Source of the DNA: an uncultured Bacteriovoracaceae bacterium
Lineage (GTDB): Bacteria > Bdellovibrionota > UBA1018
Direction of reading: 5' to 3'
Assembly: GCA_964467785.1 (NCBI GenBank)
Contig: CAYXVB010000002.1
Coordinates: 1 to 50,990, forward strand
Length of the DNA: 50,990 bases
Shown here: positions 1 to 50,990 of the stretch, in pieces
Layout: each line of letters begins with the position of its first letter
How positions within the stretch are numbered: position 1 is the first letter of the stretch
The notes under the pieces: model-generated
What the model saw: only the letters and a program-made list of their open reading frames with translations
The model's database searches: none
Told to the model about the DNA's origin: nothing
Made by a program: the position numbers and the translations under genes

Positions 1-1
1 A

Positions 2-1327
2 CGCGAACGCAGCGGACATGGCGAGGTGGAGGACAGACAGCCCGGCGACCTCGGGTGTGCGCAGCCTGCAGCACTGACCTCGAAGCGCAACAACAGCCAG
101 CCTGGGTTGAGGTGGAAGGCGGACGGGCAGGGCAGCCTCAGCCCCGACCAGTACGACCGCCCGGTCGAGTCCTTCTCGGGCGGTTGGAAGATGCGTATCG
201 CGCTGGCCCGCATCCTGGCGCTCAACCCTGACGTCCTGCTCATGGACGAACCGACCAACCATCTCGATCTCGAGAGCATCGTGTGGCTCGAGGAGTGGAT
301 CGTCCAGAGCTTCAAGGGCGCGCTCGTCATGACGAGCCATGACCGCGAGTTCATGAACCGCATCGTGACCCGCATCGTGGAGATCGCCAACAAGCAGATC
401 ACCGTCTACAGCGGCAACTACGAGTTCTACGTGCGCGAGCGCGAGATCCGCCGCGAGCAGCTGCTCGCCGCCCACCAGAAGCAGCAGGACATGCTCGCCA
501 AGGAGGAGGAGTTCATCGCCCGCTTCGCCGCGCGCGCCTCCCACGCCGCGCAGGTTCAGTCCCGCGTAAAAAAGCTCGAAAAGATCGACCGAATCGAGAT
601 CCCGGCCGAAGAGAAGACGATGAAGTTCGACTTCCCTGTTCCGCCTCGCAGCGGCAATGACGTGGTCAAGTTCGACGGCCTGGGCAAGGAGTACGCGCTC
701 GAAAACGGTAAGGTCAAACCCGTGTTCAGCGGAGTCAACGGCGTGGTCTCGCGCCTGGACCGCGTCGCGGTCGTCGGCGTCAACGGCGCCGGCAAGTCGA
801 CGTTGCTCAAGATCGCGACCGGCATGACCGACGCGACCTCCGGCAAATGCACCCTCGGCGCGAGCGTCCATCTCGGATACTTCAGCCAGAACTCGCTCGA
901 CGTCCTCAACCCGAACAAGACGATCTTCGAGGAGATCCACGACCGGATCCCCGACGCGACGATCGGCTATGTCCGCAACCTGCTGGGCGCGTTCAACTTC
1001 TCGGGCGACGACGTCGAAAAGCGAATCGGCGTCCTCTCCGGCGGCGAAAAGAGCCGTGTGGTGCTCGCCACCGTTCTCGCGCGCCCGGTGAACTTCCTGG
1101 TGCTCGACGAACCGACCAACCATCTCGATATCAAGTCGCGCGAAGTGCTCCTGAACGCGATCTTGAATTTCGAAGGCACCGTGATGATCGTGAGCCACGA
1201 TCGTCACTTCCTGCGTTCTATCGCCACCCGCGTGTTCGAAGTCGATCACGGCGAGATGCGCGTGTACCCGGGCAGCTACCAGTACTATCTGGATAGGAAG
1301 AAGGCGGAGACCGGCGCCAAGGCCTGA
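2..1327 (+). CDS. ABC-F family ATPase (two ABC cassettes), 5' end cut by window edge
   Basis: The frame is open to the left edge. The first cassette has signature and Walker B FSGGWKMRIALARIL...LLMDEPTNHLD, followed by a charged linker QKQQDMLAKEEEFIARF. The second cassette has Walker A GVNGAGKST, signature LSGGEKSRV and Walker B LVLDEPTNHLD. The first ~45 codons look atypical, so the frame near the edge is uncertain. Confidence 0.88.
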   Translation, partial: RERSGHGEVEDRQPGDLGCAQPAALTSKRNNSQPGLRWKADGQGSLSPDQYDRPVESFSGGWKMRIALARILALNPDVLLMDEPTNHLDLESIVWLEEWIVQSFKGALVMTSHDREFMNRIVTRIVEIANKQITVYSGNYEFYVREREIRREQLLAAHQKQQDMLAKEEEFIARFAARASHAAQVQSRVKKLEKIDRIEIPAEEKTMKFDFPVPPRSGNDVVKFDGLGKEYALENGKVKPVFSGVNGVVSRLDRVAVVGVNGAGKSTLLKIATGMTDATSGKCTLGASVHLGYFSQNSLDVLNPNKTIFEEIHDRIPDATIGYVRNLLGAFNFSGDDVEKRIGVLSGGEKSRVVLATVLARPVNFLVLDEPTNHLDIKSREVLLNAILNFEGTVMIVSHDRHFLRSIATRVFEVDHGEMRVYPGSYQYYLDRKKAETGAKA

Positions 1328-1374
1328 TCGCTGCGGACCGCGGGCAAGGAACACCCCTTGCTTCTACCCGCGTC

Positions 1375-1935
1375 ATGGGACTCAAAGGCCATCGCGCCAA
1401 CCGCCCGAGTTTCCGCTTCTTGCTCGGCCTGACCGCGCTGGCCGCGTTTTTACTCGCGCCTCTGCCCGAGCCGCATCTGCCGCCAAAGCAGCCGAACCTG
1501 GGAAACTCCGGTCGCGATTCCGGCCAAGCCACAGCCCCATCCGTTGGCCAGGGCGCGGGGCAAGCGGCCCGAGGCCCCGCTGCTGTCGCGCCCGCGGCCC
1601 GCTCTATCCTGGGGGATAAGAGCTATCGCTTTGAAGTCAACCTCGACCCGCGCGGCGGAGTCCGCGTGGACACCCTGGCGACGCTTCACCCCTTGCCGGA
1701 GACGATGACATTTCGGCTGTATCGCGACGACCAGACTTCCAAGAGCATCACCTTGCAGGCCATCAGCCCGCCGCCTGGCTCCACCAAGGTGTATCAGCAG
1801 CCGCACTATTCCGGGGAATACGATCCCGCCAACGGCCCCTATGTCGCTGCCGAAATCCAGTTTCCGATCGGTCCCGGGGACGTGAAGACTTATCGGGCCA
1901 AACTCGCTGAGCGGGCGTGCGAGGAACAGCGGTAG
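1375..1935 (+). CDS. hypothetical secreted protein
   Basis: 186-aa ORF with an N-terminal basic then hydrophobic segment (RFLLGLTALAAFLLAPL). The C-terminal half has ordinary, non-Arg-rich composition. No recognisable domain. Confidence 0.4.
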   Translation: MGLKGHRANRPSFRFLLGLTALAAFLLAPLPEPHLPPKQPNLGNSGRDSGQATAPSVGQGAGQAARGPAAVAPAARSILGDKSYRFEVNLDPRGGVRVDTLATLHPLPETMTFRLYRDDQTSKSITLQAISPPPGSTKVYQQPHYSGEYDPANGPYVAAEIQFPIGPGDVKTYRAKLAERACEEQR

Positions 1936-1944
1936 CCACAGCCC

Positions 1945-2355
1945 TCAAAACAGGCTGTCGTGCTTGAGGTAAGGCATGTACTCCTTATCCTCGCCGAGGA
2001 TGTGGTTTTGCAACCAGCCCTTGAGAAAGGTCATCAGCTCGCCGGAGACATCGACCTCCCCGCGCCCGAACTTATCGCGGAACTCGAGCACCTGGGCGGC
2101 GAGCCGTTCGTGCACTCTCTTGTGCGCCTCGAAGCCGGGAAAGTTGCCGGCCCTCATCGCTTCTTCCTCGTCGCGGAAGTGATACTTGGTGTAGTCGATC
2201 AGGCGATCGAGCAGCACGCCGACGAACATCCGCATCTCGCCCTGTGCGTCCTTGTTCTCATAAAGCTGGTTGATCAGGTGCACGAGCTCTTTGTGCTGGT
2301 AATCGATGTTGCTGTCGTTGACGGAGTACTCGTCTTTCCACTCGAAAAAGGCCAT
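1945..2355 (-). CDS. hemerythrin-like metal-binding protein (bacteriohemerythrin)
   Basis: The 136-aa protein starts FEWKDEYSVNDSNIDYQHKELV and has the spaced His/Glu ligand pattern (H..E, HF..EE, H...H, NHI...D) typical of bacteriohemerythrins. GGGGAG lies upstream of the ATG. Confidence 0.85.
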   Translation of the reverse strand: MAFFEWKDEYSVNDSNIDYQHKELVHLINQLYENKDAQGEMRMFVGVLLDRLIDYTKYHFRDEEEAMRAGNFPGFEAHKRVHERLAAQVLEFRDKFGRGEVDVSGELMTFLKGWLQNHILGEDKEYMPYLKHDSLF

Positions 2356-2461
2356 TTCTAGGCTCCCCTGTTGCGCTGCGGACGGAAATGTTTGGGCTAT
2401 GGACTGCGGCTGTGTCCTTCAAGCTTAAAGAATCCGCGGCGGAGATTCAACAGGGCTCGTC

Positions 2462-3313
2462 CTAAGGACGGAACCCGATGCTCTGTTTGACGGCGCGGTA
2501 TTCGGGATGAATCGATCCGTCCCGGCGTCGAATGACGAGCGCGGGCTCCTCGAAGCCATGATCCCGGATTTCGGGCTGGAGATGTTCGCTCAAGACCATC
2601 CCGAAAAGGCCCAGAAGCGGGAGCTCCCCCTCTTTGAGAACCACCGGACGCCAACGCAAGATCGTGAGCCCGGCGCTGCGGGCGCCTTCGATCACCCGTT
2701 GCAGCTGGTGAGGCGGATTGACCGGAAAAACACACGCGAAAAATCCGCCCTGCCCGAGGTGCCGAGCCGCGGTGCCGCAATAATCGGCCACCGTGCCACG
2801 CACTTCGAAGCGGCAAGCGATCTTTTGCGGATGATCCCCCAGCACTCCCGAGTCGAGCGGAAAATAAGGCGGACTGCCCAGAACGAGATCGAATTTTTCT
2901 TGGGGTTGAATCACACCAGGATCGCGAAAGTCCCCCTGCCGGATCTCATAACGGCTTTCGAGCCCATTATATCGAGCGGAGCGCCGGGCGAGCGCCACGC
3001 TCTGCTCCTGCGCCTCGACTGTCACGAAGCTAGCGAACGGCAGACGCCATGCCGCAGTCATGCCGACCGACCCGATGCCGCTGCCCAGATCGAGCACGCG
3101 GCGGACGGAGGGGGCATGGGACGACCCGTACCAGGCGGTAATGATGTCATCCGTGGAAAAACGGTGGCCGTCGCGGAGCTGGAAGATCTTGAAACGTCCG
3201 CTGAGCGCGTCGAGGGACTCTCCTTCGCCCGTCTGTCCGAGCGCGGGATCGCTTTCGCCCGGGACGCCCTCTCCGGGGACTGCCCAGTTCTTGAAGAAGC
3301 GGACCTCGCTCAA
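2462..3313 (-). CDS. SAM-dependent methyltransferase, TrmN6/YfiC-like (tRNA m6A37-type)
   Basis: Carries the FKIFQLRDGHRFSTDD motif, SAM motif I VLDLGSGIGSVG, and an N6-amino-methyltransferase motif IV variant LGSPPYF (NPPY-like). Overlaps the upstream gene by 4 nt. Confidence 0.7.
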   Translation of the reverse strand: MSEVRFFKNWAVPGEGVPGESDPALGQTGEGESLDALSGRFKIFQLRDGHRFSTDDIITAWYGSSHAPSVRRVLDLGSGIGSVGMTAAWRLPFASFVTVEAQEQSVALARRSARYNGLESRYEIRQGDFRDPGVIQPQEKFDLVLGSPPYFPLDSGVLGDHPQKIACRFEVRGTVADYCGTAARHLGQGGFFACVFPVNPPHQLQRVIEGARSAGLTILRWRPVVLKEGELPLLGLFGMVLSEHLQPEIRDHGFEEPALVIRRRDGSIHPEYRAVKQSIGFRP

Positions 3314-4398
3314 GTGGACGCCTCGCTGTTGCCGGCCTTCAGATAAGGCGTGCGATCCTGCACGGCGACCCTGATTTCCTGGAAAACGATCTTGATCGCA
3401 GTCGCGACTGGAATGGAGATGAGCATGCCCACAAGACCGTAATACTGGCCTCCGATCATGACCGCAAGCACCATGACGATGGGATGCAGATTGACCAGCT
3501 TGGCCACCACCACCGGGAATATCACGGCGGTGTCGATGACGTTGGCGACGACATGAACGCCCAGCACCGGCAGGAAAAGCTGTCGAAGCGGTGGATCCAA
3601 CCAGACCACCAGCAAGCTCGGAATCGCGCCAAGCACCGGTCCGATGTAAGGAATGATGTTGCCCAGCCCCGCGATCGCGCCCAGCACGAGCGCGTAGGGC
3701 TCGCCCACGGCCATCAGCCCGAGCGCGGTGAGCAGGCCTACAAGCGCCGCCTCGACGATCTTGGCCCGCAGGTAATCCGAGAGCGAGGCGGAGATCCGCG
3801 AGGTGACCATGAAAATCGTCTCAAAAAAGCGGTTGGGCACATGCTCGAAGATCTTGCGCCGAAGAATGCGACCGTCCTTCAGCAGCGCGAAGGTCAGCAG
3901 CGGCACCACGAGCAAATGAGTGAAGAACGCGCCCATGAATCCCGGAGCGTTGAGCAGGAACCACTGTCCGGTGGCCTTGCCCCAGCCGTCGAACTTGTCA
4001 GTGACCTGGATCGACTGCAGCGCGGGAAAGCGGCCTTTGAGCTCCGCCTCGAACTGCTGGAGCTGCGTGAGCGTGGACACGAAATAGCGGGGCGCCGAGA
4101 CCCGCAAACCTTCCCACTCGGACATCGCCGTGCGGGCGATCCAGACGGAGGTCAGCCCCATGAGCGCGAAGCCGCCGAGGAAAAGCAGCGTGATCGCCGA
4201 GCCGCGGGTAAAGCCGCGCCGCTCGAGGGCATCGGTCACCGGCGAGAGCATCAGAGCGAGCACGGCCGAGACCGCGGCGGGACTCGAGATCGAGGGCGTG
4301 AGCAGGATGAGCGACACGGCCCCCGCCAATACAAAGATCAGGCCGCAGAGGCGTAGGATGTCGATGCGAAGCTTACTGACGGCTTTCGAGCGCGGCAT
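3310..4398 (-). CDS. AI-2E family transporter (PerM/UPF0118-type permease)
   Basis: 362-aa polytopic membrane protein with the family-typical segment GLGNIIPYIGPVLGAIPSLLV and the FF..HLLVVPLLTFALL region. Confidence 0.8.
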   Translation of the reverse strand: MPRSKAVSKLRIDILRLCGLIFVLAGAVSLILLTPSISSPAAVSAVLALMLSPVTDALERRGFTRGSAITLLFLGGFALMGLTSVWIARTAMSEWEGLRVSAPRYFVSTLTQLQQFEAELKGRFPALQSIQVTDKFDGWGKATGQWFLLNAPGFMGAFFTHLLVVPLLTFALLKDGRILRRKIFEHVPNRFFETIFMVTSRISASLSDYLRAKIVEAALVGLLTALGLMAVGEPYALVLGAIAGLGNIIPYIGPVLGAIPSLLVVWLDPPLRQLFLPVLGVHVVANVIDTAVIFPVVVAKLVNLHPIVMVLAVMIGGQYYGLVGMLISIPVATAIKIVFQEIRVAVQDRTPYLKAGNSEAST

Positions 4399-4990
4399 GA
4401 TTCACCTGATCGGGGAGCCTGTGGATGGTGTCGAGAAGACGGCGCGATAGAACCCGCGAAAGCTGCAGCAGGATCTTTGCGCCCATGGCCGGTTGCCGAG
4501 AGAGGATCTCCATGAGATCCGCCTTGAAGAAACCGATGAGCACGGCCTTTTCGGTCGCGACGGCCGAGGCGCTTCGGATGTTGTCCTCTTCGAGCAACGC
4601 CATCTCGCCGAAGAAGCTGCCGGCCTCCAACCGAGTGACGGGGACCTCTCCGTCCTTGCCCTGCACGAAAATCCCGACCTGGCCGCGGACGATGACGTAG
4701 AGCCCGAAGCCGCTCTTCCCTTCGCGGAAGACCACTTCTTCTTTTTCGTACACCCGCTCGTAGGTCATGTTGGCGACGTACTGGAGCTCGCGCTCGCTCA
4801 AGGTGCTGAACAGGATGTTTTCCTTGAGGGCGGCGACGACAGCGTCGCTGACCTTGGATTTCTTCCGGAAAATGTCCGCCCAAAGGAAGTAGGAACGCGA
4901 GAGAATCGGCATGTCTTTAGGATCGACCCAAGTGCCCCCATACTTGAGGCGTCTTGCCCCGGGCTTCCAGATCAGGCCCCGTTCCCGCAC
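4373..4990 (-). CDS. cyclic nucleotide-binding domain protein
   Basis: cNMP-binding beta-barrel motifs VFREGKSGFGLYVIVRGQV and FFGEMALLEEDNIRSASAVA. The start is uncertain; an alternative ATG lies at 4912. Confidence 0.75.
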   Translation of the reverse strand: MRERGLIWKPGARRLKYGGTWVDPKDMPILSRSYFLWADIFRKKSKVSDAVVAALKENILFSTLSERELQYVANMTYERVYEKEEVVFREGKSGFGLYVIVRGQVGIFVQGKDGEVPVTRLEAGSFFGEMALLEEDNIRSASAVATEKAVLIGFFKADLMEILSRQPAMGAKILLQLSRVLSRRLLDTIHRLPDQVNHAALESRQ

Positions 4991-5000
4991 CGCGGTCGCG

Positions 5001-7043
5001 TCAAATCGATGACAGGATCGCGAATTGGCGATGGGCGCGCACGCGCCCCTCGGCCCGCTCCCGCTCCGACTCCGGCACGCCCAGCGGCAGCCGGGCCGTG
5101 CTCCGCTCCCAGCGCGCGAGCCAATCGCGCCCTAGCAACCGCGAAGCGAATGCGGAGCGTTCGGGATCAGTGAGTGCGAGAGTGGAATCCGCCTTGGGAC
5201 CGGTGCCCACGCCCTGCGCGACAAAAAAACCGGAGGCGAGCAAGGTCGCACGGACCGCCGTGGAGTTGGAGTAAGTGAACAGCTCCACAGCCGCTTGGCC
5301 GAAAATCCCACGCAACTTCTCGAAGCAATCCAGTGCCCAGAGGGGCGAATCCACTTTGGGCGAAAACGGATCGTAAAACACGAGCGCCGGTACCGGAGCA
5401 TGGGGTGCCTGTTCGAGAAAGTCGCCTTCCCTGAGCTCCCAGCGCAGTTTACCGCCCGCACCGCTCCACGCTCCGTCACGGAGCAACGCCTGTGGCGCTC
5501 CGTGATGCAGATGAGGAAAGCCGGGCGCATGGGCGAGCGCCAGCCGGAGCGCGTCGAGGTCCCGCTCAAAGCTCACCATTCGCAGCGGGCGCGCGAGCCT
5601 CCCCTCACGTGCCAGGGATTCCGCCTCACGAAGGGTCGCCATGGCGTTGGCCGCCATGCCCATGCCGACATCCCAAACGATCAACTCGATCCCCGCGTCC
5701 GCCGGCTGGGAAAGACGTTCCCGAAGCCCTGACTGCTCCACGTAAAGCCTGCGGGCCTCCTCGCTCGGCTCGATCACCGAATGCATGACCTCGCCCGAGT
5801 CGCGGTCGCGCACGCTCCACCCCCCGGACGCGAGCTCGGCCAGCTCGAACCGGCCCAGCTCGCGCTGGGGCTGCTTGCGTTTTTTGGCGCGAGGCGGACG
5901 GATCGGGTTTTCCGGATCCTCGAGCACGAGTCGCTCGCGCTCCTCGCGATAAAAGGCTGGGAAGCGGCCTTCGACGATGGCGGAGCGGATTCGCCGCATC
6001 AGCTCGTGGTAGAAGTGGATGTTGTGTCGCCCGATCAGGCTCCAGCCCAGGACCTCGCGAGCGGCCACGAGATGATGGAGGTAAGCGCGAGAGTACCGCG
6101 TGCAGGTATCGCACGTACACTCGGGATCCAGTGGCTCTTTCGAAAGCTTGTAGGTCCCGCGTCTGAGCTGGACGCGTCCCCGCGAGGTGTAGGCCGTGCC
6201 CTGCTGGGCCAGCGCCGTCGGCAGGATGCAGTCAAAAAGATCCACTCCGCGGCTCACGGCCTCGAGCAAATCGATCGGCGTACCCACGCCCATCAAATAG
6301 CGCGGCTTGTCCGTCGGCAAAAGCTCCGCGGTAAGCGCGGTGAAGTCCTCCCGCTGCGCGCGGGTCTCGCCCACCGCAAGACCGCCGATGGCGAAACCGT
6401 CGAACGGGAGCGACGTGATCGCTCGGGCGCTGGCTCGCCTTAGGTCCTCGAAGCAGGCTCCCTGCACGATGCCAAAGATCGATTGGCTCGACTCCTCCGT
6501 GCGCGTGGCCAAGGAGCGCTCGGCCCAACGATGGGTGCGATCCATCGCGCGGAGCGCGGTGGCGTGGTCGCAAGTCGACGGTACGCACTGGTCAAAGGCC
6601 ATCGCGATGTCGCTGCCGATCGAGCGCTGCACGGACAGGCTCCGCTCCGGTGTGAGACGCACCGGCGCGGCGTCCGGATGCGGACGAAAGGTCGCGCCCT
6701 CGTCGTCCACGGAGACTTGATGGTCGAGCGAAAAAACCTGGAAACCGCCCGAGTCCGTGAGCACCAAGCCGTCCCAGCGCATAAAGCGGTGAATGCCACC
6801 AAGCGCTTCGAGCGTTTCCGGTCCGGGCCGCAACATGAGGTGATACGTATTGGCGAGCAGGATCCGCGATCCCGACTCCGCGAGCCAGTCGGCGGTCTGG
6901 CCACGCACTGTGGCCTGCGTGCCCACGGGCATGAAAGCCGGAGTGAGCACCTCGCCCCGACGGGAATGGAGAACGCCGGCACGGGCGCGCGTCACCGAGC
7001 AGGTGGCCTGGAGCTCCAAAGTCACTCTTGGCTGCGAGACCAT
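5001..7043 (-). CDS. tgt: tRNA-guanine transglycosylase (queuine-type Tgt) fused to a C-terminal MnmC-type SAM methyltransferase-like domain
   Basis: The N-terminal ~385 aa carry TPAFMPVGT, LVLTDSGGFQVFSL, and the zinc site CTCDTCTRYSRAYLHHL. The C-terminal ~290 aa carry LIVWDVGMGMAANA and VFYDPFSPKVDSPLW...LFTYSNSTAVRATLLASGFFV, which resembles the MnmC methyltransferase domain (FLDGFAPAKNPxMW...TY..a..VRr.L..aGF). Confidence 0.85.
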   Translation of the reverse strand: MVSQPRVTLELQATCSVTRARAGVLHSRRGEVLTPAFMPVGTQATVRGQTADWLAESGSRILLANTYHLMLRPGPETLEALGGIHRFMRWDGLVLTDSGGFQVFSLDHQVSVDDEGATFRPHPDAAPVRLTPERSLSVQRSIGSDIAMAFDQCVPSTCDHATALRAMDRTHRWAERSLATRTEESSQSIFGIVQGACFEDLRRASARAITSLPFDGFAIGGLAVGETRAQREDFTALTAELLPTDKPRYLMGVGTPIDLLEAVSRGVDLFDCILPTALAQQGTAYTSRGRVQLRRGTYKLSKEPLDPECTCDTCTRYSRAYLHHLVAAREVLGWSLIGRHNIHFYHELMRRIRSAIVEGRFPAFYREERERLVLEDPENPIRPPRAKKRKQPQRELGRFELAELASGGWSVRDRDSGEVMHSVIEPSEEARRLYVEQSGLRERLSQPADAGIELIVWDVGMGMAANAMATLREAESLAREGRLARPLRMVSFERDLDALRLALAHAPGFPHLHHGAPQALLRDGAWSGAGGKLRWELREGDFLEQAPHAPVPALVFYDPFSPKVDSPLWALDCFEKLRGIFGQAAVELFTYSNSTAVRATLLASGFFVAQGVGTGPKADSTLALTDPERSAFASRLLGRDWLARWERSTARLPLGVPESERERAEGRVRAHRQFAILSSI

Positions 7044-7050
7044 CCGCCGG

Positions 7051-8157
7051 TCACTTCCTGGCCGGCGCGCTCGCCCGAGGCGAAGCGCCTATGCGGGTGA
7101 CGCCCACGATGCAGATTTCCCGCTTATTGGATCGCAGTTGCAAGGCTTTGACCCGGCTCATCCCCAGGGCGCGCACGCGCTCGATCCACTCCGGAATCTC
7201 GATCGCGAACTCGGGCTCATTGAGCTTGAACGTCAGGATCACTCCCTTGAGGGTGTCCTTCATTCGCCCGGCCAGGCGCTCCACTTGGTGCAGGGTCACG
7301 CTGGGAGCGACGTTCATGTCGAGCAAGAGCCAGTCGATCTTGGCAGGCAGGTCCTCGCGCCGGACAGCGGCGACCGGAGCGCGAAGGTGCTGAAAACTCG
7401 GATGAGCGACCACGCGCGGATCCATTTCGGCGGGATCGATGCCAATGACCTGGAGACCGCGTTGGAGCAGCGCGAAGCTCGCGCCCCCCGGGCTGCTGCC
7501 GATTTCGACTGCCGTGTCCCCCCGGTTGAGCGGAGCGCCGGAAGCGATCACTGCCTCTTCTAGCTTGAGATAGGCGCGCGAAGGGGCGCCCTTAGGGAGC
7601 TCGACCTGCGGATCTCCACCGGGATAGGGCGAATGTCCCGGACCCTGGACGTGGTAACCCAGCCACCACTCGCTCTCCTCGACGATCACAACGCTCAGGA
7701 CCGGGTCCCCCTCCCGGGCCAGCGCTTCTTCCTCGAAAAGTCCGGTGCCGGACCGGGCGGCTTCGCCTTCGATGGACTGGAGGGCCTGCTCGGCAAGCGC
7801 GCGTGGCTCGAATCCCGGCGGCTCCTCGCCCGGAACAAAACGGTCGCGTTCGAAAACATGGAGGCGAAACTTGCGCTCACCTAGCCCGACCGAGACGCGG
7901 AGCTTGGCGGCGGCTTCCAGGAGCTCGGGTGCGCCGGCGGCCTTGCCGGCTGAGAGCGCAAAGGCGCGCGCGAAGACGGATTTCAGGGCAAAATCAGGGG
8001 TGAAAAGTCGCTTTTCGTCCGCGTTCTTGAAGGTCACGAAACCGGGACGGGAGTAGGAGAACCGCAGCTCGGGCAGGTCCCGGGCGAATTCGTCTTTTAA
8101 AAGCTTTTCCGCCCCGGCCTGGCAGACGGTCATCAAAAACTTACTGCTATAGGTCAT
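7051..8157 (-). CDS. rlmM: RlmM-like 23S rRNA 2'-O-ribose methyltransferase (THUMP-like N-domain + FtsJ-type MTase)
   Basis: SRAYLKLEEA precedes the SAM motif AVEIGSSPGGASFALLQRG, with WLLLDMNVAP following. I place the start at ATG 8157 (MTYSSKF..., 368 aa) rather than the 405-aa track start, because the upstream part is Arg/Pro-rich. The gap to tgt is 7 nt. Confidence 0.65.
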   Translation of the reverse strand: MTYSSKFLMTVCQAGAEKLLKDEFARDLPELRFSYSRPGFVTFKNADEKRLFTPDFALKSVFARAFALSAGKAAGAPELLEAAAKLRVSVGLGERKFRLHVFERDRFVPGEEPPGFEPRALAEQALQSIEGEAARSGTGLFEEEALAREGDPVLSVVIVEESEWWLGYHVQGPGHSPYPGGDPQVELPKGAPSRAYLKLEEAVIASGAPLNRGDTAVEIGSSPGGASFALLQRGLQVIGIDPAEMDPRVVAHPSFQHLRAPVAAVRREDLPAKIDWLLLDMNVAPSVTLHQVERLAGRMKDTLKGVILTFKLNEPEFAIEIPEWIERVRALGMSRVKALQLRSNKREICIVGVTRIGASPRASAPARK

Positions 8158-8385
8158 GCACCGGACCCTATAGCACAGCTCCCCGCGCCTGTCTGGCTCC
8201 CATTGGAGACCCAGGCAAGGTCCAGGTCGTTGATCTGATTGGGATGTCGCCCGGGTCAGCCCGGACACAGTTGCACGCCCGATGAGGGTAAACTATCCTT
8301 AAATCAAGAACTCAGGAGCGCCGTTGTGCGTTTGTTAACCGAGCAGCCTCTGCTCGAGCTCCCGGGAACCCAGGAACTAGAATTT

Positions 8386-10722
8386 ATGAAGCAAAGATCC
8401 ATGATCTTTCATTGGACAGTCCGTATGCTCCCGTTGGCGCTTGCCGCGCTCACCGTCGGCTGCTCTGTCCGGATCACTTCGATGGATCTCCCCCCCGAAG
8501 TGCTCGCCAAACTCGATAGTTCCGGCAATCTTCCGATCTCCGTCGAAAGCCCTACCCCAACCACGAGCCCGTCGCCGACACCCAGCCCGACGCCCTCTCC
8601 CTCGCCTGAGCCTTCTCCGAGCCCGTCGCCATCTCCCAGTCCGGTGCCACCGGCCAATCACGCCCCCACCGTGTCAGCGGCGACCCCTTACTTTGTGCTG
8701 AATTCTTCTACCATCACAGTGACGATGAATGATGGCGCCGGCCCCGCATTCACCGCTAGCGACATCGACGCGGGCGACACGCTGACTCTCTCCTCCGTAA
8801 CCGGAGCCCAGTATGGCACCGTGAGCCGCACTGCCACGAGCTTCACTTACACTCCGAACGCCGGGGGCCGAGGCCGGGAAACGCTGACCCTGACCGTGAC
8901 TGACAGCCAAGGCGCCCAAGGCACCGGCACGATCCAGATCAACGTGATGACCGCCAAGACTTGGACCGGCGCCACGAGCAATACCTGGGACAGCACGACC
9001 GGCGCCAACTGGTGCGGCACCGTCAAGGCGGACTTTACCGGCTGCAATGGCGGCAGCGTGCCCGGGGCGTCGGATGTCGCGGTGATCGACGACACCTGCT
9101 CAGGCGCCAATTGCAGCCCGACCACGAACTACAACGTCAGCCTCACCAGCCTCGCGATCGCTGGCTCGACGCTCACGATGGGCGCGACACGAACCCTCAC
9201 CCTGACCGGGACCTTGACCCAGTCCGCGGGCACCTTCAATGGCGCCGACGGCGCGATCTTGGTGAATGGAGCGGTGACGATCTCGGGCGGCACCTTCAAG
9301 TCCACCTCCGGCACGCTCACTGTCCGAGACGCCTGGACGATCTCGGGCTCGCCGTCCTTTGACCACAATAACGGCACCCTGCAATTCCAGGCTTCTTGGG
9401 CGCAAAGCCGCACCATCACGCCCAGCACGGTCAGCTACAAGAACGTGAACTTCGTCGGCGCCGAGCAAACCTTCACAGTCTCGGGCACGATGGCGGTGGC
9501 GGGAAATTTCGCGATCAGCTCCAGCTGGGCCGGAATCGGACTCGACACCGGTACGATCAATGTGAGCGGAAATATCGCCAACTCCGGCTCCTACGGCGTC
9601 GGCGGAAACGGCACGATCGTCGCGGCCGGCAGCGGCACCATCAGCGGGGTCTCTTCCTCCAGCTTCCCGAATATCACCATCAACACGAGCGGCACCTATT
9701 CGCTCGCCGGAACGGTGAAGATCAACGGAAACTACACCTATACCGCTGGCACGCTTAACACCGCGGGCGCTTCCATCATCTTCGGCGCCCCCTGGGCGAG
9801 CACACGCACCATCACTCCCGGCAATCTCACTTACTCCAACGTCACCTTTGCGGGCAGCGCATCCACCTATAACCTGGGCGGCGCGACCTTGAACGTCCAG
9901 GATCTCACGTTGGCGGACGCCGGCGGCTCTTCCATCGGCTCGCTCAACAACGGAACGGTCAAGGTTTACGGCAACCTTACAGCGTCCGGAATCGGCCTGA
10001 TTGGAAGCGCGTCGATAGAAATGGTCGGGACCGGCACGATTACCGGCTCGAGCGGCGCTCCACTAGGCAAACTGGTGATCAATACGAGTGACACGATCTC
10101 GCTCAGCGGCACCATTGTGATCAACGGCAGCTATACCTGGCAGGCGGGTGCGATCAATGCCGGCACTTCGACCCTCAAGTTCGCCACCACTACGGGGTCC
10201 TCACAGAGCTTGACGCTCGGTCCGGCCAGCTACGCCACCATTGATTTCTCAGGGTACATCGCCACCCAGAATCTCGGGGGCGCAACAGTCAATGTCCAGA
10301 ACCTGATCCTGAGCGATGTCAACAGCAGCGGCTCGGGCGCAGTCAATAACGGAACGATCTTGGTTTCGGGCAACCTGACCGCCTCGTCCTACGGCAAAGC
10401 CGGGACTGTCGCGATCCAACTGACAGGTGGGTCGGCCGCCTCCATCAACCAGGCGTCGGCAAACAGCTGGATCCCGGCCTCTCTTTCGATCAACAAGACC
10501 GCGGGGACGATGGTATCGCTAAGTTCCGCCGTGACCCTCAATCGCGCGGGGCAGACGCTCAACCTGACCTCGGGAGGTCTCGACCTGGCCGGCAATGCCT
10601 TGAGTATCACGGGCACGCTCTCGCTGAACGGCAATACGCTGACCAAGACCGGCGGCACATTAACGGTCAACGGTACCGCACAGGGCACGGGCTCGCTCTT
10701 TGGCGGCACGGTCGATCCGTGA
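8386..10722 (+). CDS. large surface lipoprotein: Pro/Thr/Ser linker, cadherin/Ig-like domain, tandem ~132-aa Gly/Thr/Ser/Asn-rich (beta-helix-like) modules
   Basis: ATG 8386 gives MKQRSMIFHWTVRMLPLALAALTVGC, a signal peptide with lipobox LTVGC. A PT/PS linker follows. An Ig/cadherin-like block carries ASDIDAGDTLTL...FTYTPN...LTLTVTDSQGA. After that come repeated modules, each starting (S/T)RTITP..(V/L)(S/T)Y.NV.F.G. Confidence 0.75.
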   Translation: MKQRSMIFHWTVRMLPLALAALTVGCSVRITSMDLPPEVLAKLDSSGNLPISVESPTPTTSPSPTPSPTPSPSPEPSPSPSPSPSPVPPANHAPTVSAATPYFVLNSSTITVTMNDGAGPAFTASDIDAGDTLTLSSVTGAQYGTVSRTATSFTYTPNAGGRGRETLTLTVTDSQGAQGTGTIQINVMTAKTWTGATSNTWDSTTGANWCGTVKADFTGCNGGSVPGASDVAVIDDTCSGANCSPTTNYNVSLTSLAIAGSTLTMGATRTLTLTGTLTQSAGTFNGADGAILVNGAVTISGGTFKSTSGTLTVRDAWTISGSPSFDHNNGTLQFQASWAQSRTITPSTVSYKNVNFVGAEQTFTVSGTMAVAGNFAISSSWAGIGLDTGTINVSGNIANSGSYGVGGNGTIVAAGSGTISGVSSSSFPNITINTSGTYSLAGTVKINGNYTYTAGTLNTAGASIIFGAPWASTRTITPGNLTYSNVTFAGSASTYNLGGATLNVQDLTLADAGGSSIGSLNNGTVKVYGNLTASGIGLIGSASIEMVGTGTITGSSGAPLGKLVINTSDTISLSGTIVINGSYTWQAGAINAGTSTLKFATTTGSSQSLTLGPASYATIDFSGYIATQNLGGATVNVQNLILSDVNSSGSGAVNNGTILVSGNLTASSYGKAGTVAIQLTGGSAASINQASANSWIPASLSINKTAGTMVSLSSAVTLNRAGQTLNLTSGGLDLAGNALSITGTLSLNGNTLTKTGGTLTVNGTAQGTGSLFGGTVDP
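8548..8652 (+). repeat. intragenic low-complexity (Ser/Thr-Pro)n coding repeat
   Basis: Encodes SPTPTTSPSPTPSPTPSPSPEPSPSPSPSPSPVPP. The DNA is a run of degenerate CCN-(A/T)CN dicodons. Confidence 0.9.
9406..10719 (+). repeat. three tandem ~396-405 nt (about 132-135 aa) coding modules inside the lipoprotein gene
   Basis: Module starts SRTITPSTVSYKNVNFVG (about 9406), TRTITPGNLTYSNVTFAG (about 9802) and SQSLTLGPASYATIDFSG (about 10201). They share internal motifs (GTI.VSGN(L/I)..SG, IN(T/K)S...SL.G(T)V.ING.YT). A more degenerate copy lies upstream, around 9130-9400. Confidence 0.75.
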
Positions 10723-11928
10723 TCAGCCGACTTTTCGGGTGCCCGCGGGCGTGACTCCGGGAATGCCGGTCGGCCTTGCCGCGGCTCCCGGCTGGACTTG
10801 GCCCTGCGGGGGCAAGCCCACGGACTGGACTCCGACCGGAACCGGCTGGACTCCGGCGGCAGTGGCGTTCTTGGGCGCCCATTGGGCAAAGAGATTTTTG
10901 TCGTTGGCGAATTCCCAGGCGTCCTCGCCCTTGACCTCGCCAGCCTTGACCGCGTCGAGCAGAGTGCTGTCAAGGACCTGCATCCCCTCTTTCCGCGCCG
11001 TCTGCATGGTGCTTGGGATCTGAAAGGTCTTACCTTCGCGGATCAAGTTGGCCACGGCCGCGTTGTTGACCATGATCTCATGGAAGGCGATGCGGCGCTT
11101 GCGATCGGCGCTCGGGATCAGCTTTTGGTTGATCACGACCTTGAGCGTCTCGGAGAGGACGGTGCGGACCTGCGCCTGCTCCTCGGCCGGAAAGGTATTG
11201 ATGATGCGGTCGATCGTCTTGGACGCTGAATTGGTGTGCAGCGTGGAAAAGACGAGGTGCCCCGTCTCCGCGGCTTTGAGCGCGAGCGCGACGGTTTCCG
11301 CGTCACGCATCTCGCCGATCAGGATGACGTCAGGATCTTCGCGCAGGGCGGCCTTGAGGCCCGAGGAGAAGTCGGTGAAGTGCCCGCCCAGCGAGCGCTG
11401 ATTGACCATGCACATCTTGGATTCGTGCTGGAATTCGATCGGGTCCTCGAGAGTGAGGATATGGCCCGCGGTGGTCATATTGATGTGGTTGAGCATCGCC
11501 GCGAGCGTGGTCGACTTACCGGAGCCGGTCGGGCCGCAGACCAGCACGAGCCCGTTGGAATAGGAAGTCGCCGTCTCGCAGATCGGCGGGCACCTGAGCT
11601 CGGCCAACGTGGGCGGAGACTCCGCCAAGGCGCGCATGACGAGCGAGAGACCATGGCGTTGATTGAAGACGTTGGCGCGGAAGATCCCCACTCCCGGCGC
11701 GCGGAAGGCGAAGTCGATGCTCTTCTTTTCGAGAAGCTCCAACTTCTGGTCCTGAGTCATGACCTGATTGATCATGCTTTCGACATCCTGGGGCGAAAGC
11801 GGCGGCATCTCGATCTTGACCATGTCGCCGCGGACCCGGATCATGGGCACGGACTTGGCCGCGACATGAAGGTCGGAACCCTTTGCCTGCATCATCACCT
11901 GGAGGAACTGTACGATACTCGCACCCAT
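10723..11928 (-). CDS. pilT: type IV pilus retraction ATPase PilT with ~50-aa Pro/Gly/Val-rich C-terminal extension
   Basis: Contains GSDLHV, Walker A GPTGSGKSTTLAAM, HILTLEDPIEF, ALREDPDVILIGEMRD and GHLVFSTLHTNSA. The tail ...AAGVQPVPVGVQSVGLPPQGQVQPGAAARPTGIPG is additional to the PilT core. Confidence 0.92.
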   Translation of the reverse strand: MGASIVQFLQVMMQAKGSDLHVAAKSVPMIRVRGDMVKIEMPPLSPQDVESMINQVMTQDQKLELLEKKSIDFAFRAPGVGIFRANVFNQRHGLSLVMRALAESPPTLAELRCPPICETATSYSNGLVLVCGPTGSGKSTTLAAMLNHINMTTAGHILTLEDPIEFQHESKMCMVNQRSLGGHFTDFSSGLKAALREDPDVILIGEMRDAETVALALKAAETGHLVFSTLHTNSASKTIDRIINTFPAEEQAQVRTVLSETLKVVINQKLIPSADRKRRIAFHEIMVNNAAVANLIREGKTFQIPSTMQTARKEGMQVLDSTLLDAVKAGEVKGEDAWEFANDKNLFAQWAPKNATAAGVQPVPVGVQSVGLPPQGQVQPGAAARPTGIPGVTPAGTRKVG

Positions 11929-11993
11929 GCTTGAGACTGATCGGCAAAGGTGCTGCGTAGTTTAAGGGAAATCTTTACCGGAGGCAGGCCCCG

Positions 11994-12782
11994 TTAACGC
12001 CTCATCACCACCGAGGGCGAGGCCTGATCCACCGGATAGAGGACGATTTCCTGGATATTGACGTGCGCCGGACGACTGACGCTCCAAAGCACGGCTTCGG
12101 CGATATCTTCGGGAGTCAGGGGTTGCATCCCCGCATAAACTGCCTTAGCGCGCCCGGCGTCTCCGAGCCGCACTTCGCTGAACTCCGTTTCGACCATACC
12201 CGGGGCGATCTCGGTCACCCGGATCGGCGTGCCATTGAGGTCCAGACGCAAAGACTCCGAGAGCGAGCGCACCGCCCATTTGGTGGCGGCGTAAATGTTG
12301 CCCCTCGGATAGTTCCAGCGTCCGGCGACCGAGCCCAGGTTGACGATGTGTCCGCGGCCCGCGGCGAGCAAATGGGGCAGCATCAAACGAGTCATGTAGA
12401 GTAGGCCTTTGACGTTGGTGTCGATCATCTCGTCCCAATCATCCAGGCTTCCCTGCTGGATCGAAACGAGGCCCCGTGCAAGCCCGGCGTTATTGACGAG
12501 TACGCCGATGCGCCCGGCAAGACCCCGCTGGGACTCAAACCAGGCTTCGACCTCTTCGCGCCGGCTGACATCCAGGGCAAACGCGTGGATCTCGACGCCA
12601 TGGGCGCTTCGCAGCTCGTCGGCCAGCGCGTCGATCCGCTCCTTTCGGCGGGCGGTCAGTACGACCCCGTACCCCGCGCCTGCAAACGCGCGGGCGCAGG
12701 CGGCCCCGATACCGGCGCTCGCGCCAGTGATCAGGACCAGGGGCAAGGAAACGGCAGGACGAGAAAAGTTGGTCTTGGCCAT
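11994..12782 (-). CDS. SDR family NAD(P)-dependent oxidoreductase (YdfG-like)
   Basis: Cofactor motif TGASAGIGAA, NNAG motif, and catalytic Y..xK (YAATKWAV). Confidence 0.85.
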   Translation of the reverse strand: MAKTNFSRPAVSLPLVLITGASAGIGAACARAFAGAGYGVVLTARRKERIDALADELRSAHGVEIHAFALDVSRREEVEAWFESQRGLAGRIGVLVNNAGLARGLVSIQQGSLDDWDEMIDTNVKGLLYMTRLMLPHLLAAGRGHIVNLGSVAGRWNYPRGNIYAATKWAVRSLSESLRLDLNGTPIRVTEIAPGMVETEFSEVRLGDAGRAKAVYAGMQPLTPEDIAEAVLWSVSRPAHVNIQEIVLYPVDQASPSVVMRR

Positions 12783-12823
12783 GGCTCAGATGGATACCAT
12801 ATCGCGCAGTCCGAGGAGAACTG

Positions 12824-13552
12824 TCAGGTGGCAGCCCCGGGCAAAGAGCCGCCGCCGCCGCATACTCGCTCAAACTCCTCCTCCGGCTGCGCCTCGATTC
12901 GCATCCTCTCGCCCGTCGCCGGATGCGCGAACTCGATCGACTCGCCGAGGAGCATCAGACGATGCGCCCCAAAACGCTCGCGCAGCAATCGATTGTAGCG
13001 ACCGTCTCCATAGACCGTGTCCCCGAGGATCGGATGGGAGATCGAGCTCAGGTGCTTGCGCACTTGATGCCTCCGTCCCGTGTCCGTCGAGACCCGGACT
13101 AGCGCAATCCGGGAAGTCGCATAACGTCCGGTGGCGACTGGGATCTCGGCTTTGCAAAGGACCCGATAGTGACTCACGGCCGGGGCCAGATCCGCCTCGG
13201 AATCACATTGCTTGGACTGCAGGGAGGATCGCAACGCCTTATCCACCGTCCCCTGCTCCTCCGGCCAACCCCGTACCGCCGCGAGGTAAGTCTTGCGGAC
13301 CGCATGCTCACGGAACTGTCGCGCCAATCCGGAGGCGCTTTCGGAGCTCAAACCGAAAATAAGAACTCCCGAAGCCGAACGGTCCAGCCGATGGACCGGA
13401 TAAACCCATTGCCCGAGCTGGTCGCGCAGCTCGGTCATCGCCGAGCGGGTCTCGCCCGCCGCGATCCGCGATCGGTGAACGAGCAGGCCGCTCGGTTTAT
13501 GGATCGCGACCAGTTGCGAGTCCTCAAAAAGGATCGTGAGTTTCGTGCTCAT
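12824..13552 (-). CDS. RluA-family pseudouridine synthase (TruC-like size, no S4 domain)
   Basis: Contains VAIHKPSGLLVH, catalytic Asp motif HRLDRSASGVLIFG, and RHQVRKHL. Confidence 0.8.
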   Translation of the reverse strand: MSTKLTILFEDSQLVAIHKPSGLLVHRSRIAAGETRSAMTELRDQLGQWVYPVHRLDRSASGVLIFGLSSESASGLARQFREHAVRKTYLAAVRGWPEEQGTVDKALRSSLQSKQCDSEADLAPAVSHYRVLCKAEIPVATGRYATSRIALVRVSTDTGRRHQVRKHLSSISHPILGDTVYGDGRYNRLLRERFGAHRLMLLGESIEFAHPATGERMRIEAQPEEEFERVCGGGGSLPGAAT

Positions 13553-13593
13553 TTGGTTGTCAATTTCTCACTCCGGATACCGAATCGTAAATC

Positions 13594-14319
13594 ATGCATA
13601 ACATCACAAACACCATCCGCACCACTTCCGCCGTCCTGTTTATCGCCCTCCTGTCCGCGACTCCAAGCGCGCTCGCCAAAGACACCCATTCGTCGCATCA
13701 CGCCGAAACTCATGGCGTGCCCGCGGCCGCTGCGCTCAAGATGCTTCAGGAAGGCAATCAGCGCTTCATCGAAGGCAAGGTCAAGCACCCCGATCAGGAG
13801 CTCCCGCGCCGCAAGGAATTGGCTTCCGGTCAGAAACCCGCGGCCATCATCCTCTCTTGCAGCGACTCCCGCGTGCCGCCGGAGCTCGTGTTTGACCAGG
13901 GGTTGGGCAATCTCTTCGTCATCCGCGTGGCGGGCAATATCGTCGACTCCGCCGGCATGGCCACCATCGAGTACGCGGTCGAGCACCTCGGCACCCGGCT
14001 GATTGTCGTCATGGGCCACGAATCCTGTGGCGCGGTCAAAGCCGCGCTCACGACTCCGCGCGGCCAGAGCGCTGGCTCGCCGGATCTCGACATCTTGGTC
14101 AGCACTATCCAGCCCGCCCTAGGCGAAAGCGACCCCGCGAGCACGACGCAAGACAAGACCATCCGTAAACCGGTCATTCGCAATGTTGACGCGGTCGCCG
14201 ACCACCTCCTTCTCCGCTCCAAGATCCTGCGCGAAGCCAACGAAAAGGGCTCGCTCAAGATCACGCGCGCCATCTACAGTCTTGGCACGGGCAAAGTTGA
14301 GTTCTGGGATCAGAAGTAA
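13594..14319 (+). CDS. beta-class carbonic anhydrase with signal peptide
   Basis: Signal peptide TSAVLFIALLSATPSALA. Zinc and catalytic motifs SCSDSRVPPE, VIRVAGN and GHESCGAV. Confidence 0.88.
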   Translation: MHNITNTIRTTSAVLFIALLSATPSALAKDTHSSHHAETHGVPAAAALKMLQEGNQRFIEGKVKHPDQELPRRKELASGQKPAAIILSCSDSRVPPELVFDQGLGNLFVIRVAGNIVDSAGMATIEYAVEHLGTRLIVVMGHESCGAVKAALTTPRGQSAGSPDLDILVSTIQPALGESDPASTTQDKTIRKPVIRNVDAVADHLLLRSKILREANEKGSLKITRAIYSLGTGKVEFWDQK

Positions 14320-14348
14320 CGCAAACGCAAAATGTCGCCGAAAAACCG

Positions 14349-14401
14349 GCCCGTCGCGCAGGCTGTCGTCCAGACGCACCTCCGCGGCGGGCATTTTTTT
14401 T
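14349..14401 (+). terminator. putative intrinsic terminator after carbonic anhydrase gene
   Basis: GCCCGTCGCG (14349-58) can pair with CGCGGCGGGC (14383-92) with one G-U/mismatch. It is followed by A plus an 8-T run (14394-14401). The loop is long (24 nt), so the structure is not ideal. Confidence 0.5.
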
Positions 14402-14471
14402 AGTCGCTGGATTGACACACCGGACGGCCTGCGAGACTCTCCCTCCCATCAACATCCCATGGGGGGGATAC

Positions 14472-15170
14472 ATGAAATCTCGCATGCACTTCGCTTCGGC
14501 GATTCTGTTCGTGGCTTCGCTTTTCTCGGCTTCCACTTCCTTCGGCTATGAATTCGATTCAAGCCTCGACAAGAAGATCGCCGCCCAGGTCAAGGCTGAC
14601 CTGGACTTCATGAACTCGCTCAGCGGCTCCAAAGTCACTCCGCTTCATCAGCAGATCTTTGGCTCGATGGACGGCAAGGGTTACAAGAACTGGTTCGAGT
14701 CGCGCGTTACTTTGATCGGCTTCAACGCCTGCGGGGGCGGAAACGCCGTCGCCTGCGTGATTCCGTGGCTTGGTTCCTCCAAGATCTGGGTTACCAACAA
14801 CTACATCAAGTTCAGTCATCCGCAGATCTCCCGCATGATGGTCGTCTACCACGAAGCCCGCCACACCGAAGTCAAGGCCGGCAACTGGAGCCACGCCACC
14901 TGCCCCGAGCCCTTCAAGAACGAAAAGGGCGAGGACATGAAGAGCATCTGGACCGGCGCTCCGCTCGCGGGCGAGCCCGCCTGTGACGAGACGCCGTTCG
15001 GCTCCTACGGTTCCTCCACCATCCTGCTCAAAAACGTCTCGAAGTTCTGCGAAAACTGCAGCGAGAAGGTCCGCATGGACGCCGGAATCTACTCCGACGA
15101 CCAGATGGGCCGCATCATCGACGCGGGCGCCAAGACTCAGATGCAGAAGGACTTCGCTTACGGCACCTAA
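14472..15170 (+). CDS. secreted Cys-rich protein with HEXXH (HEARH) zinc-metallopeptidase-like motif
   Basis: ATG 14472 gives MKSRMHFASAILFVASLFSASTSFG, a signal peptide. The motif VVYHEARHTE and several Cys residues are present. No family recognised. Confidence 0.6.
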   Translation: MKSRMHFASAILFVASLFSASTSFGYEFDSSLDKKIAAQVKADLDFMNSLSGSKVTPLHQQIFGSMDGKGYKNWFESRVTLIGFNACGGGNAVACVIPWLGSSKIWVTNNYIKFSHPQISRMMVVYHEARHTEVKAGNWSHATCPEPFKNEKGEDMKSIWTGAPLAGEPACDETPFGSYGSSTILLKNVSKFCENCSEKVRMDAGIYSDDQMGRIIDAGAKTQMQKDFAYGT

Positions 15171-15909
15171 ACAGCGTTCCTCAAAAAGAGTAGCGGTATC
15201 TCTCGCCGCCGCCGCAGGGATCTCCCTCGCGGCGGCGGTTTTCTATCATTGGAGCCGCTCGGTGCCCGACAGTCCGCTCGACTCTTCCGGAAGCGCCACG
15301 GTTCCGAACGTCATTTCCGGCCCGGCTTCCGGATCCGATTCCGACCCGTCGGCGCCGCCCAAGACCGGGCAGCCCGCCGCTCCGCTCGCGGAATCGAACT
15401 GGTCCGTCGAAACCCGAAAAAAATTGGCCGTACTGAACGAGATCCTCGCCAGCCGCGATGACAATGACCCGCGGATGGATCGAGATCTCAAGAACCTGAG
15501 CGTCGAAGCCAAGCAAGCGCTTCGCGAACGCTACCGCACTCTGACGCCCGAAGACCGGAACGGCCGCGGCACCGTCGTGTTCCTCATTGGTCGCGAGCTT
15601 CAAAGCGCCGAAGACGTCGCCTTCCTGGCCGACGTCCTCAGCGAGGCCCCGTGCCTGAGCCTCGCCGACTGCTCTCGGGACACCTCCGTCTCGCGCGGCG
15701 CCGACATTCACCAGGACGAGGGGATCGGCGTGACTCTCAGTTACCCGCAGATTGTCTCCCTGGTATCGATCGAGCGCTTCCTCGAGAAAAGCGGAGGTCA
15801 GATTCCGCCCGCCCTCCGCGACAGCATCGCGCGCGCGGTCCGTAGCGCCGAGAGCTCACCGGTTCCTGCGGTCGCGCAACGAGCCCATCGCCTCGCATCC
15901 AAGCTCTGA
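14983..15909 (+). CDS. hypothetical membrane-anchored protein (start unresolved)
   Basis: Convincing protein-like sequence begins at the anchor SSKRVAVSLAAAAGISLAAAVFYHW (about 15178). The only upstream in-frame start is GTG 14983, 188 nt inside the previous gene and encoding Arg-rich junk. The next canonical start (GTG 15262) lies after the anchor. Confidence 0.45.
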   Translation: MTRRRSAPTVPPPSCSKTSRSSAKTAARRSAWTPESTPTTRWAASSTRAPRLRCRRTSLTAPKQRSSKRVAVSLAAAAGISLAAAVFYHWSRSVPDSPLDSSGSATVPNVISGPASGSDSDPSAPPKTGQPAAPLAESNWSVETRKKLAVLNEILASRDDNDPRMDRDLKNLSVEAKQALRERYRTLTPEDRNGRGTVVFLIGRELQSAEDVAFLADVLSEAPCLSLADCSRDTSVSRGADIHQDEGIGVTLSYPQIVSLVSIERFLEKSGGQIPPALRDSIARAVRSAESSPVPAVAQRAHRLASKL

Positions 15910-15930
15910 TTTCCCGTTCCTATTCCAAGC

Positions 15931-17169
15931 TCAGGACGGGCGGGTGCGGCTCAGCAACAGATCCGCGATGATCGCGTCCTTGATCTTGAGCGCGATCAGC
16001 GGGTGGTCACGCTCCAGTTCGCCGAGGCCCTGGCGGTTGAAAACCAGCGCCGCAATCGGCTCCCGGACTAGGACGGTGGCCGCGCGCTGGGCATGCTCGA
16101 AGAGCGAGCGCTCACCGATGATGTACGGAGCCTTACGGTTGGCGGCGAGCTTTCCGTCGACCAGCACGTCGACCGCCCCGGAAAGCAGGACCCATAGCTC
16201 CTCGGCCGGATCCCCCTGCTTCATCAGGGTCTCGCCCGCGCCCGCGCTCCGGTAGGTGGCATAGCCCGACACCCGCTCGAGCTGCGCCTGCGTGAGCGAG
16301 GAGAAAAACGAAACTTTGGATATCCCCTCGAGCCGGATCATCGGCGAGATCCAGCCTCCGAGAGTCGGCTCGTTTTCGAGCAAAGCGGATTCCCGGACCT
16401 GCACCAGGACGACGGACACGTTGTCGGTGCCGCCACGGCGGTTTGCCTCCGCGATGATGGCCTCCACGCGCGAGGCGAGATCCGCCGCCGGAGCGCCGAG
16501 CATCCCGGCGATTTCCGGATCGGAGAGATGCTTGGTGAGCCCGTCCGAGCAGAGGAGGAGCACATCACCCGGCATCAGTCCGATCGAAAACGCGTCGGGG
16601 AAAACCTGCGGCGATAGGCCCACGGCTTGCCAGATCGCGTTCTTGAGATGCGGCTGCGCCTTCAGGAACGACTCGACCTCGTCTTCGCGGATCTGCTTGT
16701 TGCGGACCGCGAGATGTCCCTGGTGGTGATCCTCGGTGTAGAGCTCGAGTCGGCCATTTCGCCAGAGATAGACCCGCGAATCCCCCACATGCGCCACGAA
16801 GGCGTGGCCCGCGACGACCCAGACCAGGTCGAGCGTGGTGGCCATGTTGCGATGCTCGGGCGCTTCCAACGACTTCTGGAACACCACCTTGGAGGCGTAC
16901 TCGACCGCGGCTTTGACCAGTACCGTGCCCTGCTGAGCGGTCGGCGCCGGATACTTCTGCGCGAGCGCGCGAAGATACTGCTGCACCGCCTGCACCGCCA
17001 GCCGGCTCGCGATCTCACCCGAGGCATGGCCGCCCACGCCGTCGGCGATCGCATAGATCCCCGCCTGCGGATCGACTAAAAGGAAATCCTCGTTATTGGC
17101 GCGGATCCGGCCCCGGTCGGAGATGCCCGCCGCTTCGATCTTAAAGGAAACCGCTCTCTTCGGCGTCAT
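15931..17169 (-). CDS. PP2C-family Ser/Thr phosphatase fused to C-terminal cyclic nucleotide-binding domain
   Basis: PP2C motifs: SDRGRIRANNEDF, AIADGVGGHASGEIAS, LLLCSDGL, GGTDNVSVVLV. The C-terminal cNMP fold shows LMKQGDPAEELWVLLSGAV and IIGERSLF...RAATVLV. I place the start at ATG 17169, which avoids overlap with the upstream gene. Confidence 0.85.
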   Translation of the reverse strand: MTPKRAVSFKIEAAGISDRGRIRANNEDFLLVDPQAGIYAIADGVGGHASGEIASRLAVQAVQQYLRALAQKYPAPTAQQGTVLVKAAVEYASKVVFQKSLEAPEHRNMATTLDLVWVVAGHAFVAHVGDSRVYLWRNGRLELYTEDHHQGHLAVRNKQIREDEVESFLKAQPHLKNAIWQAVGLSPQVFPDAFSIGLMPGDVLLLCSDGLTKHLSDPEIAGMLGAPAADLASRVEAIIAEANRRGGTDNVSVVLVQVRESALLENEPTLGGWISPMIRLEGISKVSFFSSLTQAQLERVSGYATYRSAGAGETLMKQGDPAEELWVLLSGAVDVLVDGKLAANRKAPYIIGERSLFEHAQRAATVLVREPIAALVFNRQGLGELERDHPLIALKIKDAIIADLLLSRTRPS

Positions 17170-17198
17170 TTGCCCCGCTCCCAAGGAGTTGATTCCCT

Positions 17199-18407
17199 TC
17201 ACGGCAACCAGACCCATCCCATGCGGTTTTTAAGCAGCATGTACTTTTCCAAGATACGCTTTCCGATGTTAAAGAAAACATTGGGCAACATCAGCTCAAA
17301 GCGCCTGGGCTTGAACAAGTGGTCCGTGAGGATCCAAACCTCTTTCTGGCCGGCGTCCATGATGCAGATACCCGGGATTTTGCCAAAAGCCATCGATCTG
17401 TATTTCGTGCCGCCGCTGATCTTCTCGGCGATGTTGTGCGCGACGATCTTGCCTTGAACGTCGCTCGGAAAACCCGTCTTCGGAACCCCAAACGGAACCG
17501 CGCAGCCCTTGAACGGCGCCTTGACCTGCACGGAGAGCCCGGCGGCGTAGACGTTGTCGAATCGGCTAGACTGATAGGTTTCCTCGCAGGGCACGAATCC
17601 TTTTCCGTCCACGAGCTCCGACGATGCCTTCATGACCTCGGCCCCCTCGAACGGAGGTATCAGCATCGACATCTTGAACGGCAGCTCTTCGCCACCCGCG
17701 AGACGGATCTTTCCGGCTTCGATCCGGTCGATGCTCGAGTTCACTCGAAAGCGCATGTCGAACATCTTCATAAACACGTTCAACATCGTCTCTCCGCCCG
17801 TGATTCCGCCGATCCCGAAATGCCCGAGCTCCGGCTCCGGCGTGATCCAAGTGATCGGCACTTTTTTGCGCACACCCCGCAAGCGAAGCTCCTTCTCGAG
17901 ATTGAAAAGAAACTCGTAGGCCGCGCCCATGCAGCTCGCGCCTTGCGTCGCGCCGACCACCACCGGACCCGGGTCCCGCACCAGGCGCTCAAACGCGCTC
18001 CGGCACTTCAAAGCCATTTCCGGGGTCACGATACCTTCCACGTGCTCCATTCCGGGAACCGTCAAAAGGTCGAGGCTCACGCCGCTTGCGACGACGAGGT
18101 AATCATAAGGAATCTTGTCGCCCTTTGCCGTGCTGACTTCCCGCGCGTTCGGGTCCACGCGGGTCGCCCGATCTTCGACGAACCGGATCCCATGCCGCGA
18201 GAGCACCGGGCTGATCGGAAACGAGATCTGATCGATCTCCCTGCGGCCAAAGGGAACCCAGATCAGCGAGGGCACATAGAGAAATCGATCCCGGGGCGCG
18301 ACTACCCGGATCTCATGCGCGATCCCTTTGCGCCTGAGGTTTCGCGCGAGCGAAACCGCCGCCGTTGTTCCCGCAAAGTTAGCGCCCAGCACGACGATCT
18401 TGTTCAT
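17199..18407 (-). CDS. FAD-dependent pyridine nucleotide-disulfide oxidoreductase, sulfide:quinone oxidoreductase-like
   Basis: ATG 18407 gives MNKIVVLGANFAGTTAA, a Rossmann GxGxxG-type fold. Size and layout are SQR/NDH-2-like, with FVPCEETYQS and YAAG near the C-terminus. The track N-terminal extension is Arg/Gly-rich junk. Confidence 0.65.
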   Translation of the reverse strand: MNKIVVLGANFAGTTAAVSLARNLRRKGIAHEIRVVAPRDRFLYVPSLIWVPFGRREIDQISFPISPVLSRHGIRFVEDRATRVDPNAREVSTAKGDKIPYDYLVVASGVSLDLLTVPGMEHVEGIVTPEMALKCRSAFERLVRDPGPVVVGATQGASCMGAAYEFLFNLEKELRLRGVRKKVPITWITPEPELGHFGIGGITGGETMLNVFMKMFDMRFRVNSSIDRIEAGKIRLAGGEELPFKMSMLIPPFEGAEVMKASSELVDGKGFVPCEETYQSSRFDNVYAAGLSVQVKAPFKGCAVPFGVPKTGFPSDVQGKIVAHNIAEKISGGTKYRSMAFGKIPGICIMDAGQKEVWILTDHLFKPRRFELMLPNVFFNIGKRILEKYMLLKNRMGWVWLP

Positions 18408-18579
18408 GCCTTGATTATAAGGCCTGGAATTCGTCACTGGCCAGCCCCTTCCCGCGCGGCCCGACCGACAATAACCTGACGGGCCCCTGCCCGCGCGCCC
18501 GCTTGTGGGCGAAATATTTCCCATTCCCCTTTCGGAACCCGTCCGAAATCCGAAAAGCTCTCGAAGGAGTCGAGTCCAG

Positions 18580-21009
18580 ATGCGCACTGATCAAAATCCC
18601 AGACAGACTCAAAGGCGGCTGGCCGCGATGATGTTCACGGACATCGCGGGTTACAGCCGCATGACCGAGCACAACGAGCAAGGGACGCACGAGCTTCTCA
18701 GCGAGCACAACCGTATCATCCGCGAGGTCCTGCCCGAATTCGGGGGGCGTGAGATCCGGACCATCGGCGACGCCTTCTTCATCGAGTTCCCGAGCGCGGT
18801 CGACGCGGTCGAGTGCGCCTACCGGATCCAGGCCCGCCTGCACGAGTGGAATCTGACGCTCGCCGAGGAGTCCCGCCTGCTCGTCCGCATCGGCCTGCAC
18901 CTGGGCGACATCCTGGACGCGGGCGACGACAGCTTCGGCAACGAGGTCAACGTCTCCGCCCGGCTGGAATCCCTGGCTCAACCCGGAGGGATCTGCATCA
19001 GCCAGCAGATTCTCGACCAGGTCCGCGGCAAAGTGGACTTCGAGTTTAAATCGATGGGCCTCGCCCAGCTCAAGAACATCAAGGAAGGCGTGGCGATCTG
19101 GTCGATCGCGCTACCCTGGACGAACGACCGCTCCGAAAAAACGCTCCTGCGCTGGTCCGAATGGCGCGCCCGGCTTTACGCGCTGCCGCTCAAAGGATTC
19201 CGCACGCCCGTCGTGGCGAGCCGTACGCTGATCGCGGCCTTTGTCTTCGGCCTGGCGCTGGGCTTTGCGCCGCCGATCTATCGCGGCGTGATGGAAACGG
19301 TGAACCCGGACGTTTTCCGCGCCGGAAACCGCGGCCCGGCCGGCATGCCCGCGCCTCAATCGCTCGACGAAAACGACTGGAAGATCCAGATCGACCCTCC
19401 CGCTTCGAACTGGGAGGATCTGGAACTCTCGCGTCCCGGCCGACATGTCGACCGCGTGCGCGGGGAGTACTGGCTCAAGAAGGAATTCGTCGTCAATGCC
19501 AAGTATCGCGATCCGGCTATCGTCCTCGGCGTCATTCCCGAGCGAACCCGCGTCTATCTCGACGGCCACCTGATCGGCGCCTCCGAATACCAAAACCCGG
19601 TGCCTTACTTCGTCTTCGATCCGACGCTTACCGCGGCGGGGCGAAAGCACACGCTCCTCATCAAAGCGCATTCGCGCGGCACGCTCACGCCGGGTCTCAC
19701 GATCGTCCCGCGCATCGGCGCGTACCTCGGAGACGTCTCCCAGATCGCGCCCCTGGTCCGGACCGACCTCCTGCTCTACCATCTCGTCCGCATGGCCTAC
19801 CTTTCGGTGACCGTGGTGTTCTTTTTCGGGTTCCTGATCTACCATTTGATCAATCCCTCCAGCCGAAACTTTCTCTACTACGGCATGTACGGCATGCTGG
19901 GCTCGTTGCTGCTGATCTACCATAACCGGGTGATGTCCGACTCGCTCGGGCTCCAGCTGCAGCTCGGGCTGCGAACTCTTTCGATGACGCTCGGACCGAT
20001 GGTGCTTGCCTCCGCGTATTTCGCCAGCCGGAAAAACGAAGTCGCCGAACGGCGCAATAACTGGGGCGCCCTGGTCTTCGGGTTGGTCGGCCTTCAGTGG
20101 ATGATCTTCGGCGACGGGAAGCCGATCGAATTGCAGGACCGCGCCAACGCCCTCCATCTGGTCTCGGTGGTCTACTCGCTCGCGATCTTCGGCTACCTGG
20201 GAATCAAGCTCCTCGGGGGCCGGACCACGAAGCCGGAAGGATTCCGCGCGATCGAGATCGCGACCGTCTTCTTTATCGCGGTCAACGGAGCTTTCAACGC
20301 GGTGTCGATCCGCGGCGGCCTGGCCCTGGCGCTTCCCTTTGAGACAAAAACCTTCGTGTCCCAGTTCCTGATCATCTATCCGGTGTTATTCATGGTCGCG
20401 ATGTTTGGCATCGCGCTGATCGACTACTCGATGAAGAACCGGGTGCTGCGATTCCGCAAGGACTCGGACGCGCTCAACCTGGATCTGACCCGGCTGCTGG
20501 CGCGACCCGGCGACGCCAGCTCCCAGCTCGACGAGAGCCATAACCGGATCTGCGCGTTTCTCGGCATCTCCCAGAGCACCCTCTATCTGCGCGACGGCGA
20601 CCGGCTCCGTGCTCGCCATCGCATCGCCGGTCCAAGCTCGCGCGGACGCGTCCTCGACATCGTGCCGATGGACCAGGGAGTCATCGGGTACGTCGCGCGC
20701 ACCCGTCATCCGATCCTGGCGCGCAACATCGCCCTGGACCTCCGGTTCCGCCAGATGATGCGCGAACGGCCGCGCCCCACCCCGTCCTACGCGACACCGT
20801 CCTGCATGCTCTTCCCGCTAATCTGCTTCGGAGAAGTCACCGGCGTTCTCACTTTCACCGAGAAATCGAACGCGTCCATCTTCACGCAGGAGGATTTTGA
20901 GCTCGTGCAATCCCTGCTTTCGGACATCACCTTGCTTTCGATGCTCGAAAACGCCACGGGGGGCCCCCGGTCCGTGGATCCGGAGGAGCCTCGGCTTAAG
21001 CTCGCGTAA
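18580..21009 (+). CDS. class III adenylate/guanylate cyclase (N-terminal) - periplasmic sensor - multi-TM - C-terminal GAF domain protein
   Basis: GAAGGAG lies 10 nt upstream of ATG 18580. Cyclase motifs: AAMMFTDIAGYS, RTIGDAFFIEF, GNEVNVSARLES. Next come a TM helix and a ~190-aa extracytoplasmic domain (EYWLKKEFVV...VYLDGHLIG, 7TMR-DISMED2-like), then about 7 TM helices. The C-terminal part is GAF-like (GVIGYVARTRHPILARNI...FPLICFGEVTGVLTF). Confidence 0.8.
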   Translation: MRTDQNPRQTQRRLAAMMFTDIAGYSRMTEHNEQGTHELLSEHNRIIREVLPEFGGREIRTIGDAFFIEFPSAVDAVECAYRIQARLHEWNLTLAEESRLLVRIGLHLGDILDAGDDSFGNEVNVSARLESLAQPGGICISQQILDQVRGKVDFEFKSMGLAQLKNIKEGVAIWSIALPWTNDRSEKTLLRWSEWRARLYALPLKGFRTPVVASRTLIAAFVFGLALGFAPPIYRGVMETVNPDVFRAGNRGPAGMPAPQSLDENDWKIQIDPPASNWEDLELSRPGRHVDRVRGEYWLKKEFVVNAKYRDPAIVLGVIPERTRVYLDGHLIGASEYQNPVPYFVFDPTLTAAGRKHTLLIKAHSRGTLTPGLTIVPRIGAYLGDVSQIAPLVRTDLLLYHLVRMAYLSVTVVFFFGFLIYHLINPSSRNFLYYGMYGMLGSLLLIYHNRVMSDSLGLQLQLGLRTLSMTLGPMVLASAYFASRKNEVAERRNNWGALVFGLVGLQWMIFGDGKPIELQDRANALHLVSVVYSLAIFGYLGIKLLGGRTTKPEGFRAIEIATVFFIAVNGAFNAVSIRGGLALALPFETKTFVSQFLIIYPVLFMVAMFGIALIDYSMKNRVLRFRKDSDALNLDLTRLLARPGDASSQLDESHNRICAFLGISQSTLYLRDGDRLRARHRIAGPSSRGRVLDIVPMDQGVIGYVARTRHPILARNIALDLRFRQMMRERPRPTPSYATPSCMLFPLICFGEVTGVLTFTEKSNASIFTQEDFELVQSLLSDITLLSMLENATGGPRSVDPEEPRLKLA

Positions 21010-21014
21010 ACGGG

Positions 21015-21446
21015 CTACCCACGCTTGTGGGCCAGTTTAGGATCGATAAGCCCAGCCACCTCAGCCAAGGTCACTTTATCGAGGCACTCCAAGAAGGACC
21101 TCTGCGCGCGCGCGATCACGTCCTTGAGGTTACACTCAAGCGTAATCCGGCACTGATCAGTCTCCTTGTTGAAGCACTCGACGAGATCGAAATTTGATTC
21201 GACCTCCCGAACCACTTTGCCCACGGAGATCTTGTAGGGTGAACGGGCAATCAGCAGCCCCCCGCCGCTGCCACGAATCGTCTTGAGGTACCCGAGCCGG
21301 CCCAACTGATGGGCGACCTTGACGAGATGATTTTGGGAGATTCCGTGAAACTCGGCGATCTCCTGGATCGTCGACCGCTCCTCGCCCTTACGGGCGCAGT
21401 ACATCAGCACTCGAAGCGAATAATCCGTATATCGGGTCAGTTGCAT
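21015..21446 (-). CDS. Rrf2-family transcriptional regulator (NsrR/IscR-like, three-Cys cluster-ligand pattern)
   Basis: MQLTRYTDYSLRVLMY... is followed by the wHTH STIQEIAEFHGISQNHLVKVAHQL. Three Cys residues occur in VECFNKETDQCRITLEC. Confidence 0.85.
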   Translation of the reverse strand: MQLTRYTDYSLRVLMYCARKGEERSTIQEIAEFHGISQNHLVKVAHQLGRLGYLKTIRGSGGGLLIARSPYKISVGKVVREVESNFDLVECFNKETDQCRITLECNLKDVIARAQRSFLECLDKVTLAEVAGLIDPKLAHKRG

Positions 21447-21495
21447 AGCCCTGAAATCATACTATATCAGGGCCTCCCCCCTATGAATTGAAATG

Positions 21496-21523
21496 AATCA
21501 AGTTTTTATCCCTATACTTGATT
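21496..21523. promoter_or_regulatory. candidate Rrf2 operator: perfect 8-bp inverted repeat AATCAAGT-N12-ACTTGATT
   Basis: Seen directly in the AT-rich divergent intergenic region. It overlaps a possible TTGAAA(21488-93)-N19-TATACT(21513-18) promoter facing the CXXCH lipoprotein gene. Confidence 0.4.
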
Positions 21524-21589
21524 ATTTAGATCGGATAAAATAGAATTAAAGATACCTGGGGATTACATCTTAAAAATAGAATAAACACT

Positions 21590-22045
21590 ATGCGTTACAA
21601 GGACTTAGGCAAAAAGATCGGGATCCTGACGGCCATCTGGCTTTCGGGCTGTTTGGGGAGCCCATCCAGCTCCGTTTCGGAGAATTCCTCAGTTCAAGCG
21701 GTCAGCATGGCCGACTATCCGGAGCGTTGTACGATCCGGCCGACGACCACGCCCACCCGTCCGGACCGACTCTGCGGAGTGCCCGGATATACATACCTTC
21801 TCCAGTATTACCTTCGTCCCCAATGCGGGGGCTGTCACGACAAGGACAATATCGTCCACTGGAACGGCTTTGCTGACTCCGACGTACCTACGGCCATGCG
21901 CTATGCCCGATATTACCTCGGAGAACAGCAGCTCTTTCTCCTGCGAGTCCGGGACAATCCATTCATCTCCCAAGGATGCACGATCAGCACTTCGGATCCG
22001 GTCTACAAGGACCTCCAGGAATGGCTCAGTCACCCCGACTGCTGA
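21590..22045 (+). CDS. lipoprotein with single CXXCH (c-type haem-binding) motif
   Basis: Signal and lipobox GILTAIWLSGC. The motif PQCGGCHDK is present. GC looks visibly lower than in flanking genes. Confidence 0.55.
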   Translation: MRYKDLGKKIGILTAIWLSGCLGSPSSSVSENSSVQAVSMADYPERCTIRPTTTPTRPDRLCGVPGYTYLLQYYLRPQCGGCHDKDNIVHWNGFADSDVPTAMRYARYYLGEQQLFLLRVRDNPFISQGCTISTSDPVYKDLQEWLSHPDC

Positions 22046-22429
22046 TGACTTACTCCAACAGACGTTTTCGCTCTTGCCAGCCGCTGAAATTTTGAATAGA
22101 AGCGCCTTCCCAAGCTTAGATTTTTCCCCTGCCTGCGCCTGAGTCATGACGGCCCAGCCAGGGTGGGAAGAAAGAGCTCGTTTCATCCGCACCTCTGCTC
22201 ATGCATCCCCTGGGCTCTGGCGCCGCTATAAGTTTTGAAGCGCGCCTCGGCCAGATTCATGGAAGCGGGCTCTTTCTTCCGCCAATTTCTTCTGGAAAAA
22301 GTGACCAAAACCTTTCGTCAGTGTCAATTCCCTCGCGAGCGTCACTGCTGACACACGCTCGAAATCACAGCACTTTTCCCGCATCTCTCCTCCTGCGTCG
22401 CTGGCATCCTCCTTGCGATCATCAGAGGT

Positions 22430-22981
22430 ATGCTTCGCGGAAAGAACAGACTCATCCCTCGACTGACGCTGATCGCGGCGGCCCTTACGGCCAACGTCGC
22501 GGCAGCGGGCGAGCTGGAGTCGATCTCGACACCGGATCTCTGCGGCCGCGACCGCAACTCCGCCTACCGGATGCTCGAGCGGATGAACGACGAGCTCGAC
22601 ATCGTGAGCCACGCCATGCTGGCCTATCAGATCAAATCGGAAAACAGCCAAGCCGCGCTCGATTATTGGAAAAAACGCCAAAACAGCCCAATCGAACGCA
22701 TGCTGCTCGGGCCGGACACGGACGAATCCCTCCAAGAAAAGATCGTCATCGCAGCCGCCCATAAAAAGCACGACGAAATGAAAACAACCCGTCTGGCCGA
22801 TCGCGCGCAGAGGATGCGCCAGCAACTCAGCGCCCTCGAAAAGGCCTTGAACGCGGACGAGTGTCCCTGGGCTTCCAAGAAACTCAAACACCAGATGTCC
22901 GCGGAATATCACGAAAGCGTGATGCCCGCCCCCGTCCCGCCTCCGTCGGCCGAAAGCTCGGTCGCTCAGCGCGCGCAGTGA
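22430..22981 (+). CDS. hypothetical secreted alpha-helical protein
   Basis: Signal peptide RLTLIAAALTANVAAAG. Composition is charged and helical (Lys/Glu/Gln), not antisense-like. Confidence 0.5.
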   Translation: MLRGKNRLIPRLTLIAAALTANVAAAGELESISTPDLCGRDRNSAYRMLERMNDELDIVSHAMLAYQIKSENSQAALDYWKKRQNSPIERMLLGPDTDESLQEKIVIAAAHKKHDEMKTTRLADRAQRMRQQLSALEKALNADECPWASKKLKHQMSAEYHESVMPAPVPPPSAESSVAQRAQ

Positions 22982-23970
22982 ATTCCGATCCGGCTCAGGG
23001 ACAGAGTCCGCGACGCCTCGCCCCCGACGCCCTCCGGTGCGGCCACGACCCGATCCATCCAGTCGCGCAGTTCCGCGAGAGAGCGCCCGCCGGCCCAGCT
23101 TTCGCGAAACGCTGAAAGAAGCTTTTCCATCGACATCCCCTCGGCCTGAAGCTCTGGCCAGGTCACGCCACGCGTCCGCTTTTCGAGGCGCCCTCCCTGG
23201 TCCGTCGTCACGAGCGCCGTGTGATAGACCGCGGAAAGCGCAACCGTCGCGCGGTCTCCACCCTCGCTCGCGCGGAGCCAGGACTGAATCGCGCGCTGAT
23301 GAGGGGTGGCGCTCTCGAGGTCCCAGGCCCGCACCAGCAGACGGTAACCGCCGTCCCAGTCGTCGATCGCGCAGGCCCAATGGTAAGCCGGGGCGAAGCC
23401 CGCGCTTTCGGGGCCCGAATGCGCTTCGGGGGCGCGTTCCGTTCGGGCGATGATGATGTCTTGCGCGCCGCTTGGGTCGGCCGCGCGAAATCTCCAGGCA
23501 ATCGTTGGAGCGTCGTCCCGACGTAGAGGCGCCCGCTCTCTGGCGTTCCGGCATTTGCCATTGTAAATGGCCGGCTCCCCATGCGGCGCCGAGGCCATTC
23601 CCTGCAGCGCCTCCTGCACCGTCTTGCGCGAACAGGTGCAGGGATACACGAGGCCTTCGCGGACGCCGCGCAAGAAAACCTCCCAGTGACGCTGGATGCG
23701 CTCGGACTGGGTATGAAGCTCGTCGGGGACCATGCCGAGGGCGGCGAGATCTTCGAGCTGCGACTCGCGCGCGCCGGCCAGCACCCGCGGACGGTCGATA
23801 TCCTCGAAGCGCACCACCCAGGGTTCCTCCAAAAGTCGGGCGCAAGCCCAGGAAATCCAGGCCGTGCGGAGATTTCCCAGGTGGAACCGCCCGGTCGGCG
23901 AGGGAGCGAAGCGCACTCCGCGCGACAGAGAACCTGACTGTTGCAACGACGAATGTTCCCGGGTCGTCAT
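22966..23970 (-). CDS. gluQ: glutamyl-Q tRNA(Asp) synthetase (GluQRS)
   Basis: Truncated GluRS catalytic core: RFAPSPTGRFHLGNLRTA (HIGH-type), VVRFEDIDRPR, VYPCTCSR. At 334 aa it has no anticodon-binding domain. Confidence 0.82.
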   Translation of the reverse strand: MTTREHSSLQQSGSLSRGVRFAPSPTGRFHLGNLRTAWISWACARLLEEPWVVRFEDIDRPRVLAGARESQLEDLAALGMVPDELHTQSERIQRHWEVFLRGVREGLVYPCTCSRKTVQEALQGMASAPHGEPAIYNGKCRNARERAPLRRDDAPTIAWRFRAADPSGAQDIIIARTERAPEAHSGPESAGFAPAYHWACAIDDWDGGYRLLVRAWDLESATPHQRAIQSWLRASEGGDRATVALSAVYHTALVTTDQGGRLEKRTRGVTWPELQAEGMSMEKLLSAFRESWAGGRSLAELRDWMDRVVAAPEGVGGEASRTLSLSRIGIHCAR

Positions 23971-24062
23971 AGTGCCTTCCAGCTTTACCTGAATTGGGCT
24001 GAAAACCAGGTGGAAATTAAGCGAGGTTTCGCCGGTCGCGTTTGTGCTAAAGTACGGGCGCT

Positions 24063-26747
24063 GTGACCGAACCCCCCGGCCTAAACCAGAAAAAGACGTC
24101 CCCTGCGCGCATTCCCCTGCCCGTGGATCGGCTCCTGCCGGATCTGGTGCGAGCGCTCGGCCCCTCGGGCCGAAGCGGCGCTGTGGTGCTGCAGGCCTCG
24201 CCCGGAACGGGCAAGACTACCCGCGTGCCGCCCGCGCTGCTCGATGCGCTGCCAGGGGAGATCCTCGTGCTCGAACCGCGTCGGCTCGCCGCCAAGTACG
24301 CGGCGCTCAGAGTCGCCGAGGAGCGGGGCGAAGCCATCGGCCTGAGCGTGGGCTACCAGTTCCGCTTTGAGAACGTCACCTCCCGCGACACGCGCTTGAC
24401 CTTTCTCACCGAGGGCATGCTCATGCGCAAGCTACTCAAAGATCCCCGCCTCGAAGGCGTATCGGCGGTCGTGCTCGACGAGTTCCACGAGCGCCACCTC
24501 CATGGCGACGTCGCGCTCGGTGCTCTCCGGCGCCTGCAGCTCAAAGGCCTCCGCCCCGATCTCAAGCTGGTGGTGATGTCCGCCACCCTCGAAACCGACG
24601 CGCTTTCGCGTTACCTAGGCGACTGCCCCGTCCTCAAGGTGGAATCCCCGCTTCATCCCGTCGCGCTCGAGCACCTCCCCGCGCCGGCCTCGGTTCCGCT
24701 CGAGCGGCTGGTTCGCGACGCCGTGGCCCGCGCGCTGGGATCCTCCGAGGCCGACTCCAAGGGCGACATCTTGGTATTTTTGCCGGGTATGTCCGAGATC
24801 CGCCGTGCCGAGAGCGCGTTGGGCGAGCTGAGCGCCGCGCGCGAAGGCCGGCTCCGGATCCTGCCGCTTCACGGTGAGATCGCGCGAGAGGAGCAGGATC
24901 TGGCGCTCCGCCCGATCCCGGGCAAGCGCAAAGTGATCCTCTCCACCAACGTCGCCGAGACCTCGCTTACCATCGAGGGGGTGACCGTGGTGATCGATTC
25001 CGGCCTGCACCGGCAGGCCGCGCACTCCTGGTGGTCGGGCGTGCCCTCGCTCAAAACCCGCCCCATCACGCGGGCTTCGGCTATACAGCGCGCGGGACGC
25101 GCGGGCCGTACCGCGCCCGGCCGCTGCATCCGCCTCTACACGCTTCACGACTTCAACGGCCGCGCCGCCTTCGAGACTCCCGAGATCCGCCGCGCCGACA
25201 TCGCCTCGACCGTGCTCGAGGTCAAAGTCCTCGGCGGCTCCGGACGCGACTCCTCCAATGCCACAAACGATGGCGTGGACGCCGCCGCCTTTCCTTGGTT
25301 CGAGGCGCCGGGCGCCGCCGCTCTCGAGGCCGCGCAAACCTTGCTGCACCGTTTGGGATTTACCGCTTCAGCGGCGGGCGACGCCGCATTGACCGCGCTT
25401 GGCCGCCGCGGAGCCCGCATTCCTGCTCATCCACGCATGGCTCGCCTGCTCATCGAGGCCCACACGCTGGAAGTTCTCGAGCGCGCGGCGACCTTGGCGG
25501 CGCTCATCTACGAGGGCGAGCTCGAGGGCCTCGACGCGCTCGAACAGGCGCGACGAGCGGACCAGCAATCCTTCGGCTCCTTCAAGCGGGCTCGCTCGCA
25601 ACTGCTCTCGGCGCTGGCAAGGCCCTCCGATTCGTCGCCCCAACCTCGCGCTCGCGCCGGTGACGGGGACGCCGAGAGTCGACTCGCGCGCTCCGTGCTT
25701 GCGGCCTTTCCGGATCGCATCGCGCGCAAGCGTCCTATCCCGGCTCACTCCTCCCGCGGACGCGCCACCGACGTGGAGCTCATCCTTTCGTCCGGCGGCT
25801 CCGCCCGCGCGGAAGACTGCGCCGCCCTGGCGTCGCATGAGCTTTTCGTCGCGCTCGACATCCAGGAGACGCAAGCGCACGGACAAGCGCGTTCCCAGCT
25901 TCGTCTCAAGTCCGTGGTGCCGCTCGAGCCCGAGTGGCTCTTCGACCTCGAGCCTACGCCCCTGCGCGAGACCGACGAGCTCATCTGGGACTCACAGAAA
26001 AAACGCGTCCTGCGCTCGTCGCGGCTACTTTGCGATGAGCTCGTACTCAGCGAGGATCTCACTCCCGTGCCGCCCGGGCTGGAACCGGCGCAAGCGCGCG
26101 CCGCCGCCCGAGTGCTGATCCGCCAGGCTCTCGGCCTCAAGCCAGAGGATCTCGCCGCGGTCTCGCCCAACGACTGGTCCGAGGCCCTCAGTCATGCCGT
26201 GGACTCCAAAGCGCTCGAGCGCTTCCAGGAAACCGCGGCCCGCATCGCGCTGCTCGCGCGCCACGCCCCGGAGCTGCTTCCGGGTTCGGGCGCCGGCGGA
26301 ACGGAATTCGGCCCCGTGCTCTCGCGAGCGCTCGAGGAGCTTTTCTCCGGCAAGCGCTCGGCCGAGGAGCTGGCGTCGATCGACTGGGCGGTCGAGCTGC
26401 CCGCCGCCGCGGGCCTTACCGACTTTTCCACTCTGGATCGTCTGCTACCGGCGCAGTTCGTCTTCCCCAACGGCCGCCGCGCGCCGATCCATTACGCCTT
26501 GGACCAGGCGCCCTGGATCGAATCCCGGATGCAGGATTTTTTTGGCCTCAAGGCGGGCCCCGCGGTGCTACAGGGTCGCCTTCCGTTGACGCTGCACTTG
26601 CTTGCGCCCAATCATCGCGCGGTCCAGGTCACGACGGATCTCCCCGGCTTCTGGCAACGGACTTATCCGGAACTGCGGACCCAGCTCTCCCGCCGATATC
26701 CGCGCCATCAATGGCCGGAAAGCCCGCTCACCTTGATCAAGGACTGA
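24063..26747 (+). CDS. hrpB: ATP-dependent RNA helicase HrpB (DEAH-box)
   Basis: GTG start. Contains ASPGTGKTTRVP, VVLDEFHERHL, SATL, TNVAETSLTIEGV and QRAGRAGR, plus a long HrpB-type C-terminal domain ending in RYPRHQWPE. Confidence 0.9.
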   Translation: MTEPPGLNQKKTSPARIPLPVDRLLPDLVRALGPSGRSGAVVLQASPGTGKTTRVPPALLDALPGEILVLEPRRLAAKYAALRVAEERGEAIGLSVGYQFRFENVTSRDTRLTFLTEGMLMRKLLKDPRLEGVSAVVLDEFHERHLHGDVALGALRRLQLKGLRPDLKLVVMSATLETDALSRYLGDCPVLKVESPLHPVALEHLPAPASVPLERLVRDAVARALGSSEADSKGDILVFLPGMSEIRRAESALGELSAAREGRLRILPLHGEIAREEQDLALRPIPGKRKVILSTNVAETSLTIEGVTVVIDSGLHRQAAHSWWSGVPSLKTRPITRASAIQRAGRAGRTAPGRCIRLYTLHDFNGRAAFETPEIRRADIASTVLEVKVLGGSGRDSSNATNDGVDAAAFPWFEAPGAAALEAAQTLLHRLGFTASAAGDAALTALGRRGARIPAHPRMARLLIEAHTLEVLERAATLAALIYEGELEGLDALEQARRADQQSFGSFKRARSQLLSALARPSDSSPQPRARAGDGDAESRLARSVLAAFPDRIARKRPIPAHSSRGRATDVELILSSGGSARAEDCAALASHELFVALDIQETQAHGQARSQLRLKSVVPLEPEWLFDLEPTPLRETDELIWDSQKKRVLRSSRLLCDELVLSEDLTPVPPGLEPAQARAAARVLIRQALGLKPEDLAAVSPNDWSEALSHAVDSKALERFQETAARIALLARHAPELLPGSGAGGTEFGPVLSRALEELFSGKRSAEELASIDWAVELPAAAGLTDFSTLDRLLPAQFVFPNGRRAPIHYALDQAPWIESRMQDFFGLKAGPAVLQGRLPLTLHLLAPNHRAVQVTTDLPGFWQRTYPELRTQLSRRYPRHQWPESPLTLIKD

Positions 26748-26783
26748 GAGAAAGAAGCCGCGCTGGACGCTACCCGTTCAGCC

Positions 26784-27044
26784 CTATCGCTTTTCCACTT
26801 TGCTCAAAAAGTCCGCAACCCCGGAATAGCCCAGCGAGAGCGCTACTGAATGAAGGGTCATCAAGCGGGGGTTGCTGCGTCCAGCGATGATCTCGCGAAG
26901 CGTAGAGCGAGCGATGCCGCAGTCCAATGAAAGCCCTTCGACCGAACGTTCCTGCTTGTACAGGTCATTCTGGATCCGGAGGCCGATCGACTTGAGAAGC
27001 CGCCTACCTTCGGAAGTAATTTCGAAATTGCACACAGTGTTCAA
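26784..27044 (-). CDS. XRE-family helix-turn-helix transcriptional regulator (HTH only, 86 aa)
   Basis: LSLDCGIARSTLREIIAGRSNPRLMTLHSVALSLG matches the Cro/C1-type HTH pattern. GC is lower than in the surroundings. Confidence 0.7.
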   Translation of the reverse strand: MNTVCNFEITSEGRRLLKSIGLRIQNDLYKQERSVEGLSLDCGIARSTLREIIAGRSNPRLMTLHSVALSLGYSGVADFLSKVEKR

Positions 27045-27218
27045 CCTAGCGGCGAAATGGCCACGCGAAAAGGCGGAAAACCGGAAAACTTGTCACGACG
27101 GCACGAACAAGAAGCAGTTAAGGCAAACATACCCGACTCCACGTATATCTATATACCGATTGTTATTTATATTGGGCCTACCAGGCCATTCTAGCGCTTC
27201 TCTGTTATCCTAAGCGCC

Positions 27219-27890
27219 ATGTGTGCCCAATTCATGCTGAGAGCGAGCGCCAAACGACTGGAAGCGAAGTACGGAATCAACGTGCCGCCGGAGTTCGACG
27301 ATACCGGCTGGAGCGCGAGGATCCTGCCCTACGGACGCGCACCAGTGGTCCTGCGGGAAAACGGGAAGCGCGTCTTGCAGATGATGCAGTTTTCGCTCCT
27401 TCCGGCGTGGTCCAAGGAAAAACGCGTGAAATTCGCGACCCACAACGCCCGCTTGGACGGCCTTGCCGACAAGCCGACCTGGAAGCGCCCGTTGCAGGAG
27501 CGACGCTGCCTGGTACCCCTCACGGACTTCATCGAACCCATCTACGACGGGGAACTTGCCGGCAACATGGTGGACTTCCACCGCCCCGACCAGGAGATCC
27601 TCACCGCGGCCGGCCTCTGGGACGAATGGATCGACGGCAAGTCGGGCGAGATCATCCGCTCCTTCACGATCATCACGCATGAGCCGGTGCCCTTCGTTGC
27701 GCGCATCGGCCACGACCGCTCGCCGCTATTCATCGAGGACGCCGACGCCAGCCAGCTCGATTACTGGCTGAGCGAGGAAAAACGTCCCGCCGCCGAACTC
27801 AAGGACTTCCTGCTCCAGCGCCGCATCGAACCCGCATTGCAGGTGGAGAAAGATCGCCCGCTCAAGGCTGGCTGGGAAAAGCGGCGCTAA
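27219..27890 (+). CDS. SOS response-associated peptidase (SRAP/YedK-type abasic-site processing protein)
   Basis: Starts MC.., with the catalytic Cys2. Contains SLLPAWSK, HNARLDGLADKPTWKRPL..RRCLVPL, TIIT.EP and IGHDRSPLFI (His near the C-terminus). Confidence 0.8.
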   Translation: MCAQFMLRASAKRLEAKYGINVPPEFDDTGWSARILPYGRAPVVLRENGKRVLQMMQFSLLPAWSKEKRVKFATHNARLDGLADKPTWKRPLQERRCLVPLTDFIEPIYDGELAGNMVDFHRPDQEILTAAGLWDEWIDGKSGEIIRSFTIITHEPVPFVARIGHDRSPLFIEDADASQLDYWLSEEKRPAAELKDFLLQRRIEPALQVEKDRPLKAGWEKRR

Positions 27891-29176
27891 AGCTCGATCA
27901 CTTCGGCCGCGCGTCCGGGCCGGGTGATGGTCGTGCGCGAATGCACATGGTGATGCACTCGCGATGCGGTCCAGATGGCCGTGAGCGTCGCCGCCAGCAT
28001 CACCCAGGCGACCCGCGGATAGCCCACGAGGTGTCCGGCGGCGTCCCGCGTGACCAGGACACCCGCGAGCAACGAGGCGAGTCCCGACCCCAGCGCCTGC
28101 ACCGAGGAGTTGATGCTCATGAAACTTCCGCGCTTTTGCGGGGGCACGGTGCCAGTCACGAGCGCCATCGCGGGCACGAACCGTCCATTGCCACAGATGA
28201 AAAACAGCGTGGTGATCAGGAGCGCCAGTGGCAGGGCCGTGCGCCCTAAGTGCGTGATGACGAAGATCGGGACCAGGGCGACAAACGCGAAGACCTTGAA
28301 CACCGCGTAGGGTCCGCGTCGGTCGGCCAGGCGACCGATCAGCGGCGAGGTGAAGATCGTGGCGCCGCCTCCGAGCATGTAGATGCAGGCCAGCTGATCC
28401 TCGGTAAAGCCGACATTGGCCACCATCGAGGGGCTCAGGAACGGGATCATCGGAAAATGCGCCAGAATCACAAAAAACGTCAGGATCAGCGCGAAGCGGG
28501 CGGCCGGCTCCGCGGTCAGCTCCGAGAGGTGCCGCAAGGGATTGCGGCGGACGCCCGGCCGGGCCTCGCTCGAGACGGCGCGCGCGTGCTCGAGATGCCC
28601 GCGCATCGCGGGGATGTACCGGTGGATCGCGATCTGAATTACGCCACAGGTCGCGGCGAGCAGGAAAAACGGGGCATGCCAACTTGACTTGCTCGCGATG
28701 AACAAGCCAAAGGGCACGCCAACGACCGAGGCCACCGAGAACGCCGCAGCGACGATCCCCATGGCGCGCCCCCGGCGCTCGGCCGGGATCGCATCCGCCA
28801 CGATCGAATTGACCAAAGCCCCGATCACTCCGCCAAAAATGCCGGCGATAATCCGCGCGCCCATCAGAGCGTGGAAGGTCGGCGCTAGCGCGCAGGCGAG
28901 CGTGCCGAGCAAAAATCCCACGTAAAGCAGACTCAGAAGCGACTTGCGGTCGAAGCGATCCATGTAAAACGCCGCGCAGAACCCCGAGATCCCCGAGGCG
29001 ATGCTGTAGGAAGACACGACCGCGCCGAACTGCGCCGGCTGGATCTGGAAGAGCCGCATCAACTGCGGCCCCAGCGGCATCATGATCATAAAGTCCATCA
29101 CGTTGGTGAACTGGACGGCCGCCAGGGTGAAAAGAAATCGTCTTTCGTCGGAGGACGAGGCGGACCGGGTTTTCAT
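27887..29176 (-). CDS. MFS transporter
   Basis: About 12 TM segments and an MFS loop motif YMDRFDRKS. The 429-aa gene overlaps the SRAP stop by 4 nt, convergently. Confidence 0.85.
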   Translation of the reverse strand: MKTRSASSSDERRFLFTLAAVQFTNVMDFMIMMPLGPQLMRLFQIQPAQFGAVVSSYSIASGISGFCAAFYMDRFDRKSLLSLLYVGFLLGTLACALAPTFHALMGARIIAGIFGGVIGALVNSIVADAIPAERRGRAMGIVAAAFSVASVVGVPFGLFIASKSSWHAPFFLLAATCGVIQIAIHRYIPAMRGHLEHARAVSSEARPGVRRNPLRHLSELTAEPAARFALILTFFVILAHFPMIPFLSPSMVANVGFTEDQLACIYMLGGGATIFTSPLIGRLADRRGPYAVFKVFAFVALVPIFVITHLGRTALPLALLITTLFFICGNGRFVPAMALVTGTVPPQKRGSFMSINSSVQALGSGLASLLAGVLVTRDAAGHLVGYPRVAWVMLAATLTAIWTASRVHHHVHSRTTITRPGRAAEVIEL

Positions 29177-29357
29177 TGTTGCTCGCAGGTGAGAAGAGAC
29201 ATTCTAAAACAGTTCTGGGGACAGTTTCAAAAACGAACTACCATGTTGCGGCGCATTAACGCAATTTCGAAAGTCAACTCCCGGTCGGGCGGGAAACTGA
29301 GTTGAAAGTTTTGTCCCCCTCGTCAAAAAATCCTGAATTTGGTAGGTTGGCGGTTCT

Positions 29358-32300
29358 ATGTCCGAAAAGCCGTTCCTTCCAGTCAAGCCCGACATCAACC
29401 TCCCCCGCCAGGAAGAAGAAATCCTGAACTTCTGGGATCAGGGACAGATTTTCGAAAAATCAGTCCATGACTCCAACCACCAGAAGCACTTCAGCTTTTA
29501 CGACGGCCCCCCGTTCGCCACGGGGCTTCCGCACTACGGCCACCTGCTCGCGGGCACCTTGAAGGACATCGTCCCCCGTTACTGGACCATGAAGGGGCAC
29601 TCGGTCGCCCGCCGGTTTGGCTGGGACTGCCACGGCCTGCCGGTCGAGTACGAGATCAACAAGGCCCATGGCCTCGACTCGCGAAAAAAGATCCTGGAGC
29701 TCGGCGTGGACAAGTACAACGCCCTCTGCCGCAGCATCGTGCAGCGCTACTCCCAGGACTGGAAGCGCACTGTGGATCGCATCGGCCGCTGGGTCGACAT
29801 GGAAAACGCTTATTTCACCATGGACGTCGACTTTATGCAGAGCGTCTGGTGGGTGTTCCAGCAGATGTTCAACAAGGGCCTCATCTACGAAGGCCACAAG
29901 GTCGTGCCTTACTCGGTCGGCATCTCGACTCCGCTCTCGAACTTCGAGGCCAGCCAGAACTACAAACAGGTGCAGGACCCGGCGATCACGATCACTTTCC
30001 CGGTGCTCGGAAAGCCGGGACTGAACTTCCTCGCCTGGACGACCACTCCCTGGACGCTTCCGTCCAACCTCGCGCTCGCCGTGGGCAAGGAGCTCGACTA
30101 CGTCGAGGTGACCCAGCAGGCCAGCGGCCAGAAATACATCCTCGCCCGGGCGCTCGTCGCCGCGGCCTTCAAAGATCCCGCCAAGGAGCTGAATCCGGAA
30201 TCGGAATGGAAGGCTTACAAAGGCAATGACTTGCTGGGCTGGGAATACGAACCGCTCTTCGACTATTTCAACAACCAGCGCACCAAAGGCGCGTTCAAAG
30301 TCATCTGGGCCGAACACGTCACCACCGAAAGCGGCACCGGCATCGTCCACATGGCCCCCGCCTTCGGCGAGGAGGACTACTTTGCCTGCGCGCGCGAAAA
30401 GCTCCCGCTCGTCAATCCGGTCGATGACGACGGCATGTTCACGGCCGAAGTCCCCGAATATCAGGGCAAGCGCGTGAATGATGCCGACAAGGAGATCATC
30501 GCCGAGCTCAAGAAACGCGGACGTCTCTTCAAGCAGGAGACGATCACCCACGCCTACCCGTTCTGCGAACGCTCGGACACTCCGCTGATCTACCGCGCCG
30601 TCTCATCCTGGTTCGTCGCCGTTGAGAAGATCAAGGATCGCCTCGTCGCCAACAACCAGACCACGCAGTGGGTGCCGGACCATCTCAAGGACGGGCGCTT
30701 CGGCAACTGGCTCGAGAACGCCCGCGACTGGGCGATCTCACGCAACCGCTTCTGGGGCACGCCGCTGCCGATCTGGAAGAACAACGAAGGCGAGATCATC
30801 TGCGTCGGCTCCAAAGAGGAGCTCGAGAAGCTCTCCGGCCAAAAGGTCCCCGACCTCCACGTGGAATTCGTGGACAAGGTCACGATCCCCTCGCCCACGG
30901 GCAAGTCCCCGCTCAAGCGCGTCGACGGCGTGCTCGACTGCTGGTTCGAGTCGGGCTCGATGCCCTACGCGCAATGGGGCTATCCACGCGCCAATCAAGC
31001 CTCTTTCGAGGCTAATTTCCCGGCGGATTTCATCGCGGAAGGCCTCGACCAGACTCGCGGCTGGTTCTACACGCTCATGGTCATCGGCACCGCGCTTTTC
31101 GACAAGGCGCCATTCCGCAACGTCGTCGTCAACGGGCTCATCCTCGCCGAAGACGGCAAGAAGATGTCCAAGCGGCTCAAGAACTATCCGGATCCCAACG
31201 AAGTGCTCGAGCGCCACGGCGCCGACGCGCTCCGCCTGTACATGATCGACTCGCCGGTCGTGAAGGCGCAGGAGCTGCGCTTCTCCGAAGCCGGCGTCAA
31301 GGACGTGGTCCGCAAGATCCTGTTGCGCTGGTGGAACTCGTACTCGTTCTTCGTCGGCTACGCCAACATCGACGAGTTCAAGCCGCGCGGAGATGCCCGC
31401 AAAAGCCCCAATCTCCTCGACCAGTGGCTGCTGTCTCGCTTGCAGAACCTGATCGTCACGACCGAGCGCGAGATGTCGGCCTACCGGCTGTACAACGTGG
31501 TGCCAGCGCTCCTGCAATTCATCGAGGAGCTGACCAACACCTACATCCGCTTCAACCGCTCGCACTTTTGGGCCGAGGGCTCGCTCGATAGCAACGAAGA
31601 GAAGCGCCTCGCCTACGAGACGCTCTACGAGACGCTGGTAACGCTCTCCAAGCTCATGGCTCCCTTCGCGCCGTTCCTGGCCGAGGCGACCTACCGGAAC
31701 CTGGCGCGCGTGCTACCCACCCGCCGCGAGTCCGTGCACCTCGAGAAGTTCCCCGAGGCGGACCGCTCGCTCATCCGCCCCGAGCTCGAGGAAGCCGTCT
31801 CCGTGATGGAAGCGCTCGTGCTCTCCGGCCGCAATTACCGCGAGCAGATCAAGGTCAAGGCCAAGATCCCGCTCAAGAGGATGACGGTCATCCAGCGCGA
31901 CGCCCAGGTGATCGAGAACCTCCGGCGCTTCGAGCCCTACTTCAAGGACGAGCTGAATATCCGCGACATCTCCTACCGCACCGACGAGGAGAAGTTTGTC
32001 CAGATCACGGCCAAGGCCAACTTCCAGGCCCTGGGCAAACGCCTGGGGGCCCGGATGAAGGAGTTCGCCGGCGCTATCGGCAAATGGACGATCCAGGACA
32101 TCCTCGCGCTCGAGGCGCAGGGCTCACTGGAAATCAACGGCGAGAAGATCACGCTCTCTGAAGTGGAAATTCGCCGCGCGCCGATGGGCAACAATGCCAA
32201 CATCGTCACGCACCCGCGAGTCACGCTCGAGTTCGATCCGACGGTTGAGCAGGAGCAGATCCTCGAGGGTCTGGCGCGCGAAGTGGTCCGCAAGGTCCAG

Positions 32301-32528
32301 GCGGCGCGCAAGTCGGCCGACTTCAACCTCGACGACCGCATCGCGCTCGAGATCTCGTGCACGGGTTCGCTGCTCGAGGCCGTCAAGGCCCACCAGCCGA
32401 TGATCCAGAGTGAAACCCTGGCCGCGCAGTTCACGCTGACCCCGGAGCCTTCGGGAACACTCGTCGAGTCGATCGATCTCGACGGCGACACGCTCAAACT
32501 GGGCGTGACCGCGCTGTCGCGCGGGTAG
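29358..32528 (+). CDS. ileS: isoleucine--tRNA ligase, type 2 (eukaryote-like)
   Basis: PPFATGLPHYGHLLAG (HIGH), GWDCHGLPVE, a CP1 editing region, KMSKRLKNYPDP (KMSKS), 1056 aa. Confidence 0.95.
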   Translation: MSEKPFLPVKPDINLPRQEEEILNFWDQGQIFEKSVHDSNHQKHFSFYDGPPFATGLPHYGHLLAGTLKDIVPRYWTMKGHSVARRFGWDCHGLPVEYEINKAHGLDSRKKILELGVDKYNALCRSIVQRYSQDWKRTVDRIGRWVDMENAYFTMDVDFMQSVWWVFQQMFNKGLIYEGHKVVPYSVGISTPLSNFEASQNYKQVQDPAITITFPVLGKPGLNFLAWTTTPWTLPSNLALAVGKELDYVEVTQQASGQKYILARALVAAAFKDPAKELNPESEWKAYKGNDLLGWEYEPLFDYFNNQRTKGAFKVIWAEHVTTESGTGIVHMAPAFGEEDYFACAREKLPLVNPVDDDGMFTAEVPEYQGKRVNDADKEIIAELKKRGRLFKQETITHAYPFCERSDTPLIYRAVSSWFVAVEKIKDRLVANNQTTQWVPDHLKDGRFGNWLENARDWAISRNRFWGTPLPIWKNNEGEIICVGSKEELEKLSGQKVPDLHVEFVDKVTIPSPTGKSPLKRVDGVLDCWFESGSMPYAQWGYPRANQASFEANFPADFIAEGLDQTRGWFYTLMVIGTALFDKAPFRNVVVNGLILAEDGKKMSKRLKNYPDPNEVLERHGADALRLYMIDSPVVKAQELRFSEAGVKDVVRKILLRWWNSYSFFVGYANIDEFKPRGDARKSPNLLDQWLLSRLQNLIVTTEREMSAYRLYNVVPALLQFIEELTNTYIRFNRSHFWAEGSLDSNEEKRLAYETLYETLVTLSKLMAPFAPFLAEATYRNLARVLPTRRESVHLEKFPEADRSLIRPELEEAVSVMEALVLSGRNYREQIKVKAKIPLKRMTVIQRDAQVIENLRRFEPYFKDELNIRDISYRTDEEKFVQITAKANFQALGKRLGARMKEFAGAIGKWTIQDILALEAQGSLEINGEKITLSEVEIRRAPMGNNANIVTHPRVTLEFDPTVEQEQILEGLAREVVRKVQAARKSADFNLDDRIALEISCTGSLLEAVKAHQPMIQSETLAAQFTLTPEPSGTLVESIDLDGDTLKLGVTALSRG

Positions 32529-32554
32529 GGTAAGAGTGAATTTGGGTCAAAGCG

Positions 32555-33043
32555 ATGCTCGATTCAAAACTGTCCGAAGCGATTGAACTCCGTCGATCTG
32601 GCAAAGGGAAGGAAGCTCACGCCGCGTTACAGGAGCTTATTGCAAGTCGGCCCGATGATCCGGACGTGAATTACCAGATGGCCTGGACCTGCGACTCGCT
32701 CGGATACGAATCCGAAGCCGTTCCTTACTACGAAAAGGCATTGTCCAACGGTCTTAGCGAAGATCGCAAGGGCGCCTTTCTGGGGCTGGGCTCGACCTAT
32801 CGATGCCTGGGTTCTTATGAAAAGTCGCTTCGAGTTCTCGACAACGGACTTCGGGAGTTTCCCAACGATCGCGCGCTCCAGACCTTTTACGCGCTCACTA
32901 TGTACAATCTGGGCGAGTATCGGGATTCAATCGCCCGCTTGTTAACTTTGCTTCTCGACACCACTTCAGATCCCTCCATTCAGTCGTACGACCGAGCGCT
33001 CCGTTTCTATTCTGAACGCTTGGATGAGATCTTCAGTGGCTAA
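32555..33043 (+). CDS. tetratricopeptide-repeat protein
   Basis: 162 aa with repeated A..YY.KAL / LG..Y...G.Y..S TPR-like helices. Confidence 0.65.
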   Translation: MLDSKLSEAIELRRSGKGKEAHAALQELIASRPDDPDVNYQMAWTCDSLGYESEAVPYYEKALSNGLSEDRKGAFLGLGSTYRCLGSYEKSLRVLDNGLREFPNDRALQTFYALTMYNLGEYRDSIARLLTLLLDTTSDPSIQSYDRALRFYSERLDEIFSG

Positions 33044-33797
33044 AAAAAACGCGGCCGCGCCTTATACCTTCACCCCCATCGGAGTGGTGCGGACCTGCTT
33101 CAAGGAGAAGTTCGGCATTCCGCGCCAGCCGGGCCTGGTGAGCGACGCGGAAGGCGTGATCCAGCTAATCGATCACCCCTTCTATCGGCAGGCGCTCCGG
33201 GAGCTCGAAGGCTTTTCGCACCTCTGGATCATCTGGATCTTTCATCGTCACGACGCAAAAGACTGGAAACCCTCAATCCGTCCACCGCGCCTGGGCGGCG
33301 CGCGCAAAGTCGGAGTGCTCGCTTCGCGCTCGCCCCATCGGCCTAATCCGATCGGGCTCTCGGCCGTCAGGCTCGAGCGCGTGGACCTCGACGCGCCGGG
33401 CGGCCCGGAGATCCATGTGCGCGGCGTGGACATCCTCGACGGCACTCCCGTGCTCGACATCAAGCCTTATATCGCCTACGCGGATTCAATCCCGGACGCG
33501 CGCGCCGGCTGGGCAGATGAGCCAATTATCCGCACTCCGGTGCGCTTTTCCGTCCAGGGCGAACTCGCCACCGCGGAACGCGCCCAACGCGCTGGTGGAT
33601 ATCCGAATCTAAGAGAACTCGTGGTCCAGATGCTGGAGCTGGATCCCCGCCCGGCGTTTCAAAAGCGGCGCAGTCCGCCCGACAGCCCCGCTGCCCAAGG
33701 TACACGCTACGGATTCCTGCTCCACGGCTTCGACGTCAAATGGGAGATCCGCGACGGGGAGTTTGTCGTGCTCGACCTGGTCGACACCGACACCTAA
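33024..33797 (+). CDS. trmO: tRNA (t6A37-N6)-methyltransferase TrmO (TsaA/YaeB family)
   Basis: Contains IGVVRTCFKEKFGIPRQPG, FSHLWIIWIFH, SRSPHRPNPIGLSAVRL and VDILDGTPVLDIKPYI. The start may be ATG 33024 or GTG 33036. Confidence 0.85.
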   Translation: MRSSVAKKNAAAPYTFTPIGVVRTCFKEKFGIPRQPGLVSDAEGVIQLIDHPFYRQALRELEGFSHLWIIWIFHRHDAKDWKPSIRPPRLGGARKVGVLASRSPHRPNPIGLSAVRLERVDLDAPGGPEIHVRGVDILDGTPVLDIKPYIAYADSIPDARAGWADEPIIRTPVRFSVQGELATAERAQRAGGYPNLRELVVQMLELDPRPAFQKRRSPPDSPAAQGTRYGFLLHGFDVKWEIRDGEFVVLDLVDTDT

Positions 33798-33867
33798 GCG
33801 CCGAGACTTTCCTTTTGCCAGGGCCTACGGGATAATCCCTCCTAACTCATAGGAGCACGGAGGTTCC

Positions 33868-34152
33868 TTGAAGATTACCCTACCCGAAGAAGGCATTTGC
33901 GGAATTATCACGATTCCTGAGGGCGAGTACTGGGTCGCCCCCCAGCTCGAAGCCGGCAAGATCAACCTGATCGCAGGCGGCAGAGACTATCCGTTAAAGG
34001 CCGTGCGTCGCCGCCAGTCTACCCGCGTGAGAACCCAAAATATCGCCTTCACTTGCGGCGGTGGGAGCATCTGGTCCCTGGTCGTGCAATCACCCAAGCA
34101 CGGCGAGTGGGCAGCCTTCATCGAGATCCGAAAGTCCAAGCGGAGAAGATGA
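33868..34152 (+). CDS. hypothetical small protein
   Basis: TTG start preceded by GGAGG. 94 aa with no recognisable domain. Confidence 0.35.
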   Translation: MKITLPEEGICGIITIPEGEYWVAPQLEAGKINLIAGGRDYPLKAVRRRQSTRVRTQNIAFTCGGGSIWSLVVQSPKHGEWAAFIEIRKSKRRR

Positions 34153-34173
34153 CCCCCATCTTGCGGGACGCCC

Positions 34174-35013
34174 TTAATCCAGCTCGAGCGACGGCCCGCC
34201 CGTCCAACGGACTTGCGCGAAAACCGCGATCCCACGAGGGTTGATGTTCGAGGCATAGCTTCCCGCTCCTAGCGCGTAGGACCATGCACCCGACTGATAA
34301 CGCCCGAAAGCGCCGGCGAAATCTCCGGACTGGCGGGTGCCCACCATCTGATCGCCCATATAGAGCGCGCCCATCAGCCAGGGCGAAGCAGCGGCCCTGT
34401 AAGTCAGCGCCAACGTCGTGCTGACACCGTGATCGCCGCCCTGCAATCCCACCAACGAGAGCGTCTCGTCGTAAAACACGGACGAATTCTCCGAGGGGAT
34501 GAGCATCCCCAATTGGACGTTGCCCGCAAAAACAACTCCCGCATGGCCCAGCAGCAGTGAGGCCCCCGCGTAAGGCGAGGAGATCGAACCCAGGCAAGCG
34601 GCATAGGCACAGTCGCTCACGCCTCCACTGGACCAGCGCTGGCTCACGGCATAGCCGCCACGAAGGCCCACAAACGAGATCGGGTGCAACTCAAGCGACG
34701 CATCCACGCGATTGATCAACCCGGAGGTACGCAGCTTCGCGGAGCCTCGCATATAACCGTATTTGATCTCACCGCTCTTCTTCTCGCCCCAGAGCAGGGT
34801 GCCGTATCCAAACTCAACGGTCACGGAGGCGCCTAGCGGAAGATTACGCACTCCGACCGAGACGCCGTGGTCCGCCTTCCACGCGCCCGGCAGCACCGGC
34901 GCGTCGGGCACGTCGGGCGTTTCGGCAGCGGCCGAAAATTCCAGCGGAAATAGCTGGAGGACCGAGAGCGCCAGGCACAACGGAACAAAGCGGAGCGGTT
35001 GGAACGACGTCAT
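34174..35013 (-). CDS. outer-membrane beta-barrel-type protein (GltA/GltB-size class)
   Basis: Signal peptide LCLALSVLQLFPLEFSAAA. Shows an alternating Gly/aromatic-rich strand pattern. 279 aa. Confidence 0.55.
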   Translation of the reverse strand: MTSFQPLRFVPLCLALSVLQLFPLEFSAAAETPDVPDAPVLPGAWKADHGVSVGVRNLPLGASVTVEFGYGTLLWGEKKSGEIKYGYMRGSAKLRTSGLINRVDASLELHPISFVGLRGGYAVSQRWSSGGVSDCAYAACLGSISSPYAGASLLLGHAGVVFAGNVQLGMLIPSENSSVFYDETLSLVGLQGGDHGVSTTLALTYRAAASPWLMGALYMGDQMVGTRQSGDFAGAFGRYQSGAWSYALGAGSYASNINPRGIAVFAQVRWTGGPSLELD

Positions 35014-35221
35014 TCCGCATCGATACCACGCGCGGTCGCCGGATGCGTTGAAAATTTGACATCCGCCTCTCCCGGACCGTCACGGTTCTGACTCACGCGT
35101 GCGGCCAAATGATCTTTTCCGGCTGAATTACTTTCAAAATAATTCTCTAATCGGCGTCCGAGTTTACAAACCGCCACGGGGTCACTAAACTGAAAGACAT
35201 AAACTCCTGACGGACAGGGCT

Positions 35222-35989
35222 TTGCGATTCACACGGAGCGTGAATGTGACTTTTCCCAGACGAAGCAGATGCTTCTCTCCCCGGACCCAGCTGCTGACGC
35301 CCGCGATCTCGCTGGCCATCTCGCTGATGGCAAGCGCGCCTGCATTCGCGGCGGGCACGCCGCTGGATCCCGGACTTCGGACCGACGACAAAGAGTCCGA
35401 GGAAATTTCCAATGTCTTCAAAGACATGGGTGTCGTGCAGAAACGCTCGATGCCCAAGGGCGGGCGATTCCTCTTCTCCACTTACGGCAGCTTCGACTTC
35501 TCCGACGGGCCCTTCACCAACTACTCGCTCAACATCAATCCGGGCTACGCCATCAGCGACTTCTTCGAGATCTACATCAACTATGTACCGATGTTCATCA
35601 CGCAGGCGCGCTCGATCAACGACCAGTTGGCGACCCTCACCGTCTACAACGCCGCCGGCCTGCGGGTCACTCCGTACATCACGGCGTCCTTACCCAAGAG
35701 TCAGATCGGTGCCGAGTTTCTATGGGCTCCCGCCTACGGCAAGGACAGCCTGGGCATCCGAACCGTTCTCCGCAGCGACACCTTCATCAAAATCGGCGTC
35801 GCGCAGACCACCTACGACACCGATACCGGCCTGCGCTTCGTGGCCGGCGTCGGAAAGACGTTCTTTCTCGGTCGCCACGCAGGCCTCCGTGTCTGCGTGA
35901 ACGCCGGCATGGTGCAGAACACGATCAACAACCAGAAAGCCTTCCGAGCCGTGACGCTTCTGGAAACCGGCTTCAACATCTACCTCTGA
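35222..35989 (+). CDS. outer-membrane beta-barrel-type protein, first gene of TolQR-type operon
   Basis: Signal peptide ...AISLAISLMASAPAFA, alternating-strand pattern, C-terminus GFNIYL. The start is uncertain (TTG 35222, GTG 35240 or GTG 35246). Confidence 0.55.
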   Translation: MRFTRSVNVTFPRRSRCFSPRTQLLTPAISLAISLMASAPAFAAGTPLDPGLRTDDKESEEISNVFKDMGVVQKRSMPKGGRFLFSTYGSFDFSDGPFTNYSLNINPGYAISDFFEIYINYVPMFITQARSINDQLATLTVYNAAGLRVTPYITASLPKSQIGAEFLWAPAYGKDSLGIRTVLRSDTFIKIGVAQTTYDTDTGLRFVAGVGKTFFLGRHAGLRVCVNAGMVQNTINNQKAFRAVTLLETGFNIYL

Positions 35990-36006
35990 GCTAGGAGACC
36001 TCCCGC

Positions 36007-36648
36007 ATGATGGACGCAATCGATACCCTTTGGAAACACGGCGGCTTCGCCATTTACTTGATCTTCATCGCGGCGGTGACGCTGGCCATCGTCGGCAGCG
36101 AACGCCTCATCACCCTCTATCTGAGGATGTCCTACGACGTTAAGGCGTCCATCGAGAGCGTGCGCGCGCTGATCCTCGAGAAGAAATACACGGACGCGCT
36201 CCAGGTCTGCAACAAACAGCCCTACGCCCCCGAGATGCGGATCATCAAGGCCGGCCTGATGGCGGTCGAGAACGGGCGCGAAGCCATGAAGTCCGCGCTG
36301 GGCGGCGCGGTGCTCGAGATCACCCACAAGTGCGAGAACCGCGTGAGCTACCTGGCCCTGATCGCCAACGTTGCGACCCTCCTTGGCCTCCTCGGCACGA
36401 TCAGCGGCCTGATCAAGACCTTTGCTTCGATCGCCAACGCCGACGCGGCCGAAAAAGCCAAGATGCTCGGCATCGGGATCTCCGAAGCCATGTACGCCAC
36501 GGCCGCGGGCCTCGGCGTCGGCATCCTCGCGATGGTCGTGCATACGCTGTGCACCTCCAAAGCTGACGCCATCATCGGCACTTCCCAAGACCCCGGCCTC
36601 AAGCTCGTGACCTGGGTCGAGCAGTCGGAGCGCGCGACCCGCTCATGA
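36007..36648 (+). CDS. MotA/TolQ/ExbB-family proton channel (AglR/TolQ-like)
   Basis: Three TM helices with the conserved segment LALIANVATLLGLLGTISGLI and GISEAMYATAAGLGVGILAMV. Confidence 0.88.
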   Translation: MMDAIDTLWKHGGFAIYLIFIAAVTLAIVGSERLITLYLRMSYDVKASIESVRALILEKKYTDALQVCNKQPYAPEMRIIKAGLMAVENGREAMKSALGGAVLEITHKCENRVSYLALIANVATLLGLLGTISGLIKTFASIANADAAEKAKMLGIGISEAMYATAAGLGVGILAMVVHTLCTSKADAIIGTSQDPGLKLVTWVEQSERATRS

Positions 36649-37151
36649 TTGACGGAATATTCGAAAAACGCCATCGCCGGCACATCAAGGACCTCAACAT
36701 CGTCCCCATCCTGGACATGTTGACCACGGTGATTTTCTTCCTGCTCATGTCGACGAGCTTCCTGGAATTCACCAAGCTGACCGTGCCGCCGTCGCAGACG
36801 ACCGCGGCCTCGGGCGCGGCGACCGCGCCGCCGCTCTCGCCCAAGCTCGTGCTCGTGCAGCGCGCGGAAGGGCTCAAGCTGCTCCTCACCTGGGGTGGCG
36901 CGGCTCCCGGCGAGGCCATCGAGACACTGAAGGCCTCTAATCCGGACGAGCGCCGGGAACGGGTCCTCGAAGCCAGCCGCAAGCTGGTCGAAGCGTTCGC
37001 CAAAGAGCATCCTTCCGAGAAGACGCTGCAGCTCGGCCTTGGCGCCCGGATCCCCTATCAAGACCTGATCTCGGCGATGGACGGGGCGCGTGAGACCCTG
37101 CCCGACATCGTCCTGATCTCCCATCACGAAGCGGAGGCGCGCGCCCAATGA
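36645..37151 (+). CDS. ExbD/TolR-family protein, paralogue 1
   Basis: N-terminal LNIVPILDMLTTVIFFLL TM with the conserved Asp. ATGA overlap with the upstream gene. Confidence 0.8.
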   Translation: MIDGIFEKRHRRHIKDLNIVPILDMLTTVIFFLLMSTSFLEFTKLTVPPSQTTAASGAATAPPLSPKLVLVQRAEGLKLLLTWGGAAPGEAIETLKASNPDERRERVLEASRKLVEAFAKEHPSEKTLQLGLGARIPYQDLISAMDGARETLPDIVLISHHEAEARAQ

Positions 37152-37648
37152 GCCTCGGTAACAACGAACTGATCGTGCGCCGCCACCGCAAAGAGCCGCT
37201 CGAGCTGCAGCTCACGGCGATGATCGACATCTTTTCGATGATCGTCATTTTCCTCATCTTCGGCACCGTCTTCGGCGCCGCGGACATCGTCGTACCAGGG
37301 AGCATCAAGGTCCCAAAAAGCGTGAGCAAGGAAGGCGCGGAAAGCGCTCCCCGCCTGGTGCTCGACGCCAACGAGGTGATGTTCAGCGGCTCGGGCGAAA
37401 AAGCGCCGCTCTCCTGGTTCAAGGGCCAGGACGAGGACTCCCGCGCTAAAGCCGACGCCTTCAAGGGACGAATCAGGGAATACGTCGCAAAGCTGCCCGA
37501 AAGCGCCAAGGGCTCGGGAGTGCTGCTCAACGTGATCGCCGACCAGGACACGCCGTACGAGGATGTCTTTAGTGTGATCCGCGTGTTTCGCGAGGCGGGC
37601 TTCCAGTCCCTGCTCTTCGTGGCCACCGGGGAAGGAAAAGCCAAGTGA
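37148..37648 (+). CDS. ExbD/TolR-family protein, paralogue 2
   Basis: LQLTAMIDIFSMIVIFLIF TM with the conserved Asp, and a C-terminal ...VIADQDTPYEDVFSVIRVFREAG typical of ExbD/TolR. ATGA overlap. Confidence 0.8.
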   Translation: MSLGNNELIVRRHRKEPLELQLTAMIDIFSMIVIFLIFGTVFGAADIVVPGSIKVPKSVSKEGAESAPRLVLDANEVMFSGSGEKAPLSWFKGQDEDSRAKADAFKGRIREYVAKLPESAKGSGVLLNVIADQDTPYEDVFSVIRVFREAGFQSLLFVATGEGKAK

Positions 37649-38910
37649 ACTCACGATCGAGGCGCGCCGGACTCCCGTCCCGACTTCTCGTCTCCGCCTG
37701 CGCGGTGGCGACCGGTTGCTGCGCCTCGACGCTCCTCCACCCCGCGAGCGCCCTCGCGGCCCCTTCCGCCACGGCGGCGCACCCGGCTCAGACCCGCCGG
37801 GTCCCCACTTCGGTCCTCTACGACCAGGCAGTTTCATTCGTCAAGGCGGAGGACTACCTCGGTCTCCGCGTGTTCGTCAAAAAGCTCTACGCCCGCCAGA
37901 TCACCTACGGCGAGTGGTTTCGGATCAAGGGCCTCGTCAATTCGCAGGCCCAGAACATCGGGCTGGACATGATCAATGTCTGGAACTTCCGCAATCCCGG
38001 CGCCAAGAGCAACCTGGACAAGACGCTCGAGTACGCGGATTCCCTCATGCTGGCTGAAAAGTTCGAGCCGGCGTTCGTCGAGTACCAGAAGATGGCCCAG
38101 TACATCAAAAAGAACCTGGCCCTCCTCGCGTCCAAAGACATCCCATCCTGGCAGGAGCGCAAGCGCGACCTCGCCTCGCTCTATCCGTTCGTGCTGCATT
38201 CAATGGGGCGCGCCCTTTACGGCGCCGGCCGGTACGATGAGGCGGTCACAGTCTATCGCTGGATCCCGCCCATCTACGTCCGGTACCGGCAGACCCTTTT
38301 TGAGCGGATGTGGGCCGCGTTCCGCGCCGGCGACGTCAATTGGACGCTGGGAGCGATCGCCTCGCAGCGCGCTTCGTTCTTCTCAGCTTACCTTTCGCCC
38401 GAGACCTACCTGATCCAGACCTACATCTACCGCAAGCTCTGCCGCACCGGCGAGCTCAATGAAGTCGTCGCGGAGCTCAAGCGTTACCAGGACGCCCTGG
38501 CCCGCGGATCCACCGCGGAATGGGCAGGCTCGGACCTGGAAACGCGCATCCTCTGGAGCCTGGCCAACGGCGTGCCCCGCGACGTCGAGGCGACCGCCCG
38601 CCTGATCAGCCGAGCTGAAAAAGAAAAAGAGCAGAAAGAGATCCGCGCCGCGCTTGATCGGGCTTTTGCCGTGGCGCGCCCCAAGCTGCTCGGCGACATC
38701 AAGATGGTCCTCGCCTACTCCTACATCGCCGGCGCCAGCGACTCGAGCGCGATCCTTCGGCCCATCGAGTCCCTCAAAAGCCGCGAGCAGCTCATGAAGC
38801 TCGACATGGAAGTCTGGCCCGCGGAGTCGACCGAGGAATGGGCCGACGAGATCGGCAAGCACTACTTCATCGGGGAGAGCAAGTGCGCAAGCGCCAAGCC
38901 ACAATCGTAA
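37645..38910 (+). CDS. probable envelope lipoprotein, helical-repeat (TPR-like), GltE/GltC-class candidate
   Basis: GTG start in a GTGA overlap. Possible lipobox LLVSAC. Helix-rich with TPR-like LYGAGRYDEAVTVY. Confidence 0.55.
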   Translation: MNSRSRRAGLPSRLLVSACAVATGCCASTLLHPASALAAPSATAAHPAQTRRVPTSVLYDQAVSFVKAEDYLGLRVFVKKLYARQITYGEWFRIKGLVNSQAQNIGLDMINVWNFRNPGAKSNLDKTLEYADSLMLAEKFEPAFVEYQKMAQYIKKNLALLASKDIPSWQERKRDLASLYPFVLHSMGRALYGAGRYDEAVTVYRWIPPIYVRYRQTLFERMWAAFRAGDVNWTLGAIASQRASFFSAYLSPETYLIQTYIYRKLCRTGELNEVVAELKRYQDALARGSTAEWAGSDLETRILWSLANGVPRDVEATARLISRAEKEKEQKEIRAALDRAFAVARPKLLGDIKMVLAYSYIAGASDSSAILRPIESLKSREQLMKLDMEVWPAESTEEWADEIGKHYFIGESKCASAKPQS

Positions 38911-41900
38911 TCCTCGCCTCCCTCTCCGCGCCCCGGGCGTGGAGCGCTGGAATGGACTCGAGCTTCCTGAAGTCGAAGCCCGCGACCGGCCCGCAGGTCT
39001 CGCAAGGACAGCCCGCGAACAGCGGAAAGTCCAAGGCGGTCACGACCAGCGGCCGTGGAACTTTCAAGACGGAGATCCAGGGCGACGTGACCCCGGGCGC
39101 GAAACCCATTTCGCCGGAAGTCATCCAGAGCATCACTCTCATCCTGAATTCGACAGCCGATCCGCTTTACCGCAACACGTTGCTCTTGAACCGCAGCACG
39201 TCCTTCAATCTCTACGTCCGGCAGCGGCTCCTCGCCGGAAAGGATCTGCGGATCGACGACGTGGGGATGAAGTACCTGCAGGCCGCGGTCAACGACGCCA
39301 ACGCGGTCTATAGCTCGCCGCGGGCCAGCGCCGAGCAAAAACAACAGGCGCTCTATCTCCTGGGCATTTCTTCGGTTTATATGGACCGCAACAGCGAAGC
39401 GCGCGAGAAGTTCATCGAGCTCCTGCGGGTCAATCCCAACTTCAAGCGCGCCGGATGGCTGGCGCTCTTCATCGCCGAGGACTACTTCGAGCAGGCCGAC
39501 TTCAACCAGGCGATGGCCTATTACCGGAACTTCTTCAGGCAGATGAACCCGCACAGCCGGGAGGTCGCGCTCTACAAGATCGCCTGGTGCCTGATCAACC
39601 TCAAGTTCAATGACCACGCCGAAGGCGTCTTCGTCCGCCTGATCCGCACCGCCGGCGCGAAATCCGGCCTAGGCAAGGATTCGGTCCGCGATCTCGCCTT
39701 CCTGGTCGCCCACCGCAAGGATCCGTCCGGCGTCGTCGCCTACGCCGAAGAGACCTTCACCGAGATCGGAACGCGCCTGGAGTTCCTCGAGTATGTCCGC
39801 GTCAGCTTCGAGGACCAGAATCTCGTCGAGCTCCACTCGCAGGTCATCCAGACGATGCTGGCGCTTGAGAAGGCGCCCGAGAAGCGCCTACTCCTGCTGA
39901 TCTCCGATCTCAAGGTCCATCGCAAGCTTTACGCCGCGCGGACCCACTACGCTTCGTTCCAAAAACTCGAGGAATTCCTCCATAAAAACAAACTGGATCT
40001 CGGCTCGCGCCAGCTCAGCCCCCACGCCCAGGAGCTCGAAGCCGAGCTGCAGATGCTCATCAAGAGCTGGGTGGACACCTACGCCGGCCGCACCAAGACT
40101 CCCGAGACGCTCACCCGCGAGGAGATCGCGGTGGGCCTCAAGCACCAGTTCGAGACGTTTGTCAGGCATCTGCCCAAATCGCCGCTCCGTCCGCAGATCG
40201 TCAACCTCTGGCTCGACACCTGCGTCGACACCAAGGATTGGCCGTCCATCGACCGGGTCGCCGATCTCGTGCTCGAGTCCCCGGCCGAATTCCCCAAGCT
40301 GCTAGAACGCGCCGCGCTCGACCAGCTCGCCGCCCTCAACGAGCTCGTCAAGCCGGGTACGCCGGCGTCCGGGAGCAATTCCGAGCGGGACCTCGAAAAA
40401 ATCGCCGAAAAGCGCCTCCTGCGGATGAAGACCTTCGTGGAGCGCCACCGGCAATCCGATCAATGGTTGCGCATCGCGCGCGCCTACGCCGAGATCCTGG
40501 GAGAGCGCAAGCAGATCCCCGAAGCGATCGTCGTGCTCGAGCAGATTTTCGTCAAAGATCCGACCCCGGATTCGTTTTATCGCCTGCAGTTCGCCAAGTT
40601 CCAGAACGGCCAGTACAAGGACGTCATCGCCGAGCAACGTGTTCCTCGCCCGGCTGCTCCCGGCAGTTCGCCACTGCCCCCCGACAAACGGGTCACCGAC
40701 CTCCTGCGGGAAAGCTCGCTCGCGCTCGCGATGGAATCCCGTAAAAAGGACGACCTCCAAGGCTATACCGAGAACATCCGCCGCTTCTTGTCGCTGGCGC
40801 CGGACGAAAACAAGGCTGGTCTCGCGCGCTCGGACTACTTCCGTTATCTGTTGGAAAAGAACGAGGTCAAGCGCGCCACTTCCGAGATGGCCGCGCTGCC
40901 CGAGACACTGCGGACATTGCCCGCGCTCGCGGAGCTCACGGCCCAGGCCTGGCGCCGGAATATCGACAGCGGACAGTTCGAAGCGGCGGCGCAGCTCATC
41001 ACTTCCGTGCCCGCCCGCGGTCCGCTCACTCCGGCCCTGCGCCCGCAATGGACGCTGGGGCAGGTCCTGCTGGGTCGCCAGCTCACGGTGCGCGAGCTGG
41101 CGCTTCTGCCCAAGCAGGAGCAGGAATATCTCGTCGCGGTGTTCGCGCTGAGCCAGCCGCTTCGGGTGATCGAATTCTACGAAACCGAGAAAAAGGCCGC
41201 GCGCGCCCAGGCGGACCGCGATCTTCTGGAGCTCGCGTGGCGGATTCACTCGGGCTCCTGGGCCATTGAACGGACTGGCCGCACCGAGAACTTGCTCGGC
41301 CGCGACTATCCCTTCGTCCGGGCCTCGTCGACCCAAGCTCTCAAGGTCGAGAACCGGATGAGCCGTCTCGAGTACCCGACCGCGAAAACGCCTGCCGCGA
41401 AGTTCGCCAAGCTGATCGAGGCCTTGGTCGTGGAGGTGCAAAAGATCCGCGCGGACGTCAACAAGGAGCTCTCCGGCCAGCCGCCGGAGACCAAACTCCG
41501 CGTCCTCGAAAAGGCGCGCGATATCGAGCGCAAGATCGCCGAAGCCATCCTCAACTCGCCCATTCCCAAGGAGGTAGGCGCCGGCCAGCTCGAACAGTAT
41601 AGAGGCGCCCTCAAGGAAGCGGCCCAGGAGTACGTGAGCCACGGCGAGCAATACGAGAAGCTGGCAAACACGCTGCGCGAGAGAGTCTCGGACGAAAAGC
41701 GCAAGGAGCTGAGCCGAATCATTCCCGCCCCCTCCGCTGGAAAATGGCGCTGGCCCGGGATCGCCTCCGATCCGCCGCTTTCCTCGCTCAAGACGATGCT
41801 CGCCCAGGGCAACACGGCCGGCGCGCTCGTGCTCATCGACCTCGTGCGCGAGGCCCGCGCCAAGTCGGGACATAATCTGGACGACGCGGACTACTTCGCG

Positions 41901-42107
41901 CTGCGCGCGGGCGCCCTGCTCTCGGGGCGGCCGCCCCACCCCACCGAGGCGGATCGGATCTACGTACTGAACGAGCTCGAAAGCCGCGGCATGAACTCCA
42001 TCATCCTGGAGTGGCGCAAGATGACGGGCCTTCTTGAGAAGCCCGAAGCCAAGCCCGAAGCCAGCCCCGAAGTCAAACCCGAGAATGAAGGGAGCCCCTC
42101 GCCGTGA
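38883..42107 (+). CDS. large periplasmic helical-repeat/TPR-like protein (about 1,074 aa), GltD-class candidate
   Basis: GGGGAGAG lies upstream of GTG 38883, which gives VRKRQATIVILASLSAPRAWSA, a signal peptide. Long Ala/Leu/Glu/Arg helical-repeat composition with TPR-like FEQADFNQAMAYYRNF. KPEA-type tail. Confidence 0.65.
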   Translation: MRKRQATIVILASLSAPRAWSAGMDSSFLKSKPATGPQVSQGQPANSGKSKAVTTSGRGTFKTEIQGDVTPGAKPISPEVIQSITLILNSTADPLYRNTLLLNRSTSFNLYVRQRLLAGKDLRIDDVGMKYLQAAVNDANAVYSSPRASAEQKQQALYLLGISSVYMDRNSEAREKFIELLRVNPNFKRAGWLALFIAEDYFEQADFNQAMAYYRNFFRQMNPHSREVALYKIAWCLINLKFNDHAEGVFVRLIRTAGAKSGLGKDSVRDLAFLVAHRKDPSGVVAYAEETFTEIGTRLEFLEYVRVSFEDQNLVELHSQVIQTMLALEKAPEKRLLLLISDLKVHRKLYAARTHYASFQKLEEFLHKNKLDLGSRQLSPHAQELEAELQMLIKSWVDTYAGRTKTPETLTREEIAVGLKHQFETFVRHLPKSPLRPQIVNLWLDTCVDTKDWPSIDRVADLVLESPAEFPKLLERAALDQLAALNELVKPGTPASGSNSERDLEKIAEKRLLRMKTFVERHRQSDQWLRIARAYAEILGERKQIPEAIVVLEQIFVKDPTPDSFYRLQFAKFQNGQYKDVIAEQRVPRPAAPGSSPLPPDKRVTDLLRESSLALAMESRKKDDLQGYTENIRRFLSLAPDENKAGLARSDYFRYLLEKNEVKRATSEMAALPETLRTLPALAELTAQAWRRNIDSGQFEAAAQLITSVPARGPLTPALRPQWTLGQVLLGRQLTVRELALLPKQEQEYLVAVFALSQPLRVIEFYETEKKAARAQADRDLLELAWRIHSGSWAIERTGRTENLLGRDYPFVRASSTQALKVENRMSRLEYPTAKTPAAKFAKLIEALVVEVQKIRADVNKELSGQPPETKLRVLEKARDIERKIAEAILNSPIPKEVGAGQLEQYRGALKEAAQEYVSHGEQYEKLANTLRERVSDEKRKELSRIIPAPSAGKWRWPGIASDPPLSSLKTMLAQGNTAGALVLIDLVREARAKSGHNLDDADYFALRAGALLSGRPPHPTEADRIYVLNELESRGMNSIILEWRKMTGLLEKPEAKPEASPEVKPENEGSPSP

Positions 42108-42475
42108 CGCCAAACGCCTGGACGTACGCCGCATTCGCACTGCTCTTTGCGCTCGTCTCGCCGCCGTCCGCCCTGGCCGAGGCTCCCGCCGGCCAAACGC
42201 CGCAAAATCAAGGCGCTCAAGGCCAAAACGTGCAGGGCCAAAACGCGCAAGTCCCAAACGCGCAGGCCCAACCGGCCAAATCCAAGAGCCAGGCCAACGT
42301 CCTGGATTTCGAAGGAGACGTGATCGAGGGCCAGAAAAAGACGCCGGAGATCTTCCTTCAAACCGAGGTCGAGCGCCCGACACTGGACACGGTGCTCTAC
42401 CAGCGCCGCCACTTCAACGATTTCCACAAGAGCGACAGCCGGCAGCGCCCCCGCGCTTCCGACCCGCCGAGGTGA
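42104..42475 (+). CDS. small secreted protein with (xQxxQ)5 repeat, GltF-class candidate
   Basis: GTGA overlap start. Signal peptide YAAFALLFALVSPPSALA. Gln/Asn-rich pentapeptide repeats. Confidence 0.55.
   Translation: MTPNAWTYAAFALLFALVSPPSALAEAPAGQTPQNQGAQGQNVQGQNAQVPNAQAQPAKSKSQANVLDFEGDVIEGQKKTPEIFLQTEVERPTLDTVLYQRRHFNDFHKSDSRQRPRASDPPR
42191..42265 (+). repeat. five tandem 15-nt coding repeats
   Basis: The units ggccaaacgccgcaa / aatcaaggcgctcaa / ggccaaaacgtgcag / ggccaaaacgcgcaa / gtcccaaacgcgcag encode GQTPQ NQGAQ GQNVQ GQNAQ VPNAQ. Confidence 0.8.
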
Positions 42476-42482
42476 TTCACCG

Positions 42483-44261
42483 ATGAGAGTCCTCACCATC
42501 TCCCGAAGCAAGCTTGAGATCACACGGGCCCAACTGACCCGGCCCTTGATGACCATCGGACGCTCTCCCACCTGCGACGTCATCCTGCGCGCTCCAGGCA
42601 TCCGGCCTTTCCACTTTCTGATCGAGTGGATCGGCGAAGGCGCCTTCGATCCCAACCGTGGAGCCTGGTCGATCACCGACCTATCTACTTCCCAGTCGGG
42701 ACCGATGGCCGAAGGCAGCGAGCACGGCGAGGGCCAGATTCTTTCCGAAGACGCCGTCCAACTGGGAGACCTCACGTTCAACGTGGTGGATGACCGCCTC
42801 GAAGTGCGCGAGGACATCGGCGGCACGATCGGCGCCAATCTCCAGGGGAGCCACAAACACGGAACCGAACTGCTCGAGCTAGTCCAGGTTCGGCTCGACT
42901 CCGGCGCCATCGAGGAGATCAAGCACTTCCCGATCGTCCGCAAGACCCGGGTCCTGAAACCTCTCGGAAAGCACCGCAATTTCCGCATCGAATGGCAAGG
43001 TAAGAACAGCGCCACTCTGCTCAAGGTGCTCCTGGACGAGATGCCGGGCGCCGAGACTTTCAAGCGCGGCATCCGGATCCATCCGTCCCAGCAGGTCGAC
43101 GTGCTTCCCCACGATGTCATCCAGGTCCGCTGGCAGAGCCGCGACTTCTACCTCCGTTTCGTGTCCGAGATCAAATCCCCGCCGATCCCTCGCGAGGTCA
43201 TGGACCCGCTCCTGCGCCGGATCACGGTAGGCGTATTGCTTTCGACTCTGATCCTGCTCGCGCTGATCCGGCTCAACGCTCGCTACAATCCCCCCCAAGA
43301 GCCCAAGCCCAACCTACGCGTCGCCACCGTCGAGCTTCCGGCACCGCCCAAGGCCATCGAGACGCCCCCTCCTCCGCCGGTCGCGCCCCAGGAAGTCGCG
43401 ATCAACAAAAAGGCAGAGGCCCCGGAACCAAAACAGGCGCCTCAAAAAACGGACGAACCGATCCAGGTCGCGCCTCAAAAGCGAAACGCGTCGCCGGCCA
43501 AGGCCTCAGCGCCGCGCTTTGAGACGGCAAACTCCGCCAAGCCCAAAGCCGGCCTTAATTCGCCCGGCAAGCCCGCGGACGTCAACACCGTCGGTGTCCT
43601 CGGCGCGCTCAGCAAGCTCTCCGCCAAGGGCAAGGGTGTACGCGCCGACCAGGTGCTGAACGAAGGCATCATCACCGAGTCGGTTTCGGCGCCCGAGGGC
43701 GGCTCCAAGATCGTGGTCCGCAACCCGCCCGCCGGAGTGCTGGGCACAGGCACGGGCGGCTCCACCAAGGGCGAGGGCACACAGAATCTCGCGGCTGCTT
43801 CGACCACTCTCCAAGGCGCCGGCAAGTACGACCCCAACGCCGTAGGAGCGGTCGCGCGAAAAGGCGGCGAAAGCGGGATGAGCCTCGGCACCGATCTCAC
43901 TGGCCAGGGTTCCGGTTCGAGCGGCCTGGGCTCGCTAGATGGCGCGGACTTCAGCGTCGAAGGCGGAGGCCTGGACCGCGAGACGGTCCGGCGCGTGATT
44001 GCATCTTATCGCGGCGCGATCCGCACCTGCTACGAGCGCGCCCTGCTTTCCAACCCAAGGATGGCCGGCCGCATCGTGTACCACTGGCGCATCAGCCCGG
44101 ACGGGCCCGTTGTCACGACCAACATCAAGTCGGCGACCTTGGAGTCCGACAGCATGAAGGCCTGCGTGAGCGACGTGATCAGCAAGATGATGTTCCCGCG
44201 CGCGCCCAACGGCAAGGCGACCCAGGTCATCTATCCGTTCGTGTTCCAAGGTAAAAAATAG
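42483..44261 (+). CDS. FHA domain - TM - Pro-rich linker - TonB-C-like (AgmX/PglI-type C-terminal domain) protein, GltG-class candidate
   Basis: N-terminal FHA-like MTIGRSPTCDVILRAPGIRPFHFLIEW...WSITDLSTS. TM helix ITVGVLLSTLILLALI. Pro/Lys/Ala-rich PPKAIETPPPPPVAPQE. The C-terminus GGLDRETVRRVIASYRGAIRTCYERALLSNPRMAGRIVYHWRISPDG...MKACVSDVISKMMFP matches my recollection of the AgmX/PglI C-terminal domain. Confidence 0.75.
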   Translation: MRVLTISRSKLEITRAQLTRPLMTIGRSPTCDVILRAPGIRPFHFLIEWIGEGAFDPNRGAWSITDLSTSQSGPMAEGSEHGEGQILSEDAVQLGDLTFNVVDDRLEVREDIGGTIGANLQGSHKHGTELLELVQVRLDSGAIEEIKHFPIVRKTRVLKPLGKHRNFRIEWQGKNSATLLKVLLDEMPGAETFKRGIRIHPSQQVDVLPHDVIQVRWQSRDFYLRFVSEIKSPPIPREVMDPLLRRITVGVLLSTLILLALIRLNARYNPPQEPKPNLRVATVELPAPPKAIETPPPPPVAPQEVAINKKAEAPEPKQAPQKTDEPIQVAPQKRNASPAKASAPRFETANSAKPKAGLNSPGKPADVNTVGVLGALSKLSAKGKGVRADQVLNEGIITESVSAPEGGSKIVVRNPPAGVLGTGTGGSTKGEGTQNLAAASTTLQGAGKYDPNAVGAVARKGGESGMSLGTDLTGQGSGSSGLGSLDGADFSVEGGGLDRETVRRVIASYRGAIRTCYERALLSNPRMAGRIVYHWRISPDGPVVTTNIKSATLESDSMKACVSDVISKMMFPRAPNGKATQVIYPFVFQGKK

Positions 44262-44290
44262 TGAAAAAAAGAGTGTGCCTTGTGAAGGCA
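44253..44290 (-). terminator. weak putative intrinsic terminator for PilZ gene
   Basis: On the minus strand, TGCCTT-CAC-AAGGCA (44290-44276) is followed by CACTCTTTTTTTCACTATTTTTT. The stem is only 6 bp. Confidence 0.35.
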
Positions 44291-44321
44291 ACCCCGCCCG
44301 CCGCAGCGAGAGCGCGCTAGG

Positions 44322-45167
44322 TCAAGCTGCTTTCTTCTTCGAAGCCTTGTCCGCCGCCAGGATCCATTGCTCCAGCTTCTTAAGGCTCGACTCGGACGCA
44401 TCGACAAATCGCACGCGAAGCGGCGATTTCGGGTCCGGGAACAGCCGGCACTTGAGCTCGATGTTCTCGGCGGCAAACGGCGAGCCGATGAACACATGGC
44501 AGGCCTGGTTCCACATCTCCTCGGGCGGACGATGCTTAAGCTTCATCCCACCGATCGAGATGTCGTGGCTTTGGCTTCGGAAACTCTTGCCCTCGGCCGT
44601 GAGGATGACGCGGAATGGGAAGTTATAACGGACGGATTTGCGCTGTTCGATGCTTGCGACGACCGGGGCCGCGGGCGCAGCCTCTCCCACGGACGCCACC
44701 GGCGCCACAATCCCGCCCGCATCGGGCGCGACCTCAGGCTCGGAAAGCCCGGGCAGCTCCTGGGGTTCTTGAACACTCGGGGCGTTCGGCAAATTCTGCA
44801 AATCCGAAGCGGGTAAGCTGGACTGGACGACAATCGGCGCAGGCACGGGCTCCGACTCTTGAGCCTTCGATTCGGCCGGCTTCATTTCGTCGGAGGGCAT
44901 CGCGGCCACGGGAGCCGAAGCCAACTTGGATGGATTCGCAACGGAGTCCGCCCGGATCCCCGGCGACTCGCCTAAAAGGCCCCACTGTCCATGGCAGTGC
45001 GTCTTAAGAACCTGCAAAAAAGCGCGAGCCGCGACCACATCGCCCTTGAAGCGTATCTTGGCCCCGTCTTCATGATTCGAAAATACCCAAGTTTGAGACG
45101 ACATATCAGGGTACTGATCGGAGGAATCCGAAACAATCATGAGAGGTGTCATCCCTGACACCGTCAA
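44322..45167 (-). CDS. PilZ domain protein (c-di-GMP receptor type)
   Basis: The C-terminal domain has RKSVRYNF (RxxxR) and SHDISIGGMKL (D/NxSxxG). An N-terminal ~70-aa domain is followed by a Pro/Ala/Ser/Glu-rich linker. Confidence 0.75.
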   Translation of the reverse strand: MTVSGMTPLMIVSDSSDQYPDMSSQTWVFSNHEDGAKIRFKGDVVAARAFLQVLKTHCHGQWGLLGESPGIRADSVANPSKLASAPVAAMPSDEMKPAESKAQESEPVPAPIVVQSSLPASDLQNLPNAPSVQEPQELPGLSEPEVAPDAGGIVAPVASVGEAAPAAPVVASIEQRKSVRYNFPFRVILTAEGKSFRSQSHDISIGGMKLKHRPPEEMWNQACHVFIGSPFAAENIELKCRLFPDPKSPLRVRFVDASESSLKKLEQWILAADKASKKKAA

Positions 45168-45192
45168 AAAACAGAACTGACCTGGATTTTCC

Positions 45193-46566
45193 TTACAAAT
45201 TCAGCTGGAGGCCGAGGCTGGCCGTACGCAAGCCCACCGCGCTGACGGAGTTGACGTTGGTTAAGGCGAGGTCGGAAAGGTCCAGGGTCACCGCGATCGG
45301 CAATCGAGCCTTGGGAGACGTGACCTGGTAGGAACCGCCAACCGCGAGCTCCCGATTGCCCAAGATCATGCGGCCACTATCGATGATTGGGGCGAACTTG
45401 ACGTACAGGGCCCACGCCCGGCTCCCTGGCGTCGCGCGAAAGACCGCGAGATTGACCTGAGGTCCGACTAGCTGGGCCAGGCCATAGTTCGCGCTCGCCA
45501 CGCCCATGCTCCAGAAGTACCAGCCCGCCAACATCCTCACCTTGGTCTCCAACCGGAAGGGCAGCGTGTACCCGACGCGGCCGTTGACGCCGAGGAACAT
45601 CGCGGGCGAAGCCGTGTTTCCGCCGACCAGCCCTTGAAACGTCGTTCCAAAGGCCGCGACATTGGCGTAACCGCTCAAACCGAGATCGAGCTTGCCCGGC
45701 AACAACTGGTACGCGACGCCGCCCTTCACCGTCGCGGCGTACTGATTGACGGACATGGTCGACGACTCCGTCTGCGTATACGTCATCGTGGTGCCGCCGA
45801 TGCCAAAGAAAAAGCTCAGTCGCTTGGCGTAGCTGTAATTGATGTCATAGACCACTTTGCCGCGACCATTGAGCGTCGCGACCGTGTAATCCCCTATCTT
45901 GTTCGCGCCCGTCACCGGCTTGGCCGGAAAAGCGACACGGAGCAAATCCGCGCGCGGATGGGGACTCTTTTCCGGCAAAACAGATCCCCGCTGAAAGCTC
46001 GCGTCTCTCGAGCGGATCACGTGCAAGTTGGCGCCGGTGGGAGACTTTTCGCACCAAATCGCGTGGTAAAGGTAGTTCGCGGTGATGCCGCGACCGGGTT
46101 CCGATTCGCGCGGATGAGACGAAATATCCAGCGAGCCGCAGCTCGGATGAACGATGGCTTCGGGGGTCGGCGACACCACCAATACGCCGAAATCGAATTC
46201 AAGCTGCTGGCCGGCCGCGTTCATCACCGTCAAACGCGCGTTGGCCTGAATAGACTGCGTGGAGATCTCCAGGCGGTCTCCTTCAATGCGGCCTTCGAAC
46301 TGCGGGTTAGTGATCTTGAGGATGCGCGACTTTCTCGATGGCGTGACGGAAACGCGCAGCACGGGCTCCTGCATCGCGGCCTGCCCTCTGACTGAGCGCC
46401 AATCCCACCAGACCTTCGTAGGCCAGTCGAGCGGGACGCTCTTACCCTGCTTGTTGACGAAAATCAGCTGAACCCGCGGGGTGGTCCGCGTATCGATCGC
46501 GGCCTGAGACTCGGGGCCCCCCAAAAGCCCGACCGAAAAAGACAACGCGGCAGACCGCAAAATCAT
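45193..46566 (-). CDS. outer-membrane-type protein (N-terminal soluble domain + C-terminal beta-barrel-like region)
   Basis: ATG 46566 gives MILRSAALSFSVGLLGGPESQAA, a signal peptide. The C-terminal half has an alternating Gly/aromatic strand pattern ending LGLQLNL. Confidence 0.55.
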   Translation of the reverse strand: MILRSAALSFSVGLLGGPESQAAIDTRTTPRVQLIFVNKQGKSVPLDWPTKVWWDWRSVRGQAAMQEPVLRVSVTPSRKSRILKITNPQFEGRIEGDRLEISTQSIQANARLTVMNAAGQQLEFDFGVLVVSPTPEAIVHPSCGSLDISSHPRESEPGRGITANYLYHAIWCEKSPTGANLHVIRSRDASFQRGSVLPEKSPHPRADLLRVAFPAKPVTGANKIGDYTVATLNGRGKVVYDINYSYAKRLSFFFGIGGTTMTYTQTESSTMSVNQYAATVKGGVAYQLLPGKLDLGLSGYANVAAFGTTFQGLVGGNTASPAMFLGVNGRVGYTLPFRLETKVRMLAGWYFWSMGVASANYGLAQLVGPQVNLAVFRATPGSRAWALYVKFAPIIDSGRMILGNRELAVGGSYQVTSPKARLPIAVTLDLSDLALTNVNSVSAVGLRTASLGLQLNL

Positions 46567-46824
46567 CTTTCCTACAGCGCATACTGCACTTTTTCGGGTT
46601 CTCAATTCCATGAGGTGCTATCCGTCCAATTTCGAACTTTCTTTAAGGATAACACCAAGCATATCGAAGCGAAGTAGATTCTTTAACCGCTTCGGCCGAG
46701 GTTCTGAATCGTCCATGAGATCGCGCGGGGTCCAACTGGACACAGCCGGATCGTGGGCACCAATGAATAAATACCATTGAAGATATTGAAGCCGACTCCC
46801 GTCGCTTTTTTGACGGCCCAACGC

Positions 46825-47334
46825 TCAGGCGCTACGCCACTTCCCTCCCTCCTCCGGCGGAGCGAGCGCTTCGAAGCGCTCTTTGATCGCTCGAAAGAAC
46901 CGGCGCTCATAGTACGCCTTGAACCAGGCCAAAGCCGCAAATCCGATTCGATCCCGCACCCGGTATCCGCCTTCCCATTTAATGAGGGCCTTGCCTCCAT
47001 AAAGCGCGCGAAAGTAAATCCTTCCCCCACCGGCTAAGGGATGCTGATCCGTCGTCTCGTATTGGATGTACCGGGGCTCAATGACTTCAATGATCCGGTA
47101 CTTGACCGTTCGATGCAGCGGGCCGAGCTTGTACGTCACCTCGATGATCGCGCCCCGAACGAACGCCGGACCCACTGCCGGGCCGGTTGACCGAATAAGT
47201 CGCGACTCCGAGAGCTCCCTTGGCCAAATTGAGGAGTTCGACGAATCGGCCAGAGCCGAGACGATCAACGCAAAGCTCCGTCTCTGATCGGTAGGACAAA
47301 TCCAGTCTTCCGAGAATCTCACCAGGCGAGTCAT
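46825..47334 (-). CDS. SRPBCC (START/polyketide-cyclase-like) family protein
   Basis: From ATG 47334 (MTRLVRFSEDW...). The pattern ...VTYKLGPLHRTVKYRIIEVIEPRYIQYETTD...GGGRIYF is typical of this fold. Confidence 0.5.
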   Translation of the reverse strand: MTRLVRFSEDWICPTDQRRSFALIVSALADSSNSSIWPRELSESRLIRSTGPAVGPAFVRGAIIEVTYKLGPLHRTVKYRIIEVIEPRYIQYETTDQHPLAGGGRIYFRALYGGKALIKWEGGYRVRDRIGFAALAWFKAYYERRFFRAIKERFEALAPPEEGGKWRSA

Positions 47335-47338
47335 GCAC

Positions 47339-47542
47339 TCAGGCGGACTCCTTGATCTGCTGATTCTCATGACGCGCCTGGCCCGCGATCCGCGCAAAAC
47401 CCGAACGCAAGGTCTCGCCGAAGCTTCCCTTCAATAGCGGCGTCGACACGCCGCGAGACTCGGCAAACTGCTGTAAGCGAAATCGGTTCTTCCAGACGAC
47501 ATAGCTTAAGCCGCTCAGCACGGCCAATCGTATCAACCGCAT
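47339..47542 (-). CDS. small hypothetical membrane protein
   Basis: 67 aa with N-terminal TM helix IRLAVLSGLSYVVW. Its stop lies 5 nt before the next start. Confidence 0.4.
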   Translation of the reverse strand: MRLIRLAVLSGLSYVVWKNRFRLQQFAESRGVSTPLLKGSFGETLRSGFARIAGQARHENQQIKESA

Positions 47543-47698
47543 AAATTAAGTCCTTTCCGCAATTTTTTGACGCCGATTTGCGCAAAAGAAAAGCAACCGC
47601 CATGCCGCGAAAAATTCCCCGATAAATAGCAACAACACGCATACGGTGACGAACGACACATTTACAATCCGATGGCCGCCTGATTACAATCAGACTCG

Positions 47699-47983
47699 AT
47701 GATGATGCAAGCGACCTTCATTCCTGACGGCTTTGACGTCTTTCCGACAATCTTTCTGCAGTCGGGATTTCCGCTCAAACTCTCGGTCTACATCTGGACC
47801 GTCCGCAAGGACGTTCCCCCCGTTTTGTTCCGCGCGCGAGGGTCAGTGCTCGAACTCGACGAGATGCTCTCGCTCCGCAAGCTCTCCGATCGCCAGGTCC
47901 TCGCGCTCAGATGTGACATTCTCGAAGCGATGGAGTACTACGAAGAAGACCCGCTCTACAGCCCCCAAAGAAATCAACGCTGA
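47699..47983 (+). CDS. hypothetical small protein (94 aa) upstream of ATP-grasp gene
   Basis: ATG start with an ordinary composition and acidic/aromatic C-terminus EAMEYYEEDPLYSPQRNQR. 47 nt upstream of the ATP-grasp gene. Confidence 0.45.
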   Translation: MMMQATFIPDGFDVFPTIFLQSGFPLKLSVYIWTVRKDVPPVLFRARGSVLELDEMLSLRKLSDRQVLALRCDILEAMEYYEEDPLYSPQRNQR

Positions 47984-48030
47984 ACTTCAGGCCCGCTGAA
48001 AAACCGTACCCCGCAACCGGAGCCCGCATC

Positions 48031-49191
48031 ATGATGATCATCACCCGTCCGTCAGTCTCGCCCTACCTGGCACGCACATTGTTCGAGCTGCAGGAGCCGG
48101 TCGTCCTCGTCGATCCGCTCTGGGTCCCGATGAAGCCAGCTCTTCGGATCCAGGACCAGGATCTGATCCGGAAAAACCCTCAGCTCGCCTCGGACTCGCT
48201 CCTGTTGACGAGCTTCGAGAACGGTCTGCACTTTCTTTACGAGGTGATCCCCTCGGATCCCCGCATCGAGGCGGCGCGGCTTTTCAAAGACAAGGCGGAA
48301 TTCCGCCGCCGTCTGGCGCGCGAGTATCCGCAGTTCTTCTTCGAAGAGCACACGCTCTCGGAGCTCGACCAGATCGACCGCTCGCGCCTGCCCTACCCGC
48401 TGATCCTCAAACCCGCAATGGGTATCTCCAGCATCGGCGTCATCCGCGTCACCGGCCCGGACCAGTGGGACTCGGCGCTCGCCTACGTGCGCAAGGACCT
48501 CGCAAGCTACCAGCGCAACTACTCCAAGGCGGTAGTGGCGGATCAGAAGTTTCTTCTCGAAAAATGGATCGCCGGCACGGAGCTGGCGATCGACGGCTAC
48601 TATGACGACGCCGGCGTACCCGTGGTGCTCAACATCCTCGAGCACCCCTTTGCCAGCGACACGGACACGTCGGACCGCCTCTACTTCACCCGCCGCGCGG
48701 TGGTGCGCAAGCATCTGGATGCGGTCACGGATTTCCTGCGCCGAATGGGTTCGGCGCTCGATCTCAAGCGCTTTCCCTTCCACGCCGAAGTCCGGCGCGG
48801 CGACGATGGCGTGATCACCCCGATCGAGGTCAACCCGCTCCGATTCTCCGGCCTCGGCACGACCGAGATCGCGGAGTTCGCCTACGGGATCAACGTGTAC
48901 GAGCATTTCTTCCGCGGCCTCAAGCCCGATTGGTCGAAGATCCTCGCCAACCCGGATGACTCGATCTACGGCTTCATTTGCGCCGACGTCCCCACGGAGC
49001 TTTTCCGCGACCCCAAGCTCGAGATCCGCGACCGCGCGCTCTACAAGGAGTTCACGGAAGTGCTCGAGTACCGCCTCCTCTCCGAGACGGAAACCTCCAC
49101 GTTCGCGGTGATCTTCTTCCGTTCAGAAGACCCGGCCGAAGTCCGGCGCCTGCTCGGCCTCGACTTTGCGCCGTTCTTCACGAAGGCGTGA
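48031..49191 (+). CDS. ATP-grasp domain enzyme (carboxylate-amine/thiol ligase superfamily)
   Basis: Contains YPLILKPAMGISSIGVIRV (phosphate-binding strand/loop), LLEKWIAGTELAIDGYYD and PIEVNPLRFSG (Mg/ATP-grasp E.N motif). Confidence 0.7.
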   Translation: MMIITRPSVSPYLARTLFELQEPVVLVDPLWVPMKPALRIQDQDLIRKNPQLASDSLLLTSFENGLHFLYEVIPSDPRIEAARLFKDKAEFRRRLAREYPQFFFEEHTLSELDQIDRSRLPYPLILKPAMGISSIGVIRVTGPDQWDSALAYVRKDLASYQRNYSKAVVADQKFLLEKWIAGTELAIDGYYDDAGVPVVLNILEHPFASDTDTSDRLYFTRRAVVRKHLDAVTDFLRRMGSALDLKRFPFHAEVRRGDDGVITPIEVNPLRFSGLGTTEIAEFAYGINVYEHFFRGLKPDWSKILANPDDSIYGFICADVPTELFRDPKLEIRDRALYKEFTEVLEYRLLSETETSTFAVIFFRSEDPAEVRRLLGLDFAPFFTKA

Positions 49192-49238
49192 GCCGGCGAC
49201 GGGGCGCGCCGGCCGGCGAAACGTTCAACGCCGCTTCA

Positions 49239-49664
49239 TCAACGCTTGCGGGCGACCACTGCCAGCGAGATCATCTCCGCGCCGGTCTTCGTATCCGCCT
49301 GGGTGATCCGGGCCGGCTCGCCTTCGCGCGCCAGGACCCGGGGCGTGGCGAGCACCTGGCGCTTGCCATCCGGGGAGATCGTGCCGACCTCGAACTTCAT
49401 CAGGATGCCGTTGCGGCCCTAGATCGAACCTTCGGCCGCCGTGACCTCGACAAACGTCGTGCCTTCGGCGTTGCCCTGCGTGATGGTCGCCGACTCGCCC
49501 TCGCGGACCACGACGCGCGGCACTGACACCGGCTTGCCGTTCAACGACAGCTCCATCCGGAGGTCATAGACTCCGCCGCCGGCCGGGGTGGTCGGGGATG
49601 CGGACGCGGAAACAGAGGCCAGGGTCAGAGCGCAGAACGAAACGAAAATGTGGACTTTCTTCAT
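49239..49664 (-). pseudogene. secreted two-repeat protein interrupted by an in-frame TAG (49419-49421)
   Basis: The 81-aa ORF (signal peptide MKKVHIFVSFCALTLASVSASA) stops at TAG. The same frame continues for 59 codons to TGA 49239-41, and that continuation repeats the first half (PRVVVREGESATITQ vs PRVLAREGEPARITQ). Confidence 0.55.
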
Positions 49665-50080
49665 CTAGAAATTTTACGGGCGGCCGGCCTGGCGCGCACC
49701 TTCTTTTTGCCGCCAGCCCGGGCAAGGTTCTCTTTCACCCTGAATTTCGTGATCCGGGTCACGAGCGCGAGCGGCAGCGGCCTGTCCATCGGAAACTTGA
49801 CCGCGCCCTTGGAGTACTCGAGCCCCGCCTTCTCAAAGACCGCCTTGAACTCCGCGATCCCCGAAGCCGTCGGATAAAAACCGACGTGCTCCTTCATGGC
49901 CGCGAAATAGACCAGCGGCCGGCCCTCCAGCGCGAACGCCGGCATCCCGTAGCCGATCTTCTCTTCGGCGCCGGGCGCGGCTTTGCGGATCGTCGCGCGC
50001 ATCTGCATCAGGAGCTTTCTCACTCCGGCCGGAAACTCCGCCGCGTACTCCTCAAACTTCGTCGGGCCTTTGCTCTTCAT
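49661..50080 (-). CDS. DUF1801 (YdhG-like) domain protein
   Basis: Contains FEEYAAEFPAGVRKLLMQMRATIRKAAPGAEEKIGYGMPAF...YFAAMKEHVGFYP. ATGA overlap with the downstream gene. Confidence 0.65.
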   Translation of the reverse strand: MKSKGPTKFEEYAAEFPAGVRKLLMQMRATIRKAAPGAEEKIGYGMPAFALEGRPLVYFAAMKEHVGFYPTASGIAEFKAVFEKAGLEYSKGAVKFPMDRPLPLALVTRITKFRVKENLARAGGKKKVRARPAARKISR

Positions 50081-50170
50081 CGACTCAGGCTCTCATTTCG
50101 TCTGATTTTCGGACTTCGACACGGCATGCAAACAAAAGGCGTCAGACTCCTTTGAGGGAATCCCACTCCT

Positions 50171-50776
50171 TTACCGATGCGTCTCTTCCTCGGCATCGAT
50201 CTCGCGGATCGCCGTCTCTTCCGACGAGGCGTCGGACTTCCCCGGACTGGAAATACCGCCGCGGCCGCGGGAGAGGATGTTACGGAACACGTCGGGGCCG
50301 ACGTAGCGATGCTCGAAATAATGGATCAACGGCATGCTCACGACAATCGTGAAGGTCAGCAGCAGCGCCTCGACGTAAAAGCCCACGCCGATCGCCGAGC
50401 CGATCGCGGCATTCACCCACACGATCGCGGCCGAAGTCAGCCCGAAGACAGGGCCTTTAGCGTCCTTGAAGATCGAGCCGGCGCCCAGAAAGCCCACGCC
50501 CGTGATGATCTGGGACATCACGCGGGTCGGATCGCCTGAAGCGGCGCCCGAGGTCAGCACAGCCCCCAGATGGGTAAAGAGCATCGAACCGATACAGATC
50601 AGGAAATTCGTCTTCATCCCGATCTGGCTTCGCCGCAGACGGCGCTCGAATCCAAGAAGCGCGCCACAAAAGGCGGCAAGCCCGAGCTTGACGAGAAACG
50701 TTTCACTGATGTGCAGGAAGAAATTGAGGAAGTGCATAGAGGCCCCGACCGCGATTGTACTCGCAATCAGGGCCAA
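50171..50776 (-). CDS. MgtC/SapB family membrane protein
   Basis: Contains LAAFCGALLGFERR...GMKTNFLICIGSMLF and ITGVGFLGAGSIFKD. Confidence 0.8.
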   Translation of the reverse strand: MALIASTIAVGASMHFLNFFLHISETFLVKLGLAAFCGALLGFERRLRRSQIGMKTNFLICIGSMLFTHLGAVLTSGAASGDPTRVMSQIITGVGFLGAGSIFKDAKGPVFGLTSAAIVWVNAAIGSAIGVGFYVEALLLTFTIVVSMPLIHYFEHRYVGPDVFRNILSRGRGGISSPGKSDASSEETAIREIDAEEETHR

Positions 50777-50839
50777 AAAGCAAAGTTCGGCCAGGATCTT
50801 GTCTCGAATTTTCGGAAGGGATCCCGGCGGAAACCCCCG

Positions 50840-50990
50840 TCAGTTGTCTTCCGACCTGTGCGACTCGTGCGAGTCGTGGTGATGGTTGGCATCCGAAGTC
50901 GCGATCGCCGAATCCTCGGTCTCGTCCGGATTGGTCAGCAAGCCATACTCCCGCTCCTTGCGGTAGAGAGTGCGGCGGTTGATCCCGAGT
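50840..50990 (-). CDS. C-terminal end of a Fis-type HTH (sigma-54 enhancer-binding-protein-like) regulator, partial at window edge
   Basis: The minus-strand frame reads LGINRRTLYRKEREYGLL... followed by a His/Asp/Ser-rich tail and stop TGA (50840-42). Only the HTH_8-like helix is visible. Confidence 0.55.
   Translation of the reverse strand, partial: LGINRRTLYRKEREYGLLTNPDETEDSAIATSDANHHHDSHESHRSEDN

What the first reader, a model, noticed from the sequence alone, without database searches (positions are those of the whole stretch)
5001..7043. Fusion of tRNA-guanine transglycosylase with an MnmC-type methyltransferase-like domain
**Seen.** One uninterrupted 680-aa ORF contains a complete Tgt core (catalytic TDSGGFQ, zinc motif CxCxxC...H) running to about residue 385. 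A Lys/Arg-rich linker (PPRAKKRKQPQ) follows. The remaining ~290 aa carry DVGMGMAANA and FYDPFSPKVDSPLW...TYSNSTAVRATLLASGF.

**Established.** Bacterial Tgt is about 370-390 aa and inserts preQ1 at wobble position 34. The MnmC methyltransferase domain (motif FLDGFAPxKNPxMW) completes mnm5(s2)U, also at position 34 but in different tRNAs.

**Inference.** A single polypeptide may combine two wobble-base modification activities. Alternatively, the second domain may have been recruited for a new step, for example methylating a 7-deazaguanine intermediate. I do not recall this architecture being characterised.
Basis: partly seen in the sequence, partly recalled or inferred. Interest (0 to 1): 0.6.

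Follow-up and report, generated by a model that had tools for sequence, protein, structure and literature searches.

The report
Second Tgt fused to aminomethyl methyltransferase
This is a real single gene: an extra, catalytically intact copy of the enzyme that inserts the queuosine precursor preQ1 into tRNA, fused to an MnmC2-like methyltransferase; it most likely makes an undescribed N-methylated deazaguanine in RNA, but nobody has tested this.

Summary
The 680-aa ORF is real. It lies on the minus strand (5001-7043). It has a complete Tgt domain (residues 1-372), a basic linker and an MnmC2-type methyltransferase with a roughly 55-aa tail.

The fusion is widespread. It occurs in Bdellovibrionota, Verrucomicrobiota, Acidobacteriota, Myxococcota and others. 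One paper lists it in passing, databases name it only "Tgt", and this scan has met it before in at least eight other genomes.

New here:
- The fused Tgt is one monophyletic paralogue ("Tgt2").
- All 41 fusion-bearing genomes examined also carry a canonical Tgt, which lies directly next to queA in 6 of 18.
- Tgt2 keeps every catalytic, preQ1-pocket and zinc residue. It has lost two arginines that are universal in canonical Tgt (R286, R289) and gained three others.
- The fusion coexists with complete MnmC in some relatives.
- It persists in an acidobacterial lineage where MnmE was not found in any of 31 genomes, so MnmC2's usual substrate should be missing there.

These points argue against two housekeeping activities simply joined together. 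The best reading (about 0.45) is that Tgt2 inserts preQ1 and the methyltransferase N-methylates its aminomethyl group. The target RNA is unknown and the function is untested.

The parts
5001..7043 (-). Whole gene: Tgt2-MnmC2-like fusion, 680 aa plus stop (TGA 5001-5003). ATG at 7043, 7 nt after the stop of the upstream gene.
   Evidence: homologues of the same length and architecture
5928..7043 (-). Tgt2 domain, residues 1-372: (beta/alpha)8 barrel plus zinc subdomain
   Evidence: PF01702 E 1e-139; TIGR00430 449 bits; Foldseek against Z. mobilis TGT (1efz, 1q2r) gives TM-target 0.95-0.96, rmsd 1.3-1.4
6738..6758 (-). TDSGGFQ, holding D97, which matches Z. mobilis D102 (catalytic acid/base)
   Evidence: invariant in 120 fusion homologues
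6366..6386 (-). GGLAVGE: the preQ1-type base pocket (Z. mobilis G229-E235, including L231, V233, E235). All seven residues are invariant in the fused clade.
6198..6236 (-). FDCILPTALAQQG: nucleophile D271 (Z. mobilis D280), followed by the remodelled helix. Canonical R286 is Ala and R289 is Gln.
   Evidence: K/R frequency at these two positions is 100% in 82 canonical Tgts and 2% and 9% in 139 fused ones.
6009..6119 (-). Zinc site: C309-x-C311-x-x-C314 ... H340
   Evidence: (invariant columns)
5850..5927 (-). Linker, residues 373-398, Lys/Arg/Pro-rich (PPRAKKRKQPQ at 5865-5897)
   Evidence: pLDDT drops to about 72 here; the consensus of homologues is also basic
5172..5849 (-). MnmC2-like class I SAM methyltransferase domain, residues 399-624
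   Evidence: PF05430 and NF033855; PDB 3VYW by sequence, E 6.6e-6; the C-domain model (pLDDT 95, pTM 0.93) has MnmC2/MnmC structures as its nine best Foldseek hits, E 2e-15 to 2e-10
5643..5675 (-). WDVGMGMAANA: SAM-binding motif I (D458, G460, G462, N466 invariant)
5337..5378 (-). FYDPFSPKVDSPLW: counterpart of MnmC2's FLDGFAPxKNPxMW, the amine-methyltransferase motif IV (D558, F560, S561, W569 invariant)
5004..5171 (-). C-terminal helical extension, residues 625-680 (LLGxxWLxRWxRS...HxQF). It is shared with stand-alone MnmC2-like proteins and absent from canonical MnmC2.

Best explanation
The gene encodes a two-step RNA base-modification enzyme built from paralogues of two housekeeping enzymes.

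Shown:
- The N-terminal half is a second, catalytically intact bacterial-type tRNA-guanine transglycosylase ("Tgt2").
- Its base pocket is strictly of the preQ1 (7-aminomethyl-7-deazaguanine) type.
- Its RNA-facing basic residues are rewired: R286 and R289 are lost, and Arg is gained at Z. mobilis positions 187, 240 and 304.
- The C-terminal half is an intact MnmC2-type SAM methyltransferase. The characterised members of that family methylate the primary amine of a 5-aminomethyl group on the wobble base.

Inferred:
- Tgt2 exchanges a guanine in an RNA for preQ1. The RNA is most likely a tRNA anticodon loop, possibly a subset or a context different from the canonical U33-G34-U35.
- The tethered methyltransferase then N-methylates the 7-aminomethyl group, giving 7-(methylaminomethyl)-7-deazaguanosine.
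- This would divert that site from the QueA/QueG route to queuosine, which the canonical Tgt of the same genome serves.
For: 1. Both domains are intact.
- Tgt catalytic, pocket and zinc residues are all present and invariant in 120 homologues.
- SAM motif I and the D-P-F-S motif are invariant.
- The folds are confirmed.

2. Tgt2 is one clade, separate from canonical Tgts. SH-aLRT is 99 and the stem length 0.61. The canonical Tgts of the same genomes group by phylum elsewhere in the tree.

3. Every fusion-bearing genome examined also has a canonical Tgt of about 380-430 aa:
- 14 of 14 among relatives
- 18 of 18 across five or more phyla
- 9 of 9 in Acidobacteriota
- in the window's own genome, at C43
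The canonical gene is directly adjacent to queA in 6 of 18 genomes. The fusion never is.

4. The fusion coexists with full-length MnmC in G026, G032, G033 and G034. In those genomes neither housekeeping role needs it.

5. It persists where MnmC2's substrate should not exist.
- G049 and G050 lack MnmE and MnmG.
- MnmE was found in 0 of 31 relatives of G049, yet 9-11 of them carry the fusion.

6. preQ1 supply is available: QueF in 16 of 18 and QueA in 18 of 18 fusion genomes. The own genome has QueC, QueF and QueA.

7. A split form exists with overlapping adjacent genes in a Myxococcales genome (L032). This is the pattern expected of functional partners.

8. Chemical precedent: N-methyl-preQ1 exists in phage DNA, made there by an unrelated enzyme, DpdM (PMC10516641).
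Against: - There is no biochemical or nucleoside evidence. No paper in the library reports N-methyl-preQ1 in RNA.
- Stand-alone MnmC2-like paralogues (39-41% identical, with the same C-terminal tail) occur in genomes without Tgt2 (G001, G004). The subfamily's substrate is therefore not tied exclusively to Tgt2.
- Unfused Tgt2 occurs in G005, G019, G028, G030 and G038. In G030 the only PF05430 protein is a full MnmC. Tgt2 can evidently work without a dedicated methyltransferase.
- No conserved gene neighbourhood or preQ1 riboswitch links the gene to the 7-deazaguanine pathway.
- Absence of MnmE/MnmG rests on MAGs whose completeness the tool did not report.
- The geometry between the two active sites could not be measured.
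Confidence: 0.45

Rival explanations
1. Simple joining of two housekeeping wobble enzymes. The Tgt half inserts preQ1 at G34 of GUN tRNAs for queuosine. The methyltransferase half is an ordinary MnmC2 that converts nm5s2U34 to mnm5s2U34 in Glu/Lys/Gln tRNAs. The fusion only co-localises two anticodon-loop enzymes.
For: - Both halves hit the respective families.
- In 13 of 18 fusion genomes from other phyla the fused domain is the only PF05430 domain.
- MnmG is present in 15 of 18 fusion genomes and in the own genome.
- Both enzyme families act on loops with U33-N34-U35 (general knowledge).
- The literature lists the fusion among MnmC2 fusions.
Against: - A canonical Tgt is always present as well, and it is the copy linked to queA.
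- Tgt2 is a separate clade that has lost R286 and R289.
- The fusion coexists with complete MnmC.
- It persists in a lineage without MnmE/MnmG.
- The domain scores 62 bits against the MnmC2 equivalog cut-off of 136.
- It differs from canonical MnmC2 at several signature motifs and carries an extra tail.
Confidence: 0.1
2. Tgt2 and the methyltransferase cooperate, but on different chemistry or in a different order from the best reading. Three variants:
- The methyltransferase methylates free preQ1 and Tgt2 then inserts the methylated base.
- Tgt2 inserts another 7-substituted deazaguanine.
- The methyltransferase methylates a different amine near the exchanged base, possibly in rRNA or another non-tRNA RNA.
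For: - From my own knowledge, E. coli Tgt tolerates N-substituted preQ1 analogues (the basis of RNA-TAG labelling; related papers were listed but not read).
- The rewired basic surface of Tgt2 points to a changed RNA substrate.
- In this window the gene follows an RlmM-like rRNA/tRNA 2'-O-methyltransferase by 7 nt.
- The next-best structural neighbour after MnmC2 is an rRNA m4(2)C synthase (8VYD).
Against: - The preQ1 pocket GGLAVGE, D156 and C158 are invariant, so a different base is not indicated.
- The RlmM-like neighbour is not conserved beside the fusion in 28 other loci.
Confidence: 0.3
3. A DNA-modifying enzyme of the DpdA type: a 7-deazaguanine is inserted into DNA and then methylated, as in phage mdPreQ1 systems.
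For: N-methyl-preQ1 is so far known only in DNA (PMC10516641).
Against: - The Tgt half scores as a bacterial tRNA Tgt equivalog: 449 bits, 46% identical to Z. mobilis TGT, TM 0.96.
- It gives no DpdA hit.
- No dpd, restriction or phage genes are nearby.
- The gene is chromosomal, single-copy and spread across phyla without a conserved neighbourhood.
Confidence: 0.04
4. Artefact: two adjacent genes joined by a sequencing or assembly error.
For: Reads could not be inspected. A genuinely split form exists in one Myxococcales genome.
Against: - An independent assembly gives the same 680-aa protein.
- More than 120 clusters and more than 40 genomes have the uninterrupted fusion.
- The linker is modelled with confidence.
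Confidence: 0.01

Closest known systems
Bacterial tRNA-guanine(34) transglycosylase Tgt (Z. mobilis / E. coli; PDB 1Q2R, 1EFZ; TIGR00430)
   Same: - Same fold (TM 0.96).
- 46-52% identity.
- Same catalytic Asp pair, preQ1 pocket, zinc site and dimer-interface residues.
- Scores above the equivalog cut-off.
   Different: - It is a separate monophyletic paralogue that always sits beside a canonical Tgt.
- It is never next to queA.
- It has lost R286 and R289, which are K/R in 100% of 82 canonical sequences, and gained Arg at positions 187, 240 and 304.
- It carries a C-terminal methyltransferase.
MnmC2, the nm5s2U34 methyltransferase (A. aeolicus DUF752, PDB 3VYW; N-terminal domain of E. coli MnmC, PDB 3PS9/3AWI/2QY6)
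   Same: - Best structural and sequence neighbour of residues 399-624.
- Same SAM motif I and the same D-x-F-(A/S)-P motif for methylating a primary aminomethyl amine on a wobble base.
   Different: - About 20% identity, and below NCBIfam's MnmC2 cut-off (62 bits against 136).
- Motif variants: GEVMHS, WDVGLGAAxNA, GDF, GTGPKxETT.
- An extra tail of about 55 aa.
- Fused to Tgt2 rather than to the MnmC1 oxidase.
- The family persists where MnmE/MnmG were not found.
TGT-MnmC2 fusion proteins listed by Jaroch et al., 'Alternate routes to mnm5s2U synthesis in Gram-positive bacteria' (bioRxiv 10.1101/2023.12.21.572861)
   Same: The same architecture (COG0343/PF01702 plus the MnmC2 domain of COG4121), noted as one of four other MnmC2 fusion types.
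   Different: The paper only lists the architecture. It gives no function, phylogeny or paralogy analysis.
DpdM, the dPreQ1 N-methyltransferase of phages (DUF3109; PMC10516641)
   Same: It makes 7-(methylamino)methyl-7-deazaguanine, the product proposed here, after a Tgt-family transglycosylase (DpdA) has inserted preQ1.
   Different: It has an unrelated metal-binding fold, acts on DNA, is phage-encoded and is not fused to the transglycosylase. This is an analogy of function only.
Bifunctional MnmC (MnmC1 oxidase + MnmC2 methyltransferase)
   Same: A fusion of two enzymes that act consecutively on the same wobble-base side chain, ending with the MnmC2-type methylation.
   Different: The partner here is a base-exchange enzyme rather than an FAD oxidase, and the domain order is reversed: the methyltransferase is C-terminal.

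Membership tests
Bacterial Tgt (EC 2.4.2.29, TIGR00430) | TIM-barrel plus zinc-subdomain fold | tested here: met
   Foldseek against 1efz/1q2r gives TM-target 0.95-0.96, rmsd 1.3-1.4
Bacterial Tgt (EC 2.4.2.29, TIGR00430) | Catalytic Asp102 and Asp280; zinc ligands C318, C320, C323, H349 | tested here: met
   D97, D271, C309, C311, C314 and H340 align to these positions and are invariant in 120 homologues
Bacterial Tgt (EC 2.4.2.29, TIGR00430) | preQ1-type pocket (D156, Q203, G230, L231, V233, E235, Y258, M260) | tested here: met
   All present; GGLAVGE is invariant
Bacterial Tgt (EC 2.4.2.29, TIGR00430) | Curated equivalog score | tested here: met
   449 bits against a cut-off of 306.75
Bacterial Tgt (EC 2.4.2.29, TIGR00430) | Universally conserved Arg286 and Arg289 after the nucleophile (helix alphaB, next to the ribose-34/phosphate-35 pocket according to PMC5395182) | tested here: not met
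   Ala277 and Gln280 in this protein. K/R at these positions is 100% in 82 canonical sequences and 2% and 9% in 139 fused ones. Their exact RNA contacts are recalled from memory, not verified.
Bacterial Tgt (EC 2.4.2.29, TIGR00430) | Being the genome's queuosine-pathway Tgt (orthology) | tested here: not met
   A separate clade. A canonical Tgt is present in all 41 fusion genomes examined and is the copy adjacent to queA.
Bacterial Tgt (EC 2.4.2.29, TIGR00430) | Exchange of G34 for preQ1 in tRNA Asp/Asn/His/Tyr | not testable with these tools
   Needs an enzyme assay
MnmC2 (NF033855 / PF05430) | MnmC2-type class I methyltransferase fold | tested here: met
   The nine best PDB hits are MnmC2/MnmC, E 2.4e-15 to 1.9e-10
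MnmC2 (NF033855 / PF05430) | Family HMM thresholds | tested here: inconclusive
   Pfam PF05430 38.3 bits is above the gathering score of 22. NCBIfam MnmC2 62.4 bits is below the cut-off of 136.
MnmC2 (NF033855 / PF05430) | SAM motif I and the D-x-F-(A/S)-P amine-methylation motif | tested here: met
   D458-x-G-x-G and D558-P-F-S-P are invariant
MnmC2 (NF033855 / PF05430) | Works downstream of MnmE/MnmG, which supply the nm5(s2)U34 substrate | tested here: not met
   The fusion is present in G049 and G050 without MnmE/MnmG. MnmE was found in 0 of 31 relatives while 9-11 of them carry the fusion. The own genome does have MnmG.
MnmC2 (NF033855 / PF05430) | Methylation of nm5s2U34 to mnm5s2U34 | not testable with these tools
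   Needs an enzyme assay
DpdA/DpdM DNA 7-deazaguanine systems | DpdA-type transglycosylase, DUF3109 methyltransferase, dpd/phage context | tested here: not met
   Only the TGT and Methyltransf_30 families are hit. The neighbours are housekeeping genes.

The most novel reading that the evidence does not exclude
A dedicated second transglycosylase plus a tethered MnmC2-like methyltransferase installs a nucleoside not yet described in RNA, 7-(methylaminomethyl)-7-deazaguanosine. It would do so at a site or on a set of RNAs that differs from the canonical queuosine sites, creating a branch of the 7-deazaguanine pathway parallel to queuosine in several soil and predatory bacterial phyla.
Probability: 0.4. 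Interest if true: 0.75.

Novelty: new variant of a known kind. Interest (0 to 1): 0.58.

Why it matters
Queuosine biosynthesis is regarded as fully mapped in bacteria: one Tgt, then QueA and QueG/H. If the best reading holds, there is a widespread second Tgt with its own fused amine methyltransferase. That would add a new branch and probably a new RNA nucleoside. It would also show that MnmC2-type enzymes are not restricted to xnm5U.

The gene is currently annotated simply as "Tgt". Comparative-genomic inferences about queuosine capacity therefore miscount it.

The enzyme is easy to test, because it is soluble and built from well-studied folds. A Tgt with altered RNA recognition and a built-in methyltransferase could also be useful for RNA-labelling methods based on Tgt.

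Tried and rejected
- Gene neighbourhood. None of the window's neighbours (RlmM-like methyltransferase, cNMP-binding protein, AI-2E permease, Ig-repeat protein, PilT) recurs next to the fusion in 18 loci from other phyla or 10 loci from the same order. The one exception is a HemK-like methyltransferase in G020. Context therefore gives no functional clue.
- Riboswitches. There is no Rfam hit, preQ1 riboswitch included, in 10 fusion loci or in window 1-15000.
- Promoter and terminator scan of 2300-8600: nothing above chance.
- Role of R286 and R289. Three literature searches and two papers gave only that R286 lies in helix alphaB beside the ribose-34/phosphate-35 pocket. The detailed RNA contacts remain from memory.
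- Tree of the methyltransferase domain using metagenomic "stand-alone" representatives. Fused and stand-alone labels intermix (28 changes). This is probably because many short metagenomic proteins are fragments of fusions. Only a 38-row stand-alone clade containing the own-genome paralogue is solid, so no origin scenario was drawn.
- Inter-domain geometry. Only the pTM of 0.74 is known.
- Names of cultured carriers. The cluster look-up gave no organism names beyond MAG labels.
Full report
**Observation**

Window 5001-7043 holds one uninterrupted 680-aa ORF, but on the minus strand. The quoted motifs are all present at residues 96-102, 309-314 with H340, 383-393, 458-467, 556-569 and 590-606.

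Domain scores:
- Pfam gives TGT (PF01702, E 1e-139, residues 19-368) and Methyltransf_30 (PF05430, 38.3 bits against a gathering score of 22).
- NCBIfam gives the Tgt equivalog TIGR00430 at 449 bits (cut-off 306.75).
- NCBIfam gives the MnmC2 domain model NF033855 over 6-206 of 209 positions at E 5e-17, but only 62 bits against a cut-off of 136.

The start ATG (7043) lies 7 nt after the stop of an RlmM-like methyltransferase gene. The stop (5001-5003) lies 10 nt before a cNMP-binding protein gene.

**Not an artefact**

- An independent Logan assembly encodes a 99% identical 680-aa protein.
- The 120 best database clusters (53-61% identity, 650-730 aa) all carry both Pfam domains.
- AlphaFold2 with that alignment gives mean pLDDT 94 and pTM 0.74.

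**Folds**

- The full model superposes on Z. mobilis TGT with TM 0.95-0.96 and rmsd 1.3-1.4 Å.
- The C-terminal 286 residues were modelled alone (pLDDT 95, pTM 0.93). Their nine best PDB matches are A. aeolicus MnmC2 (3VYW) and the MnmC methyltransferase domains of E. coli and Y. pestis, at E 2.4e-15 to 1.9e-10.

**What is already known**

Jaroch et al. (bioRxiv 10.1101/2023.12.21.572861) list fusions of TGT (COG0343/PF01702) with MnmC2 among four other MnmC2 fusion types, without further analysis. No paper in the library reports N-methyl-preQ1 in RNA or a cellular MnmC2-type preQ1 methyltransferase. 7-(Methylamino)methyl-7-deazaguanine is known in phage DNA, made by DpdM, which has an unrelated DUF3109 fold (PMC10516641).

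This scan has met the same fusion on other DNA at least eight times. One earlier follow-up (e1-5040161) reached essentially the reading I reach here. I re-tested its claims independently.

**The Tgt half is a paralogue, not the housekeeping enzyme**

- The window's own genome (3.76 Mb, 92% complete) has a second, canonical Tgt of 381 aa on contig C43. It scores 509 bits on TIGR00430 and is 52% identical to the fused domain.
- Among 40 relatives, a canonical Tgt was found in 39. The fusion is present in about 14 genomes including the window's own, and each of those also has the canonical gene.
- A scan of GTDB representative genomes found the full-length fusion in Bdellovibrionota, Verrucomicrobiota, Acidobacteriota, Myxococcota, Riflebacteria and some Pseudomonadota MAGs.
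- All 18 of those genomes also have a canonical Tgt of 373-424 aa.
- In 6 of the 18 the canonical tgt is directly adjacent to queA. The fusion never is.
- In a maximum-likelihood tree of 102 Tgt sequences, the 20 fused or split Tgt2 sequences form one clade (SH-aLRT 99, stem 0.61). The canonical Tgts of the same genomes cluster by phylum elsewhere.

**What changed in Tgt2**

I compared 139 fused with 82 canonical sequences, using Z. mobilis numbering.

Retained: D102, D156, Q203, G229-E235 (GGLAVGE, invariant), Y258, M260, D280 and the zinc ligands.

Changed:

| Position | Canonical | Fused |
|---|---|---|
| R286 | K/R 100% | Q/A/S |
| R289 | R 100% | Q (88%) |
| 187 | K/R ≤7% | R ≥96% |
| 240 | K/R ≤7% | R ≥96% |
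| 304 | K/R ≤7% | R ≥96% |

Further clade-specific changes are E157Q, H127Y, Y161S and D310S/A.

R286 lies in helix alphaB next to the ribose-34/phosphate-35 pocket (PMC5395182). Its detailed RNA contacts I recall only from memory. The pattern is that of an active transglycosylase with an unchanged preQ1 pocket and a remodelled RNA-binding surface.

**The methyltransferase half is not an ordinary MnmC2**

- It shares MnmC2's SAM motif I and the D-x-F-(A/S)-P motif.
- It differs from canonical MnmC2 at several signatures (GEVMHS, WDVGLGAAxNA, GDF, GTGPKxETT).
- It carries a helical tail of about 55 aa ending in HPQF.
- The same features mark a stand-alone subfamily of about 280 aa. One member sits in the own genome (C146, 273 aa, 39% identical, 83 bits on NF033855).

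Three comparative facts argue against nm5s2U as the substrate of the fused domain:

1. In the same order, G026, G032, G033 and G034 have a full-length MnmC (PF05430 scores 104-119 bits in 641-685-aa frames) in addition to the fusion.
2. The acidobacterial fusion carriers G049 and G050 have neither MnmE nor MnmG. Their only GIDA-family hits are TrmFO-sized frames of about 456 aa.
3. Among G049 and its 30 relatives, MnmE was found in 0 of 31 genomes. Nine to eleven of them carry the fusion, each alongside a canonical Tgt.

Caveat: these are MAGs whose completeness the tool did not report. A consistent 0 of 31 is nevertheless unlikely to be caused by assembly gaps.

**Pathway context**

- The own genome encodes QueC, QueF, QueA and MnmG, and no MnmC1.
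- QueF is present over the cut-off in 16 of 18 fusion genomes and QueA in 18 of 18.
- preQ1, the substrate that the Tgt2 pocket predicts, is therefore available.

**Variants**

- A Myxococcales genome has the two halves as overlapping adjacent genes (L032: 5923-7125 and 7125-7970).
- Five relatives (G005, G019, G028, G030, G038) have an unfused Tgt2 with the same PxxxAQ(R/Q)G motif and no methyltransferase gene beside it.
- G001 and G004 have the stand-alone MnmC2-like protein without Tgt2.

These cases weaken a strict one-to-one coupling and are the main internal evidence against my preferred reading.

**Mechanism**

Shown: an intact preQ1-type transglycosylase paralogue is fused to an intact MnmC2-type amine methyltransferase. 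The pair is maintained independently of both housekeeping pathways.

Inferred (confidence about 0.45): Tgt2 replaces a guanine in an RNA by preQ1, and the tethered domain N-methylates the 7-aminomethyl group. That group is the structural analogue of the 5-aminomethyl group that MnmC2 methylates at the same wobble position.

Unknown: which RNA and which position are targeted, and whether methylation precedes or follows insertion.

Rivals and their confidences:
- Same partnership but other chemistry or order: 0.3.
- Simple joining of two housekeeping activities: 0.1.
- DNA modification: 0.04.
- Artefact: 0.01.

**Things that gave nothing**

Neighbourhood conservation, riboswitch scans and the promoter/terminator scan were all uninformative. 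The methyltransferase-domain tree that used metagenomic short proteins is confounded by fragments. The geometry between the active sites could not be measured because the coordinates are not exposed.

**Verdict**

The architecture is already catalogued, so it is not new as a domain combination, and the scan has seen it repeatedly.

What is of interest is the case that it is a distinct, widespread, uncharacterised branch of 7-deazaguanine RNA modification, currently mis-annotated as plain Tgt. That case rests on several independent comparative tests but not on any experiment.

Interest 0.58; novelty: new variant of a known kind.

Noticed in passing
window 7051-8268 (-): A 405-aa FtsJ-type methyltransferase sits 7 nt upstream of the fusion. 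It resembles RlmM (23S rRNA C2498 2'-O-methyltransferase) only in its C-terminal half (72.8 bits against a cut-off of 176) and has an unassigned N-terminal region of about 180 aa. It is not found next to the fusion in 28 other loci.
   Followed up: partly
window 2462-3313 (-); L137:2391-3329 (-): A HemK/PrmC/TrmN6-like methyltransferase, below all NCBIfam cut-offs, lies three genes downstream of the fusion. In relative G020 its 61%-identical homologue lies directly downstream of the fusion. The linkage may be ancestral, with the cNMP-binding and AI-2E permease genes inserted between them in this window.
   Followed up: partly
own genome G000:C146 (L003:1339-2160, -): A stand-alone 273-aa MnmC2-like paralogue, 39% identical to the fused domain. 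It has the same motif variants and the same C-terminal tail ending in HPQF, and scores below the MnmC2 equivalog cut-off (83 bits against 136). It belongs to a clade of at least 38 representative clusters of unknown function. It also occurs in relatives without Tgt2.
   Followed up: partly
L118:1495-2688, L119:1507-2631, L120:107-1366, L121:1-1236, L122:1417-2643: Unfused Tgt2-type genes in five relatives (54-63% identical to the fused Tgt domain, with the same PxxxAQ(R/Q)G motif). No methyltransferase gene lies within the flanking sequence fetched.
   Followed up: partly
L032:5923-7125 and 7125-7970 (+): In a Myxococcales MAG the Tgt2 and MnmC2-like halves are separate genes that overlap at their junction. 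Either this is a natural split form or a frameshift in that assembly.
   Followed up: no
genomes G049, G059-G088 (Acidobacteriota relatives of L022): MnmE was not found in any of 31 genomes. G049 and G050 also lack MnmG. This suggests that a whole acidobacterial lineage lacks the xnm5U34 wobble-uridine pathway.
   Followed up: partly
model m426b6e59053e (residues 395-680): After MnmC2/MnmC, the next structural neighbour is the archaeal rRNA N4,N4-dimethylcytidine synthase (PDB 8VYD, E 2e-8). This is another methyltransferase acting on the exocyclic amine of an RNA base.
   Followed up: no
window 4373-4990 (-) and 3310-4398 (-): A cNMP-binding protein and an AI-2E family permease follow the fusion, separated by gaps of about 10 nt or by overlaps. 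This is an odd mix within what looks like one minus-strand operon of RNA-modification genes.
   Followed up: no

Follow-up and report, generated by a model that had tools for sequence, protein, structure and literature searches.

In Bdellovibrio bacteriovorus HD100, four 'gliding' clusters with homologues of AglRQS, GltD, GltG, GltB and GltC have been described (Luciano 2011, PMC3169522 Table S3), GltF being present in at least Bd1474-1481 (PMC3169522); the PilZ gene Bd1482, noted in 2012 (PMC3271064), heads one of these clusters, and expression of bd1480 (aglQ) rises on surfaces (PMC9140294). According to Luciano et al. (2011), GltF and the GltA/B barrel are listed only in Myxococcales and Bdellovibrionales, the core alone is insufficient for motility, its function in non-gliders is unknown, and paralogous clusters, such as Nfs, have other functions and are not redundant (PMC3169522). 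Nfs, a Glt paralogue, powers spore-coat assembly with the same motor (PMC3858216). An AlphaFold model arranges the components in the chain AglR5QS-GltG-GltD-GltF-GltC-GltAB (PMC11761067), and a 2026 review states that no experiments have identified the machinery by which Bdellovibrio glides (PMC13104615).

The window analyzed here is a 50,990-nucleotide stretch of DNA from an uncultured Bacteriovoracaceae bacterium, in which an original prediction had recognized an Agl/Glt- or Nfs-like cluster. That reading was upheld by NCBIfam models and by profile-profile comparison (hhalign) with a myxobacterial-type gltABCDEFGH locus (L006, the reference locus below), which assign the genes one-to-one, the hhalign matrix being diagonal and in agreement with the curated models. 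On these homologies, the region very probably encodes an Agl/Glt-family trans-envelope machine, a kind that drives gliding in Myxococcus. Every match to a Glt equivalog model falls far below the curated cut-off; judged by these scores, the operon proteins are distant members of the family rather than orthologues of the proteins with which M. xanthus glides.

Organization and conservation of the operon

All eleven predicted open reading frames were found at their coordinates, and the domain calls made for them (MotA_ExbB, two ExbD, TPR, FHA, AgmX/PglI C-terminal and PilZ) were confirmed. The features are as follows, with the basis of each assignment in parentheses.

34174-35013, minus: 279-aa secreted beta-rich protein, divergent from the operon (signal-peptide-like N-terminus)
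35163-35191, plus, and 35137-35109, minus: sigma-70-like hexamer pairs in the divergent intergenic region 35014-35221
35222-35989, plus: GltA/GltB-like outer-membrane beta-barrel (OMP_myx_plus, hhalign, gene order)
36007-36648, plus: AglR-like TolQ/ExbB/MotA-family proton-channel subunit, 213 aa, 3 TM (PF01618)
36645-37151, plus: TolR/ExbD-like stator subunit 1, AglQ/AglS-like, 168 aa (PF02472)
37148-37648, plus: TolR/ExbD-like stator subunit 2, AglQ/AglS-like, 166 aa (PF02472)
37645-38910, plus: GltC-like periplasmic TPR/helical connector, 421 aa (NF033756, hhalign, TPR)
38838-42107, plus: GltD-like large TPR/helical periplasmic protein (TPR Pfam, hhalign)
42104-42475, plus: GltF(CglF)-like small secreted protein, 123 aa (NF033764, hhalign, position)
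42483-44261, plus: GltG-like transducer, 592 aa (PF00498, NF033768, AF2 fold)
44276-44290, minus: terminator-like hairpin (pattern match only)
44322-45167, minus: PilZ-domain protein, up to 281 aa (PF07238, E=1.3e-7)
45193-46611, minus: 472-aa secreted protein, co-directional with the PilZ gene and upstream of it across a 25-nt gap

The tightly packed operon for the trans-envelope machine is real. Its four start-stop overlaps (ATGA at 36645 and 37148, GTGA at 37645 and 42104) suggest translational coupling of the operon genes, whereas the fixed stoichiometry also predicted from them does not follow, since overlaps do not set stoichiometry. The divergent gap gave no Rfam or riboswitch match and holds the sole two sigma-70-like pairs in 13.8 kb, a chance count (1.9 expected), so that it is their position alone that is suggestive. 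The hairpin sits where the operon and the PilZ gene converge, in the 60 bp that separate them, and terminator-like sites are not enriched across the region.

Six other loci, hosted by uncultured Bdellovibrionota/Oligoflexia, keep the eight-gene order, always with an adjoining PilZ gene that lies either upstream and divergent or downstream and convergent; because it recurs in these six loci, the gene string is not due to chance. The eight genes and the PilZ gene form a conserved nine-gene unit. Its TolQ-like protein is 54-74% identical to those of the relatives (in the five loci for which there is DNA), its large TPR protein as little as about 25%. The orthologous loci have the same architecture, and none of them is a Tol-Pal or siderophore locus. 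The PilZ gene is part of the system, being conserved in every locus examined; its product contains the motifs RxxxR (RKSVR) and DxSxxG (DISIGG), both kept in six orthologues, and is a conserved operon companion and putative c-di-GMP receptor.

Homologies of the operon-encoded proteins

The barrel gene, which comes first in the conserved gene order of every relative (identity 38-53%), probably starts at GTG 35240 or 35246. Its product, with a signal peptide ending AFA|A and the C-terminus YL/YF, matches OMP_myx_plus (TIGR04565; E=2.8e-12, with 46.9 bits against a cut-off of 60 that it does not reach) and, in hhalign with the reference locus, the A gene at 92% and the B gene at 72%. The channel protein (PF01618, E=6e-25) has three hydrophobic segments and keeps the motifs LLGLLGT(I)SG and EAMYATAAGL. 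Stator subunits 1 and 2 (PF02472, E=1.7e-8 and 3.1e-13), whose genes each overlap the preceding one by ATGA, are distant paralogues (hhalign 85%). Alignment of NIVPILDML in subunit 1 with NIVPLLDVL of E. coli TolR indicates that the transmembrane Asp is present, and it is kept in the orthologues; the transmembrane segment of subunit 2 contains an Asp (AMIDIF) conserved in all orthologues.

The 421-aa and ~1,080-aa proteins proved to be related to GltC and GltD, respectively. The former, whose gene begins in a GTGA overlap, has a signal peptide and gives a partial match to the GltC model (NF033756, E=2.8e-9, far under the equivalog cut-off); all six of its orthologues match this model (best 1.1e-12) and none of the six matches the GltE model, and hhalign with the reference locus gave 90.5% for the C gene and about 1% for the E gene. 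It had been predicted to be a lipoprotein, and a lipobox-like string (LVSAC) is indeed present, but the designation is doubtful because no cysteine is conserved there in the orthologues. The GltD-like gene may start at ATG 38838 (1,089 aa) or, more likely, at GTG 38883 (1,074 aa), which has a GGAGAG Shine-Dalgarno-like sequence and yields a signal-peptide-like N-terminus. Its product has only TPR matches in Pfam and only generic TPR matches in NCBIfam, with no family at the curated cut-off. It aligns in hhalign with the D gene of the reference locus at 95.4% over 488 columns and, in a further comparison, at 95.9% (E=5e-9), the motif YK(L/I)AWC being common to both; its family comprises 154 representatives at E<=1e-30.

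The 123-aa protein, encoded from a GTGA overlap, consists of a signal peptide, a Q-rich spacer and a module with the conserved pattern VLDFE..IEGE..P..F....LY.R.NFNDFH. It matches the CglF model (NF033764) at E=0.0017, as do four of five orthologues (best 7.4e-6) with no other family matched, and hhalign with the F gene of the reference locus gave 82%, the D-to-G gene position being the same. In the 592-aa protein, a cytoplasmic FHA region (PF00498, E=7e-7) is followed by a TM helix (~245-264), a Pro/Ala/Gly-rich linker and the AgmX/PglI C-terminal domain. It is not a canonical TonB, passing the AgmX/PglI C-terminal model (NF033768) with 88.9 bits against a cut-off of 40 and matching the GltG (4.9e-27) and GltJ (1.1e-12) models through their tails. 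The AF2 model of residues 454-592, its folded part mostly above pLDDT 90, shows the AgmX/PglI tail in a TonB-CTD fold, the top 20 PDB fold matches being TonB, TolA, HasB or FusB C-terminal domains.

Predicted mechanism and alternative explanations

Taken as a whole, it is likely that the locus encodes an Agl/Glt-family force-transmission machine like those listed for B. bacteriovorus as 'gliding' clusters. The gene content, homologies, topology features, TonB-CTD fold, nine-gene conservation and intact c-di-GMP motifs are observed; all of the protein contacts, the use of PMF, what the PilZ protein acts on and gliding as the output we infer. The mechanism proposed here takes the structural model for M. 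xanthus as its analogue. A TolQ-like pentamer would encircle the two TolR-like subunits (36645-37648), both with a transmembrane Asp, and together they would turn proton flow into movement. The GltG-like protein may touch this motor with both its TM helix and the FHA region in the cytoplasm and span the peptidoglycan with its long linker, and its TonB-like C-terminal domain may dock on the large GltD-like protein. The small GltF-like protein would link that domain to the GltC-like connector, which in turn would hold the periplasmic N-terminus of the GltA/B-like barrel. The PilZ neighbour would most likely render the motor c-di-GMP-responsive, control through PilZ being moderately probable.

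The most likely output, by analogy with Bdellovibrio, would be slow surface gliding, which we propose tentatively. It is also quite possible that the same machine, with the same mechanics, serves an output other than locomotion, moving or organizing a surface polymer or coat in an Nfs-like manner or fulfilling another envelope task of a predator (such as prey attachment or invasion, prey exit, outer-membrane tethering). M. xanthus cannot glide without GltE, GltH, GltK, GltI, GltJ and a CglB-type adhesin, none of which was found in the window. The spore-coat role of Nfs, the non-redundancy of paralogous clusters and the core in non-gliders point the same way, as does HD100, which, having four clusters, must use some for something besides one gliding behaviour. 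However, Bdellovibrio glides and the genes of its gliding clusters respond to surfaces, neither in the window nor in the relatives does the operon adjoin genes for polysaccharide synthesis or export, and the operon has its own motor genes, whereas Nfs clusters have none.

It appears unlikely that the machine has the 279-aa and 472-aa proteins as partners at the outer membrane or surface, specific to this lineage (for example a second barrel and an adhesin-like cargo), in an eleven-gene unit as originally predicted. The two N-termini resemble signal peptides and both sequences are beta-rich, read for the 279-aa protein from DSSP of a poor AF2 single-sequence model (pLDDT 36) and for the C-terminal half of the 472-aa protein from an alternating, beta-strand-compatible hydrophobic pattern. 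The 279-aa gene has its divergent promoter region in common with the operon, the 472-aa gene directly precedes the conserved PilZ gene, and the extra outer-membrane parts of M. xanthus (GltH, GltK, CglB) are missing here. Nevertheless, neither protein has a Pfam or NCBIfam match, an hhalign match to GltA-H-type proteins or a counterpart in five related loci, and the 279-aa protein does not match the neighbouring GltA/B-like barrel in hhalign and has an uninformative AF2 model. We regard the 472-aa protein as lineage-specific, and both of these candidate barrel proteins probably lie outside the system. Of the divergent barrel pair originally predicted, only 35222-35989 is retained, as GltA/B-like; of the two convergent genes, the PilZ gene stands by domain and conservation, and the supposed outer-membrane-type protein probably does not belong.

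Finally, an ordinary system of odd appearance, either Tol-Pal or TonB-ExbBD, that serves envelope integrity or uptake through TonB, is very improbable and largely refuted: although the nearest motor models are TolQ, TolR and ExbB, the PDB sequence matches are TolQ/ExbB for the channel protein (about 2e-6) and E. coli TolR for one ExbD-like protein (none for the other), the GltG-like C-terminal domain has a TonB/TolA fold and the GltD-like protein weakly matches YbgF/CpoB, the motor scores lie far under the equivalog cut-offs (TolQ 55.7 vs 221, TolR about 20 vs 127, ExbB 39.1 vs 206), TolB, Pal and TonB-dependent receptor domains were not found among the ORFs scanned across the 51-kb contig or in the related loci, and the motor genes, with two TolR paralogues and an FHA-bearing transducer passing the AgmX/PglI model, are accompanied by GltC-, GltD- and GltF-like partners.

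Comparison with Bdellovibrio and Myxococcus systems

The machine had been predicted to be a minimal core version of its family, which proved too narrow: the operon also has GltF and the GltA/B barrel and therefore corresponds to the 'expanded core' of Luciano et al., as in Bdellovibrio. Its parts list is that of the four 'gliding' clusters of HD100 (Luciano 2011). The arrangement has thus been in the literature since 2011, and the locus is a fresh example of a known gene set.

Layout and conservation of the operon

The ORF map of the window, a complete NCBI contig of 50,990 bp, agrees with the eleven-ORF layout described in the original prediction, with the following genes (basis in brackets).

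34174-35013, minus strand: 279-aa ORF (ORF map)
35222-35989, plus strand: barrel, 255 aa (ORF map)
36007-36648, plus strand: TolQ-like (AglR-like) protein (MotA_ExbB, Pfam)
36645-37151, plus strand: TolR-like subunit 1 (ExbD, Pfam)
37148-37648, plus strand: TolR-like subunit 2 (ExbD, Pfam)
37645-38910, plus strand: GltC-like protein, 421 aa (TPR, Pfam)
38838-42107, plus strand: GltD-like protein, 1,089 aa (TPR, Pfam)
42104-42475, plus strand: GltF-like protein, 123 aa (ORF map)
42483-44261, plus strand: GltG-like protein, 592 aa (FHA, Pfam)
44322-45167, minus strand: PilZ protein (PilZ, Pfam)
45193-46611, minus strand: 472-aa ORF (ORF map)

The four start-stop overlaps claimed for the plus-strand genes were likewise found, as ATGA at 36645 and 37148 and as GTGA at 37645 and 42104. 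The start of the GltD-like gene is most likely GTG 38883, which has GGAGAG upstream and yields a protein of 1,074 aa with a signal-peptide-like N-terminus, explaining the length of "about 1,074 aa" given previously. As the promoter and terminator scan returned site counts equal to chance expectation, only the positions of such sites are suggestive. No tRNA was found in the window, and Rfam searches of the whole window, with a permissive search of the promoter region, revealed no riboswitch, in particular none for c-di-GMP or cGAMP.

The same gene order, that is, barrel, MotA_ExbB, ExbD, ExbD, TPR protein (~380 aa), TPR protein (~1,000 aa), small protein (~95 aa), and FHA/TonB-like protein (~580 aa), recurs in six other loci (L001/L004, L002, L003, L008, L009, and one JGI contig), the small gene of L009 being uncalled and recovered by tblastn. 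Identities across the related loci range from 74% for the motor down to 25% for the large TPR protein, and the flanks contain no Tol-Pal or TonB-receptor genes, so that synteny in relatives, a check proposed with the original prediction, bears it out. In a GTDB scan with one genome per species, the closest loci were those of three MAGs (Bdellovibrionota, Pseudobdellovibrionaceae, and Bacteriovoracaceae), and the named transducer and motor matches are also MAGs ("Oligoflexia bacterium", "Bdellovibrionales bacterium", "Bdellovibrionia bacterium", and "Bdellovibrio sp."); no cultured strain occurs in either set. The family is common in metagenomes: near-full-length matches to the transducer were obtained in 58 metagenome clusters, the motor protein matched 1,298 clusters at E<=1e-10, and an exhaustive profile search with the GltD-like protein gave 154 representatives at E<=1e-30, a protein-database search having given five. 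A variant GltG-containing locus was also observed in a Logan assembly (L007, 6473-12669), encoding a TPR protein (859 aa), a 101-aa protein, a LolA-like protein (179 aa), an FHA/GltG-like protein (685 aa), and an OMP_b-brl barrel (203 aa); it adjoins a T2SSE ATPase, and the 14 kb covered contain no motor genes.

The cluster as first delimited probably needs to be shortened at both ends. Neither the 279-aa nor the 472-aa protein has a counterpart in five related loci, a family match in Pfam or NCBIfam, or any resemblance to barrels of type A, B or H, which rejects them as GltA, GltB or GltH homologues; single-sequence AlphaFold prediction of the 279-aa protein gave no usable fold (pLDDT 36). 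Therefore, the functional unit is taken to be the nine genes from ~35222 to 45167, and the two outer genes of the proposed eleven are dropped. Beyond the 472-aa gene, the ~1.4 kb preceding an ATP-grasp gene (46612-48030) holds short ORFs only, with no family matches, and it is here that the contig reaches its G+C minimum (0.566 for 46001-48000).

Among the other sizeable ORFs of the contig, Pfam identified housekeeping and signalling genes (IleRS, TrmO, TGT, HrpB, an MFS transporter, cyclic-nucleotide proteins, a T2SSE ATPase, and others). The 680-aa protein at 5001-7043 (minus strand) contains a complete queuine tRNA-ribosyltransferase domain (TGT, E=1e-139) followed by a C-terminal PF05430 (MnmC-type) SAM methyltransferase domain, possibly an unusual case in which two activities of tRNA modification are joined in one protein. 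Three cyclic-nucleotide signalling genes encode a cNMP-binding protein (4373-4990, minus strand), a PP2C phosphatase fused to a cNMP-binding domain (15931-17217, minus strand), and a class III cyclase with a GAF domain (18505-21009, plus strand). An 827-aa Big_9/cadherin-like surface-type protein (8239-10722, plus strand) is encoded convergently with a stand-alone T2SSE (PilB/PilT-type) ATPase (10723-11928, minus strand).

Motor, transducer, and connecting proteins

The TolQ-like protein, encoded by the first motor gene of the conserved operon and thus together with the transducer genes, contains a MotA_ExbB domain (PF01618, E=6e-25) and three hydrophobic, putatively transmembrane (TM) segments by hydropathy. 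The two TolR-like subunits, distant paralogues of each other, each carry an ExbD domain (PF02472, E=1.7e-8 and 3.1e-13) and one TM segment. The sequence NIVPILDML in subunit 1 aligns with NIVPLLDVL of E. coli TolR, so that an Asp occupies the site of the TM Asp in TolR, and subunit 2 carries AMIDIF; this Asp is kept in both subunits across four loci, in which the channel protein likewise retains LLGLLGT and EAMYATAAGL. A three-TM TolQ-like channel with two TolR-like subunits bearing the TM Asp is the motor composition of the Agl/Glt-Nfs family. A PDB sequence search with subunit 2 returned spurious titin matches only.

The 592-aa GltG-like protein contains an FHA domain (PF00498, E=7e-7), one TM helix at about residues 245-264, and a subsequent Pro/Ala/Gly-rich stretch, and it scores 88.9 bits against the AgmX/PglI C-terminal domain model (NF033768, cut-off 40), matching the tails of GltG (4.9e-27) and GltJ (1.1e-12). 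The original prediction, which had named this model as a check, thus holds at this point, as the model passed by the protein is that of AgmX/PglI and not one of TonB. An AlphaFold model of its last 139 residues has a mean pLDDT of 82 (mostly >90 in the folded part), and the top 20 PDB matches of this model are C-terminal domains of TonB, TolA, HasB, and FusB. Among them is 6sly, the closest match reported for the GltJ tail (PMC11761067). A PDB sequence search with the full protein gave nothing useful. In its combination of FHA domain, TM helix, linker, AgmX/PglI match, and TonB-type tail, the protein has the features of an Agl/Glt-Nfs transducer.

Through a distant match to the transducer, an ENA metagenome locus (L006) was identified, whose eight genes encode, according to NCBIfam, two OMP_myx_plus barrels, GltC, a 1,071-aa TPR protein, GltE, CglF, GltG, and CglE, and which is a myxobacterial-type gltABCDEFGH/nfs-type cluster. 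As its Glt equivalog scores are all below cut-off except that of CglE, L006 probably represents a paralogous cluster of the Nfs/G type from an uncultured Myxococcota. The cluster (1124-12978) lies directly upstream of a gene whose product carries the Ribosomal_L3 domain of Pfam. Comparison by hhalign of profiles built from the window proteins and their orthologues with this locus gave a clean diagonal, with a probability of 99% for the G gene.

The 421-aa protein matches the GltC model (NF033756, 2.8e-9) and the L006 C gene (hhalign 90.5%), and it represents a GltC-type TPR connector, shorter than GltC and matched in part (~105 residues). Six of six orthologues match GltC (best 1.1e-12) and none of the six GltE, excluding an assignment as GltE. 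Two further features of the family, both outside the GltC-model match, are a strikingly conserved C-terminal motif, WPA.S.EEW.DE(I/V)G.H.F(I/M)GES.C, and an invariant central block, FRQ..FE(K/R)MWAAFR.G......LG(A/S)IASQ.S. The large TPR protein, of the size of GltD-type TPR/helical proteins (~1,000-1,200 aa), matches generic TPR models only in NCBIfam at E up to 10. Since the D-type protein of L006, whose gene holds the equivalent position in its locus, likewise matches generic TPR models alone, profile-profile comparison with that protein was used, giving hhalign probabilities of 95.4% over 488 columns and, in a second run, 95.9% (E=5e-9), the latter alignment taking in YK(L/I)AWC, an invariant motif of the GltD-like family. 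Homology to GltD-type proteins is thereby supported at the profile level only. The predicted relationship of both proteins to GltC and GltD types is in agreement with these alignments.

The 123-aa protein, encoded between D and G, matches the CglF (GltF) model weakly (E=0.0017) and the L006 F gene at an hhalign probability of 82%; CglF is the only family matched by its orthologues (4 of 5, best 7.4e-6). These values are consistent with a tentative assignment as GltF, and the matches of the orthologues to the respective models strengthen the GltC and CglF assignments alike. The 255-aa protein, the single candidate GltA/GltB-type barrel in the operon, scores 46.9 bits (E=2.8e-12) against OMP_myx_plus (TIGR04565), under the curated cut-off of 60, with hhalign probabilities of 92% to A and 72% to B of L006. 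No window protein or orthologue matches GltE, either as NF033758 or as the L006 E gene, and no window protein matches the L006 H gene.

Proposed output and control of the machine

The motor, GltG, GltD, and GltC thus belong to the broad Agl/Glt family (the expanded core as defined by Luciano et al. 2011), the membership of GltF and the barrel is weaker, and GltE is absent. The Agl/Glt- or Nfs-like reading originally proposed is supported, and the operon very probably encodes a PMF-driven force-transmission machine of this family in a Bdellovibrionota bacterium. Gliding is the likeliest output of the machine, which we place slightly short of probable. The main competing explanation is an Nfs-like or other envelope role. 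The operon and the Nfs (NfsA-H)/L006 clusters are collinear in C-D-(E)-F-G, with profile-level matches for A/B, C, D, F, and G; however, Nfs and L006-type loci include E and H but encode no motor, whereas the window operon has its motor and is without E and H. In M. xanthus, the Nfs machinery is driven by AglRQS, a motor encoded apart from it (PMC3858216).

The window proteins do not qualify as orthologues of the actual M. xanthus gliding proteins because every equivalog score is far below its cut-off (GltG, 94.8 vs 650; GltC, 36.2 vs 450; CglF, 18.3 vs 90; NCBIfam). The operon resembles Tol-Pal and TonB-ExbB-ExbD uptake systems in its motor superfamily, in the TM Asp of its TolR/ExbD-like subunits, in a Pro-rich transducer whose C-terminal fold is of the TonB/TolA type, and in a TPR partner akin to YbgF; unlike them, it has two TolR paralogues and a cytoplasmic FHA domain on the transducer. 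Both systems are dismissed, Tol-Pal by TolQ (55.7 vs 221 bits) and TolR (18-20 vs 127) scores far under the equivalog cut-offs and the lack of TolB and Pal in the contig and the related loci, and the uptake system by the ExbB score (39.1 vs 206), the AgmX/PglI-type transducer, and the lack of a receptor in the window and the flanks of the relatives. In line with the original prediction, no TolB, Pal/OmpA, or TonB-dependent receptor (Plug, TonB_dep_Rec) domain was found by Pfam in essentially all sizeable ORFs of the contig, nor in the flanks of the relatives.

The product of 44322-45167 contains a PilZ domain (PF07238, E=1.3e-7) with both RxxxR (RKSVR) and DxSxxG (DISIGG), which are preserved in all six sequenced orthologues of the protein, and is predicted from fold and RxxxR/(D/N)xSxxG motifs to be a PilZ-type c-di-GMP receptor. 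An orthologous PilZ gene adjoins the operon in all six related loci, either divergent upstream or convergent downstream. We somewhat favour the view that the Agl/Glt-family machine is controlled by c-di-GMP via this conserved protein. In two loci, a response regulator/HD-domain gene with PF13487 (HD_5) lies directly beside the PilZ gene (L008, 13935-15302; JGI 3300059473 contig, 1027-2361); HD_5 resembles HD-GYP, so the product could be a phosphodiesterase for c-di-GMP. L008 also has a complete set of che genes nearby.

A wider reading, on the doubtful side when taken as a whole, would treat the nine-gene unit as a distinct subtype that combines the smallest self-sufficient Agl/Glt force path with a dedicated PilZ protein as a c-di-GMP clutch or brake. 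The subtype may be widespread in uncultured Bdellovibrionota/Oligoflexia and orthologous to none of the four catalogued gliding clusters of Bdellovibrio bacteriovorus HD100; the force path may consist of one each of motor, transducer, hub, bridge, connector, and barrel; and the PilZ protein may act directly on the stator or the GltG FHA region, by analogy with YcgR, which acts on the flagellar stator.

Comparison with known Agl/Glt systems

The locus adds no new kind of system. What it reveals is a single compact operon, retained by many uncultured lineages of Bdellovibrionota/Oligoflexia, that is restricted to the force-path links and always beside a PilZ gene. [quoted passage not shown] A 2026 review terms the gliding engine of Bdellovibrionota "unidentified" (PMC13104615).

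In the chain modelled for M. xanthus in a 2025 AlphaFold study (PMC11761067), force passes along AglR5QS - GltG (TM + FHA) - GltD - GltF - GltC - GltA/B. Of that apparatus, the window holds this set of links precisely and no further component: it shares with Agl-Glt the TolQ-like motor with two TolR-like subunits, the FHA/TM/TonB-CTD transducer GltG, the large TPR hub GltD, and the TPR connector GltC, and, more tentatively, the small bridging GltF and a barrel of the OMP_myx_plus type. In contrast to M. xanthus, GltE, H, I, J, K, and CglB are missing from the window (Pfam scans found no vWA, GYF, or giant TPR protein within the window), one barrel is recognisable instead of three, motor and transducer genes lie in one operon instead of three loci, and a PilZ gene is the constant neighbour.

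A further comparison is with the four HD100 clusters, Bd0414-0420, Bd0828-0838, Bd1474-1481, and Bd2369-2376, with homologues of AglR/Q/S, GltD, GltG, GltB, and GltC, and of GltF in at least Bd1474-1481, GltE being absent from three of the four (PMC3169522 and its Table S3). A PilZ gene, Bd1482, located at the 5' end of one gliding operon, has been considered a candidate c-di-GMP receptor (Hobley et al. 2012, PMC3271064), and surface induction of bd1480 (aglQ) has been shown (Lowry et al. 2022, PMC9140294). Bd1474-Bd1482, from the same phylum as the window, resembles it in uniting PilZ, AglR, AglQ, AglS, GltD, GltF, GltG, GltB, and GltC in one compact locus without GltE, H, I, J, and K, the GltF and GltB of the window being tentative. 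The two differ in gene order (B-R-Q/S-Q/S-C-D-F-G in the window, R-Q-S-D-F-G-B-C in HD100 as read from locus tags) and in protein length (window vs HD100: GltC, 421 vs 713 aa; GltG, 592 vs 488 aa; GltD, ~1,080 vs 1,237 aa).

Finally, a Glt-like "core" outside Myxococcus, aglRQS with gltC, D, E, and G, has been defined in some Gamma- and Betaproteobacteria, Geobacter, and Fibrobacter (Luciano et al. 2011, PMC3169522). Like the core, the window arranges the motor and GltC, GltD, and GltG as a single operon; unlike it, the window is without GltE and adds a tentative GltF and a candidate A/B-type barrel, the genes for which (gltF, gltA, and gltB) have been found only in Myxococcales and Bdellovibrionales (PMC3169522).
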